Source: an uncultured Acidobacteriota bacterium
GTDB taxonomy: Bacteria; Acidobacteriota; Terriglobia; Terriglobales; Acidobacteriaceae
Length of the DNA: 64,000 bases
Assembly: GCA_963712365.1 (NCBI GenBank)
Contig: CAVQHO010000001.1
Location: 32,608-96,607 of the forward strand
Direction of reading: 5' to 3'
The notes beneath the pieces were generated by a model that worked only from the letters and a program-made list of their open reading frames with translations, was not told the origin of the DNA and did no database searches. The position numbers were made by a program, and so were the translations under genes. This document shows, piece by piece, positions 1 through 64,000 of this stretch (within the stretch, counting starts at the first letter, position 1; every line of letters starts with the position of its first letter).

Positions 1-152
1 CAGCGGATTCGTCAACCGAAGTCTCATTCCACTCGCCACACGAGGCGCATTGAAAGCCTGCTTCCATCGAATTGAGGATATCGCAACGACTCGTCAGAGG
101 AGCGTCGCTCACCCCTATAATGGCCGGACTCGTTAATTGCCCTGGAGGCTCG

Positions 153-1445
153 ATGTTTTCTCGGCGACGGTTCTTGAAGTTGAGCGGCTTGACCGCTGGC
201 GTGGCGACTGCAAACCCTTGGCTTGGTCGCGCCGCTGCCAGCGTTCCCGACGAAGCAAACGTGCCACCGTCAATCGCACGCCTGACATCGCGGAAGAATG
301 AGGCCGTACCGATCACTCGGGAAGAACGCCAACAGAGGCAGGAACGCGCGCGCAAATTGATGGCAGAACATTCGATGGATGCCATCGTTCTAATGGAAGG
401 TACATCGCTCAAGTACTTCACCGGCATTCGATGGTGGGGTGGAGAGCGCGCGTTCGCGCTGGTGCTGCCTGTGAAGGGGGCTGCTTTCTACGTTTGTCCC
501 GCATTTGAGGAAGGCCGCGCGCGCGAGCAGATTGCCAACGCTCCGGACGGTGCCCACCCTGACGTTCGCATCTGGCAGGAAGATGAAAATCCTTATGAAC
601 GAATCGCACAAGGCCTCAAGGATCGCGCCATTTCGGGTGGCAAAGTAGGAATCGAAGAGACGATTCATTTCGTCTTCGCTGACGGCATCAGCAAGGCTTC
701 ACCTCAAGCTTCTGTGGCGAGCGCGACACCGGTAACCGCAGGATGTCGCATGATCAAGACCCCGAGCGAGATAGCCCTGATGCGCTTAGCCTCTCAAGTT
801 ACGCTGGCGGCTTATGAGGGCGCGTATCTAGCGGTTAAAGATGGAATGACTCAACCGGAACTGGAAGAACTTGTTCGACTCGCCCATGAAAAACTCGGTT
901 TCGTGGGCGGGGCCGACGTCCAAGTTGGAGAGTTTTCCGCATTTCCTCATGGTTCCGTCACGCCACAAGTCGTGCACGAAGGCACGATCGTCTTGATGGA
1001 CGGTGGCTGTACTGCCGAGGGCTACCAATCCGATATCAGCCGAACTTACGTGCTCGGCAAAGCGTCGGACAAGATGAAGTCAGTATTCGACATCGTGCAC
1101 CGGGCACAATCGGCGGCGCTTGCCGCCGCCCGACCGGGAGTCGAGTGCGGAGCTATCGACGACGCCGCCCGCAAGGTGATCGTGGATGGCGGATACGGTC
1201 CCGACTACAAGTTCTTCACCCATCGGCTTGGCCACGGCTTGGGAACGGATGGGCATGAGTGGCCGTATCTGGTCCGCGGCAATCGCACCAAGTTGCAGGC
1301 GAATATCACGACCAGCGACGAACCTGGGATTTATATTCCCGGCGAATTTGGAATTCGATTGGAAGACGACATGCACGTTACTGAGGATGGCGCAGAATTG
1401 TTCACGCCCCAAAGCCCTTCACTGGAGAACCCGTTCGGCCGCTAG
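153..1445 (+). CDS. M24 family Xaa-Pro aminopeptidase/dipeptidase, Tat-exported
   Basis: ORF 72..1445. The internal ATG at 153 begins a twin-arginine signal (MFSRRRFLKLSGLTAGVATA). C-terminal pita-bread motifs HRLGHGLGTDGHEWP and EPGIYIPGEFGIRLEDD are present. Confidence 0.85.
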   Translation: MFSRRRFLKLSGLTAGVATANPWLGRAAASVPDEANVPPSIARLTSRKNEAVPITREERQQRQERARKLMAEHSMDAIVLMEGTSLKYFTGIRWWGGERAFALVLPVKGAAFYVCPAFEEGRAREQIANAPDGAHPDVRIWQEDENPYERIAQGLKDRAISGGKVGIEETIHFVFADGISKASPQASVASATPVTAGCRMIKTPSEIALMRLASQVTLAAYEGAYLAVKDGMTQPELEELVRLAHEKLGFVGGADVQVGEFSAFPHGSVTPQVVHEGTIVLMDGGCTAEGYQSDISRTYVLGKASDKMKSVFDIVHRAQSAALAAARPGVECGAIDDAARKVIVDGGYGPDYKFFTHRLGHGLGTDGHEWPYLVRGNRTKLQANITTSDEPGIYIPGEFGIRLEDDMHVTEDGAELFTPQSPSLENPFGR

Positions 1446-1465
1446 AACCGGCTCAAATTCATTCA

Positions 1466-1535
1466 CCACAAGGGACACAAAGATCCACGAAGAAATCCGC
1501 AGGTTTACCTTCGTGAAACCTCGTGCCCTTAGTGG
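1466..1535. terminator. Nested inverted repeats between convergent genes (possible bidirectional terminator)
   Basis: CCACAAGGGACAC (1466-1478) pairs with GTGCCCTTAGTGG (1523-1535). Inner CACGAAG (1486-1492) pairs with CTTCGTG (1509-1515). There is no clear U-tract. Confidence 0.3.
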
Positions 1536-1547
1536 TAAATGATTTTT

Positions 1548-2135
1548 CTACGCCTCAGGAACGGGCGGGCAGCCAGGAAATTCTGAAACGAAAGTGTTCC
1601 CGATGTATCCCAAGTACTCGATACCAATCTCGCTGGTGAAAAATCCATCGGCGGTGAGCTTTCGCAGGAAAGCGAAGAACTCGATTCCTTGTCCAAGGCT
1701 GGGATCTTTCTTTGCGTTCTTCCGGTAGGCGATCAGGTCGAGGATTTCTTTCTGCTGTTGCGGACTGCACTCGAGGTAAGCCTTCTCGTAGCGATCGATG
1801 CATGTGTTATCCAGCCACATCAATCCGCCCCCTAGCGCGACCTGGTACTCCGCATTCTCGCTGGTGATCAGATCGATGAACTCGGGTGCACCGGCCTCGA
1901 GCGCGCCTTTCGATTCTTCGTCCGGCGGAATGATCGTATTGCAGAGGCTGCGCAGAGTCTTGTAAGCGCGAGGGGAAAAGAATTTGGGAGTGTATTCGTG
2001 ATTAGTGCCCGACTTTTCCTGGCGTACCATGCGGTGCGCATATTCGGCCGCTTCCAGAGGAATCACTCGCAACACCGAACCGGTGACTGCGGTAAGCGTA
2101 AGCGATTTGAGGATGTCACGCCGGGAAATTGTCAT
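1548..2135 (-). CDS. Gluconate 2-dehydrogenase subunit 3 family protein (small Tat-signal subunit of a GMC dehydrogenase)
   Basis: ORF 1548..2300. The internal ATG at 2135 gives the Tat signal MTISRRDILKSLTLTAVTG. It lies 15 nt downstream of the GMC gene on the same strand. Confidence 0.8.
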   Translation of the reverse strand: MTISRRDILKSLTLTAVTGSVLRVIPLEAAEYAHRMVRQEKSGTNHEYTPKFFSPRAYKTLRSLCNTIIPPDEESKGALEAGAPEFIDLITSENAEYQVALGGGLMWLDNTCIDRYEKAYLECSPQQQKEILDLIAYRKNAKKDPSLGQGIEFFAFLRKLTADGFFTSEIGIEYLGYIGNTFVSEFPGCPPVPEA

Positions 2136-2149
2136 TGCCTGATGCCCTG

Positions 2150-3853
2150 TTACAAATTTCCTTTCTTCGCCTGATCCAAAATGTAGTCCGAGGCGCGCCA
2201 TGTAAGCGCCATGATCGTCAACGTTGGGTTCTTGTCCGCATTCGTGACAAAGCTTGCTCCATCGGTGACAAAAAGGTTTTTCACGTCGTGAGCCTGACAA
2301 TACTGATTCAGAGCGGAAGTATTTGGGCGGTCGCCCATTCGCACAGTTCCGACTTCGTGGATGATGACTCCGCCGTCAGCGATACCATACGGGTGGGCAC
2401 CATCTTCGCGCGTCGACGTAAGGTACGTTCCTCCGGCCGATTCCACAATCTCGCGGTAAGTCTCCTGCATATCCTTGGCCATCTTGATTTCGTTGTCACT
2501 GAATTTCCAATGAAACCTGAGTACCGGGATGCCCCATTTATCCACAACACTGGGATCAATCTCGCAATAGCAATTTTCGTTGGGAATCATCTCACCACGT
2601 CCGGCGAAACCGATGTAAGTTCCGTACTTGCTCTTGCACTCTTTTTTCAACGAAGTGCCATACCCCTCGACGCGATCGCAGAGATCGTCGTAATCGCCTA
2701 CGCCCGGCATCCCGCGGCCACCGCCGAATTCGGTGTGGTATCCCCGCAGAAAATCATTCTTGCGGTCGAACTTCCACCACGGCAGATACATGTGCATGCC
2801 ACCCACGCCATCGTGGTTGTGTGCAGGCATCTTCTCGAGTTGCGGAAAATATCCGCCGCCATCGCTGCCGACCGTATCCATAAGGTTTCGCCCCACGACG
2901 CCGGAGGAATTCGCCAGTCCATCAGGGAACAACGTCGATTTCGAATTCAGCAGAAGCCTTGCGGATTCGCAGGCGCTGGCCGCCACAATGAACGCACGGG
3001 CGTGAATGCGACGCTCTTCCCTGGAAGACTTGTCGATGTAAGATACGGCCGCAACCTTTCCGTCTTTGCCAACGATCAACTCCCGCGCCATCGCTCCGGT
3101 GATCATGGTGAAGCGGCCGGTCTTCTCGGCAGGCGGAATCATGACCTGGCTCGAGCTGAAGTTCGAGGCGGTCACGCATCCCCTGCCACACTGGGCGCAG
3201 TAGTGACATGCGGCGCGACCGTTGTGGGGCTGAGTTAGAATCGCCAGCCGCGATGGGATACACAAGATGCTGAGCTTGTCGCAGGCCTTCTTGATGATCG
3301 TTTCCGTACAGCGAGGCTTCGGAGGAGGAAGAAAAATTCCGTCGGGGGCGCTGGAGATATTCTCCTTCGTCCCGAAGACTCCTATGTAGGACTCCACCTT
3401 GTCGTAATATGGCGCTACATCTTTGTACTCAAGCGGCCAATCATCGCCCATGCCGTCATGCGATCGAACTTTGAAGTCCACAGGAGCCATTCGCAGCGCG
3501 ATGCGTCCCCAGTGGTTGGTGCGCCCTCCGACAATGCGCGACCGAAACCAACGAAAGTTTGAGCCGGGAGCCGAAACGTAGGGCTCACCTTCGATCTCCC
3601 ACGCGCCGTTCGGCGCAAGGAACTCGTCATCCAGACCAGCACGGGCTCTGCCCCCCACACCTGCCCCTCGATGCGGGAGGTCGTAAGGCCATACGTGTTC
3701 CTTGTAATCTCGTTCAGGTACGACGGGAGGGCCTGCTTCTAGCAAGGCTACATTCAGGCCGCCTTCCGCGAGCACCTTTGCGGCGGTGCCCCCGGACGCG
3801 CCGGAGCCAATAATGCAGACATCATAAGTTTTAGGCGTGCGCCTGACCTGCAT
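2150..3853 (-). CDS. GMC family FAD-dependent oxidoreductase (no signal peptide of its own)
   Basis: N-terminal Rossmann motif DVCIIGSGASGGTAAKVLAEGGLNVALLEAG. C-terminal GMC signature HEVGTVRMG...LFVTDGASF. 567 aa. Confidence 0.9.
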   Translation of the reverse strand: MQVRRTPKTYDVCIIGSGASGGTAAKVLAEGGLNVALLEAGPPVVPERDYKEHVWPYDLPHRGAGVGGRARAGLDDEFLAPNGAWEIEGEPYVSAPGSNFRWFRSRIVGGRTNHWGRIALRMAPVDFKVRSHDGMGDDWPLEYKDVAPYYDKVESYIGVFGTKENISSAPDGIFLPPPKPRCTETIIKKACDKLSILCIPSRLAILTQPHNGRAACHYCAQCGRGCVTASNFSSSQVMIPPAEKTGRFTMITGAMARELIVGKDGKVAAVSYIDKSSREERRIHARAFIVAASACESARLLLNSKSTLFPDGLANSSGVVGRNLMDTVGSDGGGYFPQLEKMPAHNHDGVGGMHMYLPWWKFDRKNDFLRGYHTEFGGGRGMPGVGDYDDLCDRVEGYGTSLKKECKSKYGTYIGFAGRGEMIPNENCYCEIDPSVVDKWGIPVLRFHWKFSDNEIKMAKDMQETYREIVESAGGTYLTSTREDGAHPYGIADGGVIIHEVGTVRMGDRPNTSALNQYCQAHDVKNLFVTDGASFVTNADKNPTLTIMALTWRASDYILDQAKKGNL

Positions 3854-3881
3854 GAAACCCCATAAACCCGTTTATTGGAAT

Positions 3882-3905
3882 CCGCCGCCGCGGGAGCGGC
3901 GGCGG
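3882..3905 (-). terminator. GC-rich hairpin downstream of the isomerase gene
   Basis: CCGCCGCCGC-GGGA-GCGGCGGCGG is a perfect 10-bp stem, 19 nt after the stop at 3924. The U-tract is weak. Confidence 0.4.
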
Positions 3906-3923
3906 CTGAGCACTATTCGCTTA

Positions 3924-4814
3924 TTACCAGCGTAGTTTCGCGAGGTAGTCGTAGCTGCCCTTGATGCTTTCGAGGGGCTGCTTCGGGTGATCGTGTTCCA
4001 CAATGTAGTGCTTGATTCCGGCTTTCTCTGACTGCGCGAAGATGCGCTTCCAGTCGATGATGCCGCTGCCTACTTCGGTCAGGTCGACAGTGTCGCCGAA
4101 ATTCTGCGAACCGCCCGTGGAAATCTTGGGAAGCGTCTTGACGTCTTTCACGTGTACAAGCGGGAAGCGCCCCGGGTAGGCATTGAAATACTTGAGCGGA
4201 TCGGTGCCGGTCGTGGTGATCCAGCAAAGATCCATTTCCATTTTCACCAGGTTGGCATCGCAAAGCTTGAGCAATTCGTCATAAGGGAGCTTGCCGTCGG
4301 TGGGCAGAAATTCGAACCAGTGATTGTGATAGCCGAACTGCATCCCGGCTTGTTTCGTCTGTTCTCCACACTTGTTGAACTTGTCCGCGGCCTGCTTCCA
4401 GATATCGGGGGATTTGCGTAGTTCCTCCGGAATCCAGGGGCAAATGACATACTCGAGACCGATAGCCTTCGAGAACTCAAGCATCGACGGGAACTTCTCG
4501 TCGAGTTCGTCATATTGAACGTGGGCGGCGGGAGCCTTCAGGCCGTTTTTGTCGAGGACTGCCTTCACCTGAGGCGCGGTATGGCCGAAGTATCCGGCAA
4601 ATTCGACTTCCTTGTAGCCGATCTGCGCGACCTTGGCGATCGTTCCTTCAAAGTCGTCCTTCATCAGATCGCGGACGGTATAGAGTTGCACGCCGACCTT
4701 GTTGATTTTGTGTTCGCCAGCGGCCCAGCCTAAGCGGCTGGTGATTAAAGTTCCCGCAGCGACCGCGGCTGCGGTCTCGAGAAATCTTCGTCGATTCATG
4801 GCATGAAAACTCAT
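3924..4814 (-). CDS. Sugar phosphate isomerase/epimerase (xylose isomerase-like TIM barrel), Tat-exported
   Basis: ORF 3924..4973. ATG at 4814 (or 4799) gives MSFHAMNRRRFLETAAAVAAGTL. Family-typical VGVQLYTVRD...IGYKEVEFAGYF. Confidence 0.85.
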   Translation of the reverse strand: MSFHAMNRRRFLETAAAVAAGTLITSRLGWAAGEHKINKVGVQLYTVRDLMKDDFEGTIAKVAQIGYKEVEFAGYFGHTAPQVKAVLDKNGLKAPAAHVQYDELDEKFPSMLEFSKAIGLEYVICPWIPEELRKSPDIWKQAADKFNKCGEQTKQAGMQFGYHNHWFEFLPTDGKLPYDELLKLCDANLVKMEMDLCWITTTGTDPLKYFNAYPGRFPLVHVKDVKTLPKISTGGSQNFGDTVDLTEVGSGIIDWKRIFAQSEKAGIKHYIVEHDHPKQPLESIKGSYDYLAKLRW

Positions 4815-4979
4815 GATGGCTTTCCTCCGTGGTTCCGTTGGGGCGGAAGTCAAATCCCGGAGCATTATACGCGGGCGGGCAGGTTTGAGCCGTGAGTTGA
4901 AAACTGTATGCGGATTCATCCGAGGGGCAGTCCCACGTTGAACAGGGGAGGACCACAGATCCTCCCCACGCACCGATCC

Positions 4980-5525
4980 TTACTTCGAACCCTCAACTTT
5001 CAAATTGTTCGTTACAGAAAAAACGTTGGGCACGCCATTCGCCCTAACGGTTACTAGATTTTTATCCGCTTCGCTGTCTACCACACCTTCGAGGGTAACG
5101 CGCCCGTTCTTCACGATTATTCGAATCGGCTTCTGTACGCCTAACGAATATTTCTCAAGAGCCGGATATCCGTAAATGGCGCGGAAAATTTGGATTCGAA
5201 TGCTATCGTCCATCGAAGAAGGTGGCAGTACCTCAATCTGGTTGTCGACCTTCTCAACTCCCTCAACGTGCTTTACAGCGTTCTCGGCGTCCGACTTCAA
5301 CGATGGACGAACAACTTGTCCCATCAAAGTGACCGTACCACCGTCAACCTTGAAGGCCAGGTTATCGAACACTCCGAAATAGGGCAGCATCAGCAATTCG
5401 TGCCGCACTTCCCGGGCAATGCGATCTTGCGGTTTTGACTGATCCTGCGTTGCATTCTGCGCCACGGATGTGACGGTGGCCAAGAACAAAAGGCTTAAAA
5501 AAACTACTAGTAATCTGGGTTTCAT
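4980..5525 (-). CDS. BON domain-containing exported protein (two BON repeats)
   Basis: Signal peptide MKPRLLVVFLSLLFLATVTSVAQ. Two repeats of the V..G.VTL.G.V......A....V..V.GV..V.N.I.V pattern. Confidence 0.8.
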   Translation of the reverse strand: MKPRLLVVFLSLLFLATVTSVAQNATQDQSKPQDRIAREVRHELLMLPYFGVFDNLAFKVDGGTVTLMGQVVRPSLKSDAENAVKHVEGVEKVDNQIEVLPPSSMDDSIRIQIFRAIYGYPALEKYSLGVQKPIRIIVKNGRVTLEGVVDSEADKNLVTVRANGVPNVFSVTNNLKVEGSK

Positions 5526-5672
5526 ACACTTTCTCCTTACTTTGCGCTTTTTAGTGGATGCACTTTTAGGCCGGATAGTTGGAAGTTTGAGTTACGCAAG
5601 TTCAAAAGACCTGCATCGCTGTCCACAATATTCAACCTCGGGATTGAGAATGGACTACGTACTACCAAATGC

Positions 5673-6332
5673 CTAGAGATAGGTCAGACTTAGTGCTAGA
5701 GATTTGCCGCGTCCAAGCAGATGGACATCTGCACAATTTCGTAAGAGCCAGTTGGCCCCTGCCTCTTCCAGGACCGGCTTTGGGACCGTGGTTGTAAAGG
5801 CAATCACTTTTGCGCCTGACTGCTTACCGGAACGCACTCCGGCTGGTACATCCTCAAAAACCACACAGTCGTTGGCCGAAAATCCGAGAAGGGCTGCGCC
5901 TTTCAGATATGGCTCAGGATGGGGCTTTCCATGCGTAATGTCGTTGGAGGTGATCATTTTCTGTGGCAACGGCAATCCTGCGGCGGCAATCCGTACCTCA
6001 GCTAGCGCGCGAGTGCAGGAGGTCACAATCGTCCACCGGGCCTGCGGAAGGCTGGTTAATAAATCGAGCGCCCCGGGTAGTGGAACCACTCCTTCCAAGT
6101 CTTCGATCTCGCGCCGTTCCACCTCTCGGTTCTCGGCCTCATGATCCGCGTTGGGCAGGTATTCGCGCACGGTCGTGAGGCTCGGCCTGCCGTGGGCTCG
6201 AGCGACTACTTCGTCCGGATTGAACCCGTGCTCGGTCGCCCATTTTCGCCAAACACGCGCCACGGCGGGTGTGGAGTTGATTAAGACGCCATCCAGATCA
6301 AAAAGCAGAGCGTCACAATGAACCTCGGTCAT
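5673..6332 (-). CDS. HAD-IA family hydrolase (sugar-phosphatase / beta-phosphoglucomutase-like)
   Basis: LFDLDGVLINS (motif I), HGKPHPEPYL and FEDVPAGVRSG. ATG at 6332 is preferred over the TTG at 6347. Confidence 0.85.
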   Translation of the reverse strand: MTEVHCDALLFDLDGVLINSTPAVARVWRKWATEHGFNPDEVVARAHGRPSLTTVREYLPNADHEAENREVERREIEDLEGVVPLPGALDLLTSLPQARWTIVTSCTRALAEVRIAAAGLPLPQKMITSNDITHGKPHPEPYLKGAALLGFSANDCVVFEDVPAGVRSGKQSGAKVIAFTTTVPKPVLEEAGANWLLRNCADVHLLGRGKSLALSLTYL

Positions 6333-6409
6333 CTGGTCGGCGTTCAAGGTGCCAGCGATTGTAAATCACCGCCTAGAACTCCTTGCAAGGTGCAGGCTTA
6401 GGCGAACTA

Positions 6410-6423
6410 GTGATGAATATCAC
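6410..6423. promoter_or_regulatory. Crp/Fnr-type palindrome GTGATGAATATCAC
   Basis: Perfect GTGAT-N4-ATCAC inverted repeat in the 477-bp gap between the HAD gene and the small Cys ORF/usp genes. Confidence 0.5.
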
Positions 6424-6477
6424 TCCGCTGAGTGCCTTGGGTCACCCCTCGCCAGACGATAGCGACATAGAATTTTT

Positions 6478-6801
6478 GTGTGGAGCAGAAGGACCTGCGC
6501 CGTGCCCTCGAAATGCGCGAATCCCGATCATTGCGAGCAGTTTCGATATCTGCCTCAGGGAAGACTTTTTCAGTTGGACTCGACTCCAGAAGTGCAAGCC
6601 GTGAGCAATGGTGCCCACGACGCTCTACATGAGCGATTTGGGTTGTGCGATCAGTGCTATAGGCGGCTGAAAGTCGTTTGGGACGGAACTCGGGCCACCA
6701 TCGTCAGCCTGCCGGTTGTCCGAGGCCACGAAAAAGGAAAGACACTTGCGACAAGACGATCTCGGAAACTCGGGGCGTCCGCCGGCCATCTGGTCCGATA
6801 A
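6478..6801 (+). CDS. Hypothetical small Cys-rich protein (possible zinc ribbon)
   Basis: ORF with a C-x5-C ... C-x2-C arrangement (KCANPDHCEQFRYLPQGRLFQL...FGLCDQCYRRLK). It ends 24 nt before the usp start. The start codon is uncertain (GTG at 6478). Confidence 0.4.
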   Translation: MWSRRTCAVPSKCANPDHCEQFRYLPQGRLFQLDSTPEVQAVSNGAHDALHERFGLCDQCYRRLKVVWDGTRATIVSLPVVRGHEKGKTLATRRSRKLGASAGHLVR

Positions 6802-6824
6802 CGCTGGCGGCATGGGAGGTGCCT

Positions 6825-7775
6825 ATGATCATTGAAGAAAGACAACTGCAAAGTGCGTCGGAGACTGTTCCTGTTTTCCGGCACATACTCGTTCCGGTGG
6901 ATTTCTCGTATCCGTCGCGCCGCGCTTTGGCCTTCGCAACGTCGCTGGCGCCGAAAGGTGCGCATTTGTCCGTCGCTCACGTCATGAACACGGACTGGCG
7001 CTATGAGATGCTTGAAAACCCTCCAGAAATTGACCTCGAACGTCACGACGCCAAGGAAAAGCTGAACTCGTTGGTCGGTGAGTTTGAGGAGGAGCGGAAG
7101 ATCGACAGCATTCTTGTGAGGCACGGGCCCATTGCACAAGCAATTCTGGCGCTTGCCAAAGAAGAATCGTCCGACTTGATTGTTATGGGTACACACGGAC
7201 GCGGCGGCCTTTCCAAGCTCGCTCTTGGGTCGGTTGCCGAAGAACTGCTGAGGAGCTCTTCTTCGCCCGTCCTGACAGTCGGACCGAAAGCTGAGATCAC
7301 ACCAGCTTGGCCCGTGTTCCAGACCATCCTCTTCGCTACCGATTTCGGCAGAGGCTCAACCGCCGCGCTGCCGCTCGCCCTGACTATTGCGTCGCGCTAC
7401 GAAGCGAAACTTATTTTGATGCACATGACTTCGCCGATACCAGCAGCCTCCGATAGCCTTGCCGCCTACGCCCCCGCCTCCGCTGCAGCCAACGAGTTGG
7501 AGGACTGGGAAACATGTTCGCGGAATCGCTCGCTGCAGGAGTTCAAACAATGGCTGCCTCGCCCAACCGGATTGGCACAAGAGCCTGAATACATCGTCGG
7601 CACTGAGTTCCTTTCGGACGCGATCCTGGAAGCAACGCATAAACGAAACATCGACCTCATCGTAATGGGTGCAAATAAAACGAGCGCACCTCGGCTTGCG
7701 GCGCACATCCCATGGACGGCTGTGCATGAGGTCGTGCACGATGCACCATGTCCGGTATTGACCGTCGCTGGATAA
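6825..7775 (+). CDS. Universal stress protein, tandem UspA domains
   Basis: ATG at 6825 is preceded by GGGAGG. Two Usp domains (ILVPVDFSYPS...DLIVMGTHGRGGLSKLALGSVAEELLRSSSSPVLTV and ILFATDFG...DLIVMGA...VHDAPCPVLTV). Confidence 0.85.
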   Translation: MIIEERQLQSASETVPVFRHILVPVDFSYPSRRALAFATSLAPKGAHLSVAHVMNTDWRYEMLENPPEIDLERHDAKEKLNSLVGEFEEERKIDSILVRHGPIAQAILALAKEESSDLIVMGTHGRGGLSKLALGSVAEELLRSSSSPVLTVGPKAEITPAWPVFQTILFATDFGRGSTAALPLALTIASRYEAKLILMHMTSPIPAASDSLAAYAPASAAANELEDWETCSRNRSLQEFKQWLPRPTGLAQEPEYIVGTEFLSDAILEATHKRNIDLIVMGANKTSAPRLAAHIPWTAVHEVVHDAPCPVLTVAG

Positions 7776-7795
7776 CAAACGGTGAAAACGACGTT

Positions 7796-8512
7796 TCAGG
7801 ACTGCACAATCTTTTCCAGCGCAGGACGATTGCGTATCAGAAGCGTTGAACCCTTGAGTTGCAGCAATTGTCGCTTCTTGAAATCGGAAAACAAGCGGCT
7901 CACGGTTTCACGGGTCGTGCCGATAATCTCAGCGATCTCTTCATGTGTGAGCGTCAACCTGACCTGAATCGATCCGTCACTCTGCACTGTTTTGCTTGAC
8001 CACGACAGCAACAGCTTGGCAAACTTTTCCGCCGGCGACGTGGCTAAACCCAAAGTCCGAATCTCTTCATAAGCCGTGTAGTAGTTGAGGCTGAGTTGTT
8101 CTGCTACGCGCAGCGCCACCTCGCCATGATCTTTGAGAAATTGCAGCAGCGATTCTCGCGGAATGAAATTAGCTTGGCCCGGCTCCATCATCTCGGCACT
8201 CACCTCATATGGGCGGTTGGAAACGACGGCGTTCAGGCCTAGCACATCTCCGCCTTCGGAGATTTTCGTGATGATCGTTTTTCCCTCGCGGGACGATGTA
8301 GAGAGTTTTGCTTTTCCCAGACACAGCAGGAATACGCCCCGGGGTTGCTGGCCTTCAATAAACAGCATGGCCCCCTTGGGGTAGACAGCGGTGGATTTTA
8401 TTTCGTTAAGGCGTTGTCCGGCGTGCACAGACAAGTTACAAAACAGATGCTCTTCTCTCACCGAACATGTAAGGCAGTTATCAAGAATATTTAGTCCGTA
8501 AGGGGCGCGCAT
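7796..8512 (-). CDS. Crp/Fnr family transcriptional regulator with N-terminal Cys cluster
   Basis: cNMP-binding beta-roll plus C-terminal HTH (LTHEEIAEIIGTTRETVSRLFSDFKK). N-terminal C-x2-C-x8-C (NCLTCSVREEHLFC) plus a Cys in FLLCLGK suggests an Fnr-like redox sensor. Confidence 0.9.
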   Translation of the reverse strand: MRAPYGLNILDNCLTCSVREEHLFCNLSVHAGQRLNEIKSTAVYPKGAMLFIEGQQPRGVFLLCLGKAKLSTSSREGKTIITKISEGGDVLGLNAVVSNRPYEVSAEMMEPGQANFIPRESLLQFLKDHGEVALRVAEQLSLNYYTAYEEIRTLGLATSPAEKFAKLLLSWSSKTVQSDGSIQVRLTLTHEEIAEIIGTTRETVSRLFSDFKKRQLLQLKGSTLLIRNRPALEKIVQS

Positions 8513-8559
8513 TACGCAGCACCTACCTTTCCAATGAATTGTAACTCCGAAAATTCGCG

Positions 8560-8607
8560 TGTGATTTGTGTCACGAGTGATCTAAATCACAGTTCACCGT
8601 GATCACA
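8560..8607. promoter_or_regulatory. Three adjacent Crp/Fnr-type palindromes in the crp / pat divergent region
   Basis: TGTGATTTGTGTCAC (8560-8574), GTGATCTAAATCAC (8577-8590) and GTGATCAC (8599-8606). Confidence 0.55.
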
Positions 8608-8694
8608 AGTACCGCGTTTCTAGGTGTGCAGCGTCAGCACAGCAGCGCCTTCCTGTCTATGCAAGAATGAAAAGCTGAGGAACCGAGGCGGCAA

Positions 8695-11446
8695 GTGAGC
8701 ACCACTCCAGATTCGCGAACGCAACCGGCAGACGACGGGTCAGTGATCGCACGCTCACGGCCAGCCAGTCTGGATTCTTTTTTCTGTCCCCGCTCAGTGG
8801 CGCTCATCGGCGCAACCGATCGTCCTGGAACCGTCGGATGGAGCGTCTTATCAAATCTTCTGGAAAGTAAATCTCCGCTCGCGATCTATCCCATTACTCC
8901 GACCCATGAAAAGGTCATGGGGATCGATGCTTACAAACGCGTGACCCACATTCGCGGAGGCGCGGATCTGGCAATCGTTGTAACTCCCGCTAAGGTTGTG
9001 CCGCAAATTATTGGGGAGTGTGTGGATGCAGGTATCAAATATGCAGTGGTAATCTCCGCGGGCTTTCGCGAGCGCGGACCCGAGGGCTTAAATCTCGAAG
9101 ACGCGATCGCAAATCACTTGCAGCGCGGAAAGATGCGCTTGCTGGGTCCGAACTGCATGGGATTCATGAATCCAACCGTAGGGTTGAACGCAACATTTGC
9201 GAAATCCATGCCGGCTAAAGGCAGCGTCGCGTTCCTCAGTCAGAGTGGCGCGCTTGAAACAGCGATTCTGGACTGGAGCCTTCGCGAACACGTAGGTTTC
9301 AGCGCAATCGTCTCTACTGGATCGATGCTCGACATAGGGTGGGGCGATCTTATCTATCACTTTGGGAACGATCCGCACACAAAAAGCATCCTGGTTTACA
9401 TGGAGTCGGTGGGAGATGCCCGATCATTCCTATCGGCCGCTCGCGAGATCGCACTGAGTAAGCCCATCATCGTTATAAAGGCTGGAAGGTCGGAAGCCGG
9501 ATCGCGTGCAGCCGCGTCTCACACAGGGGCCATGACCGGAAGTGATGAGGTTCTCGAGGCCGCCTTCCGGCGTTGCGGCATTTTGCGCGTCCACAACCTG
9601 GCGGATCTTTTTTATATGGCAGAGGTGTTGAGCAAGCAGCCACGGCCGCGGGGACCACGGCTCAGCATAGTGACCAATGCCGGCGGCCCGGGAGTTCTCG
9701 CCACTGATGCCCTCTTGGCCAATGGCGGTGAGCTGGCCGCCCTCTCAGCCCAAACCATAGAAGCCTTGAATGGATGCCTTCCTGCTCATTGGAGCCACAG
9801 CAACCCTGTTGACGTTTTGGCCGACACGGACGCAGAGCGATACGCCAAAACCATCGAGATCGTCTCCGAAGATCCCGGCGCCGACGGATTGCTTGCCATC
9901 ATCGCGCCGCAGGGTCTGGCCGATCCCACCAAAGTCGCGCAGCAAATATCTAAGTACGCTCACAGCACGACCAAGCCAATCATCGCGAGTTGGATGGGCG
10001 GCGATGGCGTTGCGGAAGGCACCGCAGATCTCAATACGGCGGGAATCGCAACATTCTCATATCCCGACACTGCGGCGCGAGCGTTCACTTACATGTGGCG
10101 TTATACCTACAATCTGCGCGGACTGTATGAAACGCCTTCGCTGGTGGAAGAAACGGAGCCGTCCGAGAATTCACGACATGAGGCAAGCGCCATGCTCCAA
10201 CGAGCGCGCGATTCGGGCCGAACGCTGCTGAACGAGTTCGACTCGAAACAGATCCTCGTAGCGTACGGTATCCCGGTTGTCCAAACCTGTGCGGCGTTCA
10301 CAGAAGAAGATGCAATAGCCAAGGCGACAGAAACTGGGTTTCCCGTTGCGGTAAAACTCCTGTCGAACACCATCGCCCACAAGACGGATGTCGATGGGGT
10401 GTGGTTGAATCTGCAGAATCCCGAGCAGGTTAGAGACGCCTTCCGCTCGATTCAGATTTCGGTGGCAAGCAAACGAGGAGCGGATCACTTCGGCGGCGTC
10501 ACCGTGCAGCCGATGATACGGCGCGATGGATACGAACTCATATTCGGGAGCACGGTCGATCCGCAATTTGGTCCTGTGATTTTGTTCGGATCTGGCGGAA
10601 TCATGGCCGAAGTCTATCGGGACTACGCCATCGCCTTGCCTCCACTCAATACCACGCTGGCTCAGCGCCTGATCGAACAGACGCACATTCATAGAGCGTT
10701 GAAAGGCGTGCGCGGCCGCAAGGCGGTGAATATTCCCGAACTGCAAAAGCTGCTCGTGCGTTTCAGCCAGCTTGTTCTCGACCAACCTTGGATAAAAGAG
10801 ATCGACGTGAATCCGTTGCAGGCGGCAGAGGATCAATTCATCGCCCTCGATGCACGCATTGTCATCCACGATTCTTCGATGACGGCGGATCGGCTGCCGC
10901 GTCCATCGATCCGTCCATATCCCTCTCAATATGTATGGCAAACGCAACTAAAAAATGGAACCTCCGTCACCATCCGGCCGATTCGCCCCGAGGACGAACC
11001 ACTGATGGCGCAATTTCACACCACGCTTTCGGAACGCAGCGTCTACCTTCGCTATTTTTGTTCGTTAAGCCTGACGGCGAGAGTGGAGCACGATCGCCTC
11101 GCGCGGATTTGTTTTGCGGGATACGATCGAGGCTTCGCGCTGGTGGCCGAACACTATGAATCCGCGTAGCAGATCACCTGAAATTTTAGGTGTGGCCCGT
11201 TTCAGCGCAATCAATCGCGTGGAGGCCGAAGCCGCCGTTATGGTTTCCGATCAATGGCAGGGTCGTGGGCTGGGAACGGAACTAATGGCAGGACTTGGGC
11301 GCGTTGCGAAAGCTGAGAAATTCCAGCGACTCTCAGGAGAAATCCTGCGTGACAATCTGGCCACACAAGCCATTTTCAAGAAGATCGGATTTCACTTCAG
11401 GGCCACCGAAGACCCCACTTCGATATCGGCGTTTCTCGATCTTTAG
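8695..11446 (+). pseudogene. Pat-like bifunctional ADP-forming acetate--CoA ligase family / GNAT protein acetyltransferase, one frame disruption
   Basis: GTG at 8695. CoA-binding domain (SVALIGATDRPGTVG), succinyl-CoA-synthetase-like and ATP-grasp domains, then a GNAT domain. The GNAT is split between ORF 8695..11169 (..YDRGFALVAEHYESA*) and ORF 11114..11446 (..PEILGVARFS...QWQGRGLGTELM). The frame change lies near 11155-11170. Confidence 0.8.
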
Positions 11447-11519
11447 CGATGCTTCGGTCGGTATCCCCAAAAACTTTTAGCAAGTAGATTCCCACAGTGA
11501 TAGTGGTGGGCGAGGCGCA

Positions 11520-11972
11520 CTATGCGATCGGCGCGGGATGCGAGATCTCCAATTGCGGCTCGAACTTGAGATTCGTTCCCAGGGCGCGGGAGACGAGGCA
11601 GAGCTTCTCAGCTCGCTTCAAAAGTTCGAGTGCCCGGTCCCGATCTTCAGCCGTTGCAATCTTCAAATTCGGGCGGACGACGATCTGCGTAAAGCTGTAG
11701 CCAGAATCGACCCTTCGCACCGTGCCGCTCGCCTCAACCTGCAAATCGGTGAAATCGAACTGAGCTCCGCCTGCGAGCGCACGTACGGTTGTCGTGTAGC
11801 AACCCGCCACCGCGGCCAGTAGAAGTTCCTCGGGCGTCCATCGGCCCTCAAGACCGCCAAATTCCATGGGGGCGGTGAAATGAATGGCATTGGGGGCAGA
11901 ATCGGATTTGGCCAATCCAGTGCGCCCGGAGGTCCACCAAGCTGCCACTCGATATGCGTGTTCTTCACTCAT
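11520..11972 (-). CDS. OsmC/Ohr family peroxiredoxin-like protein
   Basis: 150 aa. PEELLLAAVAGCYTTT and LCLVSRAL carry the two conserved Cys of the OsmC fold. Confidence 0.85.
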   Translation of the reverse strand: MSEEHAYRVAAWWTSGRTGLAKSDSAPNAIHFTAPMEFGGLEGRWTPEELLLAAVAGCYTTTVRALAGGAQFDFTDLQVEASGTVRRVDSGYSFTQIVVRPNLKIATAEDRDRALELLKRAEKLCLVSRALGTNLKFEPQLEISHPAPIA

Positions 11973-12050
11973 AGATCTCCCTCGCTTCCGGGTTCCCGTG
12001 CTGTTCCATGCGCTGACGTTTGATTTTTTACTCCGTATTCTGCGACGGGT

Positions 12051-12437
12051 CTAAGCTGCACCCTCTGCTGATGTGAGGCCGCGCTCTCGCTCTATCTTCT
12101 TAATCTGATTGCGGAGCCATGTTTCCAGGGCCTGTTCCATTTCTTTCTGACTCCCGGTTCGGTAAAGATCCTCCATCGTCACTCCCTCTTTCGTCAGAGG
12201 AATAAAACGGCAAGGGATGTCCGCTTTTTCTTGCCCTTCTGGCACAAAATCCGCAAGGAGGCACTCATCGCATCGATTCGGATGCAAGGGATCACAGAAG
12301 TTCGGACAGATCGGGGAATCTTCAAAGATCGCCGGCGCACGCCATGGAGCACGAGGGGAACGTCCGTAACCCCCATCCAGCAGGAAACTCAATTCAAACC
12401 TGAGGATGTCCAGAATATCGCGTTTATCTTGAGCCAT
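12051..12437 (-). CDS. Hypothetical Cys-rich protein
   Basis: 128 aa. The Cys pattern is C-x3-C-x8-C-x2-C and then a further Cys (SPICPNFCDPLHPNRCDECLL...IPCRF). Palindromes lie 70-170 bp upstream. I recognise no family. Confidence 0.6.
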   Translation of the reverse strand: MAQDKRDILDILRFELSFLLDGGYGRSPRAPWRAPAIFEDSPICPNFCDPLHPNRCDECLLADFVPEGQEKADIPCRFIPLTKEGVTMEDLYRTGSQKEMEQALETWLRNQIKKIERERGLTSAEGAA

Positions 12438-12507
12438 AGGGCACCTCGATGGGTGTCAGCATGCCAAAGAAGAGGGGAAAGCACAGTACAGATGATCACG
12501 GGGACAA

Positions 12508-12521
12508 GTGATTTCGATCAC
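12508..12521. promoter_or_regulatory. Crp/Fnr-type palindrome GTGATTTCGATCAC
   Basis: Perfect GTGAT-N4-ATCAC, 71 bp upstream of the 12437 start. Confidence 0.5.
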
Positions 12522-12593
12522 AGCGCCGATGATGTAAACCGCAATGATTCCCTTGAAGTGACCCGATTTTGCGGCTTTTCCGAAACATGAGCC

Positions 12594-12609
12594 TGTGATC
12601 AAGATCACA
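12594..12609. promoter_or_regulatory. Crp/Fnr-type palindrome TGTGATCAAGATCACA
   Basis: Perfect 16-bp palindrome of the TGTGA-N6-TCACA type. A weaker GCGATCGAAATCAC follows at 12617-12630. Confidence 0.55.
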
Positions 12610-12747
12610 TGCATCCGCGATCGAAATCACCGAGCCTCTTCCTGCGGCCCAGCTAACGTCAAACGATTTCGGCGCCCGGATGACGCCAGCCCAAGAACAA
12701 AGATGTTGAACAGGTGCGATCGCAGGGGTAATGCCCGAAATGTGGGC

Positions 12748-12761
12748 GTGATTCTCGTCAC
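12748..12761. promoter_or_regulatory. Degenerate Crp/Fnr-type site GTGATTCTCGTCAC
   Basis: One mismatch to GTGAT-N4-ATCAC. A further degenerate copy, GTGATATCGATGTC, lies at 12912-12925, about 40 bp before the cytochrome ATG. Confidence 0.35.
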
Positions 12762-12963
12762 AAATGGGGGTGACGCATGGCATAGGTCCACTTCAGTCCG
12801 CGTGTGATCCTACGCCTGCGAGTGAGGTCACTGGGACCGGGACGGAAGCACGATTTGCGCAATCGGATTTCAGGACATGTAGCCGTCACCAGCTCTCTTG
12901 ATCCCTGCGCAGTGATATCGATGTCGTGCACAAAACAAATTTCGTTTCCGGAGGAAGTTACAG

Positions 12964-13284
12964 ATGAGGCATATTTCGTTTCGAGTGGGATCGATCGCTC
13001 TGATGGCGTTCTGTTTGACTTCAGGCTTCGCATCCTCTGCCTTGCCAGGATGCCGCCACCACCTACAAAGCAAAGTGCGCCATGTGCCACGGAGCTGACG
13101 GCAAAGGCGGCAAGATGGGGACCCGCGATTTCGGATCGGCTGAAGTGAAGGCCGAAAGCGACGCTCAATTGACCGAGATCATCACCAAAGGTAAGGCGCC
13201 GAAGATGCCCGCCTACGGTGAAAAGTTGAAAGAGACGGAGATCAAAGAATTGGTCATTCTTACTTCGCGGTCATGGCCAAGTAA
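12964..13284 (+). pseudogene. Monoheme class I c-type cytochrome, frame-disrupted
   Basis: ATG at 12964 gives the signal peptide MRHISFRVGSIALMAFCLTSGFASSA. The next frame carries ..QDAATTYKAKCAMCHGADGKG...KMPAYGEKLKETEIKELV. The frame changes near 13040. A probable second change near 13258 gives the end ..YFAVMAK* (TAA 13282-13284). The 3' end is uncertain. Confidence 0.55.
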
Positions 13285-13343
13285 GCGGTCGAGGCGGCGA
13301 ATCCAGCCGGCCGGAGTCGATTCGAAGATCGGTGGGCGAGAGC

Positions 13344-15340
13344 ATGTTCGCGCGAACAACACGGAGACAAGTTGCGTCTGGAATCGCTCTCACCCTCTTT
13401 TTTACGCTGAATTCAGATGCGCGGCGGCAAAGAAAGAACCTACCTAAGCCTACCGCGGACGAGTGCCTTGCCTGTCACAGTGACGCCACCCTAACTCACG
13501 ACGTCGGCGGCAAGCCAGTGAGCCTGCATGTCGATCCGCAAGCTTTCAAGGACTCGATCCACGGAAGCATGTTCACATGCGTGGACTGCCACACCGATGT
13601 GAAGAGTTCGCCCCACGAAACCACGCCTAGGAAAATCAGCTGCGCGACTTGTCATGCTGACCAGCAGGCTGCGTACGATCGCAGCTTCCATGGCAAATCG
13701 GTCCAGGCTGGCAACCTGAAGGCCGCCACTTGTGTGGATTGCCACGGCGGCCCTCACGAATTGCTGCCGGCGAGCGATCCGAAAGTCTCGAGTCAATCAC
13801 GCCAACATTCCTGCGACTTGTGGCGCGTGTCACAGCCAGAAGTTCGTCATGCAGGATGGCGGCCAGAGCGCGCAGATGGTCGCGTCGTATGCGGAGAGCG
13901 TGCATGGTCATGCCGTGGCCGCTGGTTCGGAGAAAGCAGCTGTCTGTACGGATTGCCATGGCGCCCACGAGATCCTCGACGCCAGAGATTCGAAGTCTCC
14001 GATATTCAAGTTCAATGTGCCGCTGACCTGCGGAAAATGTCACGACACCATCTCGAAAGAATTTCAGCAAAGCATCCACGGAACAGCCGTCGCCCGAGGT
14101 AACTGGCAAGCGCCGGTGTGCACTGATTGTCACGGCATCCATTCGATTAAGGCTCACACAGATCCGAACTCCCCCGTTTCAGCACAAAACATCGCGCAGG
14201 CAACTTGCGCCCGTTGTCATGAAGGCGTTCGGCTCTCGCAGGAATTCGGCATCGAAGGGCGCCGCGACATCGACCTATCTTGCTAGTTATCACGGCCTCG
14301 CGTCCCGCATGGGTTCTCAGGTCGTCGCCAACTGCGCCAGTTGCCACGGCACCCACAGCATTTTCCCATCCGAGCGATCCGCGATCAACGATCAACAGCG
14401 CTAATCTCGCCCGAACTTGCGGGCAGTGTCATCCTGGGGTAACAGAGAAGTTCACTGCCGCCAAAGTTCATGTCGATGCGCCGCTCTCCGCTGATGTCGG
14501 CAGTAAAGCGGTTCGCTGGATTCGGAGCTTCTACTCAGCATGATCGCCATGGTGATCGGCGGCATGCTGCTGCACAACCTAATCATCTGGCGATCCAAGA
14601 TTATTGCCCGGCGCAAATTGCAGCAAAACTTCGTGACTCGAATGCCCCTGCGCTTCCGTTGGCAGCATGCTGCCCTGCTGACCAGTTTCTTCACCCTTGT
14701 ACTGACTGGATTCGCATTGAAGTTTCCCGGCTCGTGGTTCGACGCGCTGCTGGGAATGACGAGCACCTGCGGCATCTGCTGCATCGCGTCGCGGCTATGG
14801 TGCTGATCGGCGTGAGCTTCTACCATATCTTCGACATTGCCTTCACCCGCGAAGGCCGCAAACTGGTTCGCGACTTGTTCCCCACACTAGACGATGCCCG
14901 GGGCGCGTGGCAGAATGTCGCCTACTACCTGGGCTTGAGTTCCAGCAAGCCGGAGTTTCCGCGGTTCAGCTTACGCAGAAAAAGCGGAATATTGGGCTCT
15001 GGTGTGGGGCATGATCGTCATGGCCGTCACCGGCATCATGCTGTGGGCCAAGGTTTTCTTCGGAAACCATGTACCCCGATGGTGGCTTGATATCGCGACC
15101 GCTGTTCACTTCTACGAAGCGATTCTGGCGACTCTCGCGATTTTCGTCTGGCATTTCTATCAGGTGTTCTTTGACCCCGATGTATATCCGATGAACTGGG
15201 CTTGGTGGGACGGAAAGATGACGCTGCACCATTACCGCGAAGAGCATGGTTTGGACGAGAATCCGCAGATCCACTCCGCTGATGCGGTAAGCGAAAGAAA
15301 GAACGTCGAGAGCAGCAGGCGACGAAAGAGAACCGGCTGA
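13344..15340 (+). pseudogene. CbcL-like fusion of an 11-heme c-type cytochrome with an FdnI/HydC-type cytochrome b membrane domain, multiply frame-disrupted
   Basis: ORF fragments 13332..14102, 13732..14286, 14219..14404, 14280..14543, 14540..14806, 14470..15090 and 15002..15340 join colinearly. They give signal MFARTTRRQVASGIALTLFF and 11 CxxCH motifs (CLACH, CVDCH, CATCH, CVDCH, CGACH, CTDCH, CGKCH, CTDCH, CARCH, CASCH, CGQCH). TM helices follow (RFRWQHAALLTSFFTLVLTGFALKF; YAEKAEYWALVWGMIVMAVTGIMLW; HFYEAILATLAIFVWHFY). The frame changes near 13790, 14255, 14368, 14537, 14758 and 14968. Confidence 0.75.
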
Positions 15341-15348
15341 GGTCAATC

Positions 15349-16868
15349 ATGGACGCTGACAGAACTGCAGCTCCGATCGAGCAACGCCATCGCTTGCGAA
15401 TGCTTCTGCGAAATCCCATCAGTCTTGCCGGCGTCGCTCTAGCAATCGTCAGCGTGGCCAATATCTTCATATTCGTTCTGATCGATTTGATTGCGACCAA
15501 GGCGAGTCCCTACATCGGGATCCTGGCCTACATGGTGTCTCCGGGGTTCCTCGTGCTAGGCCTCTTGCTCATGGTCGCGGGAATTTTGCTTGAGCGCCGC
15601 AAGAAAGTCGTCGCTACCGACTTCTATCCGAAGATCGACCTGAATGATCGCGCTCAGCGCAGCGCTGTAATCTCATTTGCGACTTTCCTGATCGTCTTCG
15701 TCATGGTCAGCACGGCAGGCAGCTACAAGGCTTACGAATACACGGAGTCTGTCGCTTTTTGCGGACAGCTCTGCCACACAGTGATGAGTCCGGAGTACAC
15801 CGCTTATCAGCTTTCTCCGCATGCGCGCGTCGCTTGCGCCGAATGTCATGTCGGGAACCGGCGCAACCTGGTTTGTGAAATCGAAACTTTCAGGAAGCCG
15901 CCAGGTTTTCGCCGCAGCCTTCAATACCTTCCCACGCCCCATCCCCACGCCGGTGCACAACCTGCGTCCTGCGCAGGAGACCTGCGAACAGTGCCACTGG
16001 CCGAAGAAGTTTTACGGCGGACAGCTGAAAGTTTTCACGCATTATTCCAGCGATGAAAAGAACAGCATGCGACAAGTGAGGATGATCATCAAGACCGGCG
16101 GTGGCGATCCGGCTACAGGCGCTCCCGAAGGCATCCACTGGCACATGAACATCGCGAACAAGATCGACTACGTCGCTGCCGACGAAAAACGCCAGACGAT
16201 TCCCTACATTCACGTCGAGGATCAGCAAGGCCGAGTCACCGAGTATTACGCGAAAGATTCAACACTCAACAAAGATCAGATCGCGAAGACTCCGCGTCAC
16301 CACATGGATTGTGTCGACTGCCACAACCGCCCCACTCATATCTATGTCTCTCCGGACCAGTCCGTCGATCAGTCTCTGCTGGCCCATCGCATCGATTCTT
16401 CCCTGCCATTTATCAAGCAGGAGGCCGTCACCGTGCTGACCGCAAGCTACCCGACCACGGATGCTGCGGTTCAGGGAATCGCAAAAGGGATGGAGGACTT
16501 CTACGAGAGCAAGTATCCTGATGCGGCCAAGACGAAACAATTGGAGATCCGTGACGCCGTCGCGGAAGTCCAACAAATCTTCAAACGCACCACATTCCCC
16601 GAGATGAAGTTAAATTGGCAGACTCATCCCAATAATCTCGGCCACTTTTATTACAACGGATGTTTTCGCTGCCACGACGGCCAGCATGTCAGCAACGACG
16701 GCAAAGTGATCAGCAAAGAGTGCAACCAGTGCCACACGTTGCTGCCCGAGCCAGGAACTGCGAGCGTGGCGTCGAATACACACGCCGTCCTTCCAGCATC
16801 CCGTCGACATCGGCGACCTGACACAAGTGAACTGCGCCGACTGCCACACTGGCGGAGTCGGGCCTTAA
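15349..16868 (+). pseudogene. ImcH-like inner-membrane 7-heme NapC/NirT-family cytochrome c, frame-disrupted
   Basis: ORFs 15349..16056 and 15821..16939 plus a third-frame tail FQHPVDIGDLTQVNCADCHTGGVGP* (TAA 16866-16868). Three N-terminal TM helices. Hemes CGQLCH, CAECH, CEQCH, CVDCH, CFRCH, CNQCH, CADCH. The frame changes near 15856 (extra A in GGGAACC) and near 16785. Confidence 0.75.
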
Positions 16869-16948
16869 CAGCAAGGCGTCGAACACTGGTGTCCCATCGA
16901 ATTCGCACCGACACGCTCATCTCTAAGCAGGGGGCATAGAATAGCGGC

Positions 16949-17823
16949 GTGAAAAACACGCGCCGCACCTCGCCAGACTTCTTTACCTTTCTTACAGTTG
17001 CGGCATCCACACTCGCGTTCATCGTTCTTTGTTCCGCGGTGACCCTCGGAGACGGCCCCAACCACGCCACGACCGCGGCGGATCGCCTCAATGAGCCGTG
17101 GTGGGCCGAACGTCACAAAGCGATTCTCGATTCCATCCAACACCATCCGGACGCACAACTCTTGATGATTGGCGACTCCATCACCAACAACTACGACAAG
17201 TCCCGGCCGCCGGATGAAAATTTCCTTCCCACCTGGCAGCAGTTCTACGAACCACGCAAGGCGCTCAATCTCGGATTCAGCGGCGACACCACTGCGCACG
17301 TTCTGTGGAGGATCAATCATGGCGAAGTCGACGGACTTCATCCCAAGGTCGCCATCGTCCTGATCGGCACCAACAACACCGGGCACGGAGACACCGCCGA
17401 GGAAACCGAGACCGGCATCGACGCCGTCATCACCGAGCTGGAAAATCGTCTGCCGGAGACGCATATCCTGCTTCTCGGCATTTTGCCGAGCGCGATCTCC
17501 GACAACAAAACGGAGCGCGATCAGCCGTCAACCGCTATCTGGCAACCTGCTACTCCGAAAACCCGCAGGTCACATATCTGGATATTGGATCCATCTTTTT
17601 CTCGAACGGAACGCTCAATACCTCACTCTTTTACGATCCCCGCCTGCCGCAGCATGGCAAGCCACTGCATCCCGACACCAACGGTCAGCGCATGATGGCG
17701 GAAGCCATCGAGCCCACTCTGGCGAGAATGGATGCACGACACACCGCAGCAACCTCTAGCATCCATGACCGACATCAACACGGCGGTGATTCCTGTCGAG
17801 CGCCTCGAACCCGACGTCTATGA
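16949..17823 (+). pseudogene. SGNH/GDSL hydrolase (PAF-acetylhydrolase-like esterase), frame-disrupted
   Basis: LLMIGDSITNNY (block I Ser), NLGFSGDTT, IVLIGTNN. After a frame change near 17520 it continues ..YLDIGSIF...PLHPDTNGQRMMAEAI (block V D..H-like). The 3' end overlaps the next gene and is uncertain. Confidence 0.7.
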
Positions 17824-18458
17824 CTGGTACGCCCGTCACCACGCGGAACTCGACCTGATCAAACACGTGCAACCGCGGGTCGTTCTGATCGGAGATTCCA
17901 TCACGCATTTCTGGGGAGGCATGCCGAACGGAACTACCGTCAACGGTGCTCAGGCATGGCAGAAAGTCTTCGGCGGCATGCCCGTCATCAACATGGGCTT
18001 CGGATGGGACCGCACGCAGAATGTGCTTATGGCGTCTTCGCCAGGGAGAATTCGACGGCCTTCATCCGCAATGGGTCGTACTGGCCATCGGAACCAACAA
18101 TCTGACCGGCACAGAGCACGCGCGCGCCAGCACTCCTCAGGAAATCGTCGAAGGCATCGACGCCATCTGCAAAGAAATCAGCCAGCGTTCACCTGAAACG
18201 CCACATCATTCTGATGGCGATCTTTCCACGCGGCGCGAAATCCGGCGATCCTCTGCGAGCTCCGATCCAGCAGACCAACAGCTTTTAGCCGAGCGCTTCG
18301 CCTACCAGCCCTCCATCACCTTTCTGGACATCGGCCAACAGTTCCTTGCACCAGATGGCTCTCTGCCCGCGGACCTGTTTCCCGACGGCACTCATCCCGC
18401 CCAAGCCGGATATCAGATCTGGGGAGACGCCCTGATCAAGGCAGGAATCAGGCCGTGA
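17732..18458 (+). pseudogene. Second SGNH/GDSL hydrolase, frame-disrupted
   Basis: YDWYARHH...VVLIGDSITHFW, NMGFGWDRTQNVLWRL, VVLAIGTNN, DGTHPAQAGYQIWGDAL. The frame changes near 18026. A compensating pair near 18200 and 18280 hides the stretch HIILMAIFPRGAKSGDPLRAPIQQTN. Confidence 0.7.
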
Positions 18459-18589
18459 TCTCCCGCCAAACCGCGAGACTCTGAAGTTGGCCCCACCCGC
18501 ATGTCGCTTTAAACGTTTCCCGAAAATGGATGTAACGATTTTTCGTGACCCATCACCATCGGGATGTGACCGGTGCCAGCAAACAGCGC

Positions 18590-20146
18590 ATGAAAACCAG
18601 AATCCTTATCTATATCCATCTTGCACTTGCAATTTCCGTTCCTGCGTTGTCCGCTCAAATGATCGACAACACGCAGGCCACAAGTACTGCGGCCGCGGGA
18701 ATCAACAAGTCCCTTGCCGATGAAATCGGCGCCGGCCGGGGCAGCATCCTCACTCCCGGATCGTCTCTCTACATCATCAAGCGCGATCCCTACCGATCGG
18801 TCCGCCGCGGACGCCAACTGTTCCAGCGGAAATTTACCCAGGCTCAAGGTCAAGGACCGAATGATGGCGACGGCAGTGGCGACATCAACACCAACCTCGC
18901 CATCGGCGCAGGGCTCACTGACAGCTGCGCGCTCTGCCACGGCCGTCCGCGCGGGTCCGCCGGCGCCGGAGGCGATGTCGTCACTCGCCCCGACAGCCGC
19001 GACGCTCCTCACCTGTTCGGCCTCGGCCTCCGCGAAATGCTCGCGGACGAGATGACCACAGACCTTCGCAGAACGCGTGATGCTGCGATCTCGGAAGCGA
19101 AAAAAGAGAAGAAATCCATAACTCTCGCCCTGTTCACCAAAGGAGTGCAGTTTGGAGCTATCACCGGAAATGCCGATGGCTCGGTCGACGCTTCCCACGT
19201 CGTCGGAGTAGATCCCGATCTGCGCGTGAAACCATTTTTCGCGGAGGGTTCTACCATTTCAATTCGCGAATTCGTCGTCGGAGCGCTTCACAAAGAGATG
19301 GGACTCGAAGCCTCATCCGATCCCGACCTGCTAAAAGCCAGCGCTGGGGCCCGTGTCGTAACTCCATCGGGCATGGTGCTCGACGGTTCGAAGGACAAGA
19401 TCTCGCCGCCTCCGGCTCCCGACGCTCAGAATGGAAACGAGGCCGATCCCGCTCTCGTCGATCACCTCGAGTTCTATCTTCTCAACTATTTCAAGCCCGC
19501 TCACCACGAGCAGACTCCCACGACCGACCAGGGTCGTGCCGTCTTCGGCAGAATCGGTTGCGCGTCCTGTCACGTCTCCGACATGACGATCAATCACGAC
19601 CGCCGGGTAGCCGACCTTGAAACTGCCTACGATCCAGTCAACGGCGTCTTCAACTCGATGTACGCGACCGCCACTACCCTCTACTACTCGAAGGACGACG
19701 GGAGCGGATATCCCGACCTCAAACTGCCGCTCGCACGTTCATTCCTCGTCAAAGAAATCTTCACCGACTTCAAACGCCATGACCTCGGCGCAAACTTCTA
19801 CGAGCGCAACTGGGACGGAACTCTACAAACTCAGTTCCTGACTCGGGCGCTTTGGGGCGTGGGAAGCACCGGACCTTATGGCCACGATGGACGCAGCATG
19901 ACTCTTCGCGACGTCATTCTTCGTCACGGTGGCGAAGCACTCTCTTCACGCAATAATTTCTCGGTATTGAAGCCGTCCGAACAAGATAGTTTGATCGCGT
20001 TCCTCAACTCGCTTGTCCTGTTCCCGCCCGACGATACTGCGTCGTCGCTTGACCCCGCTGATACCACCAAAACGAACTTTCCACAGTTCGCATACGGTAG
20101 CGTCAAGCTTACCGTGCTCTTCAACAATCCTACCGACCTCGAGTAG
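18590..20146 (+). CDS. DUF1111 family di-heme oxidoreductase (putative peroxidase / thiol oxidoreductase), exported
   Basis: ATG at 18590 gives the signal MKTRILIYIHLALAISVPALSAQ. Two heme motifs (CALCHGRPRGSAG, GCASCHVSD) in the DUF1111 arrangement. The reading frame is intact. Confidence 0.8.
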   Translation: MKTRILIYIHLALAISVPALSAQMIDNTQATSTAAAGINKSLADEIGAGRGSILTPGSSLYIIKRDPYRSVRRGRQLFQRKFTQAQGQGPNDGDGSGDINTNLAIGAGLTDSCALCHGRPRGSAGAGGDVVTRPDSRDAPHLFGLGLREMLADEMTTDLRRTRDAAISEAKKEKKSITLALFTKGVQFGAITGNADGSVDASHVVGVDPDLRVKPFFAEGSTISIREFVVGALHKEMGLEASSDPDLLKASAGARVVTPSGMVLDGSKDKISPPPAPDAQNGNEADPALVDHLEFYLLNYFKPAHHEQTPTTDQGRAVFGRIGCASCHVSDMTINHDRRVADLETAYDPVNGVFNSMYATATTLYYSKDDGSGYPDLKLPLARSFLVKEIFTDFKRHDLGANFYERNWDGTLQTQFLTRALWGVGSTGPYGHDGRSMTLRDVILRHGGEALSSRNNFSVLKPSEQDSLIAFLNSLVLFPPDDTASSLDPADTTKTNFPQFAYGSVKLTVLFNNPTDLE

Positions 20147-20167
20147 AAAGTAGCCCGATCAAACCCG

Positions 20168-20206
20168 CCCCACCCTTTGCATTCCGAAGGGTGGGGGTTC
20201 ATTTTT
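20168..20206 (+). terminator. Rho-independent terminator after the DUF1111 gene
   Basis: CCCCACCCTT-10 nt loop-AAGGGTGGGG followed by GTTCATTTTT. Confidence 0.7.
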
Positions 20207-20260
20207 GGACTGGATCCGGTCGTTCGGAAACCGTACATTATCAACTCCTTCCGCTCTCTG

Positions 20261-20276
20261 TGTGATTGCGATCACA
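20261..20276. promoter_or_regulatory. Crp/Fnr-type palindrome TGTGATTGCGATCACA upstream of PFOR
   Basis: Perfect 16-bp palindrome 110 bp before the PFOR ATG. A weaker TTGTAACTGGGATCAC lies at 20331-20346. Confidence 0.55.
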
Positions 20277-20373
20277 TCCTCCTGTGAACCTGCGCCCCGA
20301 CATCCACACTCCTCATCATTCATCCTGAAGTTGTAACTGGGATCACGCCAGTGGTTCCCGTCGAGACCTTTGA

Positions 20374-24014
<3,641 letters not shown>

Positions 24015-24075
24015 AGAGTGGCCCATACTACGCGGGTTTCCGTAGCGTGGGATTGTCGTATGAGGGAGGATTTCA

Positions 24076-25090
24076 ATGGATCTCAGCACAACTTATCTCG
24101 GCCTGAAGCTGCCTTCTCCGCTAGTGGCCTCCGCTTCTCCTTTGTCACGCGACATCGACGGCATTTGTCGCCTCGAAGACGCGGGCGCCTCCGCGGTCGT
24201 ACTCTACTCTCTCTTCGAAGAGCAACTTCACCAGGAAGAGATGGACCTCCAGTACCATCTCTCCGCAGGCACCGAAAGCTTCCCGGAGTCGATCTCCTAT
24301 TTTCCCCAGGCCACAGAATTTCACACCGGCCCCGACGGTTACCTCAATCACATCCGCAAAGCCAAACAAGCTGTGGGAATGCCAATCATTGCCAGCCTGA
24401 ACGGTTCGACGCTTGGCGGTTGGACGAAATTCGCCGCTGACATCGAACGCGCTGGCGCCGATGCCATTGAGTGCAACATCTATCACATCCCGACGGATCC
24501 CAAGCTGACCGGTGCGGATGTTGAAAAGGTCTACCTCGACATCGTTCGCGCGGTGAAAAGTCACCGTCACCATTCCCGTGGCGGTGAAACTGAGTCCGTA
24601 CTTCAGCAACTTGGCAAACATGGCTCGCCGTCTGGACGATGCGGGCGCCGATGCGCTGGTGCTCTTCAATCGCTTCTACCAGCCCGACATCGATCTCGAA
24701 GAACTGGAAATCAAGCCCAACGTCTTGCTGAGCACTCCACAGGCGTTACGCCTGCCAATGACGTGGATCGGAATTCTCTATGGCCGGATTCGCTGCAGTC
24801 TGGCGGGAACCGGCGGCGTGCACAGCGCGGAAGACGCTGTGAAGCTCCTGATGGTCGGAGCAAACGTCACCATGCTTTGCTCCTCGCTGATGCGCCATGG
24901 TGTAAATCATTTGCGCCACGTCGATCGCGAACTGCGCGAATGGATGGAAGCGCACGAGTACGAATCCGTCGCCCAGATGCAAGGAAGCATGAGCCAGGTC
25001 CGTTGCCCCGATCCCGGCGCATTTGAACGCGCTCAATATATGCGGGCCGTTAAAGGCATGCAACACATTCACATGGCAGGCTGGCGATAA
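24076..25090 (+). pseudogene. Dihydroorotate dehydrogenase-like flavoprotein, one frame disruption
   Basis: ORFs 24076..25026 and 24578..25090. [19 protein letters not shown]...IASLNG...ADAIECNIY then ..[15 protein letters not shown]...[10 protein letters not shown]...[19 protein letters not shown]. The frame changes near 24560. Confidence 0.75.
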
Positions 25091-26202
25091 TGCCCACGAC
25101 AATAGATCTGACCGAAGAACAGCGAAGCTGGGTGGAGGAAGTCACACACGTTCTGACCACGACGACGCCATCGCTCGGATCGGCGACCACCTGGGCACAA
25201 CCTTTCCCGCGTCCTATCGGCGCGAAAGACCCTGCCTTGACCCGGCTGAACGCTGGGGAAGTTAATGCGATCGAAAAGGCTCGCGGCGAACGTCGCCGCG
25301 CACTCATCGTTCCCCGTGAGCACGGAGCCTGGGGACTGTTATTGGTTCCCATGGTGACCGGCGCAGGAGTCGCTGTGCGGGAAAGCACGAATCTTTTCCC
25401 GTTTCTCCTCCTGCTGACCGCCGCCTTGACTCTGTTCTGGCTGAGAACTCCGCTCGAGAGTCTGTTGAAAATCTCTGCGATTCGTGCTGAAACCAGGGAC
25501 GAGCGTGAGTCCGTGTCGTTCGCTGTGTTCTATCTGGTAGCTGTGGCCGCATTATCTCTGGCCATGCTCCTATGGGGCGGCCACAATCCTCTTCTCTGGA
25601 GACTAGGCGCCGCCGCCGCAGTGTTTTTCGCCGCCCAGGAAGTTTGCAAGTTGATGTGGCAGCGACCCGTATGGATGGCGAGAATCATGTGGAGACGGCC
25701 GCCTCGGTCGTCCCGCGAGGGCGCAGCCGAGCAGGCCCAAAATAAGAAGACCTCCGTGAATCTCCGCATGCTGTCGGAAATCATTGGAACCGTCGGCCTT
25801 ACTGCTGCCGCTCCTGCCGCCTACTACGTCATCACAGACAAATTTGGGCCTACTGCCTGGATTCTCTGGGTTGCCAACCTCATCTTCGCCGGTAACCAGA
25901 TTCACTATGTGCAAATGCGCCTGCACACCGCGCGGGTCGTAGGCTTCCGCGCCAAGATCTCCCGCGGGTGGTTATTCGCTGCCGGACAAGCTGCCATGAC
26001 TGCGATTCTGGCCTTCGCGTGTGTTGCTGGACTGCTGCCTCGTTTCGCATCTCTGGCCTTCGCTCCCATCATGTTTCGTGGATGGTTTTACTTCATCCAG
26101 AAGCCCGCGCCTCTCATGGTCCGCAGGCTGGGATGGAGCGAATTGGCGCAAGCGATCGTCTTCTGCGTCGCCTTCATCGTCAGTTTTACATTCGCAAAGT
26201 AG
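25090..26202 (+). CDS. YwiC-like family integral membrane protein
   Basis: The ATG overlaps the preceding stop (TAATG). REHGAWGLLLVPMVTG is followed by multiple TM helices. The family call is from memory of the EHGAW motif. Confidence 0.6.
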   Translation: MPTTIDLTEEQRSWVEEVTHVLTTTTPSLGSATTWAQPFPRPIGAKDPALTRLNAGEVNAIEKARGERRRALIVPREHGAWGLLLVPMVTGAGVAVRESTNLFPFLLLLTAALTLFWLRTPLESLLKISAIRAETRDERESVSFAVFYLVAVAALSLAMLLWGGHNPLLWRLGAAAAVFFAAQEVCKLMWQRPVWMARIMWRRPPRSSREGAAEQAQNKKTSVNLRMLSEIIGTVGLTAAAPAAYYVITDKFGPTAWILWVANLIFAGNQIHYVQMRLHTARVVGFRAKISRGWLFAAGQAAMTAILAFACVAGLLPRFASLAFAPIMFRGWFYFIQKPAPLMVRRLGWSELAQAIVFCVAFIVSFTFAK

Positions 26203-26278
26203 CCGAATATTCCAAAATGTGTAAGCTTCGACGAGAACTGCCTTTATTGTGTTTTGTACGTACTTTTCTGTACGTTGG

Positions 26279-26298
26279 AATGTTCCTGCAGGAACATT
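26279..26298. repeat. Perfect 20-bp palindrome AATGTTCCTGCAGGAACATT
   Basis: Read directly from the sequence. It lies between the convergent ywiC-like and adh genes, with no flanking U-tract on either strand. Confidence 0.9.
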
Positions 26299-26327
26299 TC
26301 TCGTGGTTCCGGCTGCTGATTTATTGC

Positions 26328-27320
26328 CTAGGGAACGATGACGGCGGCGCCATCCACCGCGTCATTTTTGACCGCGAGGAGTGCCTCGTTTGCGTGGTCT
26401 AAAGAGAAGACCGTCACTTTAGGTTGCATGCCAATCTGGGCAGCGAGCGCGAGGAAGTCACGCGCGTCAGCGCGCGTCATGTTCGCCACGCTGCGTATCT
26501 GACGCTCGCCCCATAGCAAAGTGTCGTAATCAAATTGAGGAATGCGATCCAGATGAATCGCGTTGATCGCCACCACACCACCTTTGCGCAAACTCGCGAG
26601 CGCGCTCACCACCACATCCCCGCTGGGCGCGAACGTTATCGCGCGATCGAGCGCCACAGGCGGCTTGTCGGTCTCGGTTCCAACCCATGTCGCCCCAAGC
26701 AATTCCGCGAGAGCGCGATGCGACTTGCCTCTCGTCGACACGTAGACTTCACACTTCCAAGCCTTCAATACGTCGATTGCAAGATGCGCCGAAGCGCCGA
26801 AGCCGAACAAGCCCACGCGGTCGCCATGCTCCACGCCGGCTACGCGCAGGCTGCGGAATCCGATGACGCCTGCGCAGAGCAGTGGCGCGGCATGCAAATC
26901 ATCGAGCGAGTCAGGCAGCGGATAGACGAAATCGTTGCGTGCAAAAGCGTAGTCGGCGTAACCACCTCCGATTGTGTAACCGGTGAATGCAGGTGAGTCG
27001 CACAGATTCTCAAGACCCCTCAGGCAGTAAGGACACGAGCCATCGGTGCCGCCGAGCCACGACACGCCGACGCGCGTGCCCACCGGCATTGCATCCGTCG
27101 CGCCATCGACAATTTCCCCCACGATCTGGTGCCCGGGAATGATTCTCAACTGCTTTGGCGGCAGTTCACCTTCCACAATGTGCAAATCGGTGCGGCAAAC
27201 TCCACACGCTCGCACGCGCAGCAACACATGCCCCGATCGCACGCGTGGATCAGCAACATCCACTATTTGTAAAGGACGCTGGGAGACAGGCTGAGGTGAA
27301 GCAAGGATGGCGGCTTTCAT
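26328..27320 (-). CDS. Zinc-dependent alcohol dehydrogenase family protein
   Basis: GVCRTDLHIVEGE and GHQIVGEIV (catalytic Zn ligands), structural Zn Cys cluster CPYCLRGLENLC, Rossmann motif GLFGFGASAH. Confidence 0.9.
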   Translation of the reverse strand: MKAAILASPQPVSQRPLQIVDVADPRVRSGHVLLRVRACGVCRTDLHIVEGELPPKQLRIIPGHQIVGEIVDGATDAMPVGTRVGVSWLGGTDGSCPYCLRGLENLCDSPAFTGYTIGGGYADYAFARNDFVYPLPDSLDDLHAAPLLCAGVIGFRSLRVAGVEHGDRVGLFGFGASAHLAIDVLKAWKCEVYVSTRGKSHRALAELLGATWVGTETDKPPVALDRAITFAPSGDVVVSALASLRKGGVVAINAIHLDRIPQFDYDTLLWGERQIRSVANMTRADARDFLALAAQIGMQPKVTVFSLDHANEALLAVKNDAVDGAAVIVP

Positions 27321-27555
27321 CAGGATGACTGCTTAGAAATGTAAGTTGATCGTACCATGCACCGCCAGCGTGGCAATCAATGCAGCCGACCAGCACGGCC
27401 TAGCAAAGGCCGCAGGATGCGGGACTACCCAAGGCTTTGGCCGGTCCAATGGGCGGATTGACGCCGTTAACGCTACTGGTCGGATTTCGACTTTTCGCTG
27501 CGAATCTACTTGACTTTCGCTATAAACGAAAGTAATAGTTTTGACTCGTAATGAT

Positions 27556-30500
27556 ATGAAAGTCCCTGTGGAGGCTGCCATGCGTGTTTGGCGCGGTCTT
27601 TCGTTCGCTCTGTTTGCGCTTCTTCTCGTCGCGCTACAACTCGTGCCCAACGTCTCTTTTGCTCAAGCCAGCTACACTGCGCAGGTGCGCGGCGTCGTTA
27701 AGGATCAGAGCGGAGCCATGGTTCCGCAGGCGACGCTCACCATCACCAATGACGGGACCGGTATCGCGACCACCGCGAAATCGGACGACAACGGTCTCTA
27801 TGTTCTTACGGGACTGCGGCCTGCGACCTACACGATCCGGGCGGACGCGCCTGGTTTCCGCTCGGCCGAGCAAAAAAATGTCGTGCTGCAGGTCTCGCAG
27901 CAGACGTCGATCGACTTCACCATGCACCCGCTCGGCGTGATTACGACAGTCGAGGTGACCACTGCCGCGCCCTTGTTGGACACGGAAAGCGCCTCGCTAG
28001 GCACGGACATCACGAACGAGTATGTGCGGGACATTCCGCTGTACGGCCGCAGCATGTTCGGGCTGGTTTTTCTGGCGGGTGGCGTAACTGAAGTCTCGGG
28101 CGCCGGCATCAACGACAACTATCCTTCCGGCACCAATTTCGTCTCGAACGGCCAGCGCAACGCCACGGCTGAAGTAACTCTTGATGGCAGTCCGATCAGT
28201 GCGCCGGAACAAGGCGAGGGCGGCAACTCCAACGTCTACTACCAGCCTTCCGTAGAGATCGTGCAGGAATTCAAAGTCCAGAACAACGGCTTCTCCGCTG
28301 AGTTCGGCAACAACGGCGGCACCATCTTGAATATGGTTTTGAAGCAGGGCACGAATACCTTGCACGGCAGCGGGTGGTGGTACGGGCAGCGGTCGACGTT
28401 TGACGCCCGCGACTACTTCAACAACGGCGAAAAACCTGATCATATCCGTGATCAATATGGCTTCTCTCTCGGCGGTCCCGTGAGGAAGAACAAGACATTT
28501 TTCTTTGTCGATTTCGAAAAAGTCCGGCAGCAAGACCCAAACGTGTTGGAAGGAATCGTTCCCACTGACCTGGAACGTACCGGCGATTTCTCCCAGAGTC
28601 CCGCGAACAGCAATGGCATTTTCGACCCGTGCGCTGGAAGCCAGGGATCTGCCACACCTTGCCCGAGAACGCAATTCCCCGGAAACATAATTCCCGCGAA
28701 CAAGATTGATCCTATCGGCCAGGCGATTCTGAACCTTTATCCGCACGCCAACATAGACGGTGCCGTCTATCCGGACGTCAATTTCCGCCAAGTCATTCTC
28801 TCCACCGATCCGGCGTGGCAATTCGACGTGAAACTCGATCATCAGATCACCACTAACCACAAGATCGGCGGGCGTTACAGCCGGCATCACGATCGATTCG
28901 TTCAACCCACCGTTTTCGGTGACGACGGTGACGGCGTTATTTACGACACGAAGGTCCAGAATGGCGGCGCGGAATATAACTGGGCGATCACTCCCACCAA
29001 ACTTTGGACCAACCGCTTCAGCGTGGACCGAGTGCATGCTCCCGGTATTAGCAACAACTACCCGACGCTTGACTCTGTCGGGTTGTCGCCGCTTCTCGCA
29101 GCGAATGGGCTTACCCGTATGCCCACAATCAATGTCGATGGCGGAATGACTTCGCTGTTCAATCAGTGCTGTGTGGATACGCACTTCGCCCACACCCTGG
29201 TCAGTTATTCCTCCGCTTTGCAGTTGGCAAAAGGAGCGCATTCGATAACGATCGGGGGCGAACAGCGCATCTTCTTCAACTATTTCTGGCAGCCCGATAA
29301 TCCCACCGGCATCTTCGATTTCTCACGGGACGTAACGACCTCCGCACCCAACGCTGGGTTGGGAGATAACAACGAGGGAAATCCCTTTGCTACGATCCTG
29401 ACCGGGTTTGCGTACGGGGCTTCGCTTCACCTTGTTCCCGCCGTGTCGGACAAATCGAAAGACACTGCTTTCTTCGTGCAGGATAACTGGAAGGTTACCC
29501 CCAAACTAACTCTCAATTTAGGGTTGCGCTACGAGTGGAGCACTCCCTACACGGAGGGCGGCAACCGTCTGACATTCAGCAACTTCTCTGGCGACACGGG
29601 AATCACCATGCCCGTCGACCGGGATGCGACCGGCCAGTTTCCCCAGTTCGGACAGATTGGCAACCTCATCGGGACGACTGAGTTCCCAACATCCAGCCGC
29701 CGTAACTCTCCTGTGGATCGAAACAATTTCGCGCCACGTCTTGGCTTTGCCTATCAACTCGCTTCCAACACGGTGGTGCGAGGCGGCGCAGGAGTTTTCT
29801 ACGGGATGAACGTCGCCACAAACTTCCAGTACGCTGGCCCAACATTCGCGAAGACCGCGCAGATGTACTTCACCAAGGACGACTACGCGACTCAATTCGC
29901 ATGTCTCGGACCTTCCCCCTTGCAGCCCAACTGCGACAGCCCATTTCCTGGCGGCCTCGCGGGGCCGCAAGGAACCAAGTACGGAAAATTGGCGCAGTGG
30001 GGCTTCAGCAATGACAGCGATCTGGACACTGGTGTAGCGCGCAATGCTGAGATCTACCAGTGGAACTTGGGTGTGCAGCACATGCTTCCCGGACAGATCG
30101 TAGTGGGCGTAGATTACTCCGCGAACCGAAGCACGCATTTGCCTTGGGCAGGCGCCGGCGGTATCTCGACGCGCAACCGCAACTTCATTCCGTCTTCGAT
30201 CCGCAATGCCTTGGTTCAGACACTGAACCCGACCCACGATCCCAACAGCACCGCCGTAACGGACTATTTGAACAATGAAGTGCCGAATCCATTCCAATGT
30301 TTCTTTGCGAGTGTGGCCTCGCCGGCTTCGTATTGCCCGGCAGCGCCGATTTTCAGTGCAGCGGATGTGGCGGATTCACGTTATGGCGATGACACGATTC
30401 CGCAATCCCTGCTACTGGAGCCGTACCCGCAATTTGACGGCGGCTTCTCAGGATTGCCGAAACTGATCGCGACCTCCTGGTACCACTCGCTACAAGTTCG

Positions 30501-31227
30501 CTTCCAGAAGCGAGCCAGCCACTACGTCAGCTTCGAAGGAAACTACACTTTCTCGAAGGCAACGGATGATTCATCTGCCGGTCGCAATGCCTGGATCGGA
30601 AATCTGGGTCTGGATAACCCGCAAGTGCTGGACGATCTCAGGGCAGAGCATGGAATCGCCTCTAGCGACACCCCGCATCGGCTGACGGCAGCCATCATTC
30701 TCCAGCTGCCGGTCGGCAAGGACCGTTGGATCGGAGGCGGCATGAACCGGGCAATGGATGGTATTGTGGGCGGCTGGTCGCTCAACGGAGTTGTAACCCT
30801 GCAGTCCGGGCAACCGCTCGCCGTCTATAACAGTGTGGGACGCCTGGTCGATGGCAATCCGCGGCCGGATGTGGTCTGCTCCCAACTCCGGACTGGCTTG
30901 ACTTTCCGCCAAGCTGCCAGTTCGAACCTCCCTTACTTGAATCAGGATTGTTTCGCCGATCCCGGCGACAACATAACCGGCAATGCGCCTCGGCACTTTT
31001 CCAACCTGCGAGGCGACGGTATTCGAAACCTGGATCTGTCGCTGTCCAAAGAATTCAGGATCAGCGAAGGCAAGCTCCTCCAGGTTCGGGCGGAAACGTT
31101 CAACGCATTTAATCATCAACGGTTTGCTTTCCCGGATGTTGGATCAGGCGATGGTGTTTTCGGTACTGTGACATCGACGACCGGCAATTTCCGCCGAATG
31201 CAGTTTGGCGCTCGCTTCCAGTTCTAG
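27556..31227 (+). CDS. TonB-dependent receptor with N-terminal carboxypeptidase-regulatory-like domain
   Basis: Signal peptide, VRGVVKDQSGAMVPQATLTITNDGTGIATTAKSDDNGLYVLTGLRPATYTI, plug region, and the C-terminal beta-barrel ending ..RRMQFGARFQF. The start could be 27556 or 27580. Confidence 0.9.
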   Translation: MKVPVEAAMRVWRGLSFALFALLLVALQLVPNVSFAQASYTAQVRGVVKDQSGAMVPQATLTITNDGTGIATTAKSDDNGLYVLTGLRPATYTIRADAPGFRSAEQKNVVLQVSQQTSIDFTMHPLGVITTVEVTTAAPLLDTESASLGTDITNEYVRDIPLYGRSMFGLVFLAGGVTEVSGAGINDNYPSGTNFVSNGQRNATAEVTLDGSPISAPEQGEGGNSNVYYQPSVEIVQEFKVQNNGFSAEFGNNGGTILNMVLKQGTNTLHGSGWWYGQRSTFDARDYFNNGEKPDHIRDQYGFSLGGPVRKNKTFFFVDFEKVRQQDPNVLEGIVPTDLERTGDFSQSPANSNGIFDPCAGSQGSATPCPRTQFPGNIIPANKIDPIGQAILNLYPHANIDGAVYPDVNFRQVILSTDPAWQFDVKLDHQITTNHKIGGRYSRHHDRFVQPTVFGDDGDGVIYDTKVQNGGAEYNWAITPTKLWTNRFSVDRVHAPGISNNYPTLDSVGLSPLLAANGLTRMPTINVDGGMTSLFNQCCVDTHFAHTLVSYSSALQLAKGAHSITIGGEQRIFFNYFWQPDNPTGIFDFSRDVTTSAPNAGLGDNNEGNPFATILTGFAYGASLHLVPAVSDKSKDTAFFVQDNWKVTPKLTLNLGLRYEWSTPYTEGGNRLTFSNFSGDTGITMPVDRDATGQFPQFGQIGNLIGTTEFPTSSRRNSPVDRNNFAPRLGFAYQLASNTVVRGGAGVFYGMNVATNFQYAGPTFAKTAQMYFTKDDYATQFACLGPSPLQPNCDSPFPGGLAGPQGTKYGKLAQWGFSNDSDLDTGVARNAEIYQWNLGVQHMLPGQIVVGVDYSANRSTHLPWAGAGGISTRNRNFIPSSIRNALVQTLNPTHDPNSTAVTDYLNNEVPNPFQCFFASVASPASYCPAAPIFSAADVADSRYGDDTIPQSLLLEPYPQFDGGFSGLPKLIATSWYHSLQVRFQKRASHYVSFEGNYTFSKATDDSSAGRNAWIGNLGLDNPQVLDDLRAEHGIASSDTPHRLTAAIILQLPVGKDRWIGGGMNRAMDGIVGGWSLNGVVTLQSGQPLAVYNSVGRLVDGNPRPDVVCSQLRTGLTFRQAASSNLPYLNQDCFADPGDNITGNAPRHFSNLRGDGIRNLDLSLSKEFRISEGKLLQVRAETFNAFNHQRFAFPDVGSGDGVFGTVTSTTGNFRRMQFGARFQF

Positions 31228-31248
31228 AAAATCACTCCACAACAACCT

Positions 31249-31280
31249 GGTCCCGGAATAGACGGGACCGGGTTTCTTTC
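31249..31280 (+). terminator. Rho-independent terminator after the TonB-dependent receptor
   Basis: GGTCCCG-7 nt-CGGGACC followed by GGGTTTCTTTCC. Confidence 0.6.
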
Positions 31281-31313
31281 CTTCGTACGTAGTACCCGAT
31301 TCGAGGGTCGATC

Positions 31314-32870
31314 ATGCAGCGAAGGTCCTTCTTGAAAGCAGGCGGAGCCATAACTCTGGCCGGCCTAGGGAGCAATTCCCTTCTCGCGCACGTTCCTACT
31401 CACAATTTCGACAAGTACGATTTCGGGTCCGGCCCCGCGGTGAGTGACCGTCTGTATCAAGGCCCATTTTCAGCTGATGACTATCCGAGTTGGAACGTTG
31501 CGATGGCGCTGACCGCGTCGCGCGATGTCGTACCGAATTATGGGATGGGTTGCATCACCTATATCTGCGACGAGGTGGGACCAGCCAAAAAAGACGGCGA
31601 GTCGCAGGCGCAATCGATCGAGAACCTGGTGAAGATTCCGCTGGGAACAAAGCTTTACTTGCGGGTGAATTGGAAGGATGTGCAGCAAAGGCCTGGAAGG
31701 CTGGATCTCTGCGAGCACTGGAAGGTGACGTTCGATCTTGCGCGGCAATATAAGAAGAGGATCGGCTTCCGCGTGATGTTGAGCAATCCGGACATTCCGG
31801 ACTCCCCGCTGCCGGAGTTTCTGCGCGACAAGATTCCGATGGTCAGGCTCGGCGACTGGCAGAACCGTACGCGATCCGAGCCTCAGTATGACTCTCCGAT
31901 ATTCCAGTCGGCGTTCCGCGAATTGGTGGACCTGCTGGCGGATGCTTATGACGGACATCCCGACGTCGAATACACAGACACTTTCATGTATGGATTCTGG
32001 GGCGAAGGTCACACGTGGCCTTTGGAGAAGAATCCATTCCCCGATCCCGTCGCCGCTGAGAACACCTTTGTCAGCATGCTCCAGCACCAACTCGAGCGCT
32101 GGAAGAAAACTCCGCTGCTCACCAATACGCAGCCGGACTTCAGCAAGGTGGGAAATTCCGAATTGCTTGACCGCACGGTGAGAAGCGGCAATTGGCTGCG
32201 GACTGACACGATCTTCATTGAGAACGAACAGATTGAGGAGTTGAGTAATCGTCCACCGTGGACCGGAGTGTCTGTCGAAGTAGGCATGTCGGACGGATCG
32301 GCGAAGACGTTGAAGGTTGACGACGGCGTGAGCTACACCGACAACGTGGTGGAGCACGTGCGTGATGTGGGCGCGTGCTACTTCTCGCTGTGGAACTGGC
32401 ATCGCATCCAGGCTGATCGAATCCTCAACTACTACCATCAATTTCCAGGCGCGATTGACCGGCTGGCGCGGGAAATCGGATATCGCGTGCGTCCGTCGTG
32501 GGTATGGACGTATGAAGAGAATGCGAATCCCGGATTGATCGTTGGGTTCGTGAACGATGGAATCGCGGGAGTTCCGGGCGTGCTGCGGGTGTCTATTCTG
32601 ACAAGCGATGGGCGAGAACTGGTTGCGGGTGGACTGGATGCAGGTTATCCGCTGCCGGGAAAGGTTCGGCAAGCAAAGCTTCCGCTGCCGAAGGGCACGA
32701 AGTGGCAGGGCCTGCGGTTGAAAGCGGAGATCGAAGTGAAGGGTCAACGACATCCCGTGCGTTGGGCGTGCCGTCAGAAGCTAAACGAGGACGGGACATT
32801 GACGCTACGCTCAACGGTAGGGCTTGGGCAGGACGATGTGACTGGTGGAATGCCGCCTACGGGCGACTGA
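31314..32870 (+). CDS. Tat-exported hypothetical protein, glycoside-hydrolase-like
   Basis: MQRRSFLKAGGAITLAGLGS is a Tat signal. FMYGFWGEGHTW is reminiscent of DUF4832-type glycosidase-like proteins. The function assignment is weak. Confidence 0.55.
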   Translation: MQRRSFLKAGGAITLAGLGSNSLLAHVPTHNFDKYDFGSGPAVSDRLYQGPFSADDYPSWNVAMALTASRDVVPNYGMGCITYICDEVGPAKKDGESQAQSIENLVKIPLGTKLYLRVNWKDVQQRPGRLDLCEHWKVTFDLARQYKKRIGFRVMLSNPDIPDSPLPEFLRDKIPMVRLGDWQNRTRSEPQYDSPIFQSAFRELVDLLADAYDGHPDVEYTDTFMYGFWGEGHTWPLEKNPFPDPVAAENTFVSMLQHQLERWKKTPLLTNTQPDFSKVGNSELLDRTVRSGNWLRTDTIFIENEQIEELSNRPPWTGVSVEVGMSDGSAKTLKVDDGVSYTDNVVEHVRDVGACYFSLWNWHRIQADRILNYYHQFPGAIDRLAREIGYRVRPSWVWTYEENANPGLIVGFVNDGIAGVPGVLRVSILTSDGRELVAGGLDAGYPLPGKVRQAKLPLPKGTKWQGLRLKAEIEVKGQRHPVRWACRQKLNEDGTLTLRSTVGLGQDDVTGGMPPTGD

Positions 32871-32902
32871 GTGAAATTGAAATCAAGAAGATCGAGGCTC
32901 GC

Positions 32903-34817
32903 GTGAAAAGAAAAAGTTCGTGCGCAATTTATCTACTGATCTTGTGCGGTATCTCGCTTTGGAGCGTTCGGTTGAAGGCGGCTCCGGATGGTGAGAAGCA
33001 GAACTGGACACACTACGTTCGCATTGGAGCGTACGGACTGAAGGGCGGCGACGCCGAGCAGATCGTTCAACGGGCGCAGGCGAGCAACGTCGCTGGGATC
33101 GAGGTCGACAACGATATTCCTGGACGGTATGAGAGCTTCCTTGATCCGACCGCGAAGCTAAAAGCGATCCGCGATGTCTCGGAGGCCGCGCACAAGGTCG
33201 GGAATCATGCGTTCGTTTATATCGCTGGCACGGAGTGCATCACGGCGCACGGTGATCAAACCGTGCACACGATGGCAAAGGATCATCCCGACTGGTTGCA
33301 GAGGAAAATCACCGGAGAAACAGCGATCTTCGGGGGAGGCACAGCATTCTGGATCGCGAAGGGCGATGAGGACGTGTGGGTGAGTCCGTATGCACCCGAG
33401 TGGCGGAAGATCTACATGCAACGCGTGAAGCAGATTGCGGAGACCGGGATTGACGGGATCTACATCGATATTCCTTACTGGATGACGCATTTCGACGGAT
33501 GGGAAGATTCGTGGGCGAGCTTTGACGACTACACGGTAGCGGCTTTCAAACAGAAGACCGGGCTCGATGCGAAGCATGATTTGAAGCTGGCGGATTTTTC
33601 TGACCCGGCGTTCCGAAAGTGGGTGGATTTCAGGATCCAGACGTTTACCGATTTCCTGGCGGAGATCGATCGAACGGCAAAGTCGGTGAATCCAGAGATC
33701 AAGACGATTCCTGAAATTTATCCGGGCATCGAGGAAGAGGCGGTTCGCGTTGGAGCGGACGTTTATAGCCTTTATGGCGTGGTGGACACGATTGCGCACG
33801 AGTACGAGTTTGGCAGCGGTGAACACATGGCCTCCGGGCGCAAGCCGGTGGACTGGTTCCGATATCAGGTGGGAATGCATTCGTTCCGCGCATTTGCACA
33901 GGGAAAGCCGACTTGGATTCTGAACTACTCGTGGGACGGCGACAAGAAGGTGGACAAGCGCGAGGCGATGATGAATCTCGCGATGTCGCAGATCATGGCA
34001 GGAGCGAATTTCTGGGACGCTCCCGGACATTCCATGGCGGGATCCAACGATTTGCCAACACGAACGAAAATCTTTGCGTGGATTCGCGATCACGAAAAGA
34101 CATTTTATTTGCCTCGCAGTCCGATCGACCCCGTTGGAGTTTATTTTTCTCCGGAGACGCGGAATTACTTTGCGAAGGAATTCATCGAGGGATATCGCGG
34201 GACTTCTGATTCTGCTGATGCAGGTGCACAGGGAATTTCAAATTGTGACGCCGCGGACGCTGGCAGACTTCAAGGGCAAGAGCCTGGTGTTACCAGATGT
34301 GCGGGTGCTCAGCGACAGTGAGCGAAGTAGTTTGAAAACCTTTGTGGGTGGCGGAGGACGAGTTGTGATCGCGGGAACGGATGCTACGGACCTTCCGAAG
34401 TCGGAGAATGTTGTGCGACTTGCCGACAATCCGGGCAAGGCGTATGCAGCTACGATTGACAAAGACTTCGAGCACTCTCAGCCGGAGTCTCAGCATGAGT
34501 TTTTTGAGAGCTTGAAGGGCGGCGACGCGGTGGCAATAAAAGCTTCTAACCAGATTGCTACTTCGATTGCGCGGACATCGGATGGACATCTCAATTGCTT
34601 CTTCGCGAACTTCGCGGGATTGCGGGGCGGGGAGAATCCGATGCAGACGCCGCAGGAAGGCGTGCAGGTTACGATGAGCGCTAAATCTGGCGCGAAGGGA
34701 TTCTTTCTGCCATTCATGGGAGATGTGCGGCCCGTGAAGGGAGAGCAGCAAGGGGATTCCCTCACTTTTACTTTACCTACGATTACCAGAGGAGCGGTGT
34801 TCTGGGTTGAGCCGTAG
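32903..34817 (+). pseudogene. Exported glycoside-hydrolase-like protein (TIM-barrel-like plus GH42-trimerisation-like C-terminus), one frame disruption
   Basis: GTG at 32903 gives the signal VKRKSSCAIYLLILCGISLWSVRLKA. ORF 32702..34321 joins ORF 34074..34817 at ..EFIEGYRG/LLILLMQVHREFQIVTP. The frame changes near 34200. Confidence 0.6.
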
Positions 34818-34854
34818 GAAGGTGTAAGTTCGTTTTCCCTGGTGCCCTAGCTAT

Positions 34855-36348
34855 TCAGGTTGTGCTTGGTTCCCACTTTGTGGAACGGGATATGGCCTCG
34901 TTCCAGCGGGTGCGCAGAACTCGCGCTTTCGAGTCGGGCATGCTGGGCTCGAAGCGACGGTCATTTTGGGAGCTCACACCGGCGTCATCCGCCGGCCAGA
35001 AGTCGACGGCGCGGCCCGCGAGGAGCGCAGCGCCGAAGGCTGTAGTTTCCGTGACTGCGGGGCGAACGACGGGGACGCCAAGAATATCCGCCTGAAACTG
35101 CATCAGACTATCGTTGGCGGCGGCCCCGCCGTCGACGCGGAGTTCGCGCACAGCAGCGCCCGAATCGCGACGCATGGCATCGAGAAGGTCTGCAACCTGA
35201 TACGCGATGCTTTCGACCGCGGCGCGCGCGATGTGGCCTGCCGTGGTGCCGCGAGTGAGTCCGAAGATCGATCCGCGCGCGTAGGAATCCCAGTGAGGGG
35301 CGCCTAACCCCACGAAGGCGGGCACGAAATAGACTCCGCCATTGTCGGGAACGGATTTGGCGAGAGCCTCCACCTCTTCTGATTTCTTGATCAAGCCCAG
35401 GCCGTCGCGTAGCCACTGCACAACCGCTCCGCCAACGAAGACGCTGCCTTCGAGTGCATACTCGGTGACGTCGCCGATCTTCCATGCAACCGTCGTTACC
35501 AGGCGATTGGAAGACGGCACCGCGCGCTTGCCGGTGTTTTGCAGCATGAAACATCCGGTACCGTAGGTGTTTTTTGTCATGCCAGGCGTGGAGCAGCGTT
35601 GTCCGCAAAGAGCGGCCTGCTGATCTCCCGCGATGCCGGTGATGGGAATTCCCTCAAGCTCTTTCACTCCTGTGACATGCCCGTAGGTTTCGCTGCAGGA
35701 GCACACGTCGGGCATCATGCTGGCGGGGATTTTGAAGAGGTCGAGAAGTTGGCGATCCCACTCGCCGGTGTGAATATTGAAGAGCATGGTGCGCGATGCG
35801 TTGCTTGCATCAGTGGCATGAACGTGGCCCCGCGTTAGTTTCCACACAAGCCAGCTGTCCACTGTGCCAAAGGCGAGCTTGCCGGCATCGGCAAGTTTGC
35901 GGGCTCCGGCTACGTTATCGAGGATCCACGAAATCTTGGTGGCAGAAAAGTAGGAATCGATGAGAAGGCCGGTGTGTTGCTGAATGAGCGGGCTGTGTCC
36001 CTGAGTGCGAAGCTGCTCGCAAAGATCGGCGGTGCGCCGATCTTGCCAGACGATCGCGTTGTAAACAGGTGTGCCGGTTTCGCGATTCCATACGATCGCT
36101 GTTTCGCGCTGATTCGCAATGCCAATCGCTGCAACGTCGCTCGCCTTTGCTCCGGCTTGTGCTAAGGCTTTGATGGCAACCGCGATCTGGGAACTGAGGA
36201 TCTGTTCGGGATTGTGTTCGACCCACCCCGGCTGCGGGAAAATCTGCTCGAACTCCTGCTGAGCCACCGTGCGGACCGCGCAATCCTGATCGAATAAAAG
36301 AGCGCGAGAGCTGGTCGTGCCCTGATCCAGTGCAAGAACGTATTTCAA
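34855..36348 (-). CDS. glpK: Glycerol kinase
   Basis: [20 protein letters not shown] and a full-length FGGY kinase (497 aa). Confidence 0.95.
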
Positions 36349-36398
36349 GATCCCTCCAACACAATTATCGACTTTCCCGACCGGCCAGGCGGCGCGTG

Positions 36399-37175
36399 TT
36401 ACGACGGCTTTAGGAAGCGGCGAATTCCGAAGTCATAGAGTGCGGCACCGGCAACGCCTCCAATCAGCGGGGCTATCACGGGAATCCACCAAATGCGCGT
36501 GCCGTCTGTAATGCCATTGTTACGGAAGCCCGCAACAACCGCGAACATGCGCGGACCGAAGTCTCTCGCCGGATTGATGGCGTATCCGTGCATGCCGCCG
36601 AAGCTCATGCCAATCGCCACGACCACTAATCCGATGAGCAGGGGAGCGAGATTCGCTCCGGGCGGGATATTGAACTCGTCGGTGATTGCAAAGATGAGAA
36701 GAACAAGCAATCCCGTACCGATGAACTGATCGAGAAACCCCGCTTGCGGCAGTCCCGGAAAAGCCGGGAAGGTTGTGAAAACGCCGGCGGTCGTTTCCAG
36801 TCCAGGGTCCGCCTGGTGAAATGCGGGGCGATAGTTCCAGTAGACGAGAGCGGCGGCGGTGAACGCGCCGGTGGTCTGCGCGATCGTGTACGGAATAACT
36901 TTGCTCCATGAAAAATTTCGGAAGACAGCGAGCGCCAACGTCACGGCGGGGTTGAGGTGGGCTCCGGATATTTTTCCGGCGATGTAAATGCCCATGGTTA
37001 CGGCGAGACCCCAACCTAGAGTGATGTTGGTGAATCCGCCGTGAATGGTCTCTCCTGCGTTTTTCGACGGGAACAACACGACCATCGCTACTACTCCTGT
37101 GCCGAACAGGATCAGCACAAAAGTGCCCAAGAATTCGGCGATGAGTTCCGCGATCAGTGTTGGTTTTGCGTTCAT
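36399..37175 (-). CDS. glpF: Aquaglyceroporin / glycerol uptake facilitator (MIP family)
   Basis: Two NPA boxes ([17 protein letters not shown]), six TM helices, immediately upstream of glpK. Confidence 0.9.
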
Positions 37176-37366
37176 TGCATCCTCGAGTGGAGTGCGCTTA
37201 CGTGGCCGCGAAGTAGTCTAGCAAGAAGGGCGAGTGCTGCGGATATTTTCGTGAGTGGAGCGAAGCATGGCGGGATGCCCGCTACCCCGTGCGCGAACAG
37301 AGATTGCGATTTTGCCCTCCTTCGACGTCCGCTGATGCCCTTCGATCATCTACGGTCCATTACCTC

Positions 37367-37394
37367 TTGACATTTCTGCTGAGGTACATAAGAT
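37367..37394 (+). promoter_or_regulatory. Sigma70-like promoter of the arg operon
   Basis: TTGACA (37367-37372), a 16-nt spacer, then TAAGAT (37389-37394). Confidence 0.45.
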
Positions 37395-37395
37395 A

Positions 37396-37433
37396 TGAAA
37401 ATATTTATTCAAATTTGTGAATATTTATTCATT
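37396..37433. promoter_or_regulatory. Tandem ARG boxes (ArgR operator)
   Basis: TGTGAATATTTATTCATT (37416-37433) matches all 18 positions of TNTGAATWWWWATTCANW. TGAAAATATTTATTCAAA (37396-37413) has 2 mismatches. The boxes are 2 bp apart and abut the -10 and the argR ATG. Confidence 0.65.
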
Positions 37434-37877
37434 ATGAATAAAACATTGCGTCAACGAGCGGTACTGGACGTCCTGAAGCATGGATCGATTGCCAGCCAGG
37501 AAGACCTGCAGAGACACCTGCGCCGGCGCGGCTTCAAGGTCGGTCAGGCCACGCTCTCGCGCGACATTCGTGATTTGAATTTGAGCAAGACGTCGCACGG
37601 ATACTCACTACCGCATGGCGACGGCGGAGCGGCGGTTGCGCTTCCACCGGTGTCGCGATTGGTGCGCGAATTCGTGCTCGACATCCGCTCGGCGCAGAAC
37701 CTGCTGGTCATCAAGACGATCGTCGGGAGCGCGCAACCGGTGGCCGCAGCGTTGGACGAGACGGACTGGAGTGAAGTGGTCGGAACGATTGCGGGAGACG
37801 ACACCATCCTTATTGTGTGTCCCGACAAAGACGAGGCGCGGGAGCTGGCAAGCAGGATTGAGGAGATGCTGGGCTGA
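37434..37877 (+). CDS. argR: Arginine repressor
   Basis: MNKTLRQRAVLDVL...GQATLSRDIRDLNL (winged helix) and GTIAGDDTILIV (arginine-binding core). ATG at 37434 is preferred because 37395 lies inside the operator. Confidence 0.9.
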   Translation: MNKTLRQRAVLDVLKHGSIASQEDLQRHLRRRGFKVGQATLSRDIRDLNLSKTSHGYSLPHGDGGAAVALPPVSRLVREFVLDIRSAQNLLVIKTIVGSAQPVAAALDETDWSEVVGTIAGDDTILIVCPDKDEARELASRIEEMLG

Positions 37878-38923
37878 TGGCAGGGAAACTCAAGACCGCC
37901 GTACTGGGAGCGACCGGATATTCCGGTCTGGAATTGACGCGGATTCTTGTGCGCCATCCGCGGCTCGAAAAACCCGTGCTGCTACGGCGAAGCGCAGATA
38001 ACGGCGGGGCAACCGATCTGGCGGACGTATTTCCTGCTCTCTCGGGAAACGGCGGATACCCTTTGCACTCGTTGTCGTGGACTTCGCTGAAGCAGCAGGG
38101 CGTCAAGTTGTTATTCCTGGCGACTCCGCACGAGGTGTCGCGAAATCTCGTTCCGGAGGCAATTGCGAACGGGCTGCGAGTGATTGATCTGAGTGGAGCG
38201 TGGAGGCTCAAGCAGGAGCAACATCGCGCGATTTACAGCTTTCAGGATTCCGACGCTGTGACCGCAGCGGAACTGACGGATCGTGCTGTTTACGGATTGC
38301 CTGAACTGAATACAGATCAGATCGCCAGCGCGGATCTGGTGGCGAATCCGGGCTGCTATGCAACTTCGGTGATATTGGCGCTGGCACCGTTGCTAAAGAG
38401 CGGATTGGTTGATCGCACGCGCGGCATCATTTCCGATTCGAAGTCGGGAGTATCAGGCGCAGGTAAAGAGCCAACATCGAAGACGCATTTTGTGTCGGTT
38501 GCTGACAACCTGTCCGCATATTCGGTCTTCAGTCACCGGCACATTGGCGAGATGCTGGAACAACTTGCACTGAGCACGCAGGAATTGACTTTTACGCCAC
38601 ATCTGTTGCCGATTCCACGGGGAATTCTGTCCACCATCTATGTCCAACTAAATCGCGAGATGACGCCCCTGGAAGTGGAATCGTGTTTTCGCAACTTCTA
38701 CCTGGGTAAGCAATGGGTGCGCGTCTTTCAGACACCGAGGCTGCCTCAGGTCCAGTTTTCGCTGAACACGAACTACTGCGATCTGGGCTTCTGCCTTGCG
38801 GAGGATGGACTGCGACTAGTGCTGATTTCCTGCATCGACAACCTGCTCAAAGGCGCAGCGGGGCAAGCGGCACAAAACATGAACCTGATGTATGGATGGG
38901 GCGAGGAAGAGGGGCTGCAGTGA
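37877..38923 (+). CDS. argC: N-acetyl-gamma-glutamyl-phosphate reductase
   Basis: LGATGYSGLEL and active-site NPGCYATS. The start overlaps the argR stop (TGATG). Confidence 0.95.
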   Translation: MAGKLKTAVLGATGYSGLELTRILVRHPRLEKPVLLRRSADNGGATDLADVFPALSGNGGYPLHSLSWTSLKQQGVKLLFLATPHEVSRNLVPEAIANGLRVIDLSGAWRLKQEQHRAIYSFQDSDAVTAAELTDRAVYGLPELNTDQIASADLVANPGCYATSVILALAPLLKSGLVDRTRGIISDSKSGVSGAGKEPTSKTHFVSVADNLSAYSVFSHRHIGEMLEQLALSTQELTFTPHLLPIPRGILSTIYVQLNREMTPLEVESCFRNFYLGKQWVRVFQTPRLPQVQFSLNTNYCDLGFCLAEDGLRLVLISCIDNLLKGAAGQAAQNMNLMYGWGEEEGLQ

Positions 38924-39705
38924 TCATCGTAATCAAAATCGGCGGAGCCGCGCTCGAAGACAAGACCGTATTGCGTAAATGCGCCCGGGCCATCGCGGAG
39001 CTTGCACAAGATGGCCATCGCGTCGCTGTGGTTCATGGCGGCGGAACCGCTCTGACGCGTGTGCTGAAGCAACTCGGCAAACAAAGCGAATTCGTTGGCG
39101 GACTGCGCGTGACGGACGCGGAGACTCGCGATGTAGCGTTGATGGTGCTCGGCGGGATGGTCAATAAGAAGATGGTGGCGGCAATCCAGGCCGCTGGCAT
39201 GCCGGCAGTTGGCTTTTGCGGCGGCGATGGAATGACGTTCCGCGCGCGTCGCAAGCATGTCCTCGGAAATGACCTGGGATTCGTCGGGGAGATCTGCTTC
39301 GCGGAGCCTTGCTGGATTGAAGCTCTATGGCAGCAAGGTGGCATCCCTGTGCTGGCATCGCTGGCCCTCGGAGCAGATGGCGAATATTACAACGTGAACG
39401 CGGATGAGATGGCTGCAGCGTGTGCAGCAGCGTGTCACGCGAATGCGCTGATCTTCCTGACTGATGTGCCGGGTGTGAAAGATGCCGAGGGGACAGTGAT
39501 TCCATGGCTCAATACGAAACAAGCGCAGGACCTTGCAGCCGGGTCGGTCGTGAGCGGCGGGATGTTGCCGAAGTTAGCGGCGTGCACACAAGCTTTGAAA
39601 CAGGGTGTCGGTCGAGTGCGGATATTGCCGGCTACAGAGGCAGAGGCGCTACCCCAATTTTATTTCACGAAACTGAGTTGTGGAACAGAAGTGACGTGTG
39701 CGTGA
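38920..39705 (+). CDS. argB: Acetylglutamate kinase
   Basis: GTG at 38920 overlaps the argC stop (GTGA). VIKIGGAAL, VAVVHGGG, GGLRVTD. Confidence 0.9.
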   Translation: MIIVIKIGGAALEDKTVLRKCARAIAELAQDGHRVAVVHGGGTALTRVLKQLGKQSEFVGGLRVTDAETRDVALMVLGGMVNKKMVAAIQAAGMPAVGFCGGDGMTFRARRKHVLGNDLGFVGEICFAEPCWIEALWQQGGIPVLASLALGADGEYYNVNADEMAAACAAACHANALIFLTDVPGVKDAEGTVIPWLNTKQAQDLAAGSVVSGGMLPKLAACTQALKQGVGRVRILPATEAEALPQFYFTKLSCGTEVTCA

Positions 39706-39742
39706 GAGCCGTGACACGAATTGAAAAGCTAAGGAGTGAAAG

Positions 39743-40753
39743 TTGAATAGTCCATTAAATAGTCGGGCTCCGGTGATTCCGGCAACGTCGCCTGACATCT
39801 TCTGGTGTCCAGACTTGGTGTCGACACGCGACCTCGGACCGCAAGGCGTTCAGGCCGTGCTACATCTGGCGGAGTTGATGAAGGCACGACCATCCGTTTT
39901 CCAGCGATCACTCGCGGGGAAGCAGATGGTGATGTTCTTCGAGAAGCCATCCTTACGCACGCGCCTTACGTTTGAATCAGCGATTGTGAGCCTTGGAGGA
40001 ACGGCGATGTTTGTCGATCAGTCCAAGAGCCGCCTGGATGCAAGGGAGAAGCTGAGCGACATCGCGCACAATCTGGAGCGCTGGATCGATGTCATCGTTC
40101 TGCGAACCTTCGCACACGAGACGATCGAGGGAATGGCCAAACATGCTTCAGTTCCCGTTATCAACGCGCTCAGCGATGTAGAGCACCCTTGCCAAGCGCT
40201 TGCGGACTATCTGACCCTGCAAGAGCGATTCGGCGATGTCAGGAAGGTAACGCTGGCGTATGTCGGAGACGGCAACAACGTGGCGCATTCTCTGTTGCTC
40301 ACTTGTGCTTGTCTTGGATCATCGATCCGAGTTGCGACGCCGAAGGGATACGCGTGCAATCCGCAGATTGTTGCTGACGCACGCAAGATAGCTAGACAAA
40401 CTGGGGCGCAGATCGAAGTTTTCACGGATCCGCATGCCGCGGTATCAGGCGCCGACGCAATTTACACCGACGCATGGGCCAGCATGGGACAGGAACAAGA
40501 GTCCGGCGTGCGGGCTAATATTTTCCCGCCATTCCAAGTGAATCGGGCTCTGATGAAAGAAGCCGCGCCGGACGCGGCATTCATGCATTGCCTTCCCGCC
40601 CATAGGGGAGAAGAAGTTACCGATGAAGTCATAGACAGCGAGCAGTCCGTGGTCTTCGAGCAAGCGGAAAACCGGCTGCACGTACAGAAATCCATCCTTT
40701 ATCTACTGCTGGGCGGCGCCGTGCGCCTGCCCGTGAGGAGCGCTCATGCCTGA
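39743..40753 (+). CDS. argF: Ornithine carbamoyltransferase
   Basis: FEKPSLRTRLTFE (variant of STRTR), HPCQALAD, DAWASMG, HCLPAHRGEE. TTG start 7 nt after AGGAG. Confidence 0.85.
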   Translation: MNSPLNSRAPVIPATSPDIFWCPDLVSTRDLGPQGVQAVLHLAELMKARPSVFQRSLAGKQMVMFFEKPSLRTRLTFESAIVSLGGTAMFVDQSKSRLDAREKLSDIAHNLERWIDVIVLRTFAHETIEGMAKHASVPVINALSDVEHPCQALADYLTLQERFGDVRKVTLAYVGDGNNVAHSLLLTCACLGSSIRVATPKGYACNPQIVADARKIARQTGAQIEVFTDPHAAVSGADAIYTDAWASMGQEQESGVRANIFPPFQVNRALMKEAAPDAAFMHCLPAHRGEEVTDEVIDSEQSVVFEQAENRLHVQKSILYLLLGGAVRLPVRSAHA

Positions 40754-41951
40754 GAAAGTTGTTCTCGCTTATTCCGGTGGACTCGATACGTCGATCATCA
40801 TTCCATGGTTGAAGGAAAACTACTCGTACGACGTTATCGCCATGGTTGGCGACGTGGGTCAGGGAGATGATATCGAAGCGGTCGTTGAGAAAGCTTACGC
40901 AACGGGCGCGAGCAAGGTCATCGTGGAGGATCTGCGCGAAGAATTTCTGACTGGATACGTGTTTCCCGCGCTCAAGGCCGGTGCGGTTTACGAGCACAAG
41001 TATCTGCTCGGGACATCGATGGCTCGTCCGGTGATCGCCAAGCACCAGGTGGAAGTGGCCATGCGCGAGGGTGCGACTGCCGTTGCTCATGGATGCACGG
41101 GCAAGGGCAACGATCAGGTGCGTTTTGAGTTGACTTACCAAGCGCTGGCACCCGAACTGAAAATCATTGCGCCGTGGCGCGAGTGGAGCTTAAAGTCCCG
41201 CGAGGACTGTCTCGACTATGCCGAGCAGCACGGGATTCCCGTGTCGGCCAGCCGGGAAAAGATTCACAGTCGCGATCGGAATCTATGGCATATCAGCCAC
41301 GAAGGGGGCGAGCTGGAAGACGCTGGGAATGCTCCCTTGGCAACAACTTGGCAAATCACTCGGTCCCCGCAGGAAGCGCCTGACAAAGAAGAGCAAGTGA
41401 GCATCGGGTTCAACCGGGGAATTCCGGTGTCAGTGAATGGGATGGAAATGGATCCTGTTTCGCTCGTTGAGTTGCTCAACGAGATTGGTGCGCGAAACGC
41501 CGTAGGCCGCGTCGACCTGGTGGAAAACCGTTTCGTCGGAATCAAGTCTCGCGGCTGCTATGAAACACCGGGTGGAACGCTGTTAATTGCAGCTCATCGC
41601 GAACTCGAGGCTCTTTGCCTGGAGCGCGACGTTGCGCACTTCAAGCAGCACATCGGGCTCAAGTATGCGGAACTCGTGTACTTCGGATTGTGGTTCACGC
41701 CGCTGCGCGAGGCGCTGGATGCGTTCATCGATAAGACACAGTCGGAGATGACCGGCGAGGTCGCACTGTCTCTTTATAAGGGGAACGTTTCGGTCGTCAG
41801 TCGCAAGTCGGAGCACTCGCTGTATCGCACCGATCTTTCTTCGTTCACTATGGGCGAGAGTTACGACCAGAAGGACGCGGCAGGATTCATCCGCATTCTT
41901 GGACTGCCGTCGCGTTCGCGCGCTCTGAGCCGCATCGAGGTTGCACGATGA
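40746..41951 (+). CDS. argG: Argininosuccinate synthase
   Basis: VLAYSGGLDTS and GCTGKGNDQVRFE. Confidence 0.95.
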   Translation: MPEKVVLAYSGGLDTSIIIPWLKENYSYDVIAMVGDVGQGDDIEAVVEKAYATGASKVIVEDLREEFLTGYVFPALKAGAVYEHKYLLGTSMARPVIAKHQVEVAMREGATAVAHGCTGKGNDQVRFELTYQALAPELKIIAPWREWSLKSREDCLDYAEQHGIPVSASREKIHSRDRNLWHISHEGGELEDAGNAPLATTWQITRSPQEAPDKEEQVSIGFNRGIPVSVNGMEMDPVSLVELLNEIGARNAVGRVDLVENRFVGIKSRGCYETPGGTLLIAAHRELEALCLERDVAHFKQHIGLKYAELVYFGLWFTPLREALDAFIDKTQSEMTGEVALSLYKGNVSVVSRKSEHSLYRTDLSSFTMGESYDQKDAAGFIRILGLPSRSRALSRIEVAR

Positions 41952-43351
41952 AGATGTGGTCGGGAAGGTTCCGACAGCCACTGGATCCTGAATTCGAGCG
42001 ATGGCAACGGTCTTTCGAGTTCGATCACAGGCTGCTGAAGTACGAGATCGCGGCCAGCGGTGCGCACGCGCGCGCATTGAAGAACGCGGGAGTCTTGTCA
42101 GCGGACGAACTTATCAGCATCCTGCAAGGGCTGGAGCAGATCGGATCGAAGGCGGCGACCTCGCCGGCTTTTCTCGACGACGACGAAGCGGAGGACGTGC
42201 ATCACTTCGTCGAAAAGCAACTGGCGAAGTTGATTGGCGACGTTGGCTACAAGCTTCATAGCGGGCGCAGCCGGAACGAGCAAATCGCGACCGATCTGAG
42301 ATTGTTTGTTCGGGCAGCGATTGACGAGTTGCGGCAACAGATCGGACAACTTTGCGGCGTTCTCGTGGAGCGAGCTGAACAGGCGGGAGACGCGGCGATG
42401 CCGGCTTATACGCATCTGCAGCGGGCCGAGCCGGTTCTGGTTGGACACTGGTTGTTGTCTTACTGCGAGATGTTGTTGCGCGATGCCGACCGGCTTGCGG
42501 ATTGCCGCAAGCGGCTGAATCTATGTCCGCTGGGCTCGGGGGCAGTCGCGGGGGCGACACTGACGCTGGATCGTAGTTTGATGGCCGAGAGTATTGGATT
42601 CGATGGCCCCACGGCGAACAGTATCGATGCGACGAGCGACCGGGATTTCGCAATCGAGTTCGTGAACTCGCTTTCGATGCTGGCGGTGCACCTGAGCCGC
42701 TGGGCAGAAGAGATGATCCTGTTCTCGACGCAGGAATTTGCATTCATCGAATTGCCCGAGGCTTATTCGACGGGCAGCAGCGCGATGCCGCAGAAGAAGA
42801 ATCCTGACCTGCTGGAACTGGTTCGCGGAAAGTGCGGACGCGTTGTGGGAAATGCAATCTCTCTGATGACTACGGTGAAGGGGTTACCGCTCGCTTACAA
42901 CAAAGATTTACAGGAGACACAGGAACCCCTGTTCGACGCCGCGGACACGTTGCTGCAATTGCTGCCGCTGGTGACGGGGTGGATGAAGGCAGTGGAATTT
43001 CATCACGACCGGATGCAGGAAGCGGCAAGTTCAGGTTTTATGAATGCGTGGGCTGCGGCGACGTACCTGGTGAAGAAAGGCGTGCCGTCAAGGCGATCTC
43101 ACGAACGTATCGGGAAGGCTGTGCAACTCTGCATCGAGCGGCAGTGTGAATTGCACGAACTGCCCATGGCTGATCTAAAAGCGCTGAGCCCCGCGTTCGG
43201 AGAGGACTTCTACGAATCACTGTCGTTGCGCTCTGTACTCGCCGTTCATGACGTTCCGGGGGGCACAGCGCCCCCCCGGGTGCGGCAGGCTATCGGCCTC
43301 GCCAGGAAGAGAATTGAAGGTCTTCGCGAGGAGGTCCATGCGCACGCGTAA
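41948..43351 (+). CDS. argH: Argininosuccinate lyase
   Basis: MWSGRF and GSSAMPQKKNPD. The start overlaps the argG stop. Confidence 0.95.
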   Translation: MKMWSGRFRQPLDPEFERWQRSFEFDHRLLKYEIAASGAHARALKNAGVLSADELISILQGLEQIGSKAATSPAFLDDDEAEDVHHFVEKQLAKLIGDVGYKLHSGRSRNEQIATDLRLFVRAAIDELRQQIGQLCGVLVERAEQAGDAAMPAYTHLQRAEPVLVGHWLLSYCEMLLRDADRLADCRKRLNLCPLGSGAVAGATLTLDRSLMAESIGFDGPTANSIDATSDRDFAIEFVNSLSMLAVHLSRWAEEMILFSTQEFAFIELPEAYSTGSSAMPQKKNPDLLELVRGKCGRVVGNAISLMTTVKGLPLAYNKDLQETQEPLFDAADTLLQLLPLVTGWMKAVEFHHDRMQEAASSGFMNAWAAATYLVKKGVPSRRSHERIGKAVQLCIERQCELHELPMADLKALSPAFGEDFYESLSLRSVLAVHDVPGGTAPPRVRQAIGLARKRIEGLREEVHAHA

Positions 43352-43883
43352 AGCTATATTGCCGGATGCAGAACAGATTCACGAATTGATCGGAGCGTAC
43401 TCCGGTGACGGAACACTTTTGCCTCGCACGCTGCCGGAGATCTGCGAGAACGTCAGGGACTTCGTGGTGCTCGAGGACAAAGGCACGATCATCGGGTGCG
43501 GCGCGCTGCACCTGTACGGAACGCACTTGGCCGAGATTCGTTCCATTACGGTTGCACCGTGGGCGCAGGGACGCGGAGGCGGCGGTCGACTGGTGAAGGC
43601 TTTGATGGCCGAAGCGAAGCGACATCAGGTGGGCTGCATCTGCCTGTTCACCCGCAAGCCTAACTTTTTTGCGGGGCAGGGATTTTCGGTTGCGCAGCGC
43701 GAGGATCTGCCGGACAAGATTTATAAAGACTGTCATGCGTGTCCGAGATTTCACTGCTGCGATGAAGTGGCCATGGTGCGGGGAAACCTGCCGAAGTTCG
43801 CGATTCTGCCGGAACCGGCAAACTGGCTGGTGAAGTTGCAGGGGTGGTCCCCGGAAGCATCGGACTCCGGACGTTCTAGCTGA
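43338..43883 (+). CDS. Short GNAT amino-acid N-acetyltransferase (short-form N-acetylglutamate synthase candidate)
   Basis: ATG at 43338 overlaps the argH 3' end by 14 nt. GNAT motif AQGRGGGGRLVKALMAEA. C-terminal Cys motif KDCHACPRFHCCDEVAM. Confidence 0.75.
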   Translation: MRTRKAILPDAEQIHELIGAYSGDGTLLPRTLPEICENVRDFVVLEDKGTIIGCGALHLYGTHLAEIRSITVAPWAQGRGGGGRLVKALMAEAKRHQVGCICLFTRKPNFFAGQGFSVAQREDLPDKIYKDCHACPRFHCCDEVAMVRGNLPKFAILPEPANWLVKLQGWSPEASDSGRSS

Positions 43884-45027
43884 GTTCCTGTGCTCCGTCT
43901 TCGGCGGAGCACAGATAGATTTGCGGCTCGATGCCGGTCGCTTTCTGATAGCGACGCGCGACCTGATCTGCGAAATCGGGAGCGTGATCGGTCTGCACCA
44001 GATTCACTGTGCAGCCACCGAATCCCCCGCCGGTCATACGACCGCCGATAAAGCCCGGCAATCCTTCGGCAGCGTCCACCATCGCGTCAAGTTCGCGGCA
44101 ACTCACCTCGTATAGATCGCGCAGGCTACGATGCGAATCTGACATTAGCTGGCCGATTCTGGAGAGATCGTTCTCTTGCAGAGCGCGCGCCGCGTCGAGA
44201 GTTCGCTGATTCTCGCGGATCACGTGGGTGCAACGTTTCGCGATTGTGGCTGGAAGATCCTTGGTGTGCCTATCGAGCAATTCGATCGAGACGTCGCGCA
44301 GAGCGCGGACGGCGGGATCCCACTTCGCGAAGTGGCGGACTCCCTCTTCGCACTCTTCGCGGCGTTTGTTGTAGGCGCCGGTCGCGAGGTCGTGTTTGAC
44401 CTTCGTGTTACAGACGACGAGTTGCAGTCCCGCCGGGATTGGGGCGAACTTGAACTCCAGTGAGCGACAATCGAGCAGGAGCGCGTGGCCCTTTTTTCCG
44501 TGGCAAGCAATGAACTGGTCCATAATGCCGACGCGGGCGCCAACGAATTCGTTCTCGGCCCGGCGACACAGCTTGGCTACATCCGATAGAGGAATATCGG
44601 CACGATCAAGGCTGATGAGTGCCAGGGCTGAAGCGACCTCAAGCGCGGCGGATGAGCTTAATCCAGCTCCAATCGGAACCTCGCCATGGACGAGCAAGTT
44701 GGCGCCACTCAGTTTCACGCCAAGTTGCTGAAGGACGCGAGCCACACCCAGCACATAGTCGCACCAGGATCCAGTCTTGCACTCGGGGAGATGGTCGATA
44801 TCGAATTCGAAGTTGCCGGAGAATTCCTCCGAGTGAATCAAGAGCTTCCGATCCGATCGGGGAGCAATCGCAACAAACGTGGAAAAGGCCACAGCGGCGG
44901 GCATGACAAAACCTTCGTTGTAGTCGGTATGCTCGCCGATAAGGTTGACGCGGCCAGGCGCACGGAAAATTCGGGGACGAGCCTCGAAGACCCTTTCGAA
45001 GATTCCGGCGAGTTCGTGAGAATTCAT
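43876..45027 (-). CDS. galK: Galactokinase
   Basis: GRVNLIGEHTDYNEGFVMP and GAGLSSSAALEVA. Confidence 0.95.
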   Translation of the reverse strand: MNSHELAGIFERVFEARPRIFRAPGRVNLIGEHTDYNEGFVMPAAVAFSTFVAIAPRSDRKLLIHSEEFSGNFEFDIDHLPECKTGSWCDYVLGVARVLQQLGVKLSGANLLVHGEVPIGAGLSSSAALEVASALALISLDRADIPLSDVAKLCRRAENEFVGARVGIMDQFIACHGKKGHALLLDCRSLEFKFAPIPAGLQLVVCNTKVKHDLATGAYNKRREECEEGVRHFAKWDPAVRALRDVSIELLDRHTKDLPATIAKRCTHVIRENQRTLDAARALQENDLSRIGQLMSDSHRSLRDLYEVSCRELDAMVDAAEGLPGFIGGRMTGGGFGGCTVNLVQTDHAPDFADQVARRYQKATGIEPQIYLCSAEDGAQELS

Positions 45028-45379
45028 CCTTAAGAGGCCCTACCCACAATGAATGTACAAGCTGTTACAAGAGCGAGGATACTAGTGGAAGTTTAAATCG
45101 AGGTTGAGAGTAAAGTCGCCGGAACCGCAAAATCTGCCCGTAGAGTCGTTGATTTTTTGGAACCTGAGCAAGCGTTCAATCCCGAAGGAGAATGTCTCGT
45201 TCCTTGCAGACACTGGACCCGGTTGCGACGGACCAGCGATATGCGCGGATCGCCCTTCTCGGGCGCAAGCATTCTATATGATTTTCGATGCGTCTTTTAC
45301 TTGTTTTCGCTCCGGCAGATGCGGTTTGGCGTGCTGCTAAAACGTTTGAGGCGAATTTTCGCCGCAAGGTTAATCCATT

Positions 45380-47296
45380 TTATGGTTGCCGGGGTTCACC
45401 CCCCGAATCCCAAGTCAGAGTCAGCGGATCACCAGAGCTTAGGGCATCCCGAATAGCAGAACGGTTCGGGCCAGCCCGATTAACCGCCGCGGACAAGGTT
45501 TGGAGAACCGTTACGATCGGCGTTCCCGGTGGGAGGCGGAATATCCACGGGATGTTGGTCGATGTCAGAGTGCGGTCGGACGAAATGGCAAGCACGGGGA
45601 TAAAGGTCTTCACCGCGATTTGTTCGGCGAGGTGGCCGGAATCGCGATCCAGAGCGATCAGAGCAAGGATGTGGTCGTTGTAGACGGCATTGACCAGATC
45701 GCTTGAGGCCTTCCCCCAAGATGTTTGGGAGTCAATCGCTATAAACGAATAGCGCCTGGAACCGAGATTTGACTGCTCCGAGAAACGGGAAAGTTCCGCA
45801 GAATGGACAACGTCTGAGGCATGAGGGCCGAAGATACCGATCTCCAGGCTACTCGCGGATTGAGTGGGCGTGGCTGGTCCCAAGTACTGAACACCAGTTT
45901 CGCCTACCTTGGCATATGGCTTCTCCATCGTAATGGGACGGTATTCGATACGGCCGTCGTGAATCCGAGCGAGAAACATCGGAGCGATGTTTTTGCAATT
46001 CGGATCGAAGATCATGTTCCCGGTAACGCCCTTGTAGCTCGTAAGGCCGGTGAGGGCATCGCGGATACGGCCTTTGTTTAGGCCCGCGCGACAGATGGCT
46101 TCGAGCAAGATCTGCATCTGGTCGTATGCCAAGGCAGCAAAGTGGTCGGGCTTCTCGTGATAGCGGGCTTGGTAACGTGAGACGAAATTCAGCCAGCGCG
46201 GGTCATTGCGGGAAGGATCGTAGGGGTAGAGTGCTTCGAATCCTTCGGCGGAAGGACCTGCAAGTTGAAGTAGTTCCTCTCCGATCGTGCGGTGGCTGCC
46301 GAAAACGCGTTGCTTCATACCAAGTTCACGCATCTGTTGCAGGATCATCGCGGCTTCGGGAATGTCGGTCCAAAGGACGATGCCGTCGACTCGCGAATCT
46401 TGGATTACCTCAAGTTGATGGCGGAAATCTGTGTCTCCCCGGAGGAATTTTTGCTCGATCACGACTGGATGGCCGAGGCGGCGGGATGCGTCGCGGAACT
46501 TGATCACTCCGAAACGTCCGTAGCGGTCGTTGATGCGCAGCAGAGCGATGCGTTTCAGGCCAAGTTCGGTGTAGAGATGCCGCGCGAGGGTATAGCCCTG
46601 AACGCGATCATCCTGAATATCGGTGTGATACCACGGGATGATGGTTTCGGGGATGGTGGGATCGGTGGAGGCACTATTGACCAGCGGAGTCTCCGCTTTG
46701 AGCGTTAAACGCAGCGCGATGTGGGTCGACTCTGAGCTGATCGAGCCAAACATGGCCCAGACTCTGTCGTCATAAATCATACGAACAGCGTCATTGGAAG
46801 CGGCTCCCCAGATGGCGGAGTCCTTCGAACTACCGGCACTGTAAGAGTTGCTGTTTTGCCAGTTGTCATAGTCATTGTGGGTGACGATGCGGAATGGCTT
46901 GCCTCCATAGCCACCTGAGGCGTTCGCCTCGTCAACCGCCATCTGAGCACCATTGAGCATGCGCGCTCCGCGAGTCTCGTCGGGATGGTCGTAGAGCGGC
47001 GCCAGGAAACCGATGCGGACCTCGGTCAAATCTTTGAGATCCGGGTCGGGAATATCGCGTGCCGCGCCGTTGTACTCGATTAAGTTCTGGTAGTGCTCGT
47101 AGTACGGAGGGGTGAACTTGGAATACGGACGCAGGTCATCGGGTGCCGCCGCATATGGCTTCAAAGTGCGGGGGGCTGGAATACCGGGAGGAGTTTTGCC
47201 ACACGCACAAGGAACGGGGGTCTGCGCGCATGCAGCACAGATGATAGCGATGGAAATCACGACGGCAGAGGCGATTCGCATAAACACACCATTCAT
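45380..47296 (-). CDS. Periplasmic-binding-protein type 1 (LivK-like) ABC substrate-binding protein, extended C-terminus, no adjacent permease or ATPase
   Basis: Signal MNGVFMRIASAVVISIAIICAACAQ. RIGFLAPL...NGAQMAVDEANASGGYGGKPF is typical of Leu/Ile/Val-type binding proteins. A partial second PBP1-like region extends it to about 640 aa. Confidence 0.8.
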   Translation of the reverse strand: MNGVFMRIASAVVISIAIICAACAQTPVPCACGKTPPGIPAPRTLKPYAAAPDDLRPYSKFTPPYYEHYQNLIEYNGAARDIPDPDLKDLTEVRIGFLAPLYDHPDETRGARMLNGAQMAVDEANASGGYGGKPFRIVTHNDYDNWQNSNSYSAGSSKDSAIWGAASNDAVRMIYDDRVWAMFGSISSESTHIALRLTLKAETPLVNSASTDPTIPETIIPWYHTDIQDDRVQGYTLARHLYTELGLKRIALLRINDRYGRFGVIKFRDASRRLGHPVVIEQKFLRGDTDFRHQLEVIQDSRVDGIVLWTDIPEAAMILQQMRELGMKQRVFGSHRTIGEELLQLAGPSAEGFEALYPYDPSRNDPRWLNFVSRYQARYHEKPDHFAALAYDQMQILLEAICRAGLNKGRIRDALTGLTSYKGVTGNMIFDPNCKNIAPMFLARIHDGRIEYRPITMEKPYAKVGETGVQYLGPATPTQSASSLEIGIFGPHASDVVHSAELSRFSEQSNLGSRRYSFIAIDSQTSWGKASSDLVNAVYNDHILALIALDRDSGHLAEQIAVKTFIPVLAISSDRTLTSTNIPWIFRLPPGTPIVTVLQTLSAAVNRAGPNRSAIRDALSSGDPLTLTWDSGGEPRQP

Positions 47297-47306
47297 TTCC
47301 GGAACG

Positions 47307-47789
47307 TCAACGGCTGGTTGATTCGCGCCGAAACATCGCAATCGCTTCGATCTCGATCAAGAGATCCGGACGGCAAAGGATGGCTTGAATGCCTGTGGAC
47401 GCCGGTAAAGGATCGAGTCCCTGCGACTTGAAGAACGCGGTGCGCTCCTGGTTAAAGGCCTCGTAGTCGCGTTCGATGTCGCGCAAATAGCAGGTTGTGC
47501 GCACGATATCGTGCCAGGTTGCTCCTTCGGCCGCGAGAAGCTGAGTGATGTTCTCGTACGTGCGCTGGAGCTGAGCCCTGAAATTGCCTACGTGAACCGT
47601 GCGACCAGCCTCGTCAATGCTGGCGGTGCCGGAGATCAGAAGAATGGTGAGACCGTTCAGATCGATTCTCATTCCTCGCGAAAACGCGCTTCCGTAGTCG
47701 TAAGCTTCGTTTAGCGTTTTGTGATTAGTCATGGCCCGTTTCACTACCGGTGCCGTGGTCACTTCTGCGATCAGCTCTTCTAAGTTCAT
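47307..47789 (-). CDS. YjgF/Rid superfamily protein
   Basis: 160 aa. LLISGTASIDEAGRTVHVGNFRAQLQRTYENITQLL...IEIEAIAM. The ISGTASI motif resembles the FkbO/Hyg5-type branch (recalled, not verified). Confidence 0.75.
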   Translation of the reverse strand: MNLEELIAEVTTAPVVKRAMTNHKTLNEAYDYGSAFSRGMRIDLNGLTILLISGTASIDEAGRTVHVGNFRAQLQRTYENITQLLAAEGATWHDIVRTTCYLRDIERDYEAFNQERTAFFKSQGLDPLPASTGIQAILCRPDLLIEIEAIAMFRRESTSR

Positions 47790-47803
47790 AAGATTGCGCC
47801 TGC

Positions 47804-48922
47804 TTATTTCGTGGTCGAATTTGGTTTCGCTGCGCTCAATACCTTTGCTGTTGTTGCAGATGATTTTTGACGTATGCCATGGCTTAAGCCCCTTGCCGTC
47901 GCGACCCAGATGTCATCACCCTGAAAATCAACGCCAAGGATGTAATTGTGGGCGGGCGCCGTTTGCACTCGGACCGCTTTGACTACTCTGGCTGCGTTTC
48001 GCACCAGCATTTCCGGCTTGTGAGTGTCGAGATTCGGACGATAGACCGCCCAATTCGTCCCGTCGTAATAGGCAAGCCCCTTATCGGTGGAAAACCATGC
48101 ACGATGGGCATCGAGCGCTTTAACCTGGCTCAGAAAATTACTCGGCAGGCCGCTATCTTTCGTGAGGAAGTTATGCCAATAACGGCCATCGTATCGGCTA
48201 GCGCCGAAATATGTGGCGACCCAAAGAATCTTGTCGACGTAGCTGACCGATGTTGTGATCTCGTGGATCAACCCTTGATCTTTCATCACTACCATCTCGG
48301 TCTCGCCGTCGGGGTCGTTGTAATCTTTCCAGTGTTCCGTGTGCTGGTCGTACTCGAGGACGCCACCTCCCCATACCGCGTAATAGACCTTGTCTTCCGC
48401 GGGGCTGACGGAATAAGTCCAGATTTCGTACATCGGAGTGTTGCGCTCGTTGAAGAGCGACCATTGGCCGCTGCGTATGTTTAGACGGCTCGCGCCGGCG
48501 GCTGTCGCCGTCCACACGAAGTCGCCCTGCACACCCACCCCATAGACGATGTCGTTGCTCAACCCAGAGTTCAGTTGAGTGAACGTATCAAACCGTCCCG
48601 CTGACAACCGGTTGAGCCCTGCCATGGTTCCGATCCACAGATCGCCCGTGCTCTTGTCTAGGGCGAGGGAAAGGACCGCTTGGTGCGCGAGGCCATCGGC
48701 TGGACGGAAGACTCTCCATGAGCCACGCTCGTACAGACCGAGCCCATTGTCGGTGCCCGCCCATATGCGTTGCCCGTCGACCAGAACACAGTACACATGA
48801 TTGTCGGGCAGACCGTTGATGGCAGTGAAATTTTCCCATCGAAACATCGGCACGTCTTGGGCCCACACGAACGATCCGACAAGGGTAATGGCACACAACG
48901 CGATGAATAATTTTGCTTTCAT
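47804..48922 (-). CDS. Exported beta-propeller protein (two-component-regulator propeller repeats)
   Basis: Signal peptide. Repeated GLP.N.V..v..D....WigT..GL motifs. Confidence 0.75.
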   Translation of the reverse strand: MKAKLFIALCAITLVGSFVWAQDVPMFRWENFTAINGLPDNHVYCVLVDGQRIWAGTDNGLGLYERGSWRVFRPADGLAHQAVLSLALDKSTGDLWIGTMAGLNRLSAGRFDTFTQLNSGLSNDIVYGVGVQGDFVWTATAAGASRLNIRSGQWSLFNERNTPMYEIWTYSVSPAEDKVYYAVWGGGVLEYDQHTEHWKDYNDPDGETEMVVMKDQGLIHEITTSVSYVDKILWVATYFGASRYDGRYWHNFLTKDSGLPSNFLSQVKALDAHRAWFSTDKGLAYYDGTNWAVYRPNLDTHKPEMLVRNAARVVKAVRVQTAPAHNYILGVDFQGDDIWVATARGLSHGIRQKSSATTAKVLSAAKPNSTTK

Positions 48923-50811
48923 AGAGTTTTTAGGTACTCGATGAGATCGTTCAACTCATCTTTAGTTAGGTCGTTGGTTACACCGTGCGTGTCTTTCGGA
49001 TTGAAGATCGTCCAGATTTCTTCGAGTGAGCGGGCCGAACCATCATGCAAATAAGGAGCTGAGTAAGCGATGTTGGAGAGTTGCGGGACATCAACCAGGG
49101 GAGAGCGATCAATCTTTTTTCCGGAGCCAACGTCAAACTGACGCTGATTTGTGTACTTCGGCCCGCTATGGCAAGAGCCGCACTGATTTGCCTCTGGAAT
49201 TGGTTTTCCGTTTTTCGATTTCACACGTTCAAAGATCGCCTTGCCACGCTCCTGAGCTGCCGTCAAATTACCGTCAGATGAGCGATAACGATTTGGGCGA
49301 TATGGCAGCGAGTAGACGAATGTGACTAGATCAGTAAGCTGCTGCTGAGTGAAGCTCTGCGAGCGGAAGAAGAATTTCTCCGTTCGAGGTCCACACTCGG
49401 TAGGCATGTCCGGATTTCCGCCATTCCATTTGAATGGTTCCGTGCCTGACAAATTTTCCAGCGAGCGGTTGTCGACAACATCTTTGCCGAAGCCGTCCGG
49501 TTCAAGATCCCATTGCAAACCGTCGATGGTTGCGTCGATGTGGCAGTTCGAACAGCCAAACTGTCCCTGGAACGCAAACTCCGAGGAATAGAAGAGGCGC
49601 TCTCCTCTTCGCAAGGCATCGACATTCTCGGGACCACCTAGAGAAATCGTCGAGATGACCTTTTCAGACTTTGTGTCGATGACGCTGATCGTGTCGTCGA
49701 GCCGGTTCGCGACGTATAGACGCCTTCCATCAGGCGAGATCGAAAGCCCGCGCGGATTCCGACCTACCGGAATCCGTTGCGACACGTAATCGGCGGATGC
49801 AGAAAGGTCGTTAACGAATGACTTGCGACGGCGCTGAACGGTCGCTAGCAGGCGGCTGACATCGATTGCCGTAATGCTTTGCGATCCCGCGGTCGAAACA
49901 AAGATCCTCGACATATCGGGAGTGATCGCGACTCCCCAAGGCAATGCGTAATACTGATCGAGCTCGTCGATCGGAATTTGAATGACGCCGTTGATCTTTT
50001 TTCCAAACAGTGTGAGCGAGTCACCGAAAGCCCATCCGTGTTCAACGTGTGCGAGCGGAATCAGATTCTTGGGCCTGAGCGCCGCAGCGAACCCGAGCAT
50101 ACCGTCGGCAGACATCGCTACATGAAAAACTCCTGCAACATTGTGTAGTGGTATACGTTGAACCACTCTCTTGTCGCCAGTATCAATGATCGTAATTTCC
50201 GACTCGGGCACGGTTCGAACGGCGCCGGGATTTGGATAGACATGAGTGCAGAGGATTGTCTTGCCGTCGGGTGAAAGTGAGAGATAACTGGCGCCGCGGC
50301 CCGCCAAGAGCCGTTTCAGTTCCTTCCCTGTGCCAAGATCGATGACAGAAACGTCGCCGCTCAAACGGTTTGCTACATACAGAGTTGCTTGCTGCCGGTC
50401 AACGACTACACCGTGCGGCTCGAATCCAGTCGGCAGGTTCTGTACGACTTCCAGAGTAGTAGTGTCGATTACCGAAACGGTGTCGGAGGATGCGTCGGTC
50501 ACATAGAGCAGCTTTCCATCCGCCGAGATCGCGATGCCTCGCGGAGAATGGCCAACCGGGATCCTTCTGGTGACCTTTTCCGTGATCAGATTAACGACGC
50601 GGAGCTCATCACTGTCTTGACAAACTACGTAGAGAAGGCGTCCATCGGGCGCGAAAGCCATCTCGATTGGCGAGAGATATCGTTCTTTCAGTTGAGACGT
50701 CGGCTGTTTCGGTGCGGGGCGGGCTGCAATTGCAAGAAGGGTCAGGACGAGTACGCCAGCGATACGGAAGATCGCGGGTTTTCTTCCCTGAAATGGAGTT
50801 CCGGAGGACAT
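48919..50811 (-). CDS. YVTN-type beta-propeller fused to a di-heme cytochrome c peroxidase (CCP/MauG) domain
   Basis: Repeats of LYV.N..S..VSVID. C-terminal CSNCH and CGSCH with the YLHDGSARSLEE motif of di-heme peroxidases. ATGA overlap with the next gene. Confidence 0.8.
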   Translation of the reverse strand: MSSGTPFQGRKPAIFRIAGVLVLTLLAIAARPAPKQPTSQLKERYLSPIEMAFAPDGRLLYVVCQDSDELRVVNLITEKVTRRIPVGHSPRGIAISADGKLLYVTDASSDTVSVIDTTTLEVVQNLPTGFEPHGVVVDRQQATLYVANRLSGDVSVIDLGTGKELKRLLAGRGASYLSLSPDGKTILCTHVYPNPGAVRTVPESEITIIDTGDKRVVQRIPLHNVAGVFHVAMSADGMLGFAAALRPKNLIPLAHVEHGWAFGDSLTLFGKKINGVIQIPIDELDQYYALPWGVAITPDMSRIFVSTAGSQSITAIDVSRLLATVQRRRKSFVNDLSASADYVSQRIPVGRNPRGLSISPDGRRLYVANRLDDTISVIDTKSEKVISTISLGGPENVDALRRGERLFYSSEFAFQGQFGCSNCHIDATIDGLQWDLEPDGFGKDVVDNRSLENLSGTEPFKWNGGNPDMPTECGPRTEKFFFRSQSFTQQQLTDLVTFVYSLPYRPNRYRSSDGNLTAAQERGKAIFERVKSKNGKPIPEANQCGSCHSGPKYTNQRQFDVGSGKKIDRSPLVDVPQLSNIAYSAPYLHDGSARSLEEIWTIFNPKDTHGVTNDLTKDELNDLIEYLKTL

Positions 50812-52443
50812 CTACGGCTCCTCCACGACAAGAACTCGATCGATGGCTAGATTCTCCAAGACCTGCTCGCGCCCGCTAGTCCAGCGCACAGTCAGCTTGT
50901 CAACCTTTGTTGCCGATCCGAGGCCGAAGTGGGTGCGCCCATCATCCTGGGAAAGATAGCCGGATCCGGCTACGCGTTCCGCGATCTGGGCACGCCCGCC
51001 AGCGACGATTTCCAGGCGCGTTCCGATTCCGTCGCGATTGCTCTTCTTCCCTTTTAGCTGCACCGCGAGCCAGTGATGATTGTTCTGTGAGATGTTGTGC
51101 AGCAGGATCGCTGGCGCACCAAGGTTGACGACGAAGGAATCAAGCTTGCCGTCATTGTCGTAGTCCGCGAAACATGCCCCTCGGGAAACGGTCTTCAGTT
51201 CGAGTAGCGGACCCGCGTCGCGTGATACATCAGTGAACTTGCCGTTGCCAAGCCCGCGAAACAGCGACTGTTCCTGCGGAACCAGGTGGATCAACCCGCC
51301 GTGAAAGATCAGAATGTCGAGCCAGCCGTCGTTGTCGAAATCATAAATGCCGGATCCCCAGCTCGTGTACTGGGCCGTGGCTTGAGAGATACCGGAGGTA
51401 GGACCGATGTCCTCGAAACCATTCGGGGATGCGTTACGCATCAGCCGGTTATATTTTGAATCGGTGACAAGAAGGTCGAGACGGCCGTCGCCATCGATGT
51501 CGGCGAAAACCGGACCCATGGCGGAAGTGCTCTCGCCATTCTGTCCGTAGGCCACGCCGACATCTGATGCAATTTCTTCAAACGTTCCATCGTGCTTGTT
51601 GTGAAACAGAAAATTCTCGGTCTTGTCATTGGCGACATAGATATCCGGATAGCCATCGTTATCGAAATCAGACGCTGTGACTCCCATGGTGCGGCCCTTG
51701 AACCCGCCGATGCCAGACTTGTCTGTGACGTCAGTGAATGTTCCGTTGCAGTTGTTGTGAAATAGACGATTCGTGTCCCCCGCGTAGTCGAGCGGTCCAG
51801 GGTAGTTGTCGGCCGCATAGAAATTGCGATACTTCGGATCGAATTTCACATAGCGGCCGACGAATAGGTCGACACATCCGTCGCGATCGTAGTCGAGCCA
51901 TGTTGAGCTGATGGACCAGCCAGTGACTTCGACGCCGGCCTTGGCTGTCACGTCGGAGAAAGTCCCGTCCCCGTTGTTGCGGTAGAGAATTGCTTTGCCG
52001 TAGCCGGTGACGAAGAGGTCTACGAAACCGTCGTTGTCGAAATCTGCCGCTATTGCGGCCATTCCATAGATGTTGGCTGCAACGCCGGCTTGGTCCGTGA
52101 CGTCAGTGAACGTGCCGTCGCGATTATTTCTGTACAAATGGTTGTGAGGAGGAGTCGCAGGAGGCTGTTTCAGCGGGTAGGGATGAATGCCACCGTCGAG
52201 CGGCTTGCCGCTGGCAACGTAAAGGTCGGGAAATCCGTCGTTGTTGTAGTCGAACCAGACACAACCCGAACCAGTGCTTTCGAGAAGAGAACCAAGCTTT
52301 TGCGATCCGAAGCTGTGTGTGAATCCAATTCCAGACTTTATGGTCGCATCGTCAAACTTGATGGTGTTGGCTGCGTTGGTGGGTAAAGTCTGTGCGACTG
52401 ATGATGAGGCTAAAAGAAGAATGGCGACAACCCTGAGTATCAC
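50812..52443 (-). CDS. CRTAC1 family protein (FG-GAP/VCBS repeats plus ASPIC/UnbV domain)
   Basis: Repeated FDNDG.PD.YV motifs. C-terminal NRDGIGTRLEIVAGGRAQIAERVAGSGYLSQDDGRTHFGLG. GTGA overlap with the upstream gene. Confidence 0.85.
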   Translation of the reverse strand: MILRVVAILLLASSSVAQTLPTNAANTIKFDDATIKSGIGFTHSFGSQKLGSLLESTGSGCVWFDYNNDGFPDLYVASGKPLDGGIHPYPLKQPPATPPHNHLYRNNRDGTFTDVTDQAGVAANIYGMAAIAADFDNDGFVDLFVTGYGKAILYRNNGDGTFSDVTAKAGVEVTGWSISSTWLDYDRDGCVDLFVGRYVKFDPKYRNFYAADNYPGPLDYAGDTNRLFHNNCNGTFTDVTDKSGIGGFKGRTMGVTASDFDNDGYPDIYVANDKTENFLFHNKHDGTFEEIASDVGVAYGQNGESTSAMGPVFADIDGDGRLDLLVTDSKYNRLMRNASPNGFEDIGPTSGISQATAQYTSWGSGIYDFDNDGWLDILIFHGGLIHLVPQEQSLFRGLGNGKFTDVSRDAGPLLELKTVSRGACFADYDNDGKLDSFVVNLGAPAILLHNISQNNHHWLAVQLKGKKSNRDGIGTRLEIVAGGRAQIAERVAGSGYLSQDDGRTHFGLGSATKVDKLTVRWTSGREQVLENLAIDRVLVVEEP

Positions 52444-53798
52444 TTCGTGCCTCCGGAGGTCGCCTGAGAGGGCGAGCCAGTCATACCGGCGGGAGTGGTC
52501 GATTTCAACAGCGTCATGGGAACCGCATTCTCAGGAGCGGTTTCAGGACCGGCGTGGCATCCAACGCATCCTCGCTGCTCGCCGCGCGCCATCCAGAAAA
52601 ATCCGGATTCGCGTTTCAACGTCCTGCCCGTAATGTCGAGCAGTTCGATTTGAAGTGGCTGGTCGCTTGGAACCTGGACAAAGAAGGATCCGTCCTTCTC
52701 TACGGGTGCGGTTCCGAGCAATTTTGAATTCCCGTCGTCGCCGCGCATGTATAAGCGGACCGCGTGTATGGAGCCCGGTACGAATTGATACTTCGACGTG
52801 TAGGCGTTCAGGCAAAGCAGGTTGGCATTCGACCAGTCATGCAAGCCCGAGGGGTGGCGTTTTGGGATTTGCCGAGTGCTGATCGCTCTCGGTTGCACAA
52901 GATTCATGGTTCGGTCGGAAACCAAGGGCTGTAGTTCCGTGGAGCCTGCGGTCCAACCCTTCAGCTGAAACGTAGCTTTCGGCCCTGGTCGCCACGAAAC
53001 AAGAAAGGACGGGTCACGCTCCTCGGTGACGTCCGCATATTCGCCCAGAGGAGAGGAGATCGAGAGTTCCAGCGCATGCGCCGAGGTGAAGCGGGAGAGG
53101 CCGCGGGTCGAAGCGAATACTATGTCTCCAGAAGTTGTCTGGGTGGCCGCGTATCGCGCCTTCCCGTGATCACATCTGTAAGACTCAACTCCGCTGCCGT
53201 CGGAATAGACCGTGTAGATTTCGGGAGTTGTGTTTGATCCGAGCGGATACCCTGCCTCGAACAGCAGCCGGCCGTCGCGGAGGACTGCGGCAGGCATAGC
53301 GTTAGCGGGGATATAGGTGAGAGCGCGAGACTCGCCCCCGGAAAGATCGGCAACTTCGATGACAAACCGGCCACTGACCTTACGAGCAAATACGAATCGA
53401 TCGTCTGGAAGATAGAGGGGCCGAATGCAATCCTCGGCGCGGGATGTGACGCGACGGGCATCGCTGCCATCCTTGTTCGCTTCCCAGATTTGCCATGGAT
53501 CCTGCAGGTGACGTTTGGCGGCGATCAGAACTCTTTCACCGTCGAAGGAGACGTCGGGGTCCGCGGACTCGGCAAAGTCGGGGACGAAGGGATGGGTACC
53601 GCTCTCGTTTTTCAAAATTATGGTGGCGTCACCGCCGAACCGGTCCGCCCCGTGCATCCACGCCAGTGACTCGTAACGGCTCGCGGACGTATACAGAAGA
53701 TCGGGAAGGGACGAGGGAGCAGACGGTCTGTTATTCGGAGTTGCAGGTCCGATCGCAACCGATAAGACCAGGAGGACGGCGATTGCACGCGCAAGCAC
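52440..53798 (-). CDS. Exported TolB-like propeller protein with hydrazine-synthase-alpha-like (HZS_alpha) C-terminal heme domain
   Basis: Signal peptide. C-terminal FFVQVPSDQPLQIELLDITGRTLKRESGFFWMARGEQRGCVGCHAG (single CxxCH). The family call is from memory of this motif. Confidence 0.6.
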   Translation of the reverse strand: MLARAIAVLLVLSVAIGPATPNNRPSAPSSLPDLLYTSASRYESLAWMHGADRFGGDATIILKNESGTHPFVPDFAESADPDVSFDGERVLIAAKRHLQDPWQIWEANKDGSDARRVTSRAEDCIRPLYLPDDRFVFARKVSGRFVIEVADLSGGESRALTYIPANAMPAAVLRDGRLLFEAGYPLGSNTTPEIYTVYSDGSGVESYRCDHGKARYAATQTTSGDIVFASTRGLSRFTSAHALELSISSPLGEYADVTEERDPSFLVSWRPGPKATFQLKGWTAGSTELQPLVSDRTMNLVQPRAISTRQIPKRHPSGLHDWSNANLLCLNAYTSKYQFVPGSIHAVRLYMRGDDGNSKLLGTAPVEKDGSFFVQVPSDQPLQIELLDITGRTLKRESGFFWMARGEQRGCVGCHAGPETAPENAVPMTLLKSTTPAGMTGSPSQATSGGTK

Positions 53799-54691
53799 TA
53801 ATCCGCTCCTCCTGACGCGAGGAGTTGCGGGCGAAGAGATCGGCTGTCCCGCTGGAGTTCGAGGTAGGGTTGGAGATCGACCATCATTCGACGGAACTCG
53901 GCAAACGAGAGCGATTGATTGCCATCACTCAGAGCTGACTCCGGCTGAGGGTGAACTTCCACGATGAGCCCATCTGCTCCGACAACGGCCGCCGCCCGCG
54001 AGAGCACTGGCACAAGCGATCGAACCCCGGCAGCATGACTGGGATCAACGATCACGGGTAGATGCGAGACGGTCTTCAACACTGGGACGGCAGCGATATC
54101 GAGAGTATTGCGGGTCGCAGTTTCAAAGGTGCGAATGCCGCGCTCGCACAAAATGATTTCTGGATTTCCCGCCATCGCAATCACTTGCGCTGAGCGAAGG
54201 AGTTCCTCCAGAGTTGCCGTCATGCCACGCTTTAAGAGCACAGGCCTTCCGCAACTTCCCAGGCGCTCGAGTAGCGCGTAGTTCTCCATGCTGCGCGTGC
54301 CGACCTGCATGATGTCCACGTATTCCGCGATGAGTTCCACGTCGTCCTCGCTCATCACCTCGCTGACAATGGCGAGGCCTGTGGCTTGCCTGGCCTTATC
54401 GAGAAGCTTTAGGCCTTCGACACCAAGACCTTGGAAGGCATACGGAGATGAGCGGGGCTTATAAGCGCCTCCGCGCAAAATACGTGCGCCAGCCTCCGCA
54501 ACAGCTTCGGCCGTTTCTAGTATTTGCTTCTCCGATTCGACCGCGCAGGGGCCGGCCATCACCACGAAATCACTGCCTCCAATTTCGAGGTCTCCAACCT
54601 GGATCAAGGTTTGGCCACGCGTGTCGGTCTTGGCGACAAGATCGAAACAAGAGAATTGGCCGTTCCATTTCGGATTCATGACCGAGGTCAT
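53798..54691 (-). CDS. aroF: 3-deoxy-7-phosphoheptulonate (DAHP) synthase, type I-beta
   Basis: [35 protein letters not shown]. The start could be 54691 or 54763. The stop shares one nt with the next gene's GTG (TAGTG). Confidence 0.9.
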
Positions 54692-54821
54692 TCTAGTGAC
54701 GCCTATATCGGCGATCACTAATGCGTATCTGCTAGAACTAGCGAAATCAGCGGTTCGATGCACATCGCGTTAGCTGAATTACACCGTTAACTCCTTTGTA
54801 GAGAGACCTCAAGGCGAGCCC

Positions 54822-54837
54822 TGTGACCGCGCTCACA
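54822..54837. promoter_or_regulatory. CRP-type palindrome TGTGACCGCGCTCACA
   Basis: Perfect TGTGA-N6-TCACA in the divergent region between aroF and the Qrc-like operon. Confidence 0.45.
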
Positions 54838-55085
54838 GTTGTGCGAGAGCGTAAGCACAAACGAAGCAGTTTTCGCACCGCACATAACCGTGCGTTCAGG
54901 ATCGACTATGCGCTTTGGGGGCGGGATGAAGTCGCCAGGTGGAAGTGTTGGAATCGCCTACAGAGTTCGTTGGGAAAACCAACACGAGTACGCGTCTCTT
55001 CGCCGCAAGCTGTTGAGCTCACATGATGGCCATCGGCGTGCATTTCACCTGGTAGATGAGTTCCATCGAACAGGAGGTCATCGCG

Positions 55086-55382
55086 ATGGCCGGAGAAAAT
55101 TGGACGATGTGGCTGAATATTACAAACCTTGTACTTGGAATCGTCACCGTTGCTGCGCTTCTCATTGTGTTCTTCGCAGTGGGTTGGGATCTCTTGGCGA
55201 AGAAGTTTGGCCACGCCCAAACTGCGTCGGTATTGGGAAATATCGACGGTGAGTTGCGGGCACTCCTAAATGGCGGGACACACAGTTTTCGAGTCCCTGA
55301 ACTTGGGCTAACCATGGCGGACGGAGGCGAAAAAATTGAGCTCTCCGAAGATGGCAAATCCCCAAAGAAATCGCAGGAGTAA
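55086..55382 (+). CDS. Small single-pass membrane protein, first gene of the Qrc-like operon
   Basis: ATG at 55086 lies 8 nt after AGGAGG. TM helix WLNITNLVLGIVTVAALLIVFFAVGW. Confidence 0.55.
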   Translation: MAGENWTMWLNITNLVLGIVTVAALLIVFFAVGWDLLAKKFGHAQTASVLGNIDGELRALLNGGTHSFRVPELGLTMADGGEKIELSEDGKSPKKSQE

Positions 55383-55385
55383 GTT

Positions 55386-56231
55386 ATGGCCTGCCCACTG
55401 CTGCGGGAAGGTAAGGCGCGGTATTGCCATGCGGCCCCGGTTCGCAAGCTGATACTCAGCGGGCCTGGCGCCACTAACGGCGGGTTGTGCGATTCTCCGC
55501 AGTACCGCAGCTGTGAATTGGCTGCAAAAGATGCGGAGGCGCTTGATCGCTGTCCAGGGCTGGAGGAGATACGCGTACAGTACTGCGGGGTCTCGCCCGT
55601 GCCGCAATTCATTCCGTTCAGCGATTCCCAATTGTCAGGATGCACGAGCGACAACTACCGTTATTGCGATTCCTACTTGCATCTGTCGCAACCTCACGTC
55701 ACAAAGCCGCCTGCGACGCTTCTCTACTCTCCAAATCATTTCTGGCTGGATGCGGAGGAGTCGGGACTGTGTCACATCGGCGTCGATGCATTCGTCGCCG
55801 ATATCGCGGGTCAGGTCGACGGCGTAACGTTCGTCACGGCTCGCGGGACGCACTGCCCCGCCCTGGCGCTAACGATAAACGGCGTCGAATGGCCGATGAG
55901 CTTCCCGAATCCGATGATGATTCAAAGAGTGAATGGGCGCTTGCGCAGCGATCCCGCCCGATTGACCCTGGATCCGTACGGAACAGGATGGTTGTTCGAA
56001 GGCTGGGAAGTTCCGGGCCGAACGCGGACGGGCTTGCTTCGATCGCCGCAGGCAGATCTCTGGCAGGCCAATGAGCGCGAACGACTGAATCAAGAAATTC
56101 ACGACAGGCACGCTCCCGGATGTGATGGTGGAACCCCGGTCAAGGGTGTAGCGCAATTACTCGAGCGCCAGCACCTGGTCTGTCTGTTCCAGCATTTTTT
56201 CTCAAGAACGGACTGGACGGCGGAAAAATGA
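55386..56231 (+). CDS. Cys-rich protein with glycine-cleavage H-protein-like domain (no lipoyl-Lys evident)
   Basis: Duplicated N-terminal module CP.L.E....YC...P...(I)........C.S..Y..C at residues 3-43 and 56-94. Then YSPNHFWLDAEESGLCHIGVDAFVADIAGQVDGVTF...DPYGTGWLFE resembles the GcvH fold. No signal peptide. Confidence 0.7.
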   Translation: MACPLLREGKARYCHAAPVRKLILSGPGATNGGLCDSPQYRSCELAAKDAEALDRCPGLEEIRVQYCGVSPVPQFIPFSDSQLSGCTSDNYRYCDSYLHLSQPHVTKPPATLLYSPNHFWLDAEESGLCHIGVDAFVADIAGQVDGVTFVTARGTHCPALALTINGVEWPMSFPNPMMIQRVNGRLRSDPARLTLDPYGTGWLFEGWEVPGRTRTGLLRSPQADLWQANERERLNQEIHDRHAPGCDGGTPVKGVAQLLERQHLVCLFQHFFSRTDWTAEK

Positions 56232-56818
56232 AGATTCATCGCAACCTGATCTTCTTCACGTTGGGAGTGGCCACCGCATTATTTGTGGGCTGGTTTCTAT
56301 TTCCGCGACTTCTTTACGTGAAGAAAAATCAGCCTTTCGATTTCCTTCACAAAACGCATGCAGACAAGTCAGGTCTGAGCGACTGCAGTGAATGTCACAC
56401 CATTCACGAAGATGGAAGTTTCTCTGGCCTGCCTCCGACCGAAAAATGCGCTGGTTGCCATTCCGATCGGCTGGGCGAAAGCAAGGCCGAAGCGTTGTTA
56501 GTAAACGACTTCGTCAAACCCGGTCATGAGACTCCATGGCTGGTCTATTCAAAGCAGCCGACGAATGTCTGGTTCTCGCACGCGATTCATGTCAAACGGG
56601 CAAAGCTTGCGTGCTCGGAATGTCATTCCAGCTACGGGGACAAAGACGAAGTTCGAATTTACGAGGTCAACCGGATTAGCGGATACAGTCGGGATATTTG
56701 GGGACACTCGATATCGCGACTGCGGCGTGCGCAGCACGACGGCATGAAGATGACCGACTGTGAGGCATGCCATTCGCGTCACCACGTGGAAACAGGCTGC
56801 CTCGGTTGCCATCAATGA
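56228..56818 (+). CDS. qrcA: Membrane-anchored pentaheme cytochrome c3 family protein (QrcA/ActA-like)
   Basis: N-terminal TM helix. Five CxxCH motifs (CSECH, CAGCH, CSECH, CEACH, CLGCH). ATGA overlap with the upstream gene. Confidence 0.75.
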   Translation: MKIHRNLIFFTLGVATALFVGWFLFPRLLYVKKNQPFDFLHKTHADKSGLSDCSECHTIHEDGSFSGLPPTEKCAGCHSDRLGESKAEALLVNDFVKPGHETPWLVYSKQPTNVWFSHAIHVKRAKLACSECHSSYGDKDEVRIYEVNRISGYSRDIWGHSISRLRRAQHDGMKMTDCEACHSRHHVETGCLGCHQ

Positions 56819-56828
56819 AAGGTCGAAG

Positions 56829-58499
56829 ATGAAGTTCAGTCGGCGGGATCTTCTGTTATGGGGTGCAGGGGCCGCGGTAGGCGCCGTGGCCACTCCAGTG
56901 CCATGGAAGGTATTGGACGATGTTTCGATCTGGAGCCAGAACTGGCCGTGGATTCCGCAGCCGCCCCGCGGACCGGTGGAAGTGAAAGCGTCGTTCTGCT
57001 CATTGTGTCCGAACGGATGCGGGCTGCGCGTGAAGATGTCATCCGGCTACGCAGTGGGTGTTGCGGGGATGTCGACGCATTCAGTCAGCCGAGGGGTGTT
57101 GTGCCCTCTCGGATACGCCGCCCATCAACTCAATTGGCATCCGCGCCGACTCAAGACTGTGAAGCATCGCGGGATGAGTTCATCGTGGGGCGAGGCGCAA
57201 TCAGCGTTTGTGAAGGCCTGCAGCGAGGGCGCGATCATGGTCATCGACGGCTATCCCGGGAGAGCAGCTTCCTCGGTATTGCAGTCGTTTGTAGAAAAGC
57301 TGCATGGCTCCTACCGCGCCCTGCCCAATTCGGAAGTACGAACCCTCTTGCCTTACGAAAAATGGATCGGGGGTTCCGCTCATTCGCTTGGCTATGATCT
57401 CGAAAACGCACGAACCGTCGTCAGCTTTGGAGTTCCCTTGCTTGATGGATGGGGCGTCCCGGGTCGGTTTCCCTGGCTCTGGGCCGAAGGTGGCACGGGC
57501 GGCCGCGATGCAAAGTTGCGGCTCATACAAGTCGATGCTTCGATGTCGCGGACAGCCGCTCGTTCCTGGCGATGGGTATCGATCAAGGAAGGATCGGAGT
57601 CGGCTCTAGCAGCGGGATTAGCCAAGGCACTGATTCAACAGAAATTAATACCGGCTCACGATGAATTCGCGTTGCCTACCCTTCCTGATGTCGCGCAACA
57701 AACAGGCTTGCCGGTAGATGCCATTCTGGACCTGGCGCGAGTTGTCGTAGAACGAGGTCCTGTGGTGGGGATTGCTCGCGATGAAAATCCTGCGGTTGCG
57801 GCTTTGAATGTGGTGCTTGGATCTGTCGGCGTACCCGGTGGAATCGTACGTAGATCAACAGCTGAGGTGACTCGTCCTCAGACCCAACAGACGCGTCCGA
57901 AAGTTCGAGCTGTCTTGCTAGATGGAAGCGTCCCTTGGGATTTCACGATTGATACCGATGCTGAAATCTTTCGCTTTGCCGCCTGGGATGGCGGCGCGAA
58001 AACAGCGGACTGGCTGCTTCCAGCCCCAGGCTTTCTCGAAGAAGTGTCCGACATACCCGCGGCGCCTACAGCCTCAGTGGACACGTACACGATCGCAGCG
58101 AGTCTGACAAAGCCTGCTTTCGAAGTGCGCAGTGCTGCCAAGTTTCTGACTGGCGTGGAGCCCAACCTAACTCCAATCGAGGAGATCATCCATGCTCGCT
58201 GCCAGAATCTTTTTAGGCGGCGAGCAGGCGCTGTTCACAGAGAAAAAGCGATTCCGATCTCAGAGTTCGCCTCTGCACAGAAATTAGAAGAGGCGCTATC
58301 AAACGGCGCCGTGTGGGTCAACGACGGCAAGGCCGGTGCCAAGATCGAATGCCGACTACGAGAATGGCCCACCTCCACTTTAGTCTCGCAACAGGACGAT
58401 TGGGCAGCGTCGTGGCAACCGCCAGTTCTCCCTCCGCTGGCGTCAAAGCTCTTCGTCGAGTCGAAATTAAGAAACTCTCCCAACCGGAGTAACACATGA
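56829..58499 (+). CDS. qrcB: Tat-exported molybdopterin-oxidoreductase-like subunit (QrcB-like, probably cofactor-less)
   Basis: MKFSRRDLLLWGAGAAVGAVATPVPWKVLDDVSIWSQNWPWIPQPPRG and FS0 motif CSLCPNGCG. At 556 aa it is shorter than catalytic PsrA-type subunits. Confidence 0.75.
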   Translation: MKFSRRDLLLWGAGAAVGAVATPVPWKVLDDVSIWSQNWPWIPQPPRGPVEVKASFCSLCPNGCGLRVKMSSGYAVGVAGMSTHSVSRGVLCPLGYAAHQLNWHPRRLKTVKHRGMSSSWGEAQSAFVKACSEGAIMVIDGYPGRAASSVLQSFVEKLHGSYRALPNSEVRTLLPYEKWIGGSAHSLGYDLENARTVVSFGVPLLDGWGVPGRFPWLWAEGGTGGRDAKLRLIQVDASMSRTAARSWRWVSIKEGSESALAAGLAKALIQQKLIPAHDEFALPTLPDVAQQTGLPVDAILDLARVVVERGPVVGIARDENPAVAALNVVLGSVGVPGGIVRRSTAEVTRPQTQQTRPKVRAVLLDGSVPWDFTIDTDAEIFRFAAWDGGAKTADWLLPAPGFLEEVSDIPAAPTASVDTYTIAASLTKPAFEVRSAAKFLTGVEPNLTPIEEIIHARCQNLFRRRAGAVHREKAIPISEFASAQKLEEALSNGAVWVNDGKAGAKIECRLREWPTSTLVSQQDDWAASWQPPVLPPLASKLFVESKLRNSPNRSNT

Positions 58500-59239
58500 G
58501 AGCGCGGTACGGCATGGTTATCGATCTCGACCGATGCACCGGATGCGGCGCATGCATGGTCGCATGTACAGCTGAAAACAACGTTCCGTCCCTTCCACAA
58601 GCGAGTGCGCGAACCGGCATCACTCCGGTGCTCGTGCGCCGAGTGTCCAACGGAATGGAAGGCATCGCGAAGCGAGAAATATTTATTCCGATCATGTGCG
58701 CCCACTGCGAACACGAAACTCCGTGCGTGAAGGTGTGTCCGCAACAAGCTGTGGAAGTGGACAAGGCAACAGGGATTGTCATGCAGATGCCGCAGCGCTG
58801 CCTTGGATGCCGCTATTGCATGACTGCGTGTCCTTATCACGCCCGCTACTACAACTGGTGGGATCCTTCATGGCCGGCAGGGATGGAGAGTAGCCTGAAT
58901 CCGGGAGTGGCGGTGAGGATGCGGGGCGTAGTCGAAAAGTGCAACCTTTGTCACGCACGCTTCCACGCCGCTAAAGAAAAAGCGGCTGCGGCTGGCCGAT
59001 CGGAGATCGATCCAGCCGATTACATCCCGGCATGCGTGGAATCCTGCCCGACAGGCGCAATCCGATTTGGAAATCTCGCGGACACGCAAGATCCCGTCTC
59101 AGAAGAAGTGAAGGCGCCCGAGACGTTTCAATTACTTGCGCGTCTTGGCACGGCGCCGAAGGTTTACTACAAGTCGAGGGAACCATGGGTGAGAAATCTG
59201 GCGGAACCCGGGCGCCAGTCGGAGGCTCAGCATGGCTAG
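58496..59239 (+). CDS. qrcC: 4Fe-4S ferredoxin-type subunit (QrcC/PsrB-like)
   Basis: YGMVIDLDRCTGCGACMVAC, CAHCEHETPCVKVCP, CLGCRYCMTACPY, CNLC...CVESCPTGA. Confidence 0.85.
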   Translation: MRARYGMVIDLDRCTGCGACMVACTAENNVPSLPQASARTGITPVLVRRVSNGMEGIAKREIFIPIMCAHCEHETPCVKVCPQQAVEVDKATGIVMQMPQRCLGCRYCMTACPYHARYYNWWDPSWPAGMESSLNPGVAVRMRGVVEKCNLCHARFHAAKEKAAAAGRSEIDPADYIPACVESCPTGAIRFGNLADTQDPVSEEVKAPETFQLLARLGTAPKVYYKSREPWVRNLAEPGRQSEAQHG

Positions 59240-60493
59240 CACGGTTCTCACTGACGCTCGATGGATCAGTCGCGGGGAAGAAAGGACGTCGCTCACGCGA
59301 TTCCTGCTGTGGCTCGCACCCTGGGCGTTGCTGCTGGTCCTTGGCGTCTATGCGGCCGGTCTTTGCCTCTACTTCGGCCTCAACCAAACGAACATGGACA
59401 ACCGCTTTGCCTTCGGGCTCTGGATCTTTCTAGATCTCGGCATCATTGCACTGGGAGCAGGAGCGTTCTTTACCGGATTGCTCGTTTATATTCTGAAACG
59501 AACGGAATTGAAGCCGATCTTGAACACGGCCGTCGTCGTTGGGTTTATCTGCTATAGCGGTGCGGTCGGCATACTGATGATCGATGTGGGGCAACCGTTA
59601 AGGGCGTGGTTCACATTCTGGCATCCGAACACACACTCCATGCTCACGGAGGTCACGTTCTGCATTTCGTGTTACCTGCTGGTGCTTAGCCTCGAGTACA
59701 TCCCCTTGCTGTTGCGCAACCGAAACCTAAGCAAGATACCCTCATTCCTTGTCTTCGAACATCAACTGCACAAACTAGTTCCCGTTCTCGCCGGCGTTGG
59801 AACGCTACTCTCCTTCTTCCATCAGGGATCGCTTGGTGGACTGTACGGAGTGCTGCGAGGACGGCCATTTGCCTTCAGGGACGGCATCCTGATCTGGCCG
59901 TCAACGTTTTTTCTGTTCATCCTTTCAGCAATTGCCTCGGGCCCGAGCTTTCTGATGTTGATCGCCGCCACCGCCGAGAAGCTCACGGGCGGAAACTCGT
60001 GCCGAGCCAGTTATTTCGACGCCTCGGATTTATATCGGGAACTCTGCTTGGTGTTTACGTCGCGGCAAAATCGATTGATACGCTGATCTGGCTTAACTAC
60101 ACATCCCCAGCTGAAGGTTTCGAACCCTGGCAGTTCTACTCTTATCGTCCCTTCGGTACGCCGATTCTGTTCGTTGAGATTGTGCTTCTAGGTTTGGTGC
60201 CGGCGTTCCTGTTGACGTTCCGAAAGACAGCCAATCGGAAGGGTCTGCTTCTTACGGGCGCGGCATTGGCTTGCGTAGGGATATTGCTGAACAGATTCGT
60301 CCTAACGATTCAGACCCTAGCGCTGCCGACGCTTCCATTCGATGAGTTCCTGAAGTACACGCCGAGTTGGCAGGAAGTCGCCAGCTTCGGTGGAGTCGTG
60401 GCATACGGGGTGATTGTTTACTCACTGTCGTATCGATATTTGCCGCTTTTCGCGAACTCAAAGGGAGAGGACACGCATGTTTCCGGGAATTGA
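59232..60493 (+). pseudogene. qrcD: NrfD/PsrC family quinone-interacting membrane subunit (QrcD-like), one frame disruption
   Basis: ORFs 59232..60086 and 59999..60493 join at ..AEKLTG/(R)KLVPSQLFRRLGFISG, consistent with one missing C in ACGGGCGGAAAC near 59990. Multiple TM helices. Confidence 0.8.
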
Positions 60494-61301
60494 CGGATTT
60501 CACTGGGCGTTCGGCCATGTTCTTTTTCTAACGCTGTTCTTCGCCGTGGTTCTAACGATTTCCGCAACCATCGCTTCAGCGGTAATGAAGACCGTCAACG
60601 ATTTTCGGAGCCACAAAGCCGCTGAGCTGTGCTGGAAATCGCATTTCTCAAAGGTGCCCGATTCCAGCAAGCGATGCCGCCATGAACTGGCTGGAAGAGT
60701 CATCTCGAGAACCTGCGACAACAACTTTGACTGCCGAACCTGCAAGAACTACTCGCACTTTGCGGTACTGCCAGCATCAGGCAATGCACATCCGTGTGGG
60801 CTGGATTTCCCAGACGACCGCCTGTATCACCGAGGTCATACTTGGGTGAAAACGGTTGAGGATGGAAATTTGCTTGTCGGGCTAGACAGCCTGGCAGAGT
60901 GCCTAATCGGCGATCCTGATTCTGTCCGGATGCCAGATTTAGGCGACGAAATCGAGGCGAATCAGACCGCGTGGCGCATCCGGAAGAACGGGGCCGAGAT
61001 CTCTGTTCGCGCGCCGATCGAAGGAACGATCCTGGAGGTTGGCGGACCCGGCAAGGGCTGGTATCTCAAGATGCGCCCACGATCAGATCTGAACGACCGC
61101 GTGGCATTGCGCCACCTTCTCCGTGGACCGGAAGTGAGAGGATGGATCTCCCGAGAAATGGAGCGCCTGCAGATCCAGCTGCGAACACCTGACAGCGCTC
61201 CTGCGCTTGCAGATGGCGGGGTGCTGCTGCCCCACCTGATGGATTCAATCCTAGAGGCAGACTGGGACGCAGTACTATCCGACACGTTCCTCACTGATTG
61301 A
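60477..61301 (+). CDS. Membrane-anchored Cys-rich protein with second GcvH-like domain
   Basis: ATG at 60477 follows AGGGAGAGG and overlaps the qrcD end by 17 nt. TM helix FGHVLFLTLFFAVVLTISATIASAV. Cys cluster CWKS...CRHE...CDNNFDCRTC. Then YHRGHTWVKTVEDGNLLVGLDSLAECLIG...APIEGTILEV...GKGWYLKM. Confidence 0.7.
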   Translation: MFPGIDGFHWAFGHVLFLTLFFAVVLTISATIASAVMKTVNDFRSHKAAELCWKSHFSKVPDSSKRCRHELAGRVISRTCDNNFDCRTCKNYSHFAVLPASGNAHPCGLDFPDDRLYHRGHTWVKTVEDGNLLVGLDSLAECLIGDPDSVRMPDLGDEIEANQTAWRIRKNGAEISVRAPIEGTILEVGGPGKGWYLKMRPRSDLNDRVALRHLLRGPEVRGWISREMERLQIQLRTPDSAPALADGGVLLPHLMDSILEADWDAVLSDTFLTD

Positions 61302-61318
61302 GCGTTCGGCGAAGTGGG

Positions 61319-62675
61319 TCAGTGCGAGATTTCGTAACGCTTGAGTTTGTCGTAGAGCGTCGAACGGTCAATCCCTAACGCCATGGAAGCTTCCTTTACG
61401 TTGCCGTGCTTTCTTTCCAGGGCTGCCAGGATTGCGCGCCGTTCCAATTCATTCAGCGAAACCTCTGGAACCTCCCACTCCTCCGCCTGACCTGGCACTG
61501 GCTGCATCCACGAAAAGTCCTGTTCCTCAAGAGTGCCGTTGTGACAGGTCACGATGGCTCTCTCGATTACATTTTCCAGTTCACGAACATTTCCGGGCCA
61601 GTCATGACTCAACAGCAATTTCAGGGCTCCGCTGGAGATTCCGGTGATATCTTTTCCGAGCTCTGTTGAAATGCGCTGGACAAAATGCTCGGCAAGCAGG
61701 GGAATATCTTCACGGCGTTCGCGTAAGGCAGGAAGTCGAATCTCGATGACGTTCAGCCGGTAGAAAAGATCTTCGCGAAATCTTCCGTGCTGCACTTCTT
61801 CCGCCAGATTTTTGTTTGTCGCCGCGATGACTCGAACGTCGACCTCGACTTCTTGCGTTCCGCCCACACGATAGAAGCGACGCTCCTGAAGAACGCGCAA
61901 GAGATCGGCCTGTAGCTTGGGAGAAATGTCTCCAATCTCATCGAGGAAGATCGTGCCTCCTGCCGCTGACTCAAACTTGCCTTTTGCTTGACTAGTCGCC
62001 CCGGTGAAAGCGCCTTTCTCGTAGCCGAACAGTTCACTTTCCAAAAAGTGTCTCAGTCAGGGCAGCGCAACTCACCGCAATAAATGGTTTGTCGGCACGG
62101 TTGCCGGAGAAATGAACTGCACGCGCGACGAGTTCCTTGCCCGTACCACTCTCGCCGCGAATGAGGACGGTGCTGCTCAGGCTGGCGACTTCCTGCGTTA
62201 GGGAAAGGATCTCGCCCATCCGCGGATTTTTGGTGATGATGTCGTGATGGCGGTATTGTCGCGTGAGCTTCTTGCGAAGAATTGCATTTTCACTTTGCAG
62301 CTTTTTCAGCTTGAGAATCCGTGAGACTAGCATCGAGATCTCCTGCGGATTGCAGGGTTTTACGATGTATTCCTGGGCGCCCTCTTTCATTGCTTGGATC
62401 GCGGTATCGACGGTTGCGTATGCAGTGATGATGATGATGGAAGCTTCGGGACGAAGGCGATGGATTTCCATCATGGTTTCGATTCCGTCCATGCCCCCGG
62501 GCATTTTGAGGTCAACGAAGCAAATGGCATAGTCTGTGGAGCGGGCTTGCTCGAGCGCCTTTTGGCCGTTCGCCGCGGTATCGACTCGGTAGCCATCTTC
62601 GCGCAACCACGCAGCCATCGACTCGCACATTACGTCTTCGTCGTCGACGACAAGAATCGGCCAGTTCTTTTTCAT
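61319..62675 (-). pseudogene. Sigma54-dependent response regulator (NtrC family), one frame disruption
   Basis: ORF 62034..62675 holds the receiver domain (ILVVDDE...FVDLKMPG) and Walker A (GESGTGKE). ORF 61319..62044 holds [15 protein letters not shown], the rest of the AAA+ domain and a Fis-type HTH. They join if one A is removed from the A5 run (CCAAAAAGTG) near 62040. Confidence 0.85.
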
Positions 62676-63221
62676 ATTCCTGCCTCCCCCGAAAATCGTT
62701 GGACCAGATGCGATCCACAGCGGTCACAGAATCTCTCTTCCTTTGCTATCCACAAGTTCCACGTGGGTGGCCAGGCTCATTGCGCAACTGGGCTCGGAAC
62801 AGTGGACCAATCCGAATGTGTGCCCGAGTTCGTGCAGCGCTTCTTTGACTGTGCGCTCGCGCAACAAACTTTCCTGTGCGGAAAGACCATAGAACTCCTG
62901 GCGCAGTCGGCACAGAGATATCAGGGCGATAGGCCCGTCGAACTGTGCCTGTCCAAACAAGAAAGTGAGCATCGGGATCGCAAGGTCCACATCCGTAACT
63001 CCGAGGACACGAAAGGCGTCTCGTGGGGCAAGTTGTGCAAGCATTTTCATGATTTCGACCGACTGGTATTGTCCTCGTTTCGGGTCATAGGCAGAGTCTG
63101 GAATGTTTAAAGGAGGAAGCCGTCGTATCGGCAGCGGAAACCATTCGGCCGCCGCCTTTTCGATCCACTCCAGCACGCTCGGCAAAACGGAACCCACAGG
63201 CACGAGGCAAAGGTCGTTCAC
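62672..63221 (-). pseudogene. Archaemetzincin (peptidase M54) family zinc protease, one frame disruption near the 3' end
   Basis: HELGHTFGLVHCSEPSCAM fits HEXXHXXGX3CX4CXM. The expected CXXC (FCDRC) follows in the +1 frame after about 62740. That frame ends in a TGA overlapping the NtrC ATG (ATGA). Confidence 0.7.
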
Positions 63222-63248
63222 ACGGCTTGCACCTGCATTTCTTTGGAA

Positions 63249-64000
63249 TCATTTGCCCCGCTTCGTGACCTTCAGGGGAAGACTCACAGTAAAAGTCGTA
63301 CCTTCATTCAGTCGGCTTGCCACTTCAACTTCTCCCTCATGTGCCTTCACAATCCCGTACAGCACTGCCAGACCAAGACCGACTCCTTTCCCTTCAACCT
63401 TTGTGGTGAAGAATGGATCAAAGATCTTGGAGACGTTTTCGGGTGCGATGCCTTCCCCGTTATCCTGAACCGAGAGTTCTACGACACCTTCCTCAGCGAT
63501 CAGACGAGTTCGGATCGTAAGCGTGCCGCCGCCTCGCGATTGCATGGCCTGCGCGCCATTGAGGACGAGATTCAAAATGACTTGCTGAATCTGCGAGGAA
63601 TCGCATTCCACTAGACGGAAGGTCTGGCCTGAAGTCCAGCACGACCTCGGCGCTAATCAACTTCAATTTGTGGTCTGCCAACCCGATGGTTGTCTGCACC
63701 AGTTTGTTGAGATCGGCGGGTGCACGCTGCGGCTTCGAGCGTCGGGAAAACGCAAGAAGGTCGGAAACGATGCGTCCGACGCGCGCGGTCTCAGCCGAGA
63801 TCATACCGAGATATTTACGGAATTCTGCTTCGCGGCCGGCGGGATAGTTGCCGCTCACCATCAGTCGTTCGAGAAGCATGGAGAGATTCAGAACTCCCGA
63901 GATCGGATTATTGATTTCGTGGGCCACGCTGGCCGCAAGTTGTCCGAGCGTCGCCAGCCGATCGGATTGCACCAGCTTTTTCTGCGCCGCTTTCAGTTGC
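63249..64000 (-). pseudogene. Sensor histidine kinase (partial, runs off the window), one frame disruption
   Basis: H-box SDRLATLGQLAASVAHEINNP (ORF 63493..63972, open to the window edge). HATPase_c region N-box QVILNLVLNGAQAM, DNGEGI and GKGVGLGLAV in ORF 63249..63611. The frame changes near 63615. Confidence 0.8.

Follow-up and report, generated by a model that had tools for sequence, protein, structure and literature searches.

A conserved three-gene cytochrome operon in Terriglobales with CbcL-like and ImcH-family proteins and a probable role in quinol-to-periplasm electron export

Within the 64-kb stretch of DNA analyzed here (the window), three neighboring heme-protein genes lie on the plus strand: a monoheme cytochrome c (gene 1, 12964-13284), a CbcL-like cytochrome (gene 2, 13344-15359), and an ImcH-family cytochrome (gene 3, 15349-16868). 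Metal-respiring bacteria use heme proteins of this kind for passing electrons out of the cell membrane. The first-pass annotation had described such an island in an Acidobacteria-like host, and the motifs, domains, and topology are all present in the sequence, while the homologues identify the host as an acidobacterium of the order Terriglobales. The three genes constitute a conserved operon that is common in soil Acidobacteria. In stop-free six-frame segments, we count 29 CxxCH motifs in the whole window, 18 of them inside 12964-16868, with the scan passing over the motif at 16833 because its segment is shorter than 60 aa. Acidobacterial homologues of ImcH are already known, having been published since 2014; what is new here are the MtrA/MtrB neighbors in relatives, the fusions of a cytochrome b with an ImcH-like protein, and the recurrence of Fnr-like regulators and an AhbD-like synthase near the module.

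Gene 1 encodes a periplasmic class I monoheme cytochrome c of about 106 aa with a CAMCH motif at 13076. It matches Cytochrome_CBB3 in Pfam, and profile searches place it in the Cytochrome_CBB3/c6/c551-type family of class I. A cytochrome c like this one is the usual donor to terminal oxidases or periplasmic reductases. The gene carries two frameshifts in the window (about 13045 and near 13255), and its orthologue is intact, at 106 aa, in the related loci L001-L003.

Gene 2, once its frame is corrected, encodes a 670-aa protein in which a signal peptide is followed by 11 CxxCH motifs at residues 41-358 (nt 13464-14418, distributed over three reading frames). In addition to multiheme domains, Pfam recovers PF01292 (Ni_hydr_CYTB, E 7.1e-13, residues 434-611); this cytochrome b domain also matches TIGR01583 (E 1.4e-9) and is weakly similar to FdnI (PDB 1kqf chain C, E 0.0025-0.02). 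All four heme-b histidines find a counterpart, as His18/57/155/169 of FdnI, which we take to be the b-heme ligands in 1KQF, align with His441/480/588/603 of gene 2. The earlier description of 11 CxxCH motifs joined to an FdnI/HydC-type cytochrome b is thereby upheld. The four-helix diheme b bundle is common to gene 2 and the FdnI/HydC subunits, but gene 2 has an additional TM helix at the N-terminal side and, where those subunits have a docked dehydrogenase, a periplasmic domain with 11 hemes.

On these sequence features, gene 2 has the architecture of the CbcL/MtrH/MtoC family but is not a strict CbcL orthologue. Members of this family combine a periplasmic N-terminal multiheme domain (3-23 CX2CH motifs) with a C-terminal HydC/FdnI-like cytochrome b domain and have six TM helices, or five or four in a few cases (PMC6295460). 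Gene 2 shares with CbcL (GSU0274) the fusion of a multiheme c domain to a diheme b domain with conserved b-heme histidines, and its five membrane-proximal hemes are spaced 30,29,42,28 versus 29,28,43,28 in CbcL, a likeness that is drawn from published feature tables rather than from alignment to GSU0274 (PMC6295460). In MtoC, by contrast, the membrane-proximal spacing is unlike that of gene 2. The likeness to CbcL architecture noted in the first pass stands in these respects and is incomplete in others: CbcL is a protein of 619 aa with 9 hemes and 6 TM helices, whereas gene 2 has 11 hemes and five predicted helices (about 397, 442, 480, 550, and 585, with no C-terminal sixth in a crude Kyte-Doolittle scan). 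It also departs from the pattern of the CbcL orthologue group as a whole (Geobacter/Desulfuromonas type; nine hemes, about 615-620 aa, heme positions 34,57,82,105,129,158,186,229,257; PMC6295460), with a different N-terminal spacing and a tetraheme unit that is apparently duplicated. The published family table has two acidobacterial entries, neither of them of the gene 2 type (PMC6295460), and a 19-heme SbA3 entry opens with the spacing of gene 2 (36,21,30,28,45,28,30).

Gene 3, at 505 aa after correction, consists of three TM helices (27-45, 63-81, and 106-124 in a hydropathy scan) followed by a CGQLCH motif at residue 138 (nt 15760) and six CxxCH motifs at residues 163, 212, 321, 438, 458, and 495 (nt 15835, 15983, 16310, 16661, 16721, and 16833). 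Its Pfam matches are PF03264 NapC/NirT (E 1.7e-11, residues 107-196) and c7/c3 domains. ImcH of Geobacter sulfurreducens (GSU3259) is an inner-membrane heptaheme menaquinol dehydrogenase (PMC4251993; PMC6295460; bioRxiv 10.1101/2023.05.03.539133), which oxidizes menaquinol and is needed for acceptors above about -0.1 V (PMC4251993; bioRxiv 10.1101/2023.05.03.539133). That 507-aa protein likewise has three N-terminal TM helices (13-35, 45-67, 100-122), an atypical CX3CH by TM3, six CX2CH (hemes at 131/132, 156, 205, 311, 428, 448, 486; PMC6295460), and NapC/NirT homology in the TM3 and first-heme region, and its heme spacing (24/25,49,106,117,20,38) is nearly identical to that of gene 3 (25,49,109,117,20,37). 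We judged membership on the helices, the CX3CH by TM3 plus six CX2CH, length (495-519 aa in the family), spacing, and NapC/NirT homology, comparing gene 3 with GSU3259 through published positions and not by sequence identity (PMC6295460); a further criterion would be a position inside the ImcH clade together with full-length identity of about 31% or more to Geobacter ImcH. In its sequence, gene 3 displays every published feature of the ImcH family and is assigned to it, in agreement with the architecture first proposed. ImcH-like proteins form 833 clusters with E<=1e-30 (50% identity clusters), and the spacing fingerprint of gene 3 is common to the best 60 of the 150 cluster representatives listed. 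The Geobacter spacing (25,49,106,117,20,38) occurs in none of the best 150 of these 50%-identity representatives, so the Geobacter clade probably lies below about 311 bits. Acidobacterial members in the literature include Koribacter Acid345_2712 and A. capsulatum ACP_0476.

After frame correction, the stop codon of gene 2 (TGA, 15357-15359) lies beyond the ATG of gene 3 (15349), giving an 11-nt overlap that is identical in intact relatives (exactly 11 nt in 25 loci). The genes had been read as 8 nt apart because the last frameshift of gene 2 was left uncorrected. Unlike imcH of G. sulfurreducens, which has its own locus, gene 3 is translationally coupled to a CbcL-type gene, follows a monoheme c, and stands in an operon under Crp/Fnr-type sites. 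Searches with the two large proteins returned 8000 and 7958 matches, the best 120 of each being 79-94% identical, with intact close homologues in MAGs of Terriglobales and Ca. Sulfotelmatobacter. Loci L001, L002, and L003 share the order Crp regulator, ADP-forming acetyl-CoA synthetase (ACS), OsmC, hyp128, cytochrome c, CbcL-like, ImcH-like, GDSL; in this closest clade, the OsmC, hyp128, and GDSL lipase neighbors are unrelated to electron transfer. The CbcL-like gene lies directly upstream of the ImcH-like gene in 70/82 related loci, with 11 CxxCH in the CbcL-like gene in 58 of these 70. The adjacency noted in the first pass is real and is the rule in Acidobacteriota; as it is also found in a Syntrophus MAG (PMC6295460), it is no peculiarity of the window.

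The region upstream of the operon holds a dense array of Crp/Fnr-type sites, again as first described. The GTGA-N6-TCAC motif occurs 8 times in the window versus 1.07 expected, with three exact sites (12508, 12595, and 12748) in the 526 nt upstream of gene 1. The palindrome GTGATTTCGATCAC (12508..12521) is a perfect GTGAT-N4-ATCAC whose position is kept in L001 and L002. Motif scan and locus alignment further give a palindrome GTGATCAAGATCAC inside TGTGATCAAGATCACA (12595..12608) and the site GCGATCGAAATCAC with 1 mismatch (12617..12630), while GTGATTCTCGTCAC (12748..12761), which is kept in all three aligned loci, has 1 mismatch to GTGAT-N4-ATCAC, yet is an exact GTGA-N6-TCAC. With the near-matches to GTGAT-N4-ATCAC at 12617 and 12912, four to five sites of this type precede the operon. 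A block GCGTGTGATCCTACGCCTGCGAGTGA (12800..12825) is identical in the window, L002, and L001 and is possibly a promoter or operator; it matches no Rfam family. GTGAT-N4-ATCAC is 12-fold enriched upstream of the module (75 loci) and also precedes the Usp, Crp/ACS, and PFOR genes in the window, where the classical FNR box (TTGAT-N4-ATCAA) shows no enrichment. A Crp/Fnr-family regulator of 238 aa with an N-terminal C-x2-C-x8-C (7796..8512, minus strand), syntenic in L001, probably controls the GTGAT-N4-ATCAC sites. With predicted operator palindromes upstream and a regulator gene nearby, the operon has the marks of a Crp/Fnr regulon. Near the module, 33 loci encode Fnr-like regulators and 39 encode an AhbD-like heme b synthase of the radical-SAM type.

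In several relatives, the module sits beside genes for an outer-membrane conduit. In L074 and L077, the module directly follows genes for an MtrA-like decaheme protein and an MtrB_PioB porin (E 3e-80 and 3e-96), L027 and L078 have MtrB-like fragments at their locus edges and probably belong here too, and seven more loci contain an unclassified 720-990-aa ORF at the porin position, preceded by a decaheme gene in 6/7. This arrangement is that of the MtrAB/MtoAB/PioAB conduits, and mtoC/mtrH cluster likewise with conduit genes in betaproteobacterial mto/mtr clusters. A 2018 survey reported imcH next to mtrAB as absent (PMC6295460). Within the 64-kb window itself, neither an outer-membrane conduit nor a terminal reductase is encoded, and three queries from L074 give a single tblastn match above threshold, with none above 80 bits for the MtrA-like or the MtrB-like query. 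The potential for extracellular electron transfer raised by the first-pass annotation is therefore plausible from the relatives, although its conduit is not encoded in the window.

The reading that we favor, and consider likely as a whole, is that of a conserved Terriglobales three-gene operon for quinol-to-periplasm electron export, with a sink that is most likely extracellular and with frame breaks that are artefactual. The MtrA/MtrB neighbors, b-ImcH fusions, Fnr-like regulators, and AhbD-like synthase suggest that the CbcL-like and ImcH-like proteins work together and fit a module that would be induced by oxygen limitation and probably serves extracellular electron transfer. Two independent natural fusions of a PF01292 cytochrome b with an ImcH-like protein (P0303 and P0320) favor a partnership with a b cytochrome, an argument that is valid only at the family level because their cytochrome b domains have no significant similarity to that of gene 2 (BLASTP, E 0.2-0.3). 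At L065, a PetB-type b and a 9-heme c lie directly upstream in place of the CbcL-like gene. When oxygen is limiting, an Fnr-like regulator would switch the operon on, and the two large proteins would be co-produced, probably as a pair or complex. The ImcH-like protein would oxidize menaquinol at an NrfH-like site on the periplasmic face, and the two b hemes of the CbcL-like protein would link the quinone pool to its periplasmic heme wire. From there, electrons would pass to periplasmic c-type cytochromes, with the gene 1 product as the first carrier, and most likely leave the cell for Fe(III), Mn(IV), or humic quinones by way of a porin-cytochrome conduit whose genes would lie at another place in the genome and which some relatives encode beside the module. 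We found no functional test of such proteins in any acidobacterium in the literature consulted.

The first-pass annotation had noted frame disruptions in all three genes, and we locate 11 in total. In addition to the two in gene 1, gene 2 contains 7 single-base indels (extra bases at 13779, 14266, 14372, 14971, and about 15311; missing bases at about 14536 and about 14760) and gene 3 has 2 extra bases (15853 and about 16781). Eleven such disruptions could mean a true pseudogene cluster, in which real frameshifts have inactivated the genes and no full-length proteins are expressed, but we consider this very unlikely. The defects are all single-base indels, with no nonsense substitutions or larger deletions in the three genes, and every in-frame stop disappears after single-base corrections. 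At least 30 single-base indels fall within a contiguous 12.6 kb (11.1-23.7 kb), where ACS (1), GDSL (6), and PFOR (12) are likewise broken, whereas the remainder of the window has unbroken long ORFs. Independently assembled relatives are intact, and the CbcL-like gene is similarly broken in several other MAGs of the locus set. Both large genes are under strong purifying selection, with dN/dS of 0.074 for gene 2 and 0.038 for gene 3, comparable to the intact flanking genes (0.015-0.087). Because of this dN/dS of 0.04-0.07, the frame breaks most likely stem from errors in a noisy stretch of the assembly rather than from gene decay, as judged from the assembled sequence. Still less probable, to the point that we give it very little credence, is an unrelated multiheme system in which gene 3 either anchors a reductase of nitrite, nitrate, or S-oxides in the manner of NrfH/NapC/CymA or is an Otr/Hao-type enzyme. 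In gene 3, the segment that starts at the third TM helix and includes the first hemes does match the NrfH profile TIGR03153 (E 9.6e-15) and NrfH in the PDB (2j7a_C, E 4e-5), and it is homologous to the quinol-interacting module of these anchors (one TM and the first hemes), where a periplasmic-face quinol site is expected. However, the profile score of 54.9 is far under the cut-off of 134.2, the anchors are tetraheme proteins with one TM helix that dock to a catalytic partner, and gene 3 has two extra helices, seven hemes, and the ImcH spacing, all of which speaks against an NrfH/Otr-type family for gene 3. No catalytic partner gene is present in the operon or the syntenic loci.

Two further alternatives concern the fate and direction of the electrons. 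The pair could be an alternative menaquinol:cytochrome c oxidoreductase, a complex III analogue induced at low oxygen, with the monoheme c feeding a high-affinity terminal oxidase, periplasmic reductase, or peroxidase in a periplasmic or aerobic-chain role rather than an extracellular one. The class I family of gene 1 would suit this role, as would a putative diheme DHOR-type peroxidase 1.7 kb downstream (18545-20146) and the absence of an outer-membrane conduit from the window, and microaerobic respiratory genes are typically under Fnr/FixK-type control. Moreover, linkage of the monoheme c to the pair is confined to the closest clade (37 loci). We nevertheless consider this account unlikely: the window already contains an Alternative Complex III-like cluster (56.2-61.3 kb), the cytochrome c and ImcH-like genes of L074 directly follow MtrA/MtrB genes, and the hemes of Geobacter ImcH are low-potential, at -358 to -150 mV (bioRxiv 10.1101/2023.05.03.539133). 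The regulatory motif is also common to the anaerobic heme synthase and the fermentative PFOR and ADP-forming ACS, and is therefore a stronger sign of anoxia than of microoxic respiration. As for direction, export is probably correct, yet relatives of CbcL/MtoC occur in Fe(III) reducers and Fe(II) oxidizers alike, and the family is thought to be bidirectional (PMC6295460). Electrons from extracellular Fe(II) or reduced humics might then enter via periplasmic cytochromes, with the CbcL-like protein reducing the quinone pool as in MtoC/MtrH of Fe(II) oxidizers. An oxidative pathway of this kind would be well served by a class I cytochrome c of relatively high potential, and porins of the MtrB_PioB family, to which those of L074 and L077 belong, operate in both directions. 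Uptake has only a slim chance of being right, as every ImcH homologue found so far comes from a reducer and quinol oxidation is the only process in which the group is implicated (PMC6295460), the regulon partners are fermentative or anaerobic (PFOR, ACS, AhbD-like), and the membrane-proximal heme spacing of gene 2 is CbcL-like and not MtoC-like.

In Geobacter, CbcL and ImcH are independent, alternative quinol oxidases. It is conceivable, though we think it rather doubtful, that in most lineages outside Geobacter the CbcL-like protein and the ImcH-like protein are both subunits of a single obligate complex. Periplasmic hemes would then connect an NrfH-type quinol site on the periplasmic face with a transmembrane diheme b module whose quinone site faces the cytoplasm, and the complex could act as an electrogenic quinol:cytochrome c loop. 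If true, this would be a previously unrecognized energy-conserving entry point for extracellular electron transfer, switched by an Fnr-like sensor and widespread in Terriglobales, which are dominant in many soils and peats and usually regarded as aerobes.

Terriglobales are among the most abundant bacteria of soil and peat and are mostly treated as aerobic heterotrophs. In the window, 18 of the 29 CxxCH motifs in stop-free segments lie inside a single 3.9-kb stretch, where six-frame reading of 12900-17000 resolves three genes on the + strand, each split over several frames: a monoheme cytochrome c gene (gene 1, 12964-13284), a CbcL-like gene (gene 2, 13344-15359), and an ImcH-like gene (gene 3, 15349-16868). 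Frame disruptions had been reported in all three by the first-pass annotation, and they can be mapped as single-base indels. Using frameshift-aware alignment of the intact homologues P0121, P0123, P0001, and P0003 to the window DNA, we place seven such indels in gene 2, as extra bases at 13779, 14266, 14372, 14971, and ~15311 and missing bases at ~14536 and ~14760, and two extra bases in gene 3, at 15853 and ~16781. Gene 1 is disrupted near 13045 and again near 13255. When only those bases are added or removed, genes 2 and 3 become open frames of 670 and 505 aa, respectively, with zero internal stops. The corrected gene 2 stops at TGA (15357-15359), so that its last 11 nt overlap the start of gene 3 (ATG, 15349), whereas the two genes had initially been placed 8 nt apart because the last gene 2 frameshift was left uncorrected. 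Gene 3 ends in TAA (16866-16868).

Such breaks could in principle mark real pseudogenes. The defects are single-base indels without exception, and at least 30 of them fall within one contiguous stretch at ~11.1-23.7 kb, including one in the ADP-forming acetyl-CoA synthetase gene (at 11155), six in the tandem GDSL lipase gene, and 12 in PFOR (20386-24011), while the window's long ORFs outside this stretch look intact. When compared to the related contig L002, genes 2 and 3 have dN/dS values of 0.074 and 0.038, respectively, versus 0.015-0.087 for intact neighbours. True pseudogenization is rejected on these ratios, on the kind of defect seen, and on where in the window the defects fall. The genes are ordinary operon members, and the simplest and most likely explanation is that the frame breaks are sequence errors of a noisy assembly stretch. 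The CbcL-like gene is similarly broken in five MAG loci (L022, L028, L030, L047, and L080). The clustering of indels at 11100-23700 suggests a local assembly-quality problem. Further frameshifts were suspected where same-strand ORFs overlap at 31.3-34.8, 37.9-39.7, and 41.9-43.9 kb. The ORFs of the latter two pairs overlap by running on upstream and hold different, complete domains (argC, argB, argH, and GNAT), and thus, they are separate intact genes; the group at 31.3-34.8 kb gave only a few matches. A possible break is seen only in the NrfD-like gene close to 60.0 kb.

The product of gene 1, with its single CAMCH motif, belongs to the class I cytochromes c (PF13442, E 6e-14) and weakly resembles c6, c551, and the C-terminal domain of CcoP. 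In line with the first-pass annotation, gene 3 encodes three hydrophobic transmembrane (TM) helices followed by CGQLCH and six CxxCH motifs, seven hemes in 505 aa, with a PF03264 NapC/NirT match (E 1.7e-11) across the third helix and the first hemes. This arrangement could also be that of an NrfH-type reductase anchor, and the PDB, in which ImcH and CbcL structures are absent, yields weak matches only, to NrfH and FdnI; the NrfH family score of gene 3, however, is 54.9, far under the cut-off of 134.2. ImcH homologues instead carry three TM helices at the N-terminus, an atypical CX3CH next to the membrane domain and, as a rule, six CX2CH motifs, and are 495-519 aa long (PMC6295460). The Geobacter sulfurreducens proteins GSU3259 (ImcH) and GSU0274 (CbcL) were compared through published position tables (PMC6295460) rather than by alignment. 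GSU3259 (507 aa) has TM helices at 13-35, 45-67, and 100-122 and hemes at 132, 156, 205, 311, 428, 448, and 486 (PMC6295460). The hemes of gene 3 are at 138 (CX3CH), 163, 212, 321, 438, 458, and 495, and this spacing of 25,49,109,117,20,37 in 505 aa is a GSU3259-type fingerprint.

To P0001, an intact protein 94% identical to gene 3, an exhaustive search of 1.84 billion cluster representatives matched 833 clusters at E ≤ 1e-30. A spacing of 25,49,~102-114,~117,20,~36-46 recurs among the highest-scoring representatives listed, and because gene 3 has this fingerprint in common with them, it is an ordinary ImcH-family member. The Geobacter spacing of 25,49,106,117,20,38 occurs in none of the best 150 representatives, the cluster members of ten representatives include no Geobacter names, and a tblastn search of plasmids gave no match. 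ImcH homologues in Acidobacteria were already noted by Levar et al. (PMC4251993), and 19 have been tabulated, including Koribacter Acid345_2712, A. capsulatum ACP_0476, and Solibacter Acid_0432 (PMC6295460).

Gene 2 encodes 11 CxxCH motifs followed by a hydrophobic C-terminal half, for which hydropathy predicts five helices, an anchor after the heme domain and a four-helix bundle. The multiheme domains are joined to PF01292 Ni_hydr_CYTB (E 7e-13) and TIGR01583 formate dehydrogenase gamma (E 1.4e-9) matches. His18, 57, 155, and 169 of FdnI (PDB 1kqf_C), which we take to be its four heme-b ligands, align with His441, 480, 588, and 603 of gene 2. Motifs, domain match, and aligned histidines all agree with the original description of 11 hemes fused to an FdnI/HydC-type cytochrome b. 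CbcL (GSU0274) is 619 aa long, with nine hemes (34, 57, 82, 105, 129, 158, 186, 229, and 257) and six predicted TM helices (PMC6295460). The overall architecture is common to both, and the five membrane-proximal hemes are spaced 30,29,42,28 in gene 2 and 29,28,43,28 in GSU0274, whereas gene 2 differs in its 11 hemes, 670 aa, and five predicted helices. The extra hemes apparently reflect a duplicated membrane-proximal heme unit, and the initial heme spacing is the same as in a 19-heme acidobacterial CbcL-family entry, SbA3. Although the proposed CbcL architecture stands, gene 2 is thus not a strict Geobacter-type orthologue; it falls within the wider CbcL/MtrH/MtoC family, whose members have 3-23 hemes and 416-1034 aa.

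Intact relatives of each of the two proteins number in the thousands. The top 120 of each are 79-94% identical, with lengths of 487-517 aa (gene 3) or 644-686 aa (gene 2), and those with a named source are mostly from Terriglobales, Ca. Sulfotelmatobacter, or Ca. Acidoferrum MAGs. The window's gene order is kept, with all genes intact, in L001 (384 kb) and L002, two contigs retrieved by protein identity, and in L003, the nearest species-representative genome (MAG MFD06298.bin.1.191, CAWGBW01; 95% amino-acid identity for gene 3 and 83.8% nucleotide identity over window 9339-22877). This order runs from a Crp-family regulator, ADP-forming acetyl-CoA synthetase, OsmC, and a divergent 128-aa Cys-rich protein to the cytochrome c, CbcL-like, and ImcH-like genes and then the tandem GDSL lipase, with PFOR farther along. 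Among 82 related loci, 80 of which come from a species-representative genome collection with at least 585 matching stretches, the CbcL-like gene lies directly 5' of the ImcH-like gene in 70; among those 70 upstream genes, 58 have exactly 11 CxxCH motifs, and the overlap is exactly 11 nt in 25 loci. The pair is also present in Thermoanaerobaculia, Blastocatellia, and MAGs labelled Nitrospirota and Methylomirabilota. Furthermore, Geobacter-type imcH (A2X92_08560) and cbcL (A2X92_08565) have adjacent locus tags in a Syntrophus MAG (PMC6295460 tables). The first-pass annotation had contrasted the pair with separate Geobacter loci; this holds for G. sulfurreducens, but given the adjacency in acidobacterial loci and in Syntrophus, it is not general. 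The 128-aa Cys-rich protein (12051-12437, −) is conserved, with its gene present in 18 related loci, and has no Pfam or NCBIfam match; it diverges from the operon across the same operator-rich intergenic region. The 533-aa protein encoded just 3' of the GDSL gene (18545-20146, +) is diheme and has a DHOR (di-haem oxidoreductase/putative peroxidase) domain.

In some relatives, the module lies beside genes for an outer-membrane conduit. One Ca. Sulfotelmatobacter MAG locus (L074, 2147-7512) encodes, in order, a 327-aa MtrA-like decaheme cytochrome, an MtrB_PioB porin (E 3e-80), a gene 1 orthologue, and the ImcH-like protein, with Crp regulator and acetyl-CoA synthetase genes nearby, while L077 (45-7482) has MtrA-like decaheme, MtrB_PioB porin (E 3e-96), CbcL-like, and ImcH-like genes. 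At the locus edge, L027 and L078 each hold the C-terminal portion of an MtrB-like gene, and seven more loci have an unclassified 720-990-aa ORF at the MtrB position, preceded in six by an MtrA-like multiheme (decaheme-type) gene. Because mtrAB next to imcH was reported absent in the 2018 survey (PMC6295460), such loci add a link. P0303 (734 aa) and P0320 (771 aa) are mutually unrelated proteins in which a PF01292 cytochrome b is naturally fused to a complete ImcH-like protein; their sequence composition points to two very different lineages. By BLASTP, the cytochrome b domain of gene 2 has no significant similarity to those of P0303 and P0320, and thus, they support a b-cytochrome partnership at the level of the Pfam family only. 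In L065 (3075-7506), PetB-type cytochrome b and 9-heme cytochrome c genes directly 5' of the ImcH-like gene replace the FdnI-type fusion, which suggests that the b-cytochrome partner is exchangeable. Other neighbours are an AhbD-like radical-SAM heme b synthase in 39 loci (TIGR04545, 474 bits versus a cut-off of 500) and, in 20 loci, a membrane protein of 284 aa that lacks an NCBIfam match, located at ~2100-3400 (−) in L004-L028 and ~7600-9900 (+) in L030-L080. The window has neither gene; OsmC and the 128-aa gene hold that position there.

The dense array of Crp/Fnr-type sites described in the first-pass annotation is borne out by enrichment and conservation. GTGA-N6-TCAC occurs eight times in the window versus 1.07 expected (0 of 100 shuffles reached eight), and the 526 nt that separate gene 1 from the 128-aa gene contain three exact sites plus two near-matches to GTGAT-N4-ATCAC. 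Site positions are conserved in L001 and L002, and in a set of 75 loci, sites with one mismatch or none occur at 2.03/kb in the 600 nt upstream of the module versus 0.17/kb elsewhere, a 12-fold difference. There is no enrichment of the classical FNR box TTGAT-N4-ATCAA (3 versus 1.94 expected); the sites are of the GTGAT-N4-ATCAC type. Others of this type lie upstream of the universal stress protein (Usp) gene (6410), between the Crp-family regulator and ADP-forming acetyl-CoA synthetase genes (8561 and 8577), and upstream of PFOR (20262), suggesting one low-oxygen regulon of fermentation genes and the cytochrome operon. The window's regulator (7796-8512, −) has an N-terminal C-x2-C-x8-C motif that may correspond to the Fe-S cluster ligands of Fnr, and Crp/Fnr-family regulators, often in tandem, lie beside the module in 33 loci. 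A 26-nt block, GCGTGTGATCCTACGCCTGCGAGTGA (12800-12825), is identical in the window, L001, and L002 in a region only ~79% conserved as a whole, and has no Rfam family match. Within 12000-18700, a sigma-70 promoter scan found zero sites and terminator-like matches were not above chance (9 versus 6.0 expected); an Rfam scan of the operon upstream region gave only a chance miRNA match.

The architectures, their conservation, the gene coupling, and the operator sites are observed directly, and a mechanism can be proposed from them. At low oxygen, the Fnr-like regulator would become active, and the operon would then be transcribed along with the fermentative PFOR and acetyl-CoA synthetase genes. 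The ImcH-like protein would take electrons from menaquinol at the periplasmic face; recombinant Geobacter ImcH releases protons to the periplasm and reduces PpcA (bioRxiv 10.1101/2023.05.03.539133). The CbcL-like protein would pass electrons from the quinone pool through two b hemes to an 11-heme periplasmic wire, and the monoheme cytochrome c and other periplasmic cytochromes would hand them on, probably to an outer-membrane conduit encoded elsewhere. Less probably, the same proteins serve a periplasmic or microaerobic quinol:cytochrome c role, or operate in reverse for electron uptake. The initial reading of an electron export island is essentially right.

The operon is a routine, widespread acidobacterial feature made of known families, and a literature search found no paper on a CbcL-like/ImcH-like pair in Sulfotelmatobacter or Terriglobia. 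Relative to the literature searched, the near-universal coupling of CbcL-type and ImcH-type genes outside Geobacter, their predicted Fnr-type control, and their occasional clustering with MtrAB-type genes are modestly new. One conserved operon under apparent Fnr-type control unites, in Terriglobales, both classes of Geobacter-type inner-membrane quinol dehydrogenases. Together with the neighbouring MtrAB-type conduits in some relatives, it suggests a common capacity for dumping electrons on iron minerals or humics without oxygen, which would bear on soil iron and carbon cycling. The coupling of ImcH-type proteins to b-type cytochromes, with occasional fusion, also raises the question of whether two separate pathways, as pictured for Geobacter, are the general case.

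Finally, the window contains an Alternative Complex III-like cluster (55386-61301, +). Its genes encode a GcvH-like Cys-rich protein; a cytochrome with five hemes (56228-56818, +); a molybdopterin-type subunit that carries a Tat signal (56760-58499, +); a Cys-rich protein of 247 aa, by eye a putative 4Fe-4S ferredoxin-type protein (58496-59239, +); and an NrfD-like membrane subunit (59232-60493, +), whose gene may be broken near 60000.

Follow-up and report, generated by a model that had tools for sequence, protein, structure and literature searches.

The hydrazine synthase (HZS, EC 1.7.2.7) of the anammox bacterium Kuenenia stuttgartiensis, HzsABC (PDB code 5C2V), has an alpha subunit that combines a propeller with a heme-carrying 'middle' domain and a C-terminal domain carrying the bis-His heme alpha-II, a beta subunit that is a seven-bladed beta propeller with a helical insertion late in the propeller, and a gamma subunit with a di-heme domain of the cytochrome c peroxidase (CCP) type and a cysteine (Cys165) at the third heme-link position, His144 lying between the two hemes. 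At heme alpha-I the ligand is Tyr591, four residues past the CXXCH motif, whilst the histidine of that motif is on zinc. In Scalindua the beta and gamma subunits are fused.

Pairs of HZS-like alpha and beta-gamma proteins are already in the literature (PMC12758564, PMC11828985, PMC10732223) and a hydrazine synthase function has been proposed for hzsA-like genes in ten phyla (PMC11828985). In 2025 Hagglund et al. reported clusters from non-anammox bacteria with the order alpha–CRTAC1–beta-gamma; their account of clades I–III concludes that these are not hydrazine synthases and gives, for all homologues in the three clades, a two-residue gap at the alpha-Tyr591 region (PMC12758564). The GTDB hit tables of that paper already include Sulfotelmatobacter and Koribacter beta-gamma homologues. 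Its sections on these clusters mention binding-protein genes for clade III only and make no mention of Reg_prop or Rid partners; a term search of its main text finds no mention of a DAHP synthase.

The locus described here lies in a 64-kb stretch of DNA (64,000 nucleotides, hereafter the window) from a Terriglobia (Sulfotelmatobacter-like) acidobacterium. Its features are as follows.

54680..55055, no strand: upstream intergenic region, presumed operon promoter region (by position only)
53798..54679, minus strand: g1, core-only type I-beta DAHP synthase of 293 aa, the catalytic part alone (Pfam, NCBIfam; start by conservation)
52440..53798, minus strand: g2, short HzsA-like protein (Pfam HZS_alpha, phmmer, Foldseek)
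50812..52443, minus strand: g3, CRTAC1-like protein, predicted to be exported, with an FG-GAP propeller and an ASPIC/UnbV domain at the C-terminus (Pfam)
48919..50811, minus strand: g4, fused HzsB-HzsC-like protein (phmmer, NCBIfam, Foldseek)
47804..48922, minus strand: g5, predicted exported stand-alone Reg_prop beta-propeller (Pfam Reg_prop)
47307..47789, minus strand: g6, member of a separate subfamily within the Rid superfamily, predicted to be cytoplasmic (Pfam Ribonuc_L-PSP, 67 bits)
45380..47281, minus strand: g7, predicted exported LivK-type (Peripla_BP_6) binding protein (Pfam; start by homology)

Judged on the features described for clade II (PMC12758564), the g2-g3-g4 segment appears to fit that clade. 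The two share the order alpha, CRTAC1, fused beta-gamma, a short alpha without heme alpha-II, and a beta-gamma with exactly two hemes and Trp at the gamma-His144 position. New here, relative to that paper's main text and sections on these clusters, are a conserved six-gene module and a recurrent, position-variable DAHP synthase.

Layout and conservation of the operon

ORF calls on the window give seven same-strand ORFs, on the minus strand, between 45380 and 54763, and these, with the junctions read from the sequence, bear out the seven tightly coupled genes of the earlier note. Overlaps are 1 nt at g1/g2 (TAGTG) and 4 nt at both g2/g3 (GTGA) and g4/g5 (ATGA); g3 and g4 abut (TAG then ATG, 0 nt) and g5 is separated from g6 by 14 nt. 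That last gap stands as first given, but the g6/g7 gap, put at 10 nt, would be 25 nt, since homology points to ATG 47281 as the most likely start of g7 (MRIASAVV, 633 aa). For g1 the most likely start is ATG 54679, not GTG 54763 at the end of the longest ORF; conservation among homologues begins at MNPKWNGQF. Ribosome-binding sites of the GGAGG type precede g2, g3 and g4, and intrinsic terminators are not in excess within the block, where 7 were counted and 9.9 would be expected. The upstream region, on whose far side a small ORF and an ACIII-like cluster are oriented divergently, shows no Rfam family and no match to a sigma-70 consensus. The seven genes form a single operon.

Signal-like N-termini are conserved in g2, g3, g4, g5 and g7, whereas g1 and g6 show no such sequence; five of the proteins are thus predicted to be exported and two to be cytoplasmic. 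The domain assignments first made for all seven hold in Pfam and NCBIfam searches.

Is the gene order conserved beyond this genome, the check that the earlier note had set? In 80 species-level Acidobacteriota genomes, with g4 identities of 57–88%, it is. Between 93% and 100% of loci have g2–g7 arranged as here, whilst the flanks vary. A g2 homologue is in place in all 72 loci, and a g3 homologue lies between those of g2 and g4 in 75 of 75. The g5 homologue follows that of g4 in 75 of 78 loci, and homologues of g6 and g7 are found in 70/75 and 66/69, respectively. Since this order recurs in 80 genomes while flanking synteny is limited to roughly the 12 closest, clustering of the seven genes is more than chance. 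The accessory genes g3, g5 and g6 (median identity to homologues 82%, 81% and 83%) are conserved about as much as g1 (80%).

Distant variants retain parts of the module. One (L085, 42% identity) has HzsA-like, CRTAC1, HzsBC-like, Reg_prop and Rid genes, a second (L086) has CRTAC1, HzsBC-like and Reg_prop genes with two binding proteins, and a third (L088, 35% identity, 73% GC) has HzsA-like, HzsBC-like and Rid genes. The Reg_prop gene is kept in L085, L086, L100 and L145 and the Rid gene in L085, L088, L100 and L145; two separate binding-protein genes take the place of g7 in distant variants. The seven-gene operon of soil Acidobacteria is real and strongly conserved.

The linked DAHP synthase

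The g1 product matches Pfam DAHP_synth_1 (254 bits) and the NCBIfam models PRK08673 (412 bits, cut-off 335) and TIGR01361 (366 bits, cut-off 268). The match covers profile positions 69–332 only, the conserved protein beginning 11 residues earlier, and the N-terminal regulatory domain is therefore absent. Against the truncated Thermotoga maritima core (PDB code 3pg8, 312 bits) the GPC, KPRS, DPSH, VEVH and LSDG motifs align, presumably with the metal and substrate roles they have in the T. maritima enzyme. With neither an ACT-like nor a chorismate-mutase domain, g1 is a core-only enzyme, of the subclass to which those of Pyrococcus and Aeropyrum also belong.

PhzC and BagF/FevY are pathway-specific DAHP synthases of secondary-metabolite clusters. 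Like them, g1 lies inside an operon unrelated to aromatic amino-acid synthesis and has no feedback-regulatory domain. Unlike them, it is accompanied by no further biosynthetic enzyme, there being no other shikimate or aromatic-pathway gene in the operon, and its partners are heme and propeller proteins, predicted to be exported, rather than tailoring enzymes. It scores 322 bits against NCBIfam BagF_FevY, which has a cut-off of 700.

Does this gene belong with the module? A DAHP synthase stands directly upstream in 48 of 68 Acidobacteriota loci. It is missing in the other 20 and in three distant variants within the set L085–L089, the upstream genes then being unrelated (HflX, esterase, amidase), so the module works without a linked copy. 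Such absences suit the view that a real six-gene HZS-like module has a housekeeping aroF/aroG upstream by chance, co-transcribed and functionally unconnected. The identity level of g1 is also that expected of an essential enzyme, no other DAHP synthase is seen in the 64-kb window, and a core-only enzyme 71% identical to a linked copy adjoins ZnuA/ABC genes with no module (L095). The core-only form may be the normal acidobacterial housekeeping form.

A universal gene would not, however, be expected at three positions in one rare module, and a second approach, in which a DAHP synthase served as the seed for scanning metagenomes, places it there. It lies between two binding-protein genes of a divergent module in L098 and L100 (41% GC) and between the Rid and binding-protein genes in the divergent Terriglobia module of L144 and L145. 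With these, linked copies occupy three module positions in lineages of 41%, 57% and 59% GC, are 50–64% identical, and are spread over at least three clades in a rough neighbour-joining tree. In one locus (L076) the gene is inverted yet still adjoins g4. When compared with the PRK08673 profile, the three linked copies so tested, those of the window, L100 and L145, all begin at position 69–77, and ORF lengths of the others agree with the core-only form, whereas most unlinked copies have the regulatory domain, the five long ones all covering positions 1–336.

Recurrence elsewhere in divergent modules and the absence of a regulatory domain from the tested linked copies speak against a housekeeping gene that is simply read through into the module, and a chance neighbour is the less likely reading, if one that keeps some weight. 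Because the gene is upstream in 48 of 68 loci, is found at other positions and lacks the regulatory domain, its link to the module is probably functional without being universal. An operon 'led by a dedicated DAHP synthase', as the earlier note put it, describes the recurrence and the unregulated form well but overstates the place of the enzyme in the module at large.

The hydrazine-synthase-like pair and its companions

The g2 protein has a signal peptide and a TolB-type propeller, together with a single c-heme domain (CVGCH, residues 411–415). It scores 55.7 bits against Pfam HZS_alpha (cut-off 26.6), and 5c2v_A is the best match in both sequence (phmmer E 5.5e-7, covering propeller and heme domain) and fold (Foldseek E 1e-14, against 5e-8 for TolB). 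In g4 a signal peptide and a seven-bladed YVTN propeller are followed by a di-heme domain of the CCP/MauG type, with motifs CSNCH (420–424) and CGSCH (544–548). Residues 45–380 match the whole of 5c2v_B (phmmer E 4.7e-44) and residues 396–630 match 5c2v_C (E 2.4e-24). Foldseek gives 5c2v_B with E 3.6e-32 and a TM score of 0.90, and NCBIfam hydrazine_BC is matched at 220 bits, far under its cut-off of 1250. On these alignments g4 is a full-length homologue of a fused HZS beta-gamma, and g2 and g4 therefore constitute an HZS-like pair. To describe g4 as a YVTN propeller with a di-heme peroxidase, as was first done, gives the domains correctly but misses the HzsBC relationship. The structure predictions then called for favour 5C2V chains in both cases, the AF2 model of g2 having a pLDDT of 70 and that of g4 86.

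The propeller and heme 'middle' domain of HzsA are thus matched in g2; the seven blades, the late helical insertion and a gamma-like di-heme domain with Cys at the third heme-link position are matched in g4, which is fused as in Scalindua, and export of the HZS-like proteins seems common to both systems. The differences are also clear. With a single CXXCH and an end 37 residues past it, g2 has neither heme alpha-II nor the C-terminal domain. The sequence around its heme motif, CVGCHAGPETAPENAVP, has no Tyr in the 12 residues after CVGCH, and so no ligand of the Tyr591 type. In g4, Trp462 aligns with gamma-His144 (Trp in 27 of 30 homologues) and Cys473 with gamma-Cys165 (Cys in only 19 of 30). 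Unlike in HzsABC, alpha precedes beta-gamma in the gene order, the pair is joined by four or five further conserved genes (CRTAC1, Reg_prop, Rid, binding protein, often DAHP synthase), and the host is a soil acidobacterium, with no anammox genes among the annotated window ORFs. That g2 and g4 form an HZS-like complex is likely.

Among the companions, g3 matches FG-GAP_3 six times (205 bits), UnbV_ASPIC (74 bits) and human CRTAC1 (9etn, E 7.5e-16), and g5 matches the propeller of a Bacteroides hybrid two-component sensor (4a2l, E 1.4e-22). Peripla_BP_6 matches g7 in two stretches (148 bits; 4gnr, E 3.8e-30), to which are added a truncated second binding-protein lobe and a CxCG motif near the mature N-terminus. 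As first noted for the window, no permease or ATPase gene adjoins it, and the same is true of its homologues in L001, L002, L086, L100 and L145; an unlinked transporter may serve it.

The g6 protein falls under the cut-offs of every NCBIfam Rid model and its subfamily has a conserved N-terminal extension and family-invariant motifs. In RidA, Arg105 binds the substrate carboxylate. Alignment to HI0719 places Ser131 of g6 there (PAS against PAR), the serine being invariant in the subfamily, and with 49.7 bits against a TIGR00004 cut-off of 106 g6 belongs to the Rid superfamily without qualifying as a RidA deaminase. Chorismatases (FkbO, Hyg5, XanB2) are pseudo-trimers of Rid-like domains, roughly 340 aa in length; g6, a single 160-aa domain scoring 32 bits against a TIGR04444 cut-off of 325, is not one of them, and FkbO and Hyg5 are weaker PDB matches to it than RidA proteins. 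Hyg5-type enzymes have a Cys seven residues before a conserved Glu (PMC7170507), a feature also present in the non-chorismatase PSPTO_0102, and the likeness of g6 to chorismatases appears weak. Without a signal peptide, g6 would not act in the periplasm.

Alternatively, g4 might be a MauG/MbnH-like enzyme that oxidises aromatic residues of a partner (g2, g3, g5 or g7) to a protein-derived cofactor, or a periplasmic peroxidase or quinohemoprotein amine dehydrogenase, the Rid and binding proteins then pointing to amine or amino-acid oxidation. In common with di-heme CCP and MauG, g4 has two CXXCH motifs, the conserved Trp between the hemes and a PYxHDG-like motif; Pfam CCP_MauG scores above cut-off, there are weak NCBIfam matches to MbnH, MauG and quinohemoprotein amine dehydrogenase beta, and 1jju_B is among the Foldseek matches. 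The Pseudomonas dguABC operon, in which genes for a Rid protein and a binding protein accompany that of an amino-acid dehydrogenase, offers a precedent, and among PDB entries the closest to the C-terminal half of g6 is PA5083, which we take to be the Rid protein of that operon. However, g4 is far closer to HzsB/C than to MauG or CCP, its di-heme part being nearer HzsC than any of these, and unlike them this part shares a chain with a YVTN propeller, has an HzsA-like heme protein as partner and carries the extra Cys at the gamma-165 position. Moreover, g6 would be excluded from the periplasm and lacks the Arg needed for RidA imine hydrolysis, and no role is left for the DAHP synthase. We regard this alternative as improbable.

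A true divergent hydrazine synthase, performing an anammox-like reaction in these Acidobacteria, is the least probable reading, since homology of all three subunits, the gamma-Cys165 equivalent and a cold-seep study reporting transcription and AlphaFold-Multimer complexes for such genes are set against a single-heme g2 without an alpha-II domain or the alpha-Tyr591 ligand, a Trp for gamma-His144 as in peroxidases and MauG, NCBIfam equivalog scores far under cut-off (alpha 40/800, beta 171/560, gamma 95/625, and hydrazine_BC as above) and no hydrazine dehydrogenase or HAO among the annotated window ORFs. Our residue checks agree in this with the published account of clades I–III (PMC12758564), and the module very probably does not form hydrazine.

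A proposed function

On balance we lean towards a periplasmic, three-heme, HZS-like oxidoreductase, not a hydrazine synthase, that needs or acts on a shikimate-derived compound. Its g2 and g4 subunits would assemble in the manner of HZS alpha, beta and gamma. The C-terminal heme of g4 would be the entry or exit point for electrons, which, as in di-heme peroxidases and MauG, would pass by way of the conserved Trp462 to the first, catalytic heme, probably cross-linked to Cys473. The binding protein g7 may capture a small substrate or intermediate, to be handled between this first heme of g4 and the alpha-type heme.

On the cytoplasmic side, g1, unregulated and presumably co-transcribed, would raise shikimate flux whenever the module is made, and g6 may serve a shikimate-derived pathway. 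In that case the module would use up or require an aromatic compound derived from shikimate, whether as substrate, co-substrate or cofactor precursor; that the compound is indeed substrate or cofactor is a tentative suggestion, somewhat short of an even chance. The lack of any further shikimate or aromatic-pathway gene in the operon and the weak likeness of g6 to chorismatases count against the proposal. The fuller proposal, of an unrecognised periplasmic heme system that makes or transforms a shikimate-derived aromatic, with g1 and g6 supplying the cytoplasmic half, is speculative and, as it stands, rather unlikely. One option would be oxidative coupling, or the formation of a C-N or N-N bond, in which an amine or amino acid bound by the binding protein is joined to an aromatic compound. 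If this were true, the hydrazine-synthase scaffold would gain a second, non-anammox chemistry, widespread in the Acidobacteria of soil and peat.

Operon layout and a hydrazine-synthase-like pair

Seven open reading frames lie head-to-tail in the operon. The domain names assigned to them in the earlier note, from sequence alone, are all supported by Pfam and NCBIfam.

45380-54763, minus strand: seven head-to-tail ORFs, g1 to g7
g1, type I-beta DAHP synthase
g2, HzsA-like protein
g3, CRTAC1-like protein
g4, fused HzsB-HzsC-like (beta-gamma) protein
g5, Reg_prop propeller
g6, Rid-superfamily protein
g7, LivK-type binding protein

The junctions first reported also stand: TAGTG at g1/g2 (1-nt overlap), GTGA at g2/g3 (4-nt overlap), TAG then ATG at g3/g4 (0 gap), ATGA at g4/g5 and a gap of 14 nt at g5/g6. 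GGAGG-type sites precede g2, g3 and g4. Homology corrects two start sites. That of g1 becomes ATG 54679 (MNPKWNGQF, where conservation begins), rather than GTG 54763, to give 293 residues. That of g7 becomes ATG 47281, since homologues begin at the equivalent of MRIASAVV; the protein then has 633 residues and the g6/g7 gap is 25 nt. Within the g1-g7 block there is no excess of terminator-like sites, and both terminator- and promoter-like sites fall below shuffled expectation. An Rfam search upstream of the operon for a leader RNA gave no match. No RNA runs carrying the operon sequence were found, the matching runs being soil and rhizosphere DNA only. Elsewhere in the window, two minus-strand ORFs, 61319-62044 and 62034-62675, abut (pair 61319-62675). 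The product of the first aligns with HTH_8 and with no more than the C-terminal two thirds of a sigma-54 activator AAA+ domain; a frameshift or a wrongly placed start in a sigma-54 enhancer-binding protein gene might explain this. GC skew (window approximately 14000-34000) stays below zero between about 14 and 30 kb and is clearly above it beyond about 32 kb. The cumulative minimum is near 30-32 kb, and gene orientation alone may account for the turn.

To our knowledge, hydrazine synthase (HZS) was long believed to be without relatives. Residues 45-380 of g4 align with HzsB (5c2v_B, E 4.7e-44) and residues 396-630 with HzsC (5c2v_C, E 2.4e-24), and the NCBIfam model hydrazine_BC scores 220 bits. 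HzsB is by far the best fold match of the g4 AlphaFold model (pLDDT 86), with E 3.6e-32 and TM 0.90. The g2 protein matches HzsA in both propeller and heme domain, and its model (pLDDT 70) has HzsA as top fold match (E 1e-14; TolB, 5e-8). Three c-heme motifs are present in g2 and g4 together. By sequence and fold the two proteins are thus HZS-like counterparts of alpha and of fused beta-gamma, and the CRTAC1-like g3 is encoded between them. A second, unrelated di-heme protein (Pfam DHOR, a putative peroxidase) is encoded at 18545-20146 on the plus strand, downstream of a cytochrome c7-like ORF at 15821-16939 (plus).

Judged by its residues the operon very probably does not encode a hydrazine synthase, since it fails key tests for hydrazine synthesis. 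A single CXXCH occurs in g2 and the protein ends 37 residues later, hence it has no heme alpha-II domain. No tyrosine follows its CVGCH at the position of Kuenenia Tyr591, the heme alpha-I ligand. In g4, Trp462 aligns with gamma-His144, and tryptophan occupies this position in di-heme peroxidases and MauG. C473 corresponds to the cysteine of the third heme link of HzsC, and is retained in just 19 of 30 diverse homologues. Every NCBIfam hydrazine-synthase score is far under its cut-off.

Conservation of the module and properties of its partners

Relatives of g4 in metagenomes number several thousand. The best 120 of these share 75-88% identity and those with names are mostly Candidatus Sulfotelmatobacter. 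A genome scan, with one genome per species, returned 535 relatives, of which the best 80 loci, found with an alignment of closer homologues, were annotated by phmmer with the seven window proteins and used for counts; other phyla were reached via single-protein look-ups only. All 80 are Acidobacteriota (Terriglobales, Bryobacterales) with 57-88% identity. Many loci originate from the Stordalen and SPRUCE sites, and candidate near-complete carriers include a 3.8-Mb contig (CAWJSL010000003.1) and a 2.28-Mb one (CAWCJM010000003.1). The earlier note had asked whether gene order is conserved beyond this genome, and the same order is found across these loci.

Genes present in the same order among the best 80 of 535 loci; denominators are loci with enough sequence
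g2: 72 of 72
g3: 75 of 75
g5: 75 of 78
g6: 70 of 75
g7: 66 of 69

The flanking ACIII-like cluster and galK are common only to the approximately 12 closest genomes, so the g2-g7 block is itself the conserved unit. That cluster (55386-61301, plus strand) is divergent from the operon. Two GcvH-like proteins are among its products, the second encoded at 60414-61301, along with a c3/c7-type multiheme cytochrome, a molybdopterin-Fe4S4 protein, a 4Fe-4S protein and NrfD. Median identities to the window proteins are 82% for g3, 81% for g5, 83% for g6 and 80% for g1, then 73% for g4, 72% for g7 and 60% for g2. The accessory proteins g3, g5 and g6 thus show about as much conservation as the DAHP synthase.

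Distant variants retain the module only in part.

L085 (42% identity, Acidobacteriaceae): c554-TPR protein, CRTAC1, HzsA-like, CRTAC1, HzsBC-like, Reg_prop, Rid
L086 and L087: beta-gamma with c554 extension, Reg_prop, two binding proteins; Rid absent
L088 and L089 (35% identity, 73% GC): HzsA-like, HzsBC-like and Rid only

Alpha, beta-gamma and usually Rid therefore make up the smallest set that recurs, to which propellers and binding proteins are often added. In L088 radical-SAM genes occur on both flanks (7342-8616 and 13043-15223). In different lineages the hzs-like modules often have as neighbours additional CRTAC1 paralogues and proteins, about 1200 residues long, with TPR, FG-GAP and ASPIC/UnbV domains (L037 1959-5477; L100 8303-11950; L086 9567-13280; L074 5013-6671; L076 14250-15923).

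Export signals are carried by five of the seven proteins. Hybrid two-component systems of Bacteroides have sensor propellers similar to g5. The Rid-superfamily protein g6, which has no signal peptide, carries serine at the position of RidA Arg105. In g7 a LivK-type binding protein is followed by a truncated second lobe. Its C-terminal 170 or so residues resemble one lobe of a second binding protein, and distant variants have two separate genes. A P-C-x-C-G-x-N-P-P-G motif (window 47160-47215, residues 23-40) is conserved in g7 and homologues, a few residues past the predicted signal-peptide cleavage site. A possible metal site of Cys and His residues in the propeller of g2 (YRCDHG, HPSGLHDW) was considered and set aside. 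It is invariant in close homologues yet missing from the distant proteins of L085 and L088, which rules it out as a feature of the whole family.

Linkage to an unregulated DAHP synthase

The g1 protein scores above the curated type I-beta DAHP synthase cut-offs and shares its catalytic motifs with the Thermotoga enzyme, with the N-terminal regulatory domain absent. The best 120 matches in a homologue search are all 83-93% identical. Among the best 80 of 535 loci, a DAHP synthase gene immediately precedes g2 in 48 of the 68 with enough sequence; these comprise most Terriglobales and a few Bryobacterales. In L076 the gene is inverted, still adjoining g4. A metagenome scan that took a Bryobacterales DAHP synthase as its seed gave 67 loci, nine with hzs-like genes and four of these with the arrangement of the window. 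Other positions also occur.

L098, L100 and L101 (L098 and L100, 41% GC): HzsA, HzsBC, Reg_prop, Rid, binding protein, DAHP synthase, binding protein, TPR-FG-GAP-ASPIC giant, with a 9-nt gap at the DAHP synthase
L144 and L145 (Terriglobia MAG, module only about 40% identical): DAHP synthase between Rid and the binding proteins

In L145 a GMC oxidoreductase and a gluconate 2-dehydrogenase subunit-3-like gene (9712-12198) follow the binding proteins; the window has a GMC oxidoreductase at 2150-3853, far from the operon.

The module-linked DAHP synthases are 50-64% identical to the Bryobacterales seed, and a rough neighbour-joining tree places them in three clades or more. The three linked copies tested all match the PRK08673 profile from position 69-77 and so are without the regulatory domain; the five long unlinked enzymes each span positions 1-336. 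Three unlinked core-only copies exist too. A linkage that recurs regardless of position, and always with the unregulated form, is what is usually seen for an enzyme that supplies precursor to one specific pathway (PhzC, BagF). The linkage is optional, and a functional connection to the module is probable.

Possible functions and implications

An aromatic substrate or cofactor is a plausible reading, at somewhat less than even odds. In the proposed mechanism g2 and g4 probably assemble in the fashion of HZS, with g3 and g5 as putative accessory periplasmic subunits. A small molecule caught by g7 would be turned over between the first heme of g4 and the alpha-type heme, and electrons might reach that first heme from the C-terminal one by way of Trp462. 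On the cytoplasmic side, g1 and g6 may supply or process a shikimate-derived compound. Two further proposals were set aside. The idea that g6 is a mini-chorismatase, and so connects the DAHP synthase with hydroxybenzoate, has only a 32-bit match and a non-specific Cys-x7-Glu spacing behind it, a lead and not a finding. The divergent ACIII-like cluster as electron partner was discarded on its restricted synteny with the operon.

The DAHP synthase might instead be linked incidentally, which we think rather unlikely. Its absence from 20 of the 68 loci, where unrelated genes lie upstream, makes housekeeping hitch-hiking a fair reading on the evidence of the best 80 alone, and a core-only copy in L095, 71% identical to a linked one, sits apart from any module beside ZnuA/ABC genes. 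However, the enzyme recurs in divergent modules at other positions and the linked copies tested are unregulated. MauG-like or quinohemoprotein-like protein or amine oxidation is improbable. True hydrazine synthesis is hardly credible given the missing heme alpha-II and Tyr591 equivalent, the tryptophan at gamma-His144 and the sub-threshold NCBIfam scores.

Homologues of HZS outside anammox bacteria were the subject of disagreement in 2025. A cold seep study (PMC11828985) took genes of this kind to indicate possible anammox in ten phyla, Acidobacteriota among them, while PMC12758564 (Hagglund et al. 2025) argued for something else; a broader enzyme family with other substrates had been proposed earlier (PMC10732223). 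PMC12758564 describes alpha-CRTAC1-beta-gamma clusters in non-anammox bacteria, clades II and III being without heme alpha-II, and concludes that key residues are not conserved. Our residue checks of g2 and g4 agree with that verdict, and the hit tables of that paper already include Sulfotelmatobacter and Koribacter proteins; they also name the cultured Paludibaculum fermentans (GCF_015277775.1), Terracidiphilus gaucii (GCF_900290245.1) and Granulicella sp. L46 (GCF_009765785.1). The cluster is published and functionally uncharacterised, and the window operon is a further case of it. Relative to these papers, three aspects appear new: the fixed six-gene module (g2-g7) with Reg_prop, a Rid protein lacking Arg105 and a one-and-a-half-domain binding protein; strong purifying selection on the module partners; and repeated recruitment of an unregulated DAHP synthase.

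The fixed module, the failed residue tests and the recurrent unregulated DAHP synthase turn 'unknown heme proteins' into a testable hypothesis, from which concrete experiments follow. Among Acidobacteriota of soil and peat, HZS homologues take the form of this operon, which occurs in at least 80 species-level genomes of the 535 relatives in the scan. This bears on how hzs-like genes in soil metagenomes are interpreted, and we caution against counting genes of this type as anammox markers there.

Follow-up and report, generated by a model that had tools for sequence, protein, structure and literature searches.

A strictly conserved seven-gene Qrc-type operon in soil Acidobacteria with three undescribed proteins, putative accessory subunits of the cytoplasmic face

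Does the quinone-reducing complex of sulfate reducers (Qrc) occur in soil Acidobacteria, and if so, what do the three genes that accompany it there contribute? Classical Qrc is a four-gene operon encoding a four-subunit complex and has been reported from Desulfobacterota only (PMC8076601, PMC6303296, PMC13059093). The window analyzed here, the whole stretch of 64,000 nucleotides from an uncultured acidobacterium, contains seven genes at 55086-61301, all on the plus strand and mostly overlapping:

55086-55382, plus strand: g1, 98 aa, single-pass membrane protein whose predicted cytoplasmic tail carries LGLTMADGGE
55386-56231, plus strand: g2, 281 aa, cytoplasmic, with two 4-Cys repeats, a GcvH-fold domain and a C-terminal (A/C)DGG extension
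56228-56818, plus strand: qrcA, 196 aa, membrane-anchored pentaheme cytochrome c with five CxxCH motifs and an N-terminal helix
56829-58499, plus strand: qrcB-like, 556 aa, Tat-exported, shortened molybdopterin-oxidoreductase-like protein with the Tat motif SRRDLL
58496-59239, plus strand: qrcC, 247 aa, four-cluster ferredoxin subunit
59232-60493, plus strand: qrcD, NrfD-type quinone-interacting membrane subunit, frame-broken in this assembly
60477-61301, plus strand: g7, 274 aa, with an N-terminal TM helix, a 4-Cys motif, a GcvH-fold domain and a C-terminal helical LADGG extension

Every gene of this co-oriented block lies where the first-pass annotation had placed it, and the short overlaps described there were measured as 4, 4, 8 and 17 nt (4 nt for g2/qrcA and 17 nt for qrcD/g7). 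That gene list had missed the split frame of qrcD and the absence of a lipoyl-lysine from both GcvH-like domains.

Profile comparison identifies the central four as Qrc orthologues that score close to or above the equivalog cut-offs of NCBI, as their QrcABCD architecture had suggested, and the NCBIfam QrcA-D models are by far their top matches. QrcA scores 208 bits (cut-off 180), and the solved structures closest to it are ActA subunits of alternative complex III (6f0k, 8.8e-15). The qrcB-like protein reaches 211 bits (cut-off 440) over model positions 1-367 of 695, matches Pfam Molybdop_Fe4S4 and TAT_signal, retains the N-terminal 4-Cys cluster motif C-x2-C-x3-C-x27-C, and aligns to solved Mo enzymes in the N-terminal domain only; its distant orthologues have 590-730 aa. 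QrcC scores 317 bits against a cut-off of 400, with DsrO as runner-up at 160 bits. The two qrcD reading frames match positions 2-248 and 258-404 of the QrcD model (388 + 156 bits), and intact relatives lie at or near the cut-off of 570 with 551-576 bits.

If the core is a Qrc, then we can ask: How firmly do the other three genes belong to it? The order g1-g2-qrcABCD-g7 is colinear within 7 kb in 72/72 acidobacterial species loci of GTDB whose contigs extend far enough to be counted. It is identical in all eight distant loci, which include Ignavibacteriales, Thermoanaerobaculia and Bryobacteraceae-type relatives and have g7 identities of 30-45%, and is thus invariant across 80 loci. Conservation of the neighbourhood therefore reaches far beyond close relatives, and since the order recurs in each of the 72 informative species genomes, the arrangement is not a product of chance. 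Median identity is higher for g2 (72%) and g7 (65%) than for QrcB (57%), and both extra proteins are evidently under purifying selection. Soil Acidobacteria thus possess Qrc as a strictly conserved seven-gene operon, and its three extra proteins are undescribed; the literature searched gave no account of H-protein-like partners of Qrc, in agreement with the first-pass annotation.

The gene g1 follows a Shine-Dalgarno sequence, AGGAGG, 8 nt upstream of its ATG, and its product matched no Pfam or NCBIfam family in profile searches. The alignment of its family, from Acidobacteria to Ignavibacteriales, consists of a TM helix and an invariant LG(L/I)TMADGGE, whose ADGG is common to g1, g2 and g7. 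The proteins g2 and g7 are paralogous (BLASTP 6e-6). Both match Pfam GCV_H above the gathering score (E=1.1e-4 for g2, 2.6e-7 for g7), and GcvH chains are the only significant PDB matches of either, that of the g2 profile extending along the whole H-protein (2.4e-10). The AlphaFold2 model of g7 (pLDDT 87.8, helix 12-44) gave GcvH in all of its top 21 Foldseek matches at TM 0.72-0.78, and about 128 residues superpose with an rmsd of 2.3-3.0 Å; the prediction for g2 had a pLDDT of 38. Sequence thus bears out the proposed GcvH fold in g2 as well as in g7, and for g7 the structure does so too.

The Cys residues of g2 form two repeats (C3, C14, C35, C43 and C56, C67, C86, C94), and all eight are invariant down to 37% identity. 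The cytoplasmic motif of g7 is CRH-x11-C-x5-C-x2-C; C67, C80, C86, C89, R119, H121 and ADGG are invariant in its family. Such conservation suggests that these motifs bind metal, as Fe-S or Zn-thiolate. All three extra proteins probably lie on the cytoplasmic side, because g2 has no signal peptide and the helix flanks of g1 and g7 obey the positive-inside rule, which also places the tail of g1 in the cytoplasm.

Do g2 and g7 then carry lipoate, or relay sulfur or electrons like LbpA of sHdr, as had been thought conceivable? Their GcvH fold is genuine, and the host lineage, Candidatus Sulfotelmatobacter, has dissimilatory sulfur metabolism (PMC6018796). However, the lipoyl-lysine position is occupied by Gly in g7 and by Asn or His in g2, it is not conserved in the g2 family, the g7 family or the soluble relatives, and the NCBIfam GcvH scores of 27-37 bits are far below the cut-off of 117. 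Lipoate ligase and synthase genes are also absent from the locus. Because the lipoyl-lysine is missing, the carrier role has no support; we rejected it at the sequence level and consider this whole explanation highly improbable.

Three elements lie upstream of the operon:

54822-54860, no strand: two adjacent palindromes, TGTGACCGCGCTCACA and TTGTGCGAGAGCGTAAGCACAA, read directly
54946-54985, no strand: two repeats, TGTTGGAATCGCCTACA (54946-54962) and GTTGGGAAAACCAACAC (54969-54985), invariant blocks of the alignment
55027-55042, plus strand: sigma54-type -24/-12 element TGGCCATCGGCGTGCA, 59 nt upstream of the g1 ATG

The CRP-type palindrome noted in the first-pass annotation does exist (54822-54837), but the promoter of the operon is the sigma54 element, and the sites upstream of it are of TGT-N10-ACA type. 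TGTGACCGCGCTCACA is CRP-like and also fits TGT-N10-ACA; together with TTGTGCGAGAGCGTAAGCACAA it is conserved in the closest relatives (L004-L008, L026, L033, L051), and the pair is probably a regulator binding region. Scanning for TGGY-N8-[TG]GCW at 43-69 nt upstream of g1 found the sigma54 pattern in 62/75 related loci, compared with 28/800 random 120-nt windows (3.5%). TGTTGGAATCGCCTACA and GTTGGGAAAACCAACAC are candidate upstream activator sites for a sigma54 response regulator, to which it may bind; similar elements, GGAAnnCCnACA and TGTCGGAAATCCG, precede distant Qrc-type operons as well as the genes of soluble g7 relatives.

The adjoining sigma54 two-component system that had been reported is confirmed by the Pfam domains of its regulator and kinase, and a peptidase gene lies between them, likewise in L085, L086, L087 and L168, so that the cassette as a whole is a conserved neighbour of the operon:

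61319-62675, minus strand: sigma54-dependent response regulator with receiver, AAA+ and HTH_8 domains (Pfam, two ORFs), frame-broken
62724-63221, minus strand: peptidase M54, an archaemetzincin-type zinc peptidase with HELGHTFGLVHC (Pfam PF07998, 1.8e-17)
63249-64000, minus strand: histidine kinase with HisKA and HATPase_c (Pfam), frame-broken and running past the window end

Here another explanation arises, namely that g2 and g7, with g1, are a redox- or metal-sensing output or feedback module of this cassette, working on the same principle as ZraP for ZraSR or PspA for PspF, and merely co-transcribed with Qrc in this lineage. Soluble g7 relatives, with a double Cys4 and a GcvH-like domain, stand directly downstream of kinase, sigma54 regulator and M54 genes in 45-49 of 61 metagenome loci, where we found no Qrc genes near them, and behind a near-consensus TGGCAY-N5-TTGCW in 55/68 loci versus 42/330 background windows. 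Between the two contexts the regulators are 49% identical (taking the intact L004 orthologue) and the M54 peptidases 40%, and the upstream repeats are alike. Since the soluble relatives are the sole sigma54 target of a similar cassette without Qrc, the function of the family is not intrinsically bound to Qrc; judging from its neighbourhoods, the family is tied mainly to the cassette and to Qrc in this lineage only. Against a purely signalling role, g7 in the Qrc context has a TM helix in place of the family's first Cys4 motif, and one distant Qrc-type locus has no cassette nearby. Moreover, translational coupling to qrcA and qrcD together with the invariant order in 80 loci is better explained by stoichiometric subunits than by regulators. 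We regard the signalling explanation as unlikely.

The window copy itself has broken frames. A 1-nt deletion near 59985, placed against L004 and L005, splits qrcD into frames 59232-60086 and 59999-60493 (intact relatives have 420 aa). In the regulator an A5 run near 62043 has one A too many, which breaks the frame, and the kinase is broken near 63615, relative to the same two loci. These breaks represent either assembly error or recent decay. Genuine inactivation, with the system being lost in this copy, is suggested by the clustering of four disruptions at 59.9-63.7 kb with none in about 8.5 kb compared upstream, by the confinement of every break to one functional system, and by the full length of those arginine-biosynthesis genes that were inspected in other parts of the window. 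However, the indels are of homopolymer type (the A5 run, and an AA/CC context in qrcD), the close relatives derive from long-read MAG projects, and g2, qrcA-C and g7 are intact with 76-92% identity to L004, so that we consider decay possible but on balance doubtful.

Published metatranscriptomes contain a related operon in the MAG CO124 of a sulfate-reducing acidobacterium, with g1 and g2 homologues as genes 54 and 53 and qrcABCD as genes 49-52; their transcripts occurred only in four samples of one condition (PMC10564751, supplementary file 3), anoxic according to the text of that paper (PMC10564751). The g2 homologue had a log2FC of -4.7 (padj 0.003), and not one read came from gene 48, the g7 homologue (PMC10564751). 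The lack of a g7 transcript while qrc transcripts were detected would suit dedicated assembly or maturation factors outside the mature complex, which might retain or proof-read QrcB/QrcC as Tat substrate or supply the exported QrcABC module with Fe-S clusters. The three proteins are indeed cytoplasmic and Cys-rich, and their genes stand within the operon, next to those of a subunit with a Tat signal and of a ferredoxin with four clusters. Yet the folds of the known Tat chaperones of the TorD/NarJ family and of known Fe-S carriers are unrelated to theirs, Qrc of the classical type needs no such factors to mature (PMC13059093), soluble relatives occur with no respiratory complex nearby, and a chaperone needs no membrane anchor, which g1 and g7 both have. 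Maturation is thus a rather improbable role.

What remains is the explanation that we prefer, in which g1, g2 and g7 are most likely putative accessory subunits of a Qrc variant. The full proposal, to which we give an even chance, is a sigma54-dependent, two-component-controlled operon for a Qrc-type periplasmic cytochrome c : menaquinone oxidoreductase with g1, g2 and g7 on its cytoplasmic face. Anoxic or reducing conditions would lead the regulator to switch the operon on. By way of the single TM helix that each possesses, g1 and g7 would attach to QrcD and form, with soluble g2, a metal-binding (Fe-S or Zn-thiolate) module beneath the cytoplasmic mouth of QrcD. Classical QrcD draws protons from the cytoplasm (PMC6303296, PMC13059093), and the module would sit where the classical complex takes them up. 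It may sense or tune activity rather than carry lipoate or conduct electrons across the membrane; profile searches and the g1 and g7 alignments gave no haem-b protein, CCG domain or conserved His pair in TM helices. Counting against accessory subunits, the Qrc of D. vulgaris functions with four (PMC13059093). The silence of the g7 homologue in CO124, the soluble g7 relatives without Qrc and the broken qrcD, regulator and kinase of the window point in the same direction.

Among known systems, QrcABCD of Desulfovibrio/Nitratidesulfovibrio vulgaris (type I cytochrome c3 : menaquinone oxidoreductase) shares the A-B-C-D order, a membrane-anchored multihaem QrcA, a Tat-exported, molybdopterin-oxidoreductase-like QrcB, a four-cluster QrcC and an NrfD-type QrcD. 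In contrast to that classical set, known from its published description, the operon here has g1, g2 and g7 as integral members, a five-haem QrcA, a shortened QrcB of 556 aa with the N-terminal 4-Cys, a sigma54-dependent promoter, and hosts among Acidobacteriota and Bacteroidota (Ignavibacteriales). Alternative complex III (ActABCDEF) is similar in its pentahaem ActA-like cytochrome, cofactor-less Mo-enzyme-like module, four-cluster module and NrfD-type subunit; here, however, B and C are unfused, and a second NrfD (ActF) and the monohaem ActE are absent. A further subunit of that complex, ActD, likewise has one helix and a portion in the cytoplasm, but Pfam, NCBIfam and PDB searches found no similarity of g1, g2 or g7 to Act subunits. 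With GcvH, LbpA of sHdr and GcvH-L there is a common barrel-sandwich H-protein fold (g7) and a conserved H-x-W signature, whereas the lipoyl-lysine is missing here and Cys-rich metal-type motifs, the TM anchor of g7 and the ADGG extension are added. DsrMKJOP, HmcABCDEF and TmcABCD resemble the operon in concept, as a periplasmic cytochrome/ferredoxin/NrfD module with a cytoplasmic Cys-rich protein, but they have a haem-b subunit across the membrane and HdrD-type CCG domains, which are absent here. Finally, the pattern of the soluble relatives recalls ZraSR-ZraP and PspF-PspA, in which a kinase and a sigma54 regulator adjoin a small target driven from a -24/-12 promoter, which may feed back. 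The protein families are unrelated, however, and here an M54 zinc peptidase is integral to the cassette and the target is cytoplasmic, expanded in this lineage to a whole respiratory operon.

The operon under study consists of seven genes on the + strand between 55086 and 61301, which are separated by gaps of at most 10 nt or overlap by 4-17 nt. These coordinates agree exactly with the first-pass annotation, and all motifs quoted there (Tat, 4-Cys, CxxCH, ferredoxin, NrfD) are present. The three extra genes around qrcABCD are designated g1, g2 and g7.

55086-55382, + strand: g1, small transmembrane (TM) protein, 98 aa
55386-56231, + strand: g2, cytoplasmic 8-Cys/GcvH-like protein, 281 aa
56228-56818, + strand: qrcA, 196 aa, five CxxCH motifs and an N-terminal helix
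56829-58499, + strand: qrcB-like, 556 aa, Tat motif SRRDLL and the C-x2-C-x3-C-x27-C of the Mo-enzyme N-terminal cluster domain
58496-59239, + strand: qrcC, 247 aa, multi-cluster ferredoxin
59232-60493, + strand: qrcD, NrfD protein, split over two frames
60477-61301, + strand: g7, membrane-anchored 4-Cys/GcvH-like protein, 274 aa

Qrc is the point at which electrons from periplasmic hydrogen and formate enter the quinone pool of sulfate reducers; it is regarded as a complex of four subunits that is confined to Desulfobacterota. The identity of the four central genes was tested with the NCBIfam Qrc equivalog models, which were the best matches for all of them. QrcA passes its cut-off (NF041781, 208.2 bits vs 180). 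QrcC obtains 317 bits with NF041782 (cut-off 400), the next family being DsrO with 160 bits; the copy in L084, the Ignavibacteriales locus, reaches 341. QrcD obtains 388 + 156 bits in its two frames (cut-off 570), with HmcC as the next family at 85. Intact QrcD proteins of relatives score 551 (L004, a close relative), 571.5 (L084) and 575.7 (L085, from Thermoanaerobaculia) against the same cut-off of 570, so they are genuine members of the QrcD clade and more than mere NrfD proteins; the HmcC and HybB models score only 102-129 on them. No Qrc structure was found among the PDB entries searched, where the closest solved relatives of QrcA were the ActA subunits of alternative complex III.

The best match of QrcB, NF041783, gives 211 bits vs a cut-off of 440 and covers model positions 1-367 only, that is the N-terminal half (556 vs about 695 aa). 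In comparison with solved Mo enzymes only the cluster domain aligns, the Mo-ligand region being unalignable, and this pattern is consistent with the cofactor-less QrcB of D. vulgaris (PMC6303296). QrcB has 556-590 aa in Terriglobia-type operons vs 700-730 aa in Ignavibacteriales and Thermoanaerobaculia, where the Molybdopterin and Molydop_binding domains are detectable (L084:3372-5477, L085:4834-6996). Since orthologues in distant loci with g7 at 30-45% identity have 590-730 aa, the short form is a trait of the lineage of the window, and these lengths suggest progressive reduction of the Mo-enzyme-like subunit. Elsewhere in the window, two adjacent ORFs on the + strand at 15349-16939 with NapC/NirT-type and cytochrome c7-type haem domains form a second multihaem cytochrome locus.

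The first-pass annotation had overlooked the break in qrcD. Its frames, 59232-60086 and 59999-60493, correspond to QrcD model positions 2-248 and 258-404, and when qrcD was aligned with its counterparts in L004 and L005, both close relatives, a 1-nt deletion was placed near 59985. Compared with these two relatives, the neighbouring regulator gene is broken at about 62043, through one surplus A in an A5 run, and the kinase gene at about 63615, possibly also at about 63275; the genes at 51.4-59.9 kb and g7 have no frame breaks. Other window genes checked were full length. General frameshifting across the window was rejected, because four overlapping ORF pairs elsewhere proved to be separate intact genes. 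The indels resemble homopolymer errors such as arise in a long-read MAG. Real decay of the system is also possible, because the breaks cluster in one functional system. Conclusions at the family level are unaffected by the frame breaks in the window copy.

How constant is this arrangement across the different taxa? Such a neighbourhood survey had been proposed with the first-pass annotation, and the seven-gene order was kept throughout. When GTDB was scanned with a 16-sequence g7 alignment as query, each species being represented by one genome, a g7 relative was detected in 256 genomes. The best 80 of the 256 loci, which were examined, all belong to Acidobacteriota (Candidatus Sulfotelmatobacter, Acidoferrales, Bryobacteraceae, Terriglobales) at no less than 51% identity, and among these best 80 all seven genes were colinear within 7 kb in 72/72 loci whose contig extended far enough upstream. 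Relative to the window, median identity was 78-83% for QrcD, 79% for QrcC, 72% for g2, 69% for QrcA, 65% for g7, 57% for QrcB and 56% for g1; by these values the accessory proteins are at least as constrained as two core subunits. Because the 80 loci were all acidobacterial, distant contexts came from a separate protein search with contig look-ups. In the eight contexts obtained in this way, among them an Ignavibacteriales MAG and a Thermoanaerobaculia MAG, the g7 homologue is only 30-45% identical, yet all seven genes are present and their order is unchanged.

Two peculiarities were seen among these loci. Locus L063 contains the whole seven-gene operon twice in inverted orientation with identical scores (L063:3600-9816 and L063:13378-18816), which reflects a genuine inverted duplication or else an error of assembly. 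Three loci with 51-68% identity to the acidobacterial operon (L024, L060, L083) come from records labelled Ilumatobacteraceae, Eisenbacteria and Eremiobacteraceae; these labels probably reflect mis-binning, otherwise recent transfer.

Both g2 and g7 exceed the Pfam GCV_H gathering score, and PDB searches returned GcvH chains only (1.4e-7 for g7, 1.5e-4 for g2); the g2 profile matched PDB GcvH with 2.4e-10 over H-protein residues 3-127. In the AlphaFold2 model of g7 (62 diverse homologues, pLDDT 87.8) an N-terminal helix spanning residues 12-44 is followed by a Cys-rich segment and a beta domain, with further helices at the C-terminal end, and the top 21 PDB matches of this model in Foldseek were all H proteins (E 2e-8, TM 0.72-0.78, rmsd 2.3-3.0 Å). 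The g2 model, built from a shallow alignment, was unusable (pLDDT 38). The Cys-rich regions gave no PDB profile match beyond the GcvH domain, and the exact sequence of window g2 had no database record. The two proteins are paralogous in the H-like domain and in the tail. Thus the core of the first-pass annotation, a Qrc operon with Cys-rich partners of GcvH fold, is borne out, for the fold by profiles of both proteins and by Foldseek for g7. The lipoate carrier or sHdr LbpA-like relay proposed along with it falls separately: the position of the lipoyl-lysine (E-S-V-K-A hairpin) is occupied by Gly in g7 and by Asn/His in g2 and varies freely in both families (28 to 62 homologues), and the NCBIfam GcvH model NF002270 gives only 26.9 and 36.5 bits for the two proteins vs a cut-off of 117.

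Other positions are strictly conserved. In g7 the pattern CRH-x11-C-x5-C-x2-C is invariant, together with YHRGHTW and a C-terminal LADGG. The eight invariant Cys of g2 form two repeats C-x10-C-x18/20-C-x7-C, accompanied by NHxW, GWLF and a C-terminal (A/C)DGG, all of which hold down to 37% identity. The g1 protein, which has no database family, consists of one TM helix followed by invariant LG(L/I)TMADGGE, so the ADGG motif is common to all three extra proteins. From the positive-inside rule and the lack of signal peptides we infer that these motifs are cytoplasmic, with QrcABC being periplasmic. The idea of ADGG as the cleaved diglycine C-terminus of a ubiquitin-like carrier was set aside, because the g7 residues beyond it are conserved and confidently folded. 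Further modular shuffling in the GcvH-like family is seen in P0352, a protein of 413 aa predicted to have an N-terminal TM helix and two tandem GcvH-like + tail modules without the Cys4 motif.

The region upstream of g1 contains the following elements:

54822-54837: CRP-like palindrome, with a second palindrome beside it
54946-54962 and 54969-54985: two conserved TGT-N10-ACA-type repeats
55027-55042, + strand: sigma54-type -24 GG / -12 GC element TGGCCATCGGCGTGCA, correctly spaced, 59 nt before the g1 ATG

The promoter pattern occurs 43-69 nt upstream of g1 in 62/75 loci vs 28/800 random windows (3.5%). The CRP-type palindrome, already noted in the first-pass annotation, is conserved together with its neighbour in close relatives only; the palindromes came from alignment, an inverted-repeat finder having returned nothing for the upstream region at its settings. 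Convergent with g7, Pfam identified a receiver-AAA+-HTH_8 sigma54 response regulator, an M54 zinc peptidase and a histidine kinase, and the same triad lies beside the operon in five other loci (L001, L085, L086, L087, L168). The operon is therefore predicted to be sigma54-dependent and activated by the enhancer-binding-type regulator nearby.

A search of a representative library with g7 also detected soluble proteins of 300-320 aa, in which a second copy of the Cys4 motif takes the place of the TM helix. A metagenome scan gave 80 loci with such proteins (L088-L167), and no qrc genes lay beside them in any of the 80. Directly upstream on the same strand we recurrently found a histidine kinase, then a sigma54 response regulator, then an M54 peptidase. 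A near-consensus TGGCAY-N5-TTGCW precedes the soluble H-like gene in 55/68 loci vs 42/330 background windows, the regulator and peptidase are 49% and 40% identical between Qrc-free and Qrc-type contexts, and the upstream repeats are similar in both. Taken together, the upstream cassette, the promoter and the homologous regulator and peptidase indicate that in many bacteria a homologous signalling cassette has the Cys4/H-like proteins as its target and drives them through sigma54. This target has expanded to g1-g2-qrcABCD-g7 in the lineage of the window, and one family member has gained a membrane anchor.

The Qrc-free order of kinase, regulator, M54, promoter and double-Cys4/GcvH-like gene is widespread in sediment and wetland metagenomes (for example L121:4100-8924, L134:4294-8927 and L095:191-5649), and no description of this four-gene cassette was found in the literature. 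A plasmid search with a soluble relative returned canonical gcvH only. Directly downstream of the soluble H-like gene, two loci encode a 1470-aa multi-flavin/ferredoxin fusion (L118:9211-13629, L121:9321-13754) with Pyr_redox_2, Fer4_20 and Fer4 domains, HdrA/GltD-like.

The occurrence of soluble relatives without Qrc favours the main rival to a functional tie with the complex, namely that g2 and g7 belong to the signalling cassette, as its output or for feedback, and merely travel with Qrc. Three features speak against it: the membrane anchor, the coupled translation and a gene order that does not vary. A chaperone role for the extra proteins is a weaker third option.

Expression data are available from Dyksma and Pester (PMC10564751), who noted that CO124, the MAG of a sulfate-reducing acidobacterium, carries qrcABCD and that these genes are transcribed under anoxia. 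In their supplementary file 3, CO124 genes 48-54 on one contig correspond to g7, qrcDCBA, g2 and g1. Genes 48 and 53 are both annotated "Glycine cleavage H-protein", with one predicted helix vs none, and the g1 homologue, listed as hypothetical, has 87 aa and ends in ...LGLTMADGGEKLD. All reads for genes 49-54 come from the four samples of the qrc-expressing condition; significance is highest for the g2 homologue (log2FC -4.7, padj 0.003), and the g7 homologue has zero reads. That paper discusses only qrcABCD and not the H-like or small ADGG neighbours (PMC10564751). In our literature search no publication connected H-like proteins with Qrc or NrfD complexes, searches on Ignavibacteria, Sulfotelmatobacter and archaemetzincin + sigma54 gave nothing relevant, and the paper on the sigma54 regulome of D. 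vulgaris does not mention any of the genes discussed here.

The operon thus encodes a Qrc-type complex and always includes three further proteins, co-regulated from a sigma54 promoter and, by their predicted topology, facing the cytoplasm. In the mechanism that we propose, the adjacent regulator would switch the operon on under anoxic or reducing conditions. The helices of g1 and g7 would attach to QrcD, g2 would join them, and the Cys4 sites may bind Fe-S or Zn. The module would sit beside the cytoplasmic opening of QrcD, which in the classical enzyme is the site of proton uptake for quinone reduction (PMC6303296); from this position it may sense or tune activity. A haem-b subunit is lacking and the helices contain no conserved pair of His residues, which makes electron transfer across the membrane unlikely.

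A wider reading, to which we give rather little credence, would make the ADGG proteins (g1, g2, g7 and the soluble relatives) an undescribed, widespread cytoplasmic redox/metal module, always under the kinase/M54/sigma54 cassette. Grafted onto QrcD in Acidobacteriota and Ignavibacteriales, it would give a seven-subunit Qrc in which a cytoplasmic metal-thiolate or Fe-S sensor gates the quinone chemistry or is coupled to it, and M54 might process or turn over the ADGG proteins. If true, this would be a new principle, an NrfD-type respiratory complex controlled from the cytoplasmic side.

The operon itself points to cytoplasmic control of an NrfD-type module, for which we know of no mechanism, and it offers candidate new Qrc subunits to seek in structures. 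The hypothesis is directly testable in the existing CO124 enrichment, because the published metatranscriptome already holds the genes, expressed under anoxia. In addition, a large family misleadingly annotated "glycine cleavage system H protein" receives its first genomic context, a sigma54 two-component system with an M54 peptidase.

It remains to place the operon among known systems. A 2021 survey of NrfD proteins listed QrcD only in Deltaproteobacteria (PMC8076601); the distribution of Qrc is now widened beyond Desulfobacterota, with the variant that has three extra proteins in at least 256 species-level genomes, most of them from Acidobacteriota that are abundant in soil and peat. The biochemical activity, cytochrome c3 : menaquinone oxidoreductase with cytoplasmic proton uptake, is known only for D. 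vulgaris (PMC6303296). Alternative complex III has a fused ActB, two NrfD subunits (ActC, ActF) and the monohaem ActE; the window operon has none of these, and with separate B and C, a single NrfD gene and no monohaem cytochrome this complex is excluded. Classical Qrc is encoded by four genes for four subunits, and a 2026 mutational study treats this four-gene operon as sufficient for complementation (PMC13059093), whereas the window operon has seven genes. These seven genes specify a variant form of the known complex together with an undescribed accessory module, and the connection between sigma54, M54 and ADGG is new information.

What the first reader, a model, noticed from the sequence alone, without database searches (positions are those of the whole stretch)
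55386..56231. Duplicated CP..YC..C..Y..C module fused to an H-protein-like barrel that lacks the lipoyl lysine
Residues 3-43 and 56-94 repeat the same spacing of four cysteines (CPLLREGKARYCHAAPVRKLI...GLCDSPQYRSC and CPGLEEIRVQYCGVSPVPQFIP...GCTSDNYRYC). That suggests two metal or Fe-S binding knuckles. The C-terminal part aligns by eye to GcvH (Y..H.W...........GI.D.A...LG....V). At the position of the lipoylated ESVKA motif, however, the sequence reads LTINGVEWPM with no lysine. The protein has no signal peptide, so it would sit on the cytoplasmic face of the membrane complex.
Basis: partly seen in the sequence, partly recalled or inferred. Interest (0 to 1): 0.6.

Follow-up and report, generated by a model that had tools for sequence, protein, structure and literature searches.

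The report
Lipoate-free H-protein look-alike on Qrc complex
This gene encodes a cytoplasmic protein with a duplicated eight-cysteine domain of no recognised fold fused to a glycine-cleavage H-protein barrel that cannot carry lipoate, and it is an almost invariable, undescribed companion of a Qrc-type quinone reductase operon in soil and sediment bacteria.

Summary
ORF 55386-56231 (+) encodes a 281-aa protein, here called X.

- **Cysteine domain.** X has two homologous Cys4 modules (C-x10-C-x19/20-C-x7-C). Module 1 against module 2 gives hhalign E 2e-16. All eight Cys are invariant in 68 diverse relatives.
- **Barrel.** A true GcvH-fold barrel follows (Z 14.6 to pea H-protein). At its hairpin tip, N165 sits where the lipoyl lysine should be, and that column holds no Lys in any of the 68 relatives.
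- **Not the real GcvH.** X scores 20-27 bits against equivalog cut-offs of about 116. The real gcvH lies elsewhere in the genome, next to gcvT/gcvP.
- **Gene order.** X is the second gene of a conserved order: small TM protein, X, QrcA, QrcB, QrcC, QrcD, then a TM-anchored paralogue Y. QrcA follows X in 82 of 82 related loci. These come from Acidobacteriota, Bacteroidota, Ignavibacteriales and Eisenbacteria.
- **Regulation.** A sigma-54 regulator, an archaemetzincin and a sensor kinase usually lie alongside. A positionally conserved -24/-12 element precedes the operon.
- **Shared motif.** X, Y and the small TM protein share an (A)DGG motif.

X is most likely a metal-binding cytoplasmic accessory or regulatory subunit of this Qrc-type complex. 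Metal binding and physical association are inferred, not shown.

I found no paper describing it. Earlier reports of this scan saw lysine-less GcvH-fold partners of NrfCD modules on other DNA. The Cys8-fused, Qrc-linked form is a new variant of that theme.

The parts
55027..55042 (+). Sigma-54-type -24/-12 element (TGGCC-N-...-GTGCA, GG-N10-GC spacing) ahead of the operon
   Evidence: Seen in the sequence. A TGG(C/T)-N8-(T/G)TGC(A/T) element sits at a similar distance, mostly 45-70 nt before the small-TM match, in most related loci across phyla. It differs from the strict consensus at 3 positions, so the 2-mismatch scan missed it.
55086..55382 (+). Small single-TM protein with a cytoplasmic tail carrying the near-invariant motif P.LG.TMADGGE
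   Evidence: An AGGAGG Shine-Dalgarno precedes the ATG at 55086. A homologue lies directly upstream of X in at least 74 of 83 loci. Motif conservation comes from an alignment of 79 homologues. No Pfam family matches.
55386..56231 (+). X: the protein of the finding (281 aa)
55392..55514 (+). Cys4 module 1 (residues 3-43; C3, C14, C35, C43)
   Evidence: The four Cys are invariant with fixed spacing. Module 1 is homologous to module 2.
55551..55667 (+). Cys4 module 2 (residues 56-94; C56, C67, C86, C94)
   Evidence: A repeat HMM finds no other copy in the 5.5-Mb genome.
55704..56087 (+). GcvH-fold barrel (residues 107-234) with N165 at the hairpin tip in place of the lipoyl Lys
56088..56228 (+). 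C-terminal helical extension with the near-invariant D247-G248-G249 motif, shared with Y
   Evidence: The X C-part against the Y C-part gives hhalign probability 98.9%, E 3.5e-17 over 154 columns, including this region.
56228..56818 (+). QrcA-like membrane-anchored multihaem cytochrome c (five CxxCH motifs)
   Evidence: NCBIfam QrcA 208 bits, cut-off 180. It lies directly downstream of X in 82 of 82 loci.
56829..58499 (+). QrcB-like, Tat-exported (SRRDLL), shortened molybdopterin-family subunit
   Evidence: It scores 211-282 bits against a cut-off of 440, and only the N-terminal part of the profile (about the first half to three quarters) is matched.
58496..59239 (+). QrcC-like four-cluster Fe-S subunit
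   Evidence: 317 bits to the QrcC model, cut-off 400.
59232..60493 (+). QrcD-like NrfD-family membrane subunit, split here by a frameshift near 59990-60086
   Evidence: Relatives carry one ORF of 414-420 aa that scores 559-565 bits against a cut-off of 570.
60477..61301 (+). Y: a TM-anchored paralogue. It has an N-out TM helix, one Cys4 motif (C-x12-C-x5-C-x2-C), a GcvH-fold barrel without an invariant Lys, and an ADGG motif.
   Evidence: Present downstream in 63 of 66 loci that are long enough.
61319..63221 (-). NtrC-type sigma-54 response regulator (frameshifted here) and M54 archaemetzincin; the sensor kinase follows to the window end
   Evidence: Regulator and protease lie within 8 kb in 32 of 46 full-length loci.

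Best explanation
X is a lipoate-free, H-protein-fold adaptor of the cytoplasm. It carries two Cys4 centres (Zn or Fe-S, undecided). With the TM-anchored paralogue Y and the small TM protein, it probably forms a cytoplasmic cap on the NrfD-type subunit of a Qrc-type menaquinone reductase, whose redox subunits (QrcA, QrcB, QrcC) face the periplasm.

Shown:
- the H-protein fold and the family-wide loss of the lipoyl lysine;
- the internal duplication and eight invariant Cys;
- homology of the barrel-plus-helix-plus-DGG part of X with Y;
- strict co-occurrence and translational coupling with qrcABCD;
- the conserved sigma-54-type element and the neighbouring regulator, protease and kinase.

Inferred:
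- X, Y and the small TM tail are cytoplasmic and dock on QrcD, perhaps through their shared (A)DGG motif.
- The Cys centres bind metal and report the cytoplasmic redox or metal state.
- The cap tunes the complex rather than carrying a substrate.

The most concrete target is the proton path from the cytoplasm that Desulfovibrio QrcD uses for quinone reduction (PMC6303296).
For: - Fold and missing Lys.
- Not a functional GcvH: equivalog scores of 20-27 bits against cut-offs of 116-117. A canonical 129-aa gcvH with ESVKA lies beside gcvT/gcvP elsewhere in the genome.
- Duplication and invariant Cys.
- X/Y homology including the DGG region. ADGG in the small TM tail.
- Synteny: QrcA follows X in 82 of 82 loci. 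QrcB, C and D follow in 68 of 69. Y follows in 63 of 66. The small TM protein lies upstream in at least 74 of 83. The loci come from four named groups.
- Qrc identity of the neighbours.
- Periplasmic orientation of the redox subunits: Tat motif in QrcB and haem c motifs with an anchor in QrcA.
- No signal peptide or TM segment in X. K/R residues lie after the TM helices of Y and of the small protein.
- Canonical Qrc is described as QrcA plus QrcBCD with its substrate- and quinone-binding sites periplasmic, and it takes up protons from the cytoplasm through QrcD (PMC6303296).
- A third lysine-less TM GcvH-like gene in this genome lies beside another NrfC/NrfD pair with a kinase and a sigma-54 regulator. 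The pairing of this fold with NrfD modules is therefore general.
Against: - No direct evidence of binding to QrcD or to Y.
- No evidence for metal.
- The N-terminal domain folded alone reaches only pLDDT 75.8.
- Eisenbacteria loci have X and QrcABCD but neither Y nor the small TM protein, so a fixed three-part cap is not universal.
- The related loci are not independent, since many are close relatives.
- Transcription of the Y homologue was zero, and that of the qrc genes low, in the one metatranscriptome found (PMC10564751 supplement).
Confidence: 0.5

Rival explanations
1. X and Y are signalling adaptors rather than complex subunits. They relay the state of the quinone module to the neighbouring kinase and sigma-54 regulator, or they are substrates of the archaemetzincin encoded between kinase and regulator. 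The Cys8 domain would be the sensory input and the H-fold barrel the output.
For: The regulator, M54 protease and kinase triad travels with the operon across phyla. A conserved -24/-12 element precedes the operon. Earlier unchecked notes of this scan report the same lysine-less fold fused to receiver domains in sister systems.
Against: The triad lies within 8 kb in only 32 of 46 full-length loci. X is translationally coupled to structural genes. The receiver fusions were not checked here.
Confidence: 0.2
2. X is a cytoplasmic electron carrier. Its Cys4 sites hold Fe-S clusters that, with the cluster of Y, link a cytoplasmic donor or acceptor to quinone in QrcD. The complex would then be a transmembrane redox link like Dsr, Hmc or Tmc.
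For: There are eight invariant Cys in X and four in Y. Each X module begins with a near-invariant Cys-Pro. Cys clusters are present in the Qrc-linked paralogues but absent from the third paralogue in this genome.
Against: The operon has no haem b or other cofactor-bearing membrane subunit. NrfD-type subunits hold no cofactors, and the known quinone site is on the periplasmic side (PMC6303296). No ferredoxin-type motif and no Fe-S Pfam family was detected.
Confidence: 0.1
3. X is a maturation or escort factor. It would hold QrcB/QrcC before Tat export or help cofactor insertion, and it would not be part of the finished complex.
For: It is a cytoplasmic protein encoded at the head of an operon whose QrcB has a Tat signal and whose QrcC has none.
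Against: Known escort proteins of this enzyme family (TorD/DmsD/NarJ type; from my own knowledge) are all-helical and unrelated. The paralogue Y is membrane-anchored. Three proteins sharing one motif fit a structure better than a chaperone does.
Confidence: 0.1
4. X is a working swinging-arm carrier that bears lipoate or another prosthetic group on a residue other than the canonical lysine.
For: Most structural motifs of GcvH are kept: the H-x-W motif, G-x-D, and P-Y-G-x-G-W-L.
Against: No Lys is conserved anywhere in the hairpin, and the tip residue is freely variable. The genome has its own GcvH. Equivalog scores lie far below the cut-offs.
Confidence: 0.03

Closest known systems
Glycine cleavage system H-protein (GcvH; Pfam PF01597, TIGR00527; e.g. 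PDB 1dxm, 3ab9)
   Same: The barrel-sandwich fold matches over residues 107-234 (Z 14.6, TM 0.84). The hairpin and most structural motifs are retained.
   Different: - No lipoyl lysine, here or in the family.
- A 105-residue Cys8 domain in front and a helical DGG extension behind.
- Encoded in a respiratory operon, not with gcvT/gcvP.
- Far below the equivalog cut-offs.
QrcABCD menaquinone reductase of Desulfovibrio (PMC6303296)
   Same: The four neighbouring genes are the nearest relatives of QrcA-D. QrcA scores over its cut-off. QrcD reaches 559-565 bits against 570 in intact relatives. Gene order and periplasmic orientation are the same.
   Different: - Canonical Qrc is described as a four-subunit complex (QrcA plus QrcBCD) with its substrate- and quinone-binding sites periplasmic; here three extra genes (small TM, X, Y) are conserved.
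- QrcB is shortened.
- The hosts are mostly not known sulfate reducers, and no dsrA was found in this genome, which is 78% complete.
GcvH-L of Streptococcus pyogenes (PDB 5a35)
   Same: It is also a divergent H-fold protein used outside glycine cleavage (Z 10.6).
   Different: GcvH-L keeps its lysine and is lipoylated and ADP-ribosylated (PMC4518038, listed; content from my own knowledge). X has no lysine and a different genomic context.
Lysine-less GcvH-fold partners of NrfC/NrfD modules, seen earlier in this scan (unpublished AI notes)
   Same: They share the H-fold without lysine, a gene next to an NrfD-family subunit, and a sigma-54 two-component system plus metalloprotease alongside. This genome holds such a locus too.
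   Different: Those proteins are TM-anchored or receiver-fused. X is soluble and carries the duplicated Cys4 domain, and its module is the Qrc type with QrcA and QrcB.

Membership tests
GcvH (glycine cleavage H-protein) | Barrel-sandwich hybrid H-protein fold | tested here: met
   Foldseek to 3ab9: E 3.8e-7, TM by target 0.84. VIA-align to 1dxm_A: Z 14.6, rmsd 2.1, 127 residues aligned.
GcvH (glycine cleavage H-protein) | Lipoyl-lysine at the hairpin tip (ESVKA) | tested here: not met
   The Lys aligns with N165. That column holds no Lys in 68 relatives.
GcvH (glycine cleavage H-protein) | Score above the curated family cut-offs | tested here: not met
   Pfam domain model just passes at 22.6 against 22.2. 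The NCBIfam subfamily (NF002270) and equivalog (TIGR00527) models give 26.9 and 20.1 bits against cut-offs of 117 and 115.85.
GcvH (glycine cleavage H-protein) | Encoded with gcvT/gcvP | tested here: not met
   X lies in the qrc-type operon. The canonical gcvH with gcvT and gcvP is at G000:C1:20960-21313.
QrcABCD complex (as the context of X) | Four subunits QrcA-D that match the curated models | tested here: inconclusive
   QrcA passes at 208-215 bits against 180. QrcD reaches 559-565 against 570, and QrcC 316-363 against 400. QrcB reaches only 211-282 against 440.
QrcABCD complex (as the context of X) | Four-subunit composition (QrcA plus QrcBCD) with QrcABC on the periplasmic side, as described for Desulfovibrio | tested here: not met
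   Three extra conserved genes are predicted to be cytoplasmic or N-out/C-in, against the description in PMC6303296. Whether Desulfobacterota qrc loci carry X was not tested.
Known Zn-ribbon or Fe-S binding domains | Match of the Cys8 domain to a described family or solved fold | tested here: inconclusive
   No Pfam hit for the protein or consistently across 68 members. Best PDB match Z 2.7. Foldseek gave nothing at E <= 0.001. Atlas matches are only fragments of the same family.
Known Zn-ribbon or Fe-S binding domains | Four thiolates converging on one site | not testable with these tools
   Model coordinates are not exposed, so no S-S distances could be measured.
Lysine-less GcvH-fold partners of NrfD modules (unnamed; this scan) | H-fold without Lys, a post-barrel helix with a DGG motif, and a gene beside an NrfD-family subunit and a sigma-54 two-component system | tested here: met
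   The same features occur in the second locus of this genome.
Lysine-less GcvH-fold partners of NrfD modules (unnamed; this scan) | N-terminal membrane anchor | tested here: not met
   X has no hydrophobic segment. Y and the third paralogue do have one.

The most novel reading that the evidence does not exclude
The lost lipoyl arm has been replaced by protein-bound redox centres. In this reading X, with Y, is a cytoplasmic redox module. Its Cys clusters (Fe-S or dithiol pairs) would exchange electrons or reducing equivalents with quinone through the cofactor-less NrfD subunit. Alternatively they would redox-gate its cytoplasmic proton channel. Either way a Qrc-type complex would gain a cytoplasmic control or coupling site of a kind not known in any NrfD-family enzyme.
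Probability: 0.1. Interest if true: 0.85.

Novelty: new variant of a known kind. Interest (0 to 1): 0.55.

Why it matters
Qrc and the other NrfD-family complexes are treated as periplasm-facing modules whose membrane subunit has no cofactor and no cytoplasmic partner. Here a strictly conserved set of three cytoplasm-facing proteins accompanies such a complex. Two of them reuse the lipoyl-carrier fold without lipoate. This points to an unrecognised layer of control or coupling at the cytoplasmic face, where Desulfovibrio QrcD takes up its protons.

There is also a practical side. Hundreds of these genes are auto-annotated as 'glycine cleavage system H lipoate-binding protein'. That annotation is wrong and can distort metabolic reconstructions of peat and soil Acidobacteriota.

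The Cys8 domain matched no described family or solved fold in the searches run here.

Tried and rejected
- **Binding of X to Y.** Complex prediction with X and the cytoplasmic part of Y gave score 0.01, verdict 'no answer'. I do not count it either way.
- **Fold of the Cys8 domain alone.** The best solved match is Z 2.7. Foldseek found no match at E <= 0.001. The Atlas shape search returned only fragments of the same family, and everything else was at TM 0.41 or below. The Atlas feature search gave no usable hit.
- **Pfam.** No family for the Cys8 part, the C-terminal tail or the Cys region of Y. No family recurs among the 68 members.
- **X Cys module against the Y Cys region.** No similarity.
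- **Other copies of the Cys module.** None in this genome.
- **Longer fused forms.** None found, which is weak evidence. One 489-aa NUDIX-X protein (P0162) is a single representative and may be a gene-call artefact.
- **Strict sigma-54 consensus.** With up to 2 mismatches it finds nothing upstream of the operon, and its count over the window is below the chance expectation. The element was found only by requiring the GG-N10-GC spacing and checking its position in relatives.
- **Literature.** Searches pairing Qrc or NrfD with GcvH or glycine cleavage, and archaemetzincin with sigma-54, found nothing. The Venceslau 2010 Qrc paper is not held.
- **Alignment A1 as a locus query.** It was too diverse, so a 10-sequence subset was used instead.
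- **Not tested.** Whether Desulfobacterota qrc loci carry X; I had no handle for that phylum.

Full report
**The gene.** ORF 55386-56231 (+) encodes a 281-aa protein, called X here. An AGGAG lies six bases before its ATG. The stop of the preceding small ORF lies three bases upstream, and the stop of X overlaps the ATG of the next gene (ATGA). X is full length. More than a hundred relatives of 69-83% identity are almost all exactly 281 aa and begin the same way. An exhaustive search of 1.84 billion representatives found 134 clusters at E <= 1e-30.

**The cysteine modules.** I aligned 68 diverse relatives (31-79% identity to X, mean column identity 35%).
- The invariant columns include C3, C14, C35, C43, C56, C67, C86 and C94.
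- The spacing is fixed: 10, 19-20, 7; a variable linker; then 10, 18-19, 7.
- Profiles of module 1 and module 2 align at hhalign probability 98.7%, E 2.1e-16 over 43 columns. Both share the consensus C-P-F-L-x-E...C...R-C...C. The module is therefore a true internal duplication.
- Neither the module nor the whole 105-residue domain matches any Pfam family, for X or consistently for the 68 members.
- Folded alone, the domain reaches pLDDT 75.8. It finds nothing in the PDB: best Z 2.7, and no Foldseek hit at E <= 0.001. In the ESM Atlas it finds only fragments of its own family.
- A repeat HMM finds no second copy in the 5.5-Mb genome.
- Whether each module forms a Cys4 metal site could not be checked, because model coordinates are not exposed.

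**The barrel.**
- Pfam GCV_H just passes: 22.6 bits against a cut-off of 22.2, residues 113-204.
- phmmer finds E. coli H-protein at E 1.5e-4.
- The full-length AlphaFold model is confident (pLDDT 91.9, pTM 0.86).
- Residues 107-234 superpose on H-proteins: Foldseek TM 0.84 by target, and Z 14.6, rmsd 2.1 over 127 residues to pea H-protein 1dxm_A.
- The lipoyl hairpin is kept as strands 159-164 and 167-172. At its tip the lysine of ESVKA pairs with N165.
- Across the family that column is G, R, N, H, S and others, never K. No neighbouring column has more than one K.
- The NCBIfam gcvH subfamily (NF002270) and equivalog (TIGR00527) models give 26.9 and 20.1 bits against cut-offs of 117 and 115.85.
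- The genome has an ordinary 129-aa gcvH with ESVKA next to gcvT and gcvP, about 11 kb upstream of the window.

X is therefore an H-fold protein that cannot be a lipoyl carrier.

**The surroundings.** The order in the window is:
1. a small single-TM protein (55086-55382);
2. X;
3. a QrcA-like multihaem cytochrome c (208 bits, over its cut-off of 180);
4. a Tat-signalled, shortened QrcB-like protein (twin-arginine motif SRRDLL);
5. a QrcC-like Fe-S protein;
6. a QrcD-like NrfD subunit, split here by a frameshift;
7. a second GcvH-like protein, Y.

In intact relatives QrcD scores 559-565 bits against a cut-off of 570, and QrcC 316-363 against 400. This is the Qrc branch of the NrfD-family complexes. 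On the other strand follow an NtrC-type sigma-54 regulator, an M54 archaemetzincin and a histidine kinase.

**Conservation of the arrangement.** I collected 84 related loci, from Acidobacteriota (Terriglobia including Sulfotelmatobacter, Bryobacterales, Thermoanaerobaculia), Bacteroidota, Ignavibacteriales and Eisenbacteria.
- QrcA follows X in 82 of 82 loci with enough sequence.
- QrcB, C and D follow in 68 of 69.
- Y follows in 63 of 66.
- The small TM gene precedes X in at least 74 of 83.
- Regulator and protease lie within 8 kb in 32 of 46 full-length loci.

The loci are not independent, since many are close relatives, but the spread over several phyla is real. The Eisenbacteria loci have X-QrcABCD and the regulatory triad, but neither Y nor the small protein. 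A sample of 301 Acidobacteriota genomes held full-length X in only three. Shorter barrel-plus-DGG relatives occurred in 42.

**The paralogue Y and a shared motif.** Y starts at 60477 with a conserved M-F-P-G-x-D-G-F-H-W. It then has one TM helix followed by K/R residues (N-out, C-in). Four Cys are invariant, spaced C-x12-C-x5-C-x2-C. A GcvH-like barrel follows, whose hairpin position is K, R or T, so it is not a conserved lysine. Last comes an invariant A-D-G-G.
- The C-terminal 154 columns of X and Y are homologous (probability 98.9%, E 3.5e-17), including the helix after the barrel and the DGG segment.
- Their Cys regions are unrelated.
- The small TM protein has the same N-out/C-in charge pattern and a near-invariant tail motif, P-x-L-G-x-T-M-A-D-G-G-E.

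All three accessory proteins thus present an (A)DGG segment on the predicted cytoplasmic side.

A third lysine-less, TM-anchored barrel-plus-DGG protein is encoded elsewhere in this genome. It lies beside another NrfC/NrfD pair, a kinase and a sigma-54 regulator. That paralogue has no Cys cluster.

**Regulation.** A GG-N10-GC element (TGGCC...GTGCA, 55027-55042) lies about 45 nt before the small-TM start. Close matches to TGGCAC-N5-TTGCA sit at a similar distance in most related loci across phyla. Together with the adjacent NtrC-type regulator, this supports sigma-54-dependent expression. It is an inference from sequence.

**How it most likely works.** Published work describes Desulfovibrio Qrc as QrcA plus QrcBCD, with QrcABC on the periplasmic side. 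[quoted passage not shown]
- The three extra proteins here are predicted to face the cytoplasm, so the only part of the complex they can touch is the cytoplasmic face of QrcD.
- My preferred reading (about 0.5) is a cytoplasmic cap in which the H-fold barrels serve as protein-binding scaffolds. The Cys centres of X and Y would bind metal and sense the cytoplasmic redox or metal state, and so tune the complex.
- Gating of the proton entry is the most concrete version of this reading. I give that specific step about 0.15.
- Rivals are a signalling adaptor tied to the kinase, protease and regulator (0.2), a cytoplasmic Fe-S electron module (0.1), a maturation factor (0.1), and a carrier modified on another residue (0.03). 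The Fe-S module is weakened by the lack of any cofactor-bearing membrane subunit.

**Known or new.**
- I found no paper that pairs Qrc or NrfD complexes with GcvH-like proteins.
- A 2021 survey found QrcD only in Deltaproteobacteria (PMC8076601).
- The one study that covers a carrier is MAG CO124, which is locus L049 here. It names qrcABCD and reports transcription under anoxia. Its annotation table lists the X and Y homologues simply as 'Glycine cleavage H-protein' and the small protein as hypothetical, without comment (PMC10564751).
- Source annotations elsewhere read 'hypothetical protein' or 'glycine cleavage system H lipoate-binding protein'.
- Earlier reports of this scan, on other DNA, describe lysine-less GcvH-fold partners of NrfC/NrfD modules with a sigma-54 two-component system and a metalloprotease. 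I confirmed that theme within this genome.
- Specific to this finding are the soluble form with the duplicated Cys4 domain and its strict link to the Qrc-type module with QrcA and QrcB.

I class it as a new variant of a known kind. No dsrA was found in this genome, which is 78% complete, and most carriers are not known sulfate reducers. The physiological donor of the complex is therefore open.

Noticed in passing
window 59985-60090: qrcD is split into two frames (59232-60086 and 59999-60493). Relatives carry one ORF of 414-420 aa in a single frame. The regulator downstream (61319-62675) is also split. This is probably an assembly error rather than gene decay, but that is undecided.
   Followed up: partly
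window 55086-55382: The small single-TM protein has a near-invariant cytoplasmic motif P.LG.TMADGGE. The same (A)DGG segment is invariant in Y and nearly so in X, and occurs in a third paralogue. This looks like a shared docking motif of unknown target.
   Followed up: partly
window 55027-55042: A sigma-54-type -24/-12 element that is positionally conserved in front of the operon in most related loci.
   Followed up: partly
G000:C10:829060-829800 (L090:8064-8804, minus strand): A third lysine-less, TM-anchored GcvH-fold protein with a QDGG motif and no Cys cluster. It is divergent from an NrfC-like gene, an NrfD gene split into two frames, a histidine kinase and a sigma-54 regulator.
   Followed up: partly
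window 56829-58499: The QrcB-like subunit is short (about 556 aa from the Tat start). It matches only the first ~365 of 695 positions of the QrcB model. The Eisenbacteria homologue is 744 aa and matches ~506 positions.
   Followed up: no
window 61319-64000, minus strand: An M54 archaemetzincin sits between the sensor kinase and the NtrC-type regulator. The triad recurs next to the operon in Acidobacteriota, Bacteroidota, Ignavibacteriales and Eisenbacteria, downstream or divergently upstream.
   Followed up: partly
window 54822-54837: A perfect TGTGA-N6-TCACA palindrome lies in the intergenic region between the DAHP synthase gene and the qrc-type operon.
   Followed up: no
P0162 (489 aa, metagenomic representative): A NUDIX domain (residues 9-126) precedes a full X homologue. 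It is a single representative and may be a gene-call artefact.
   Followed up: no
L035 and L036 (contig CAVZYB010000009.1): One acidobacterial contig carries two copies of the whole small-TM-X-QrcABCD-Y operon in opposite orientation, about 15 kb apart.
   Followed up: no
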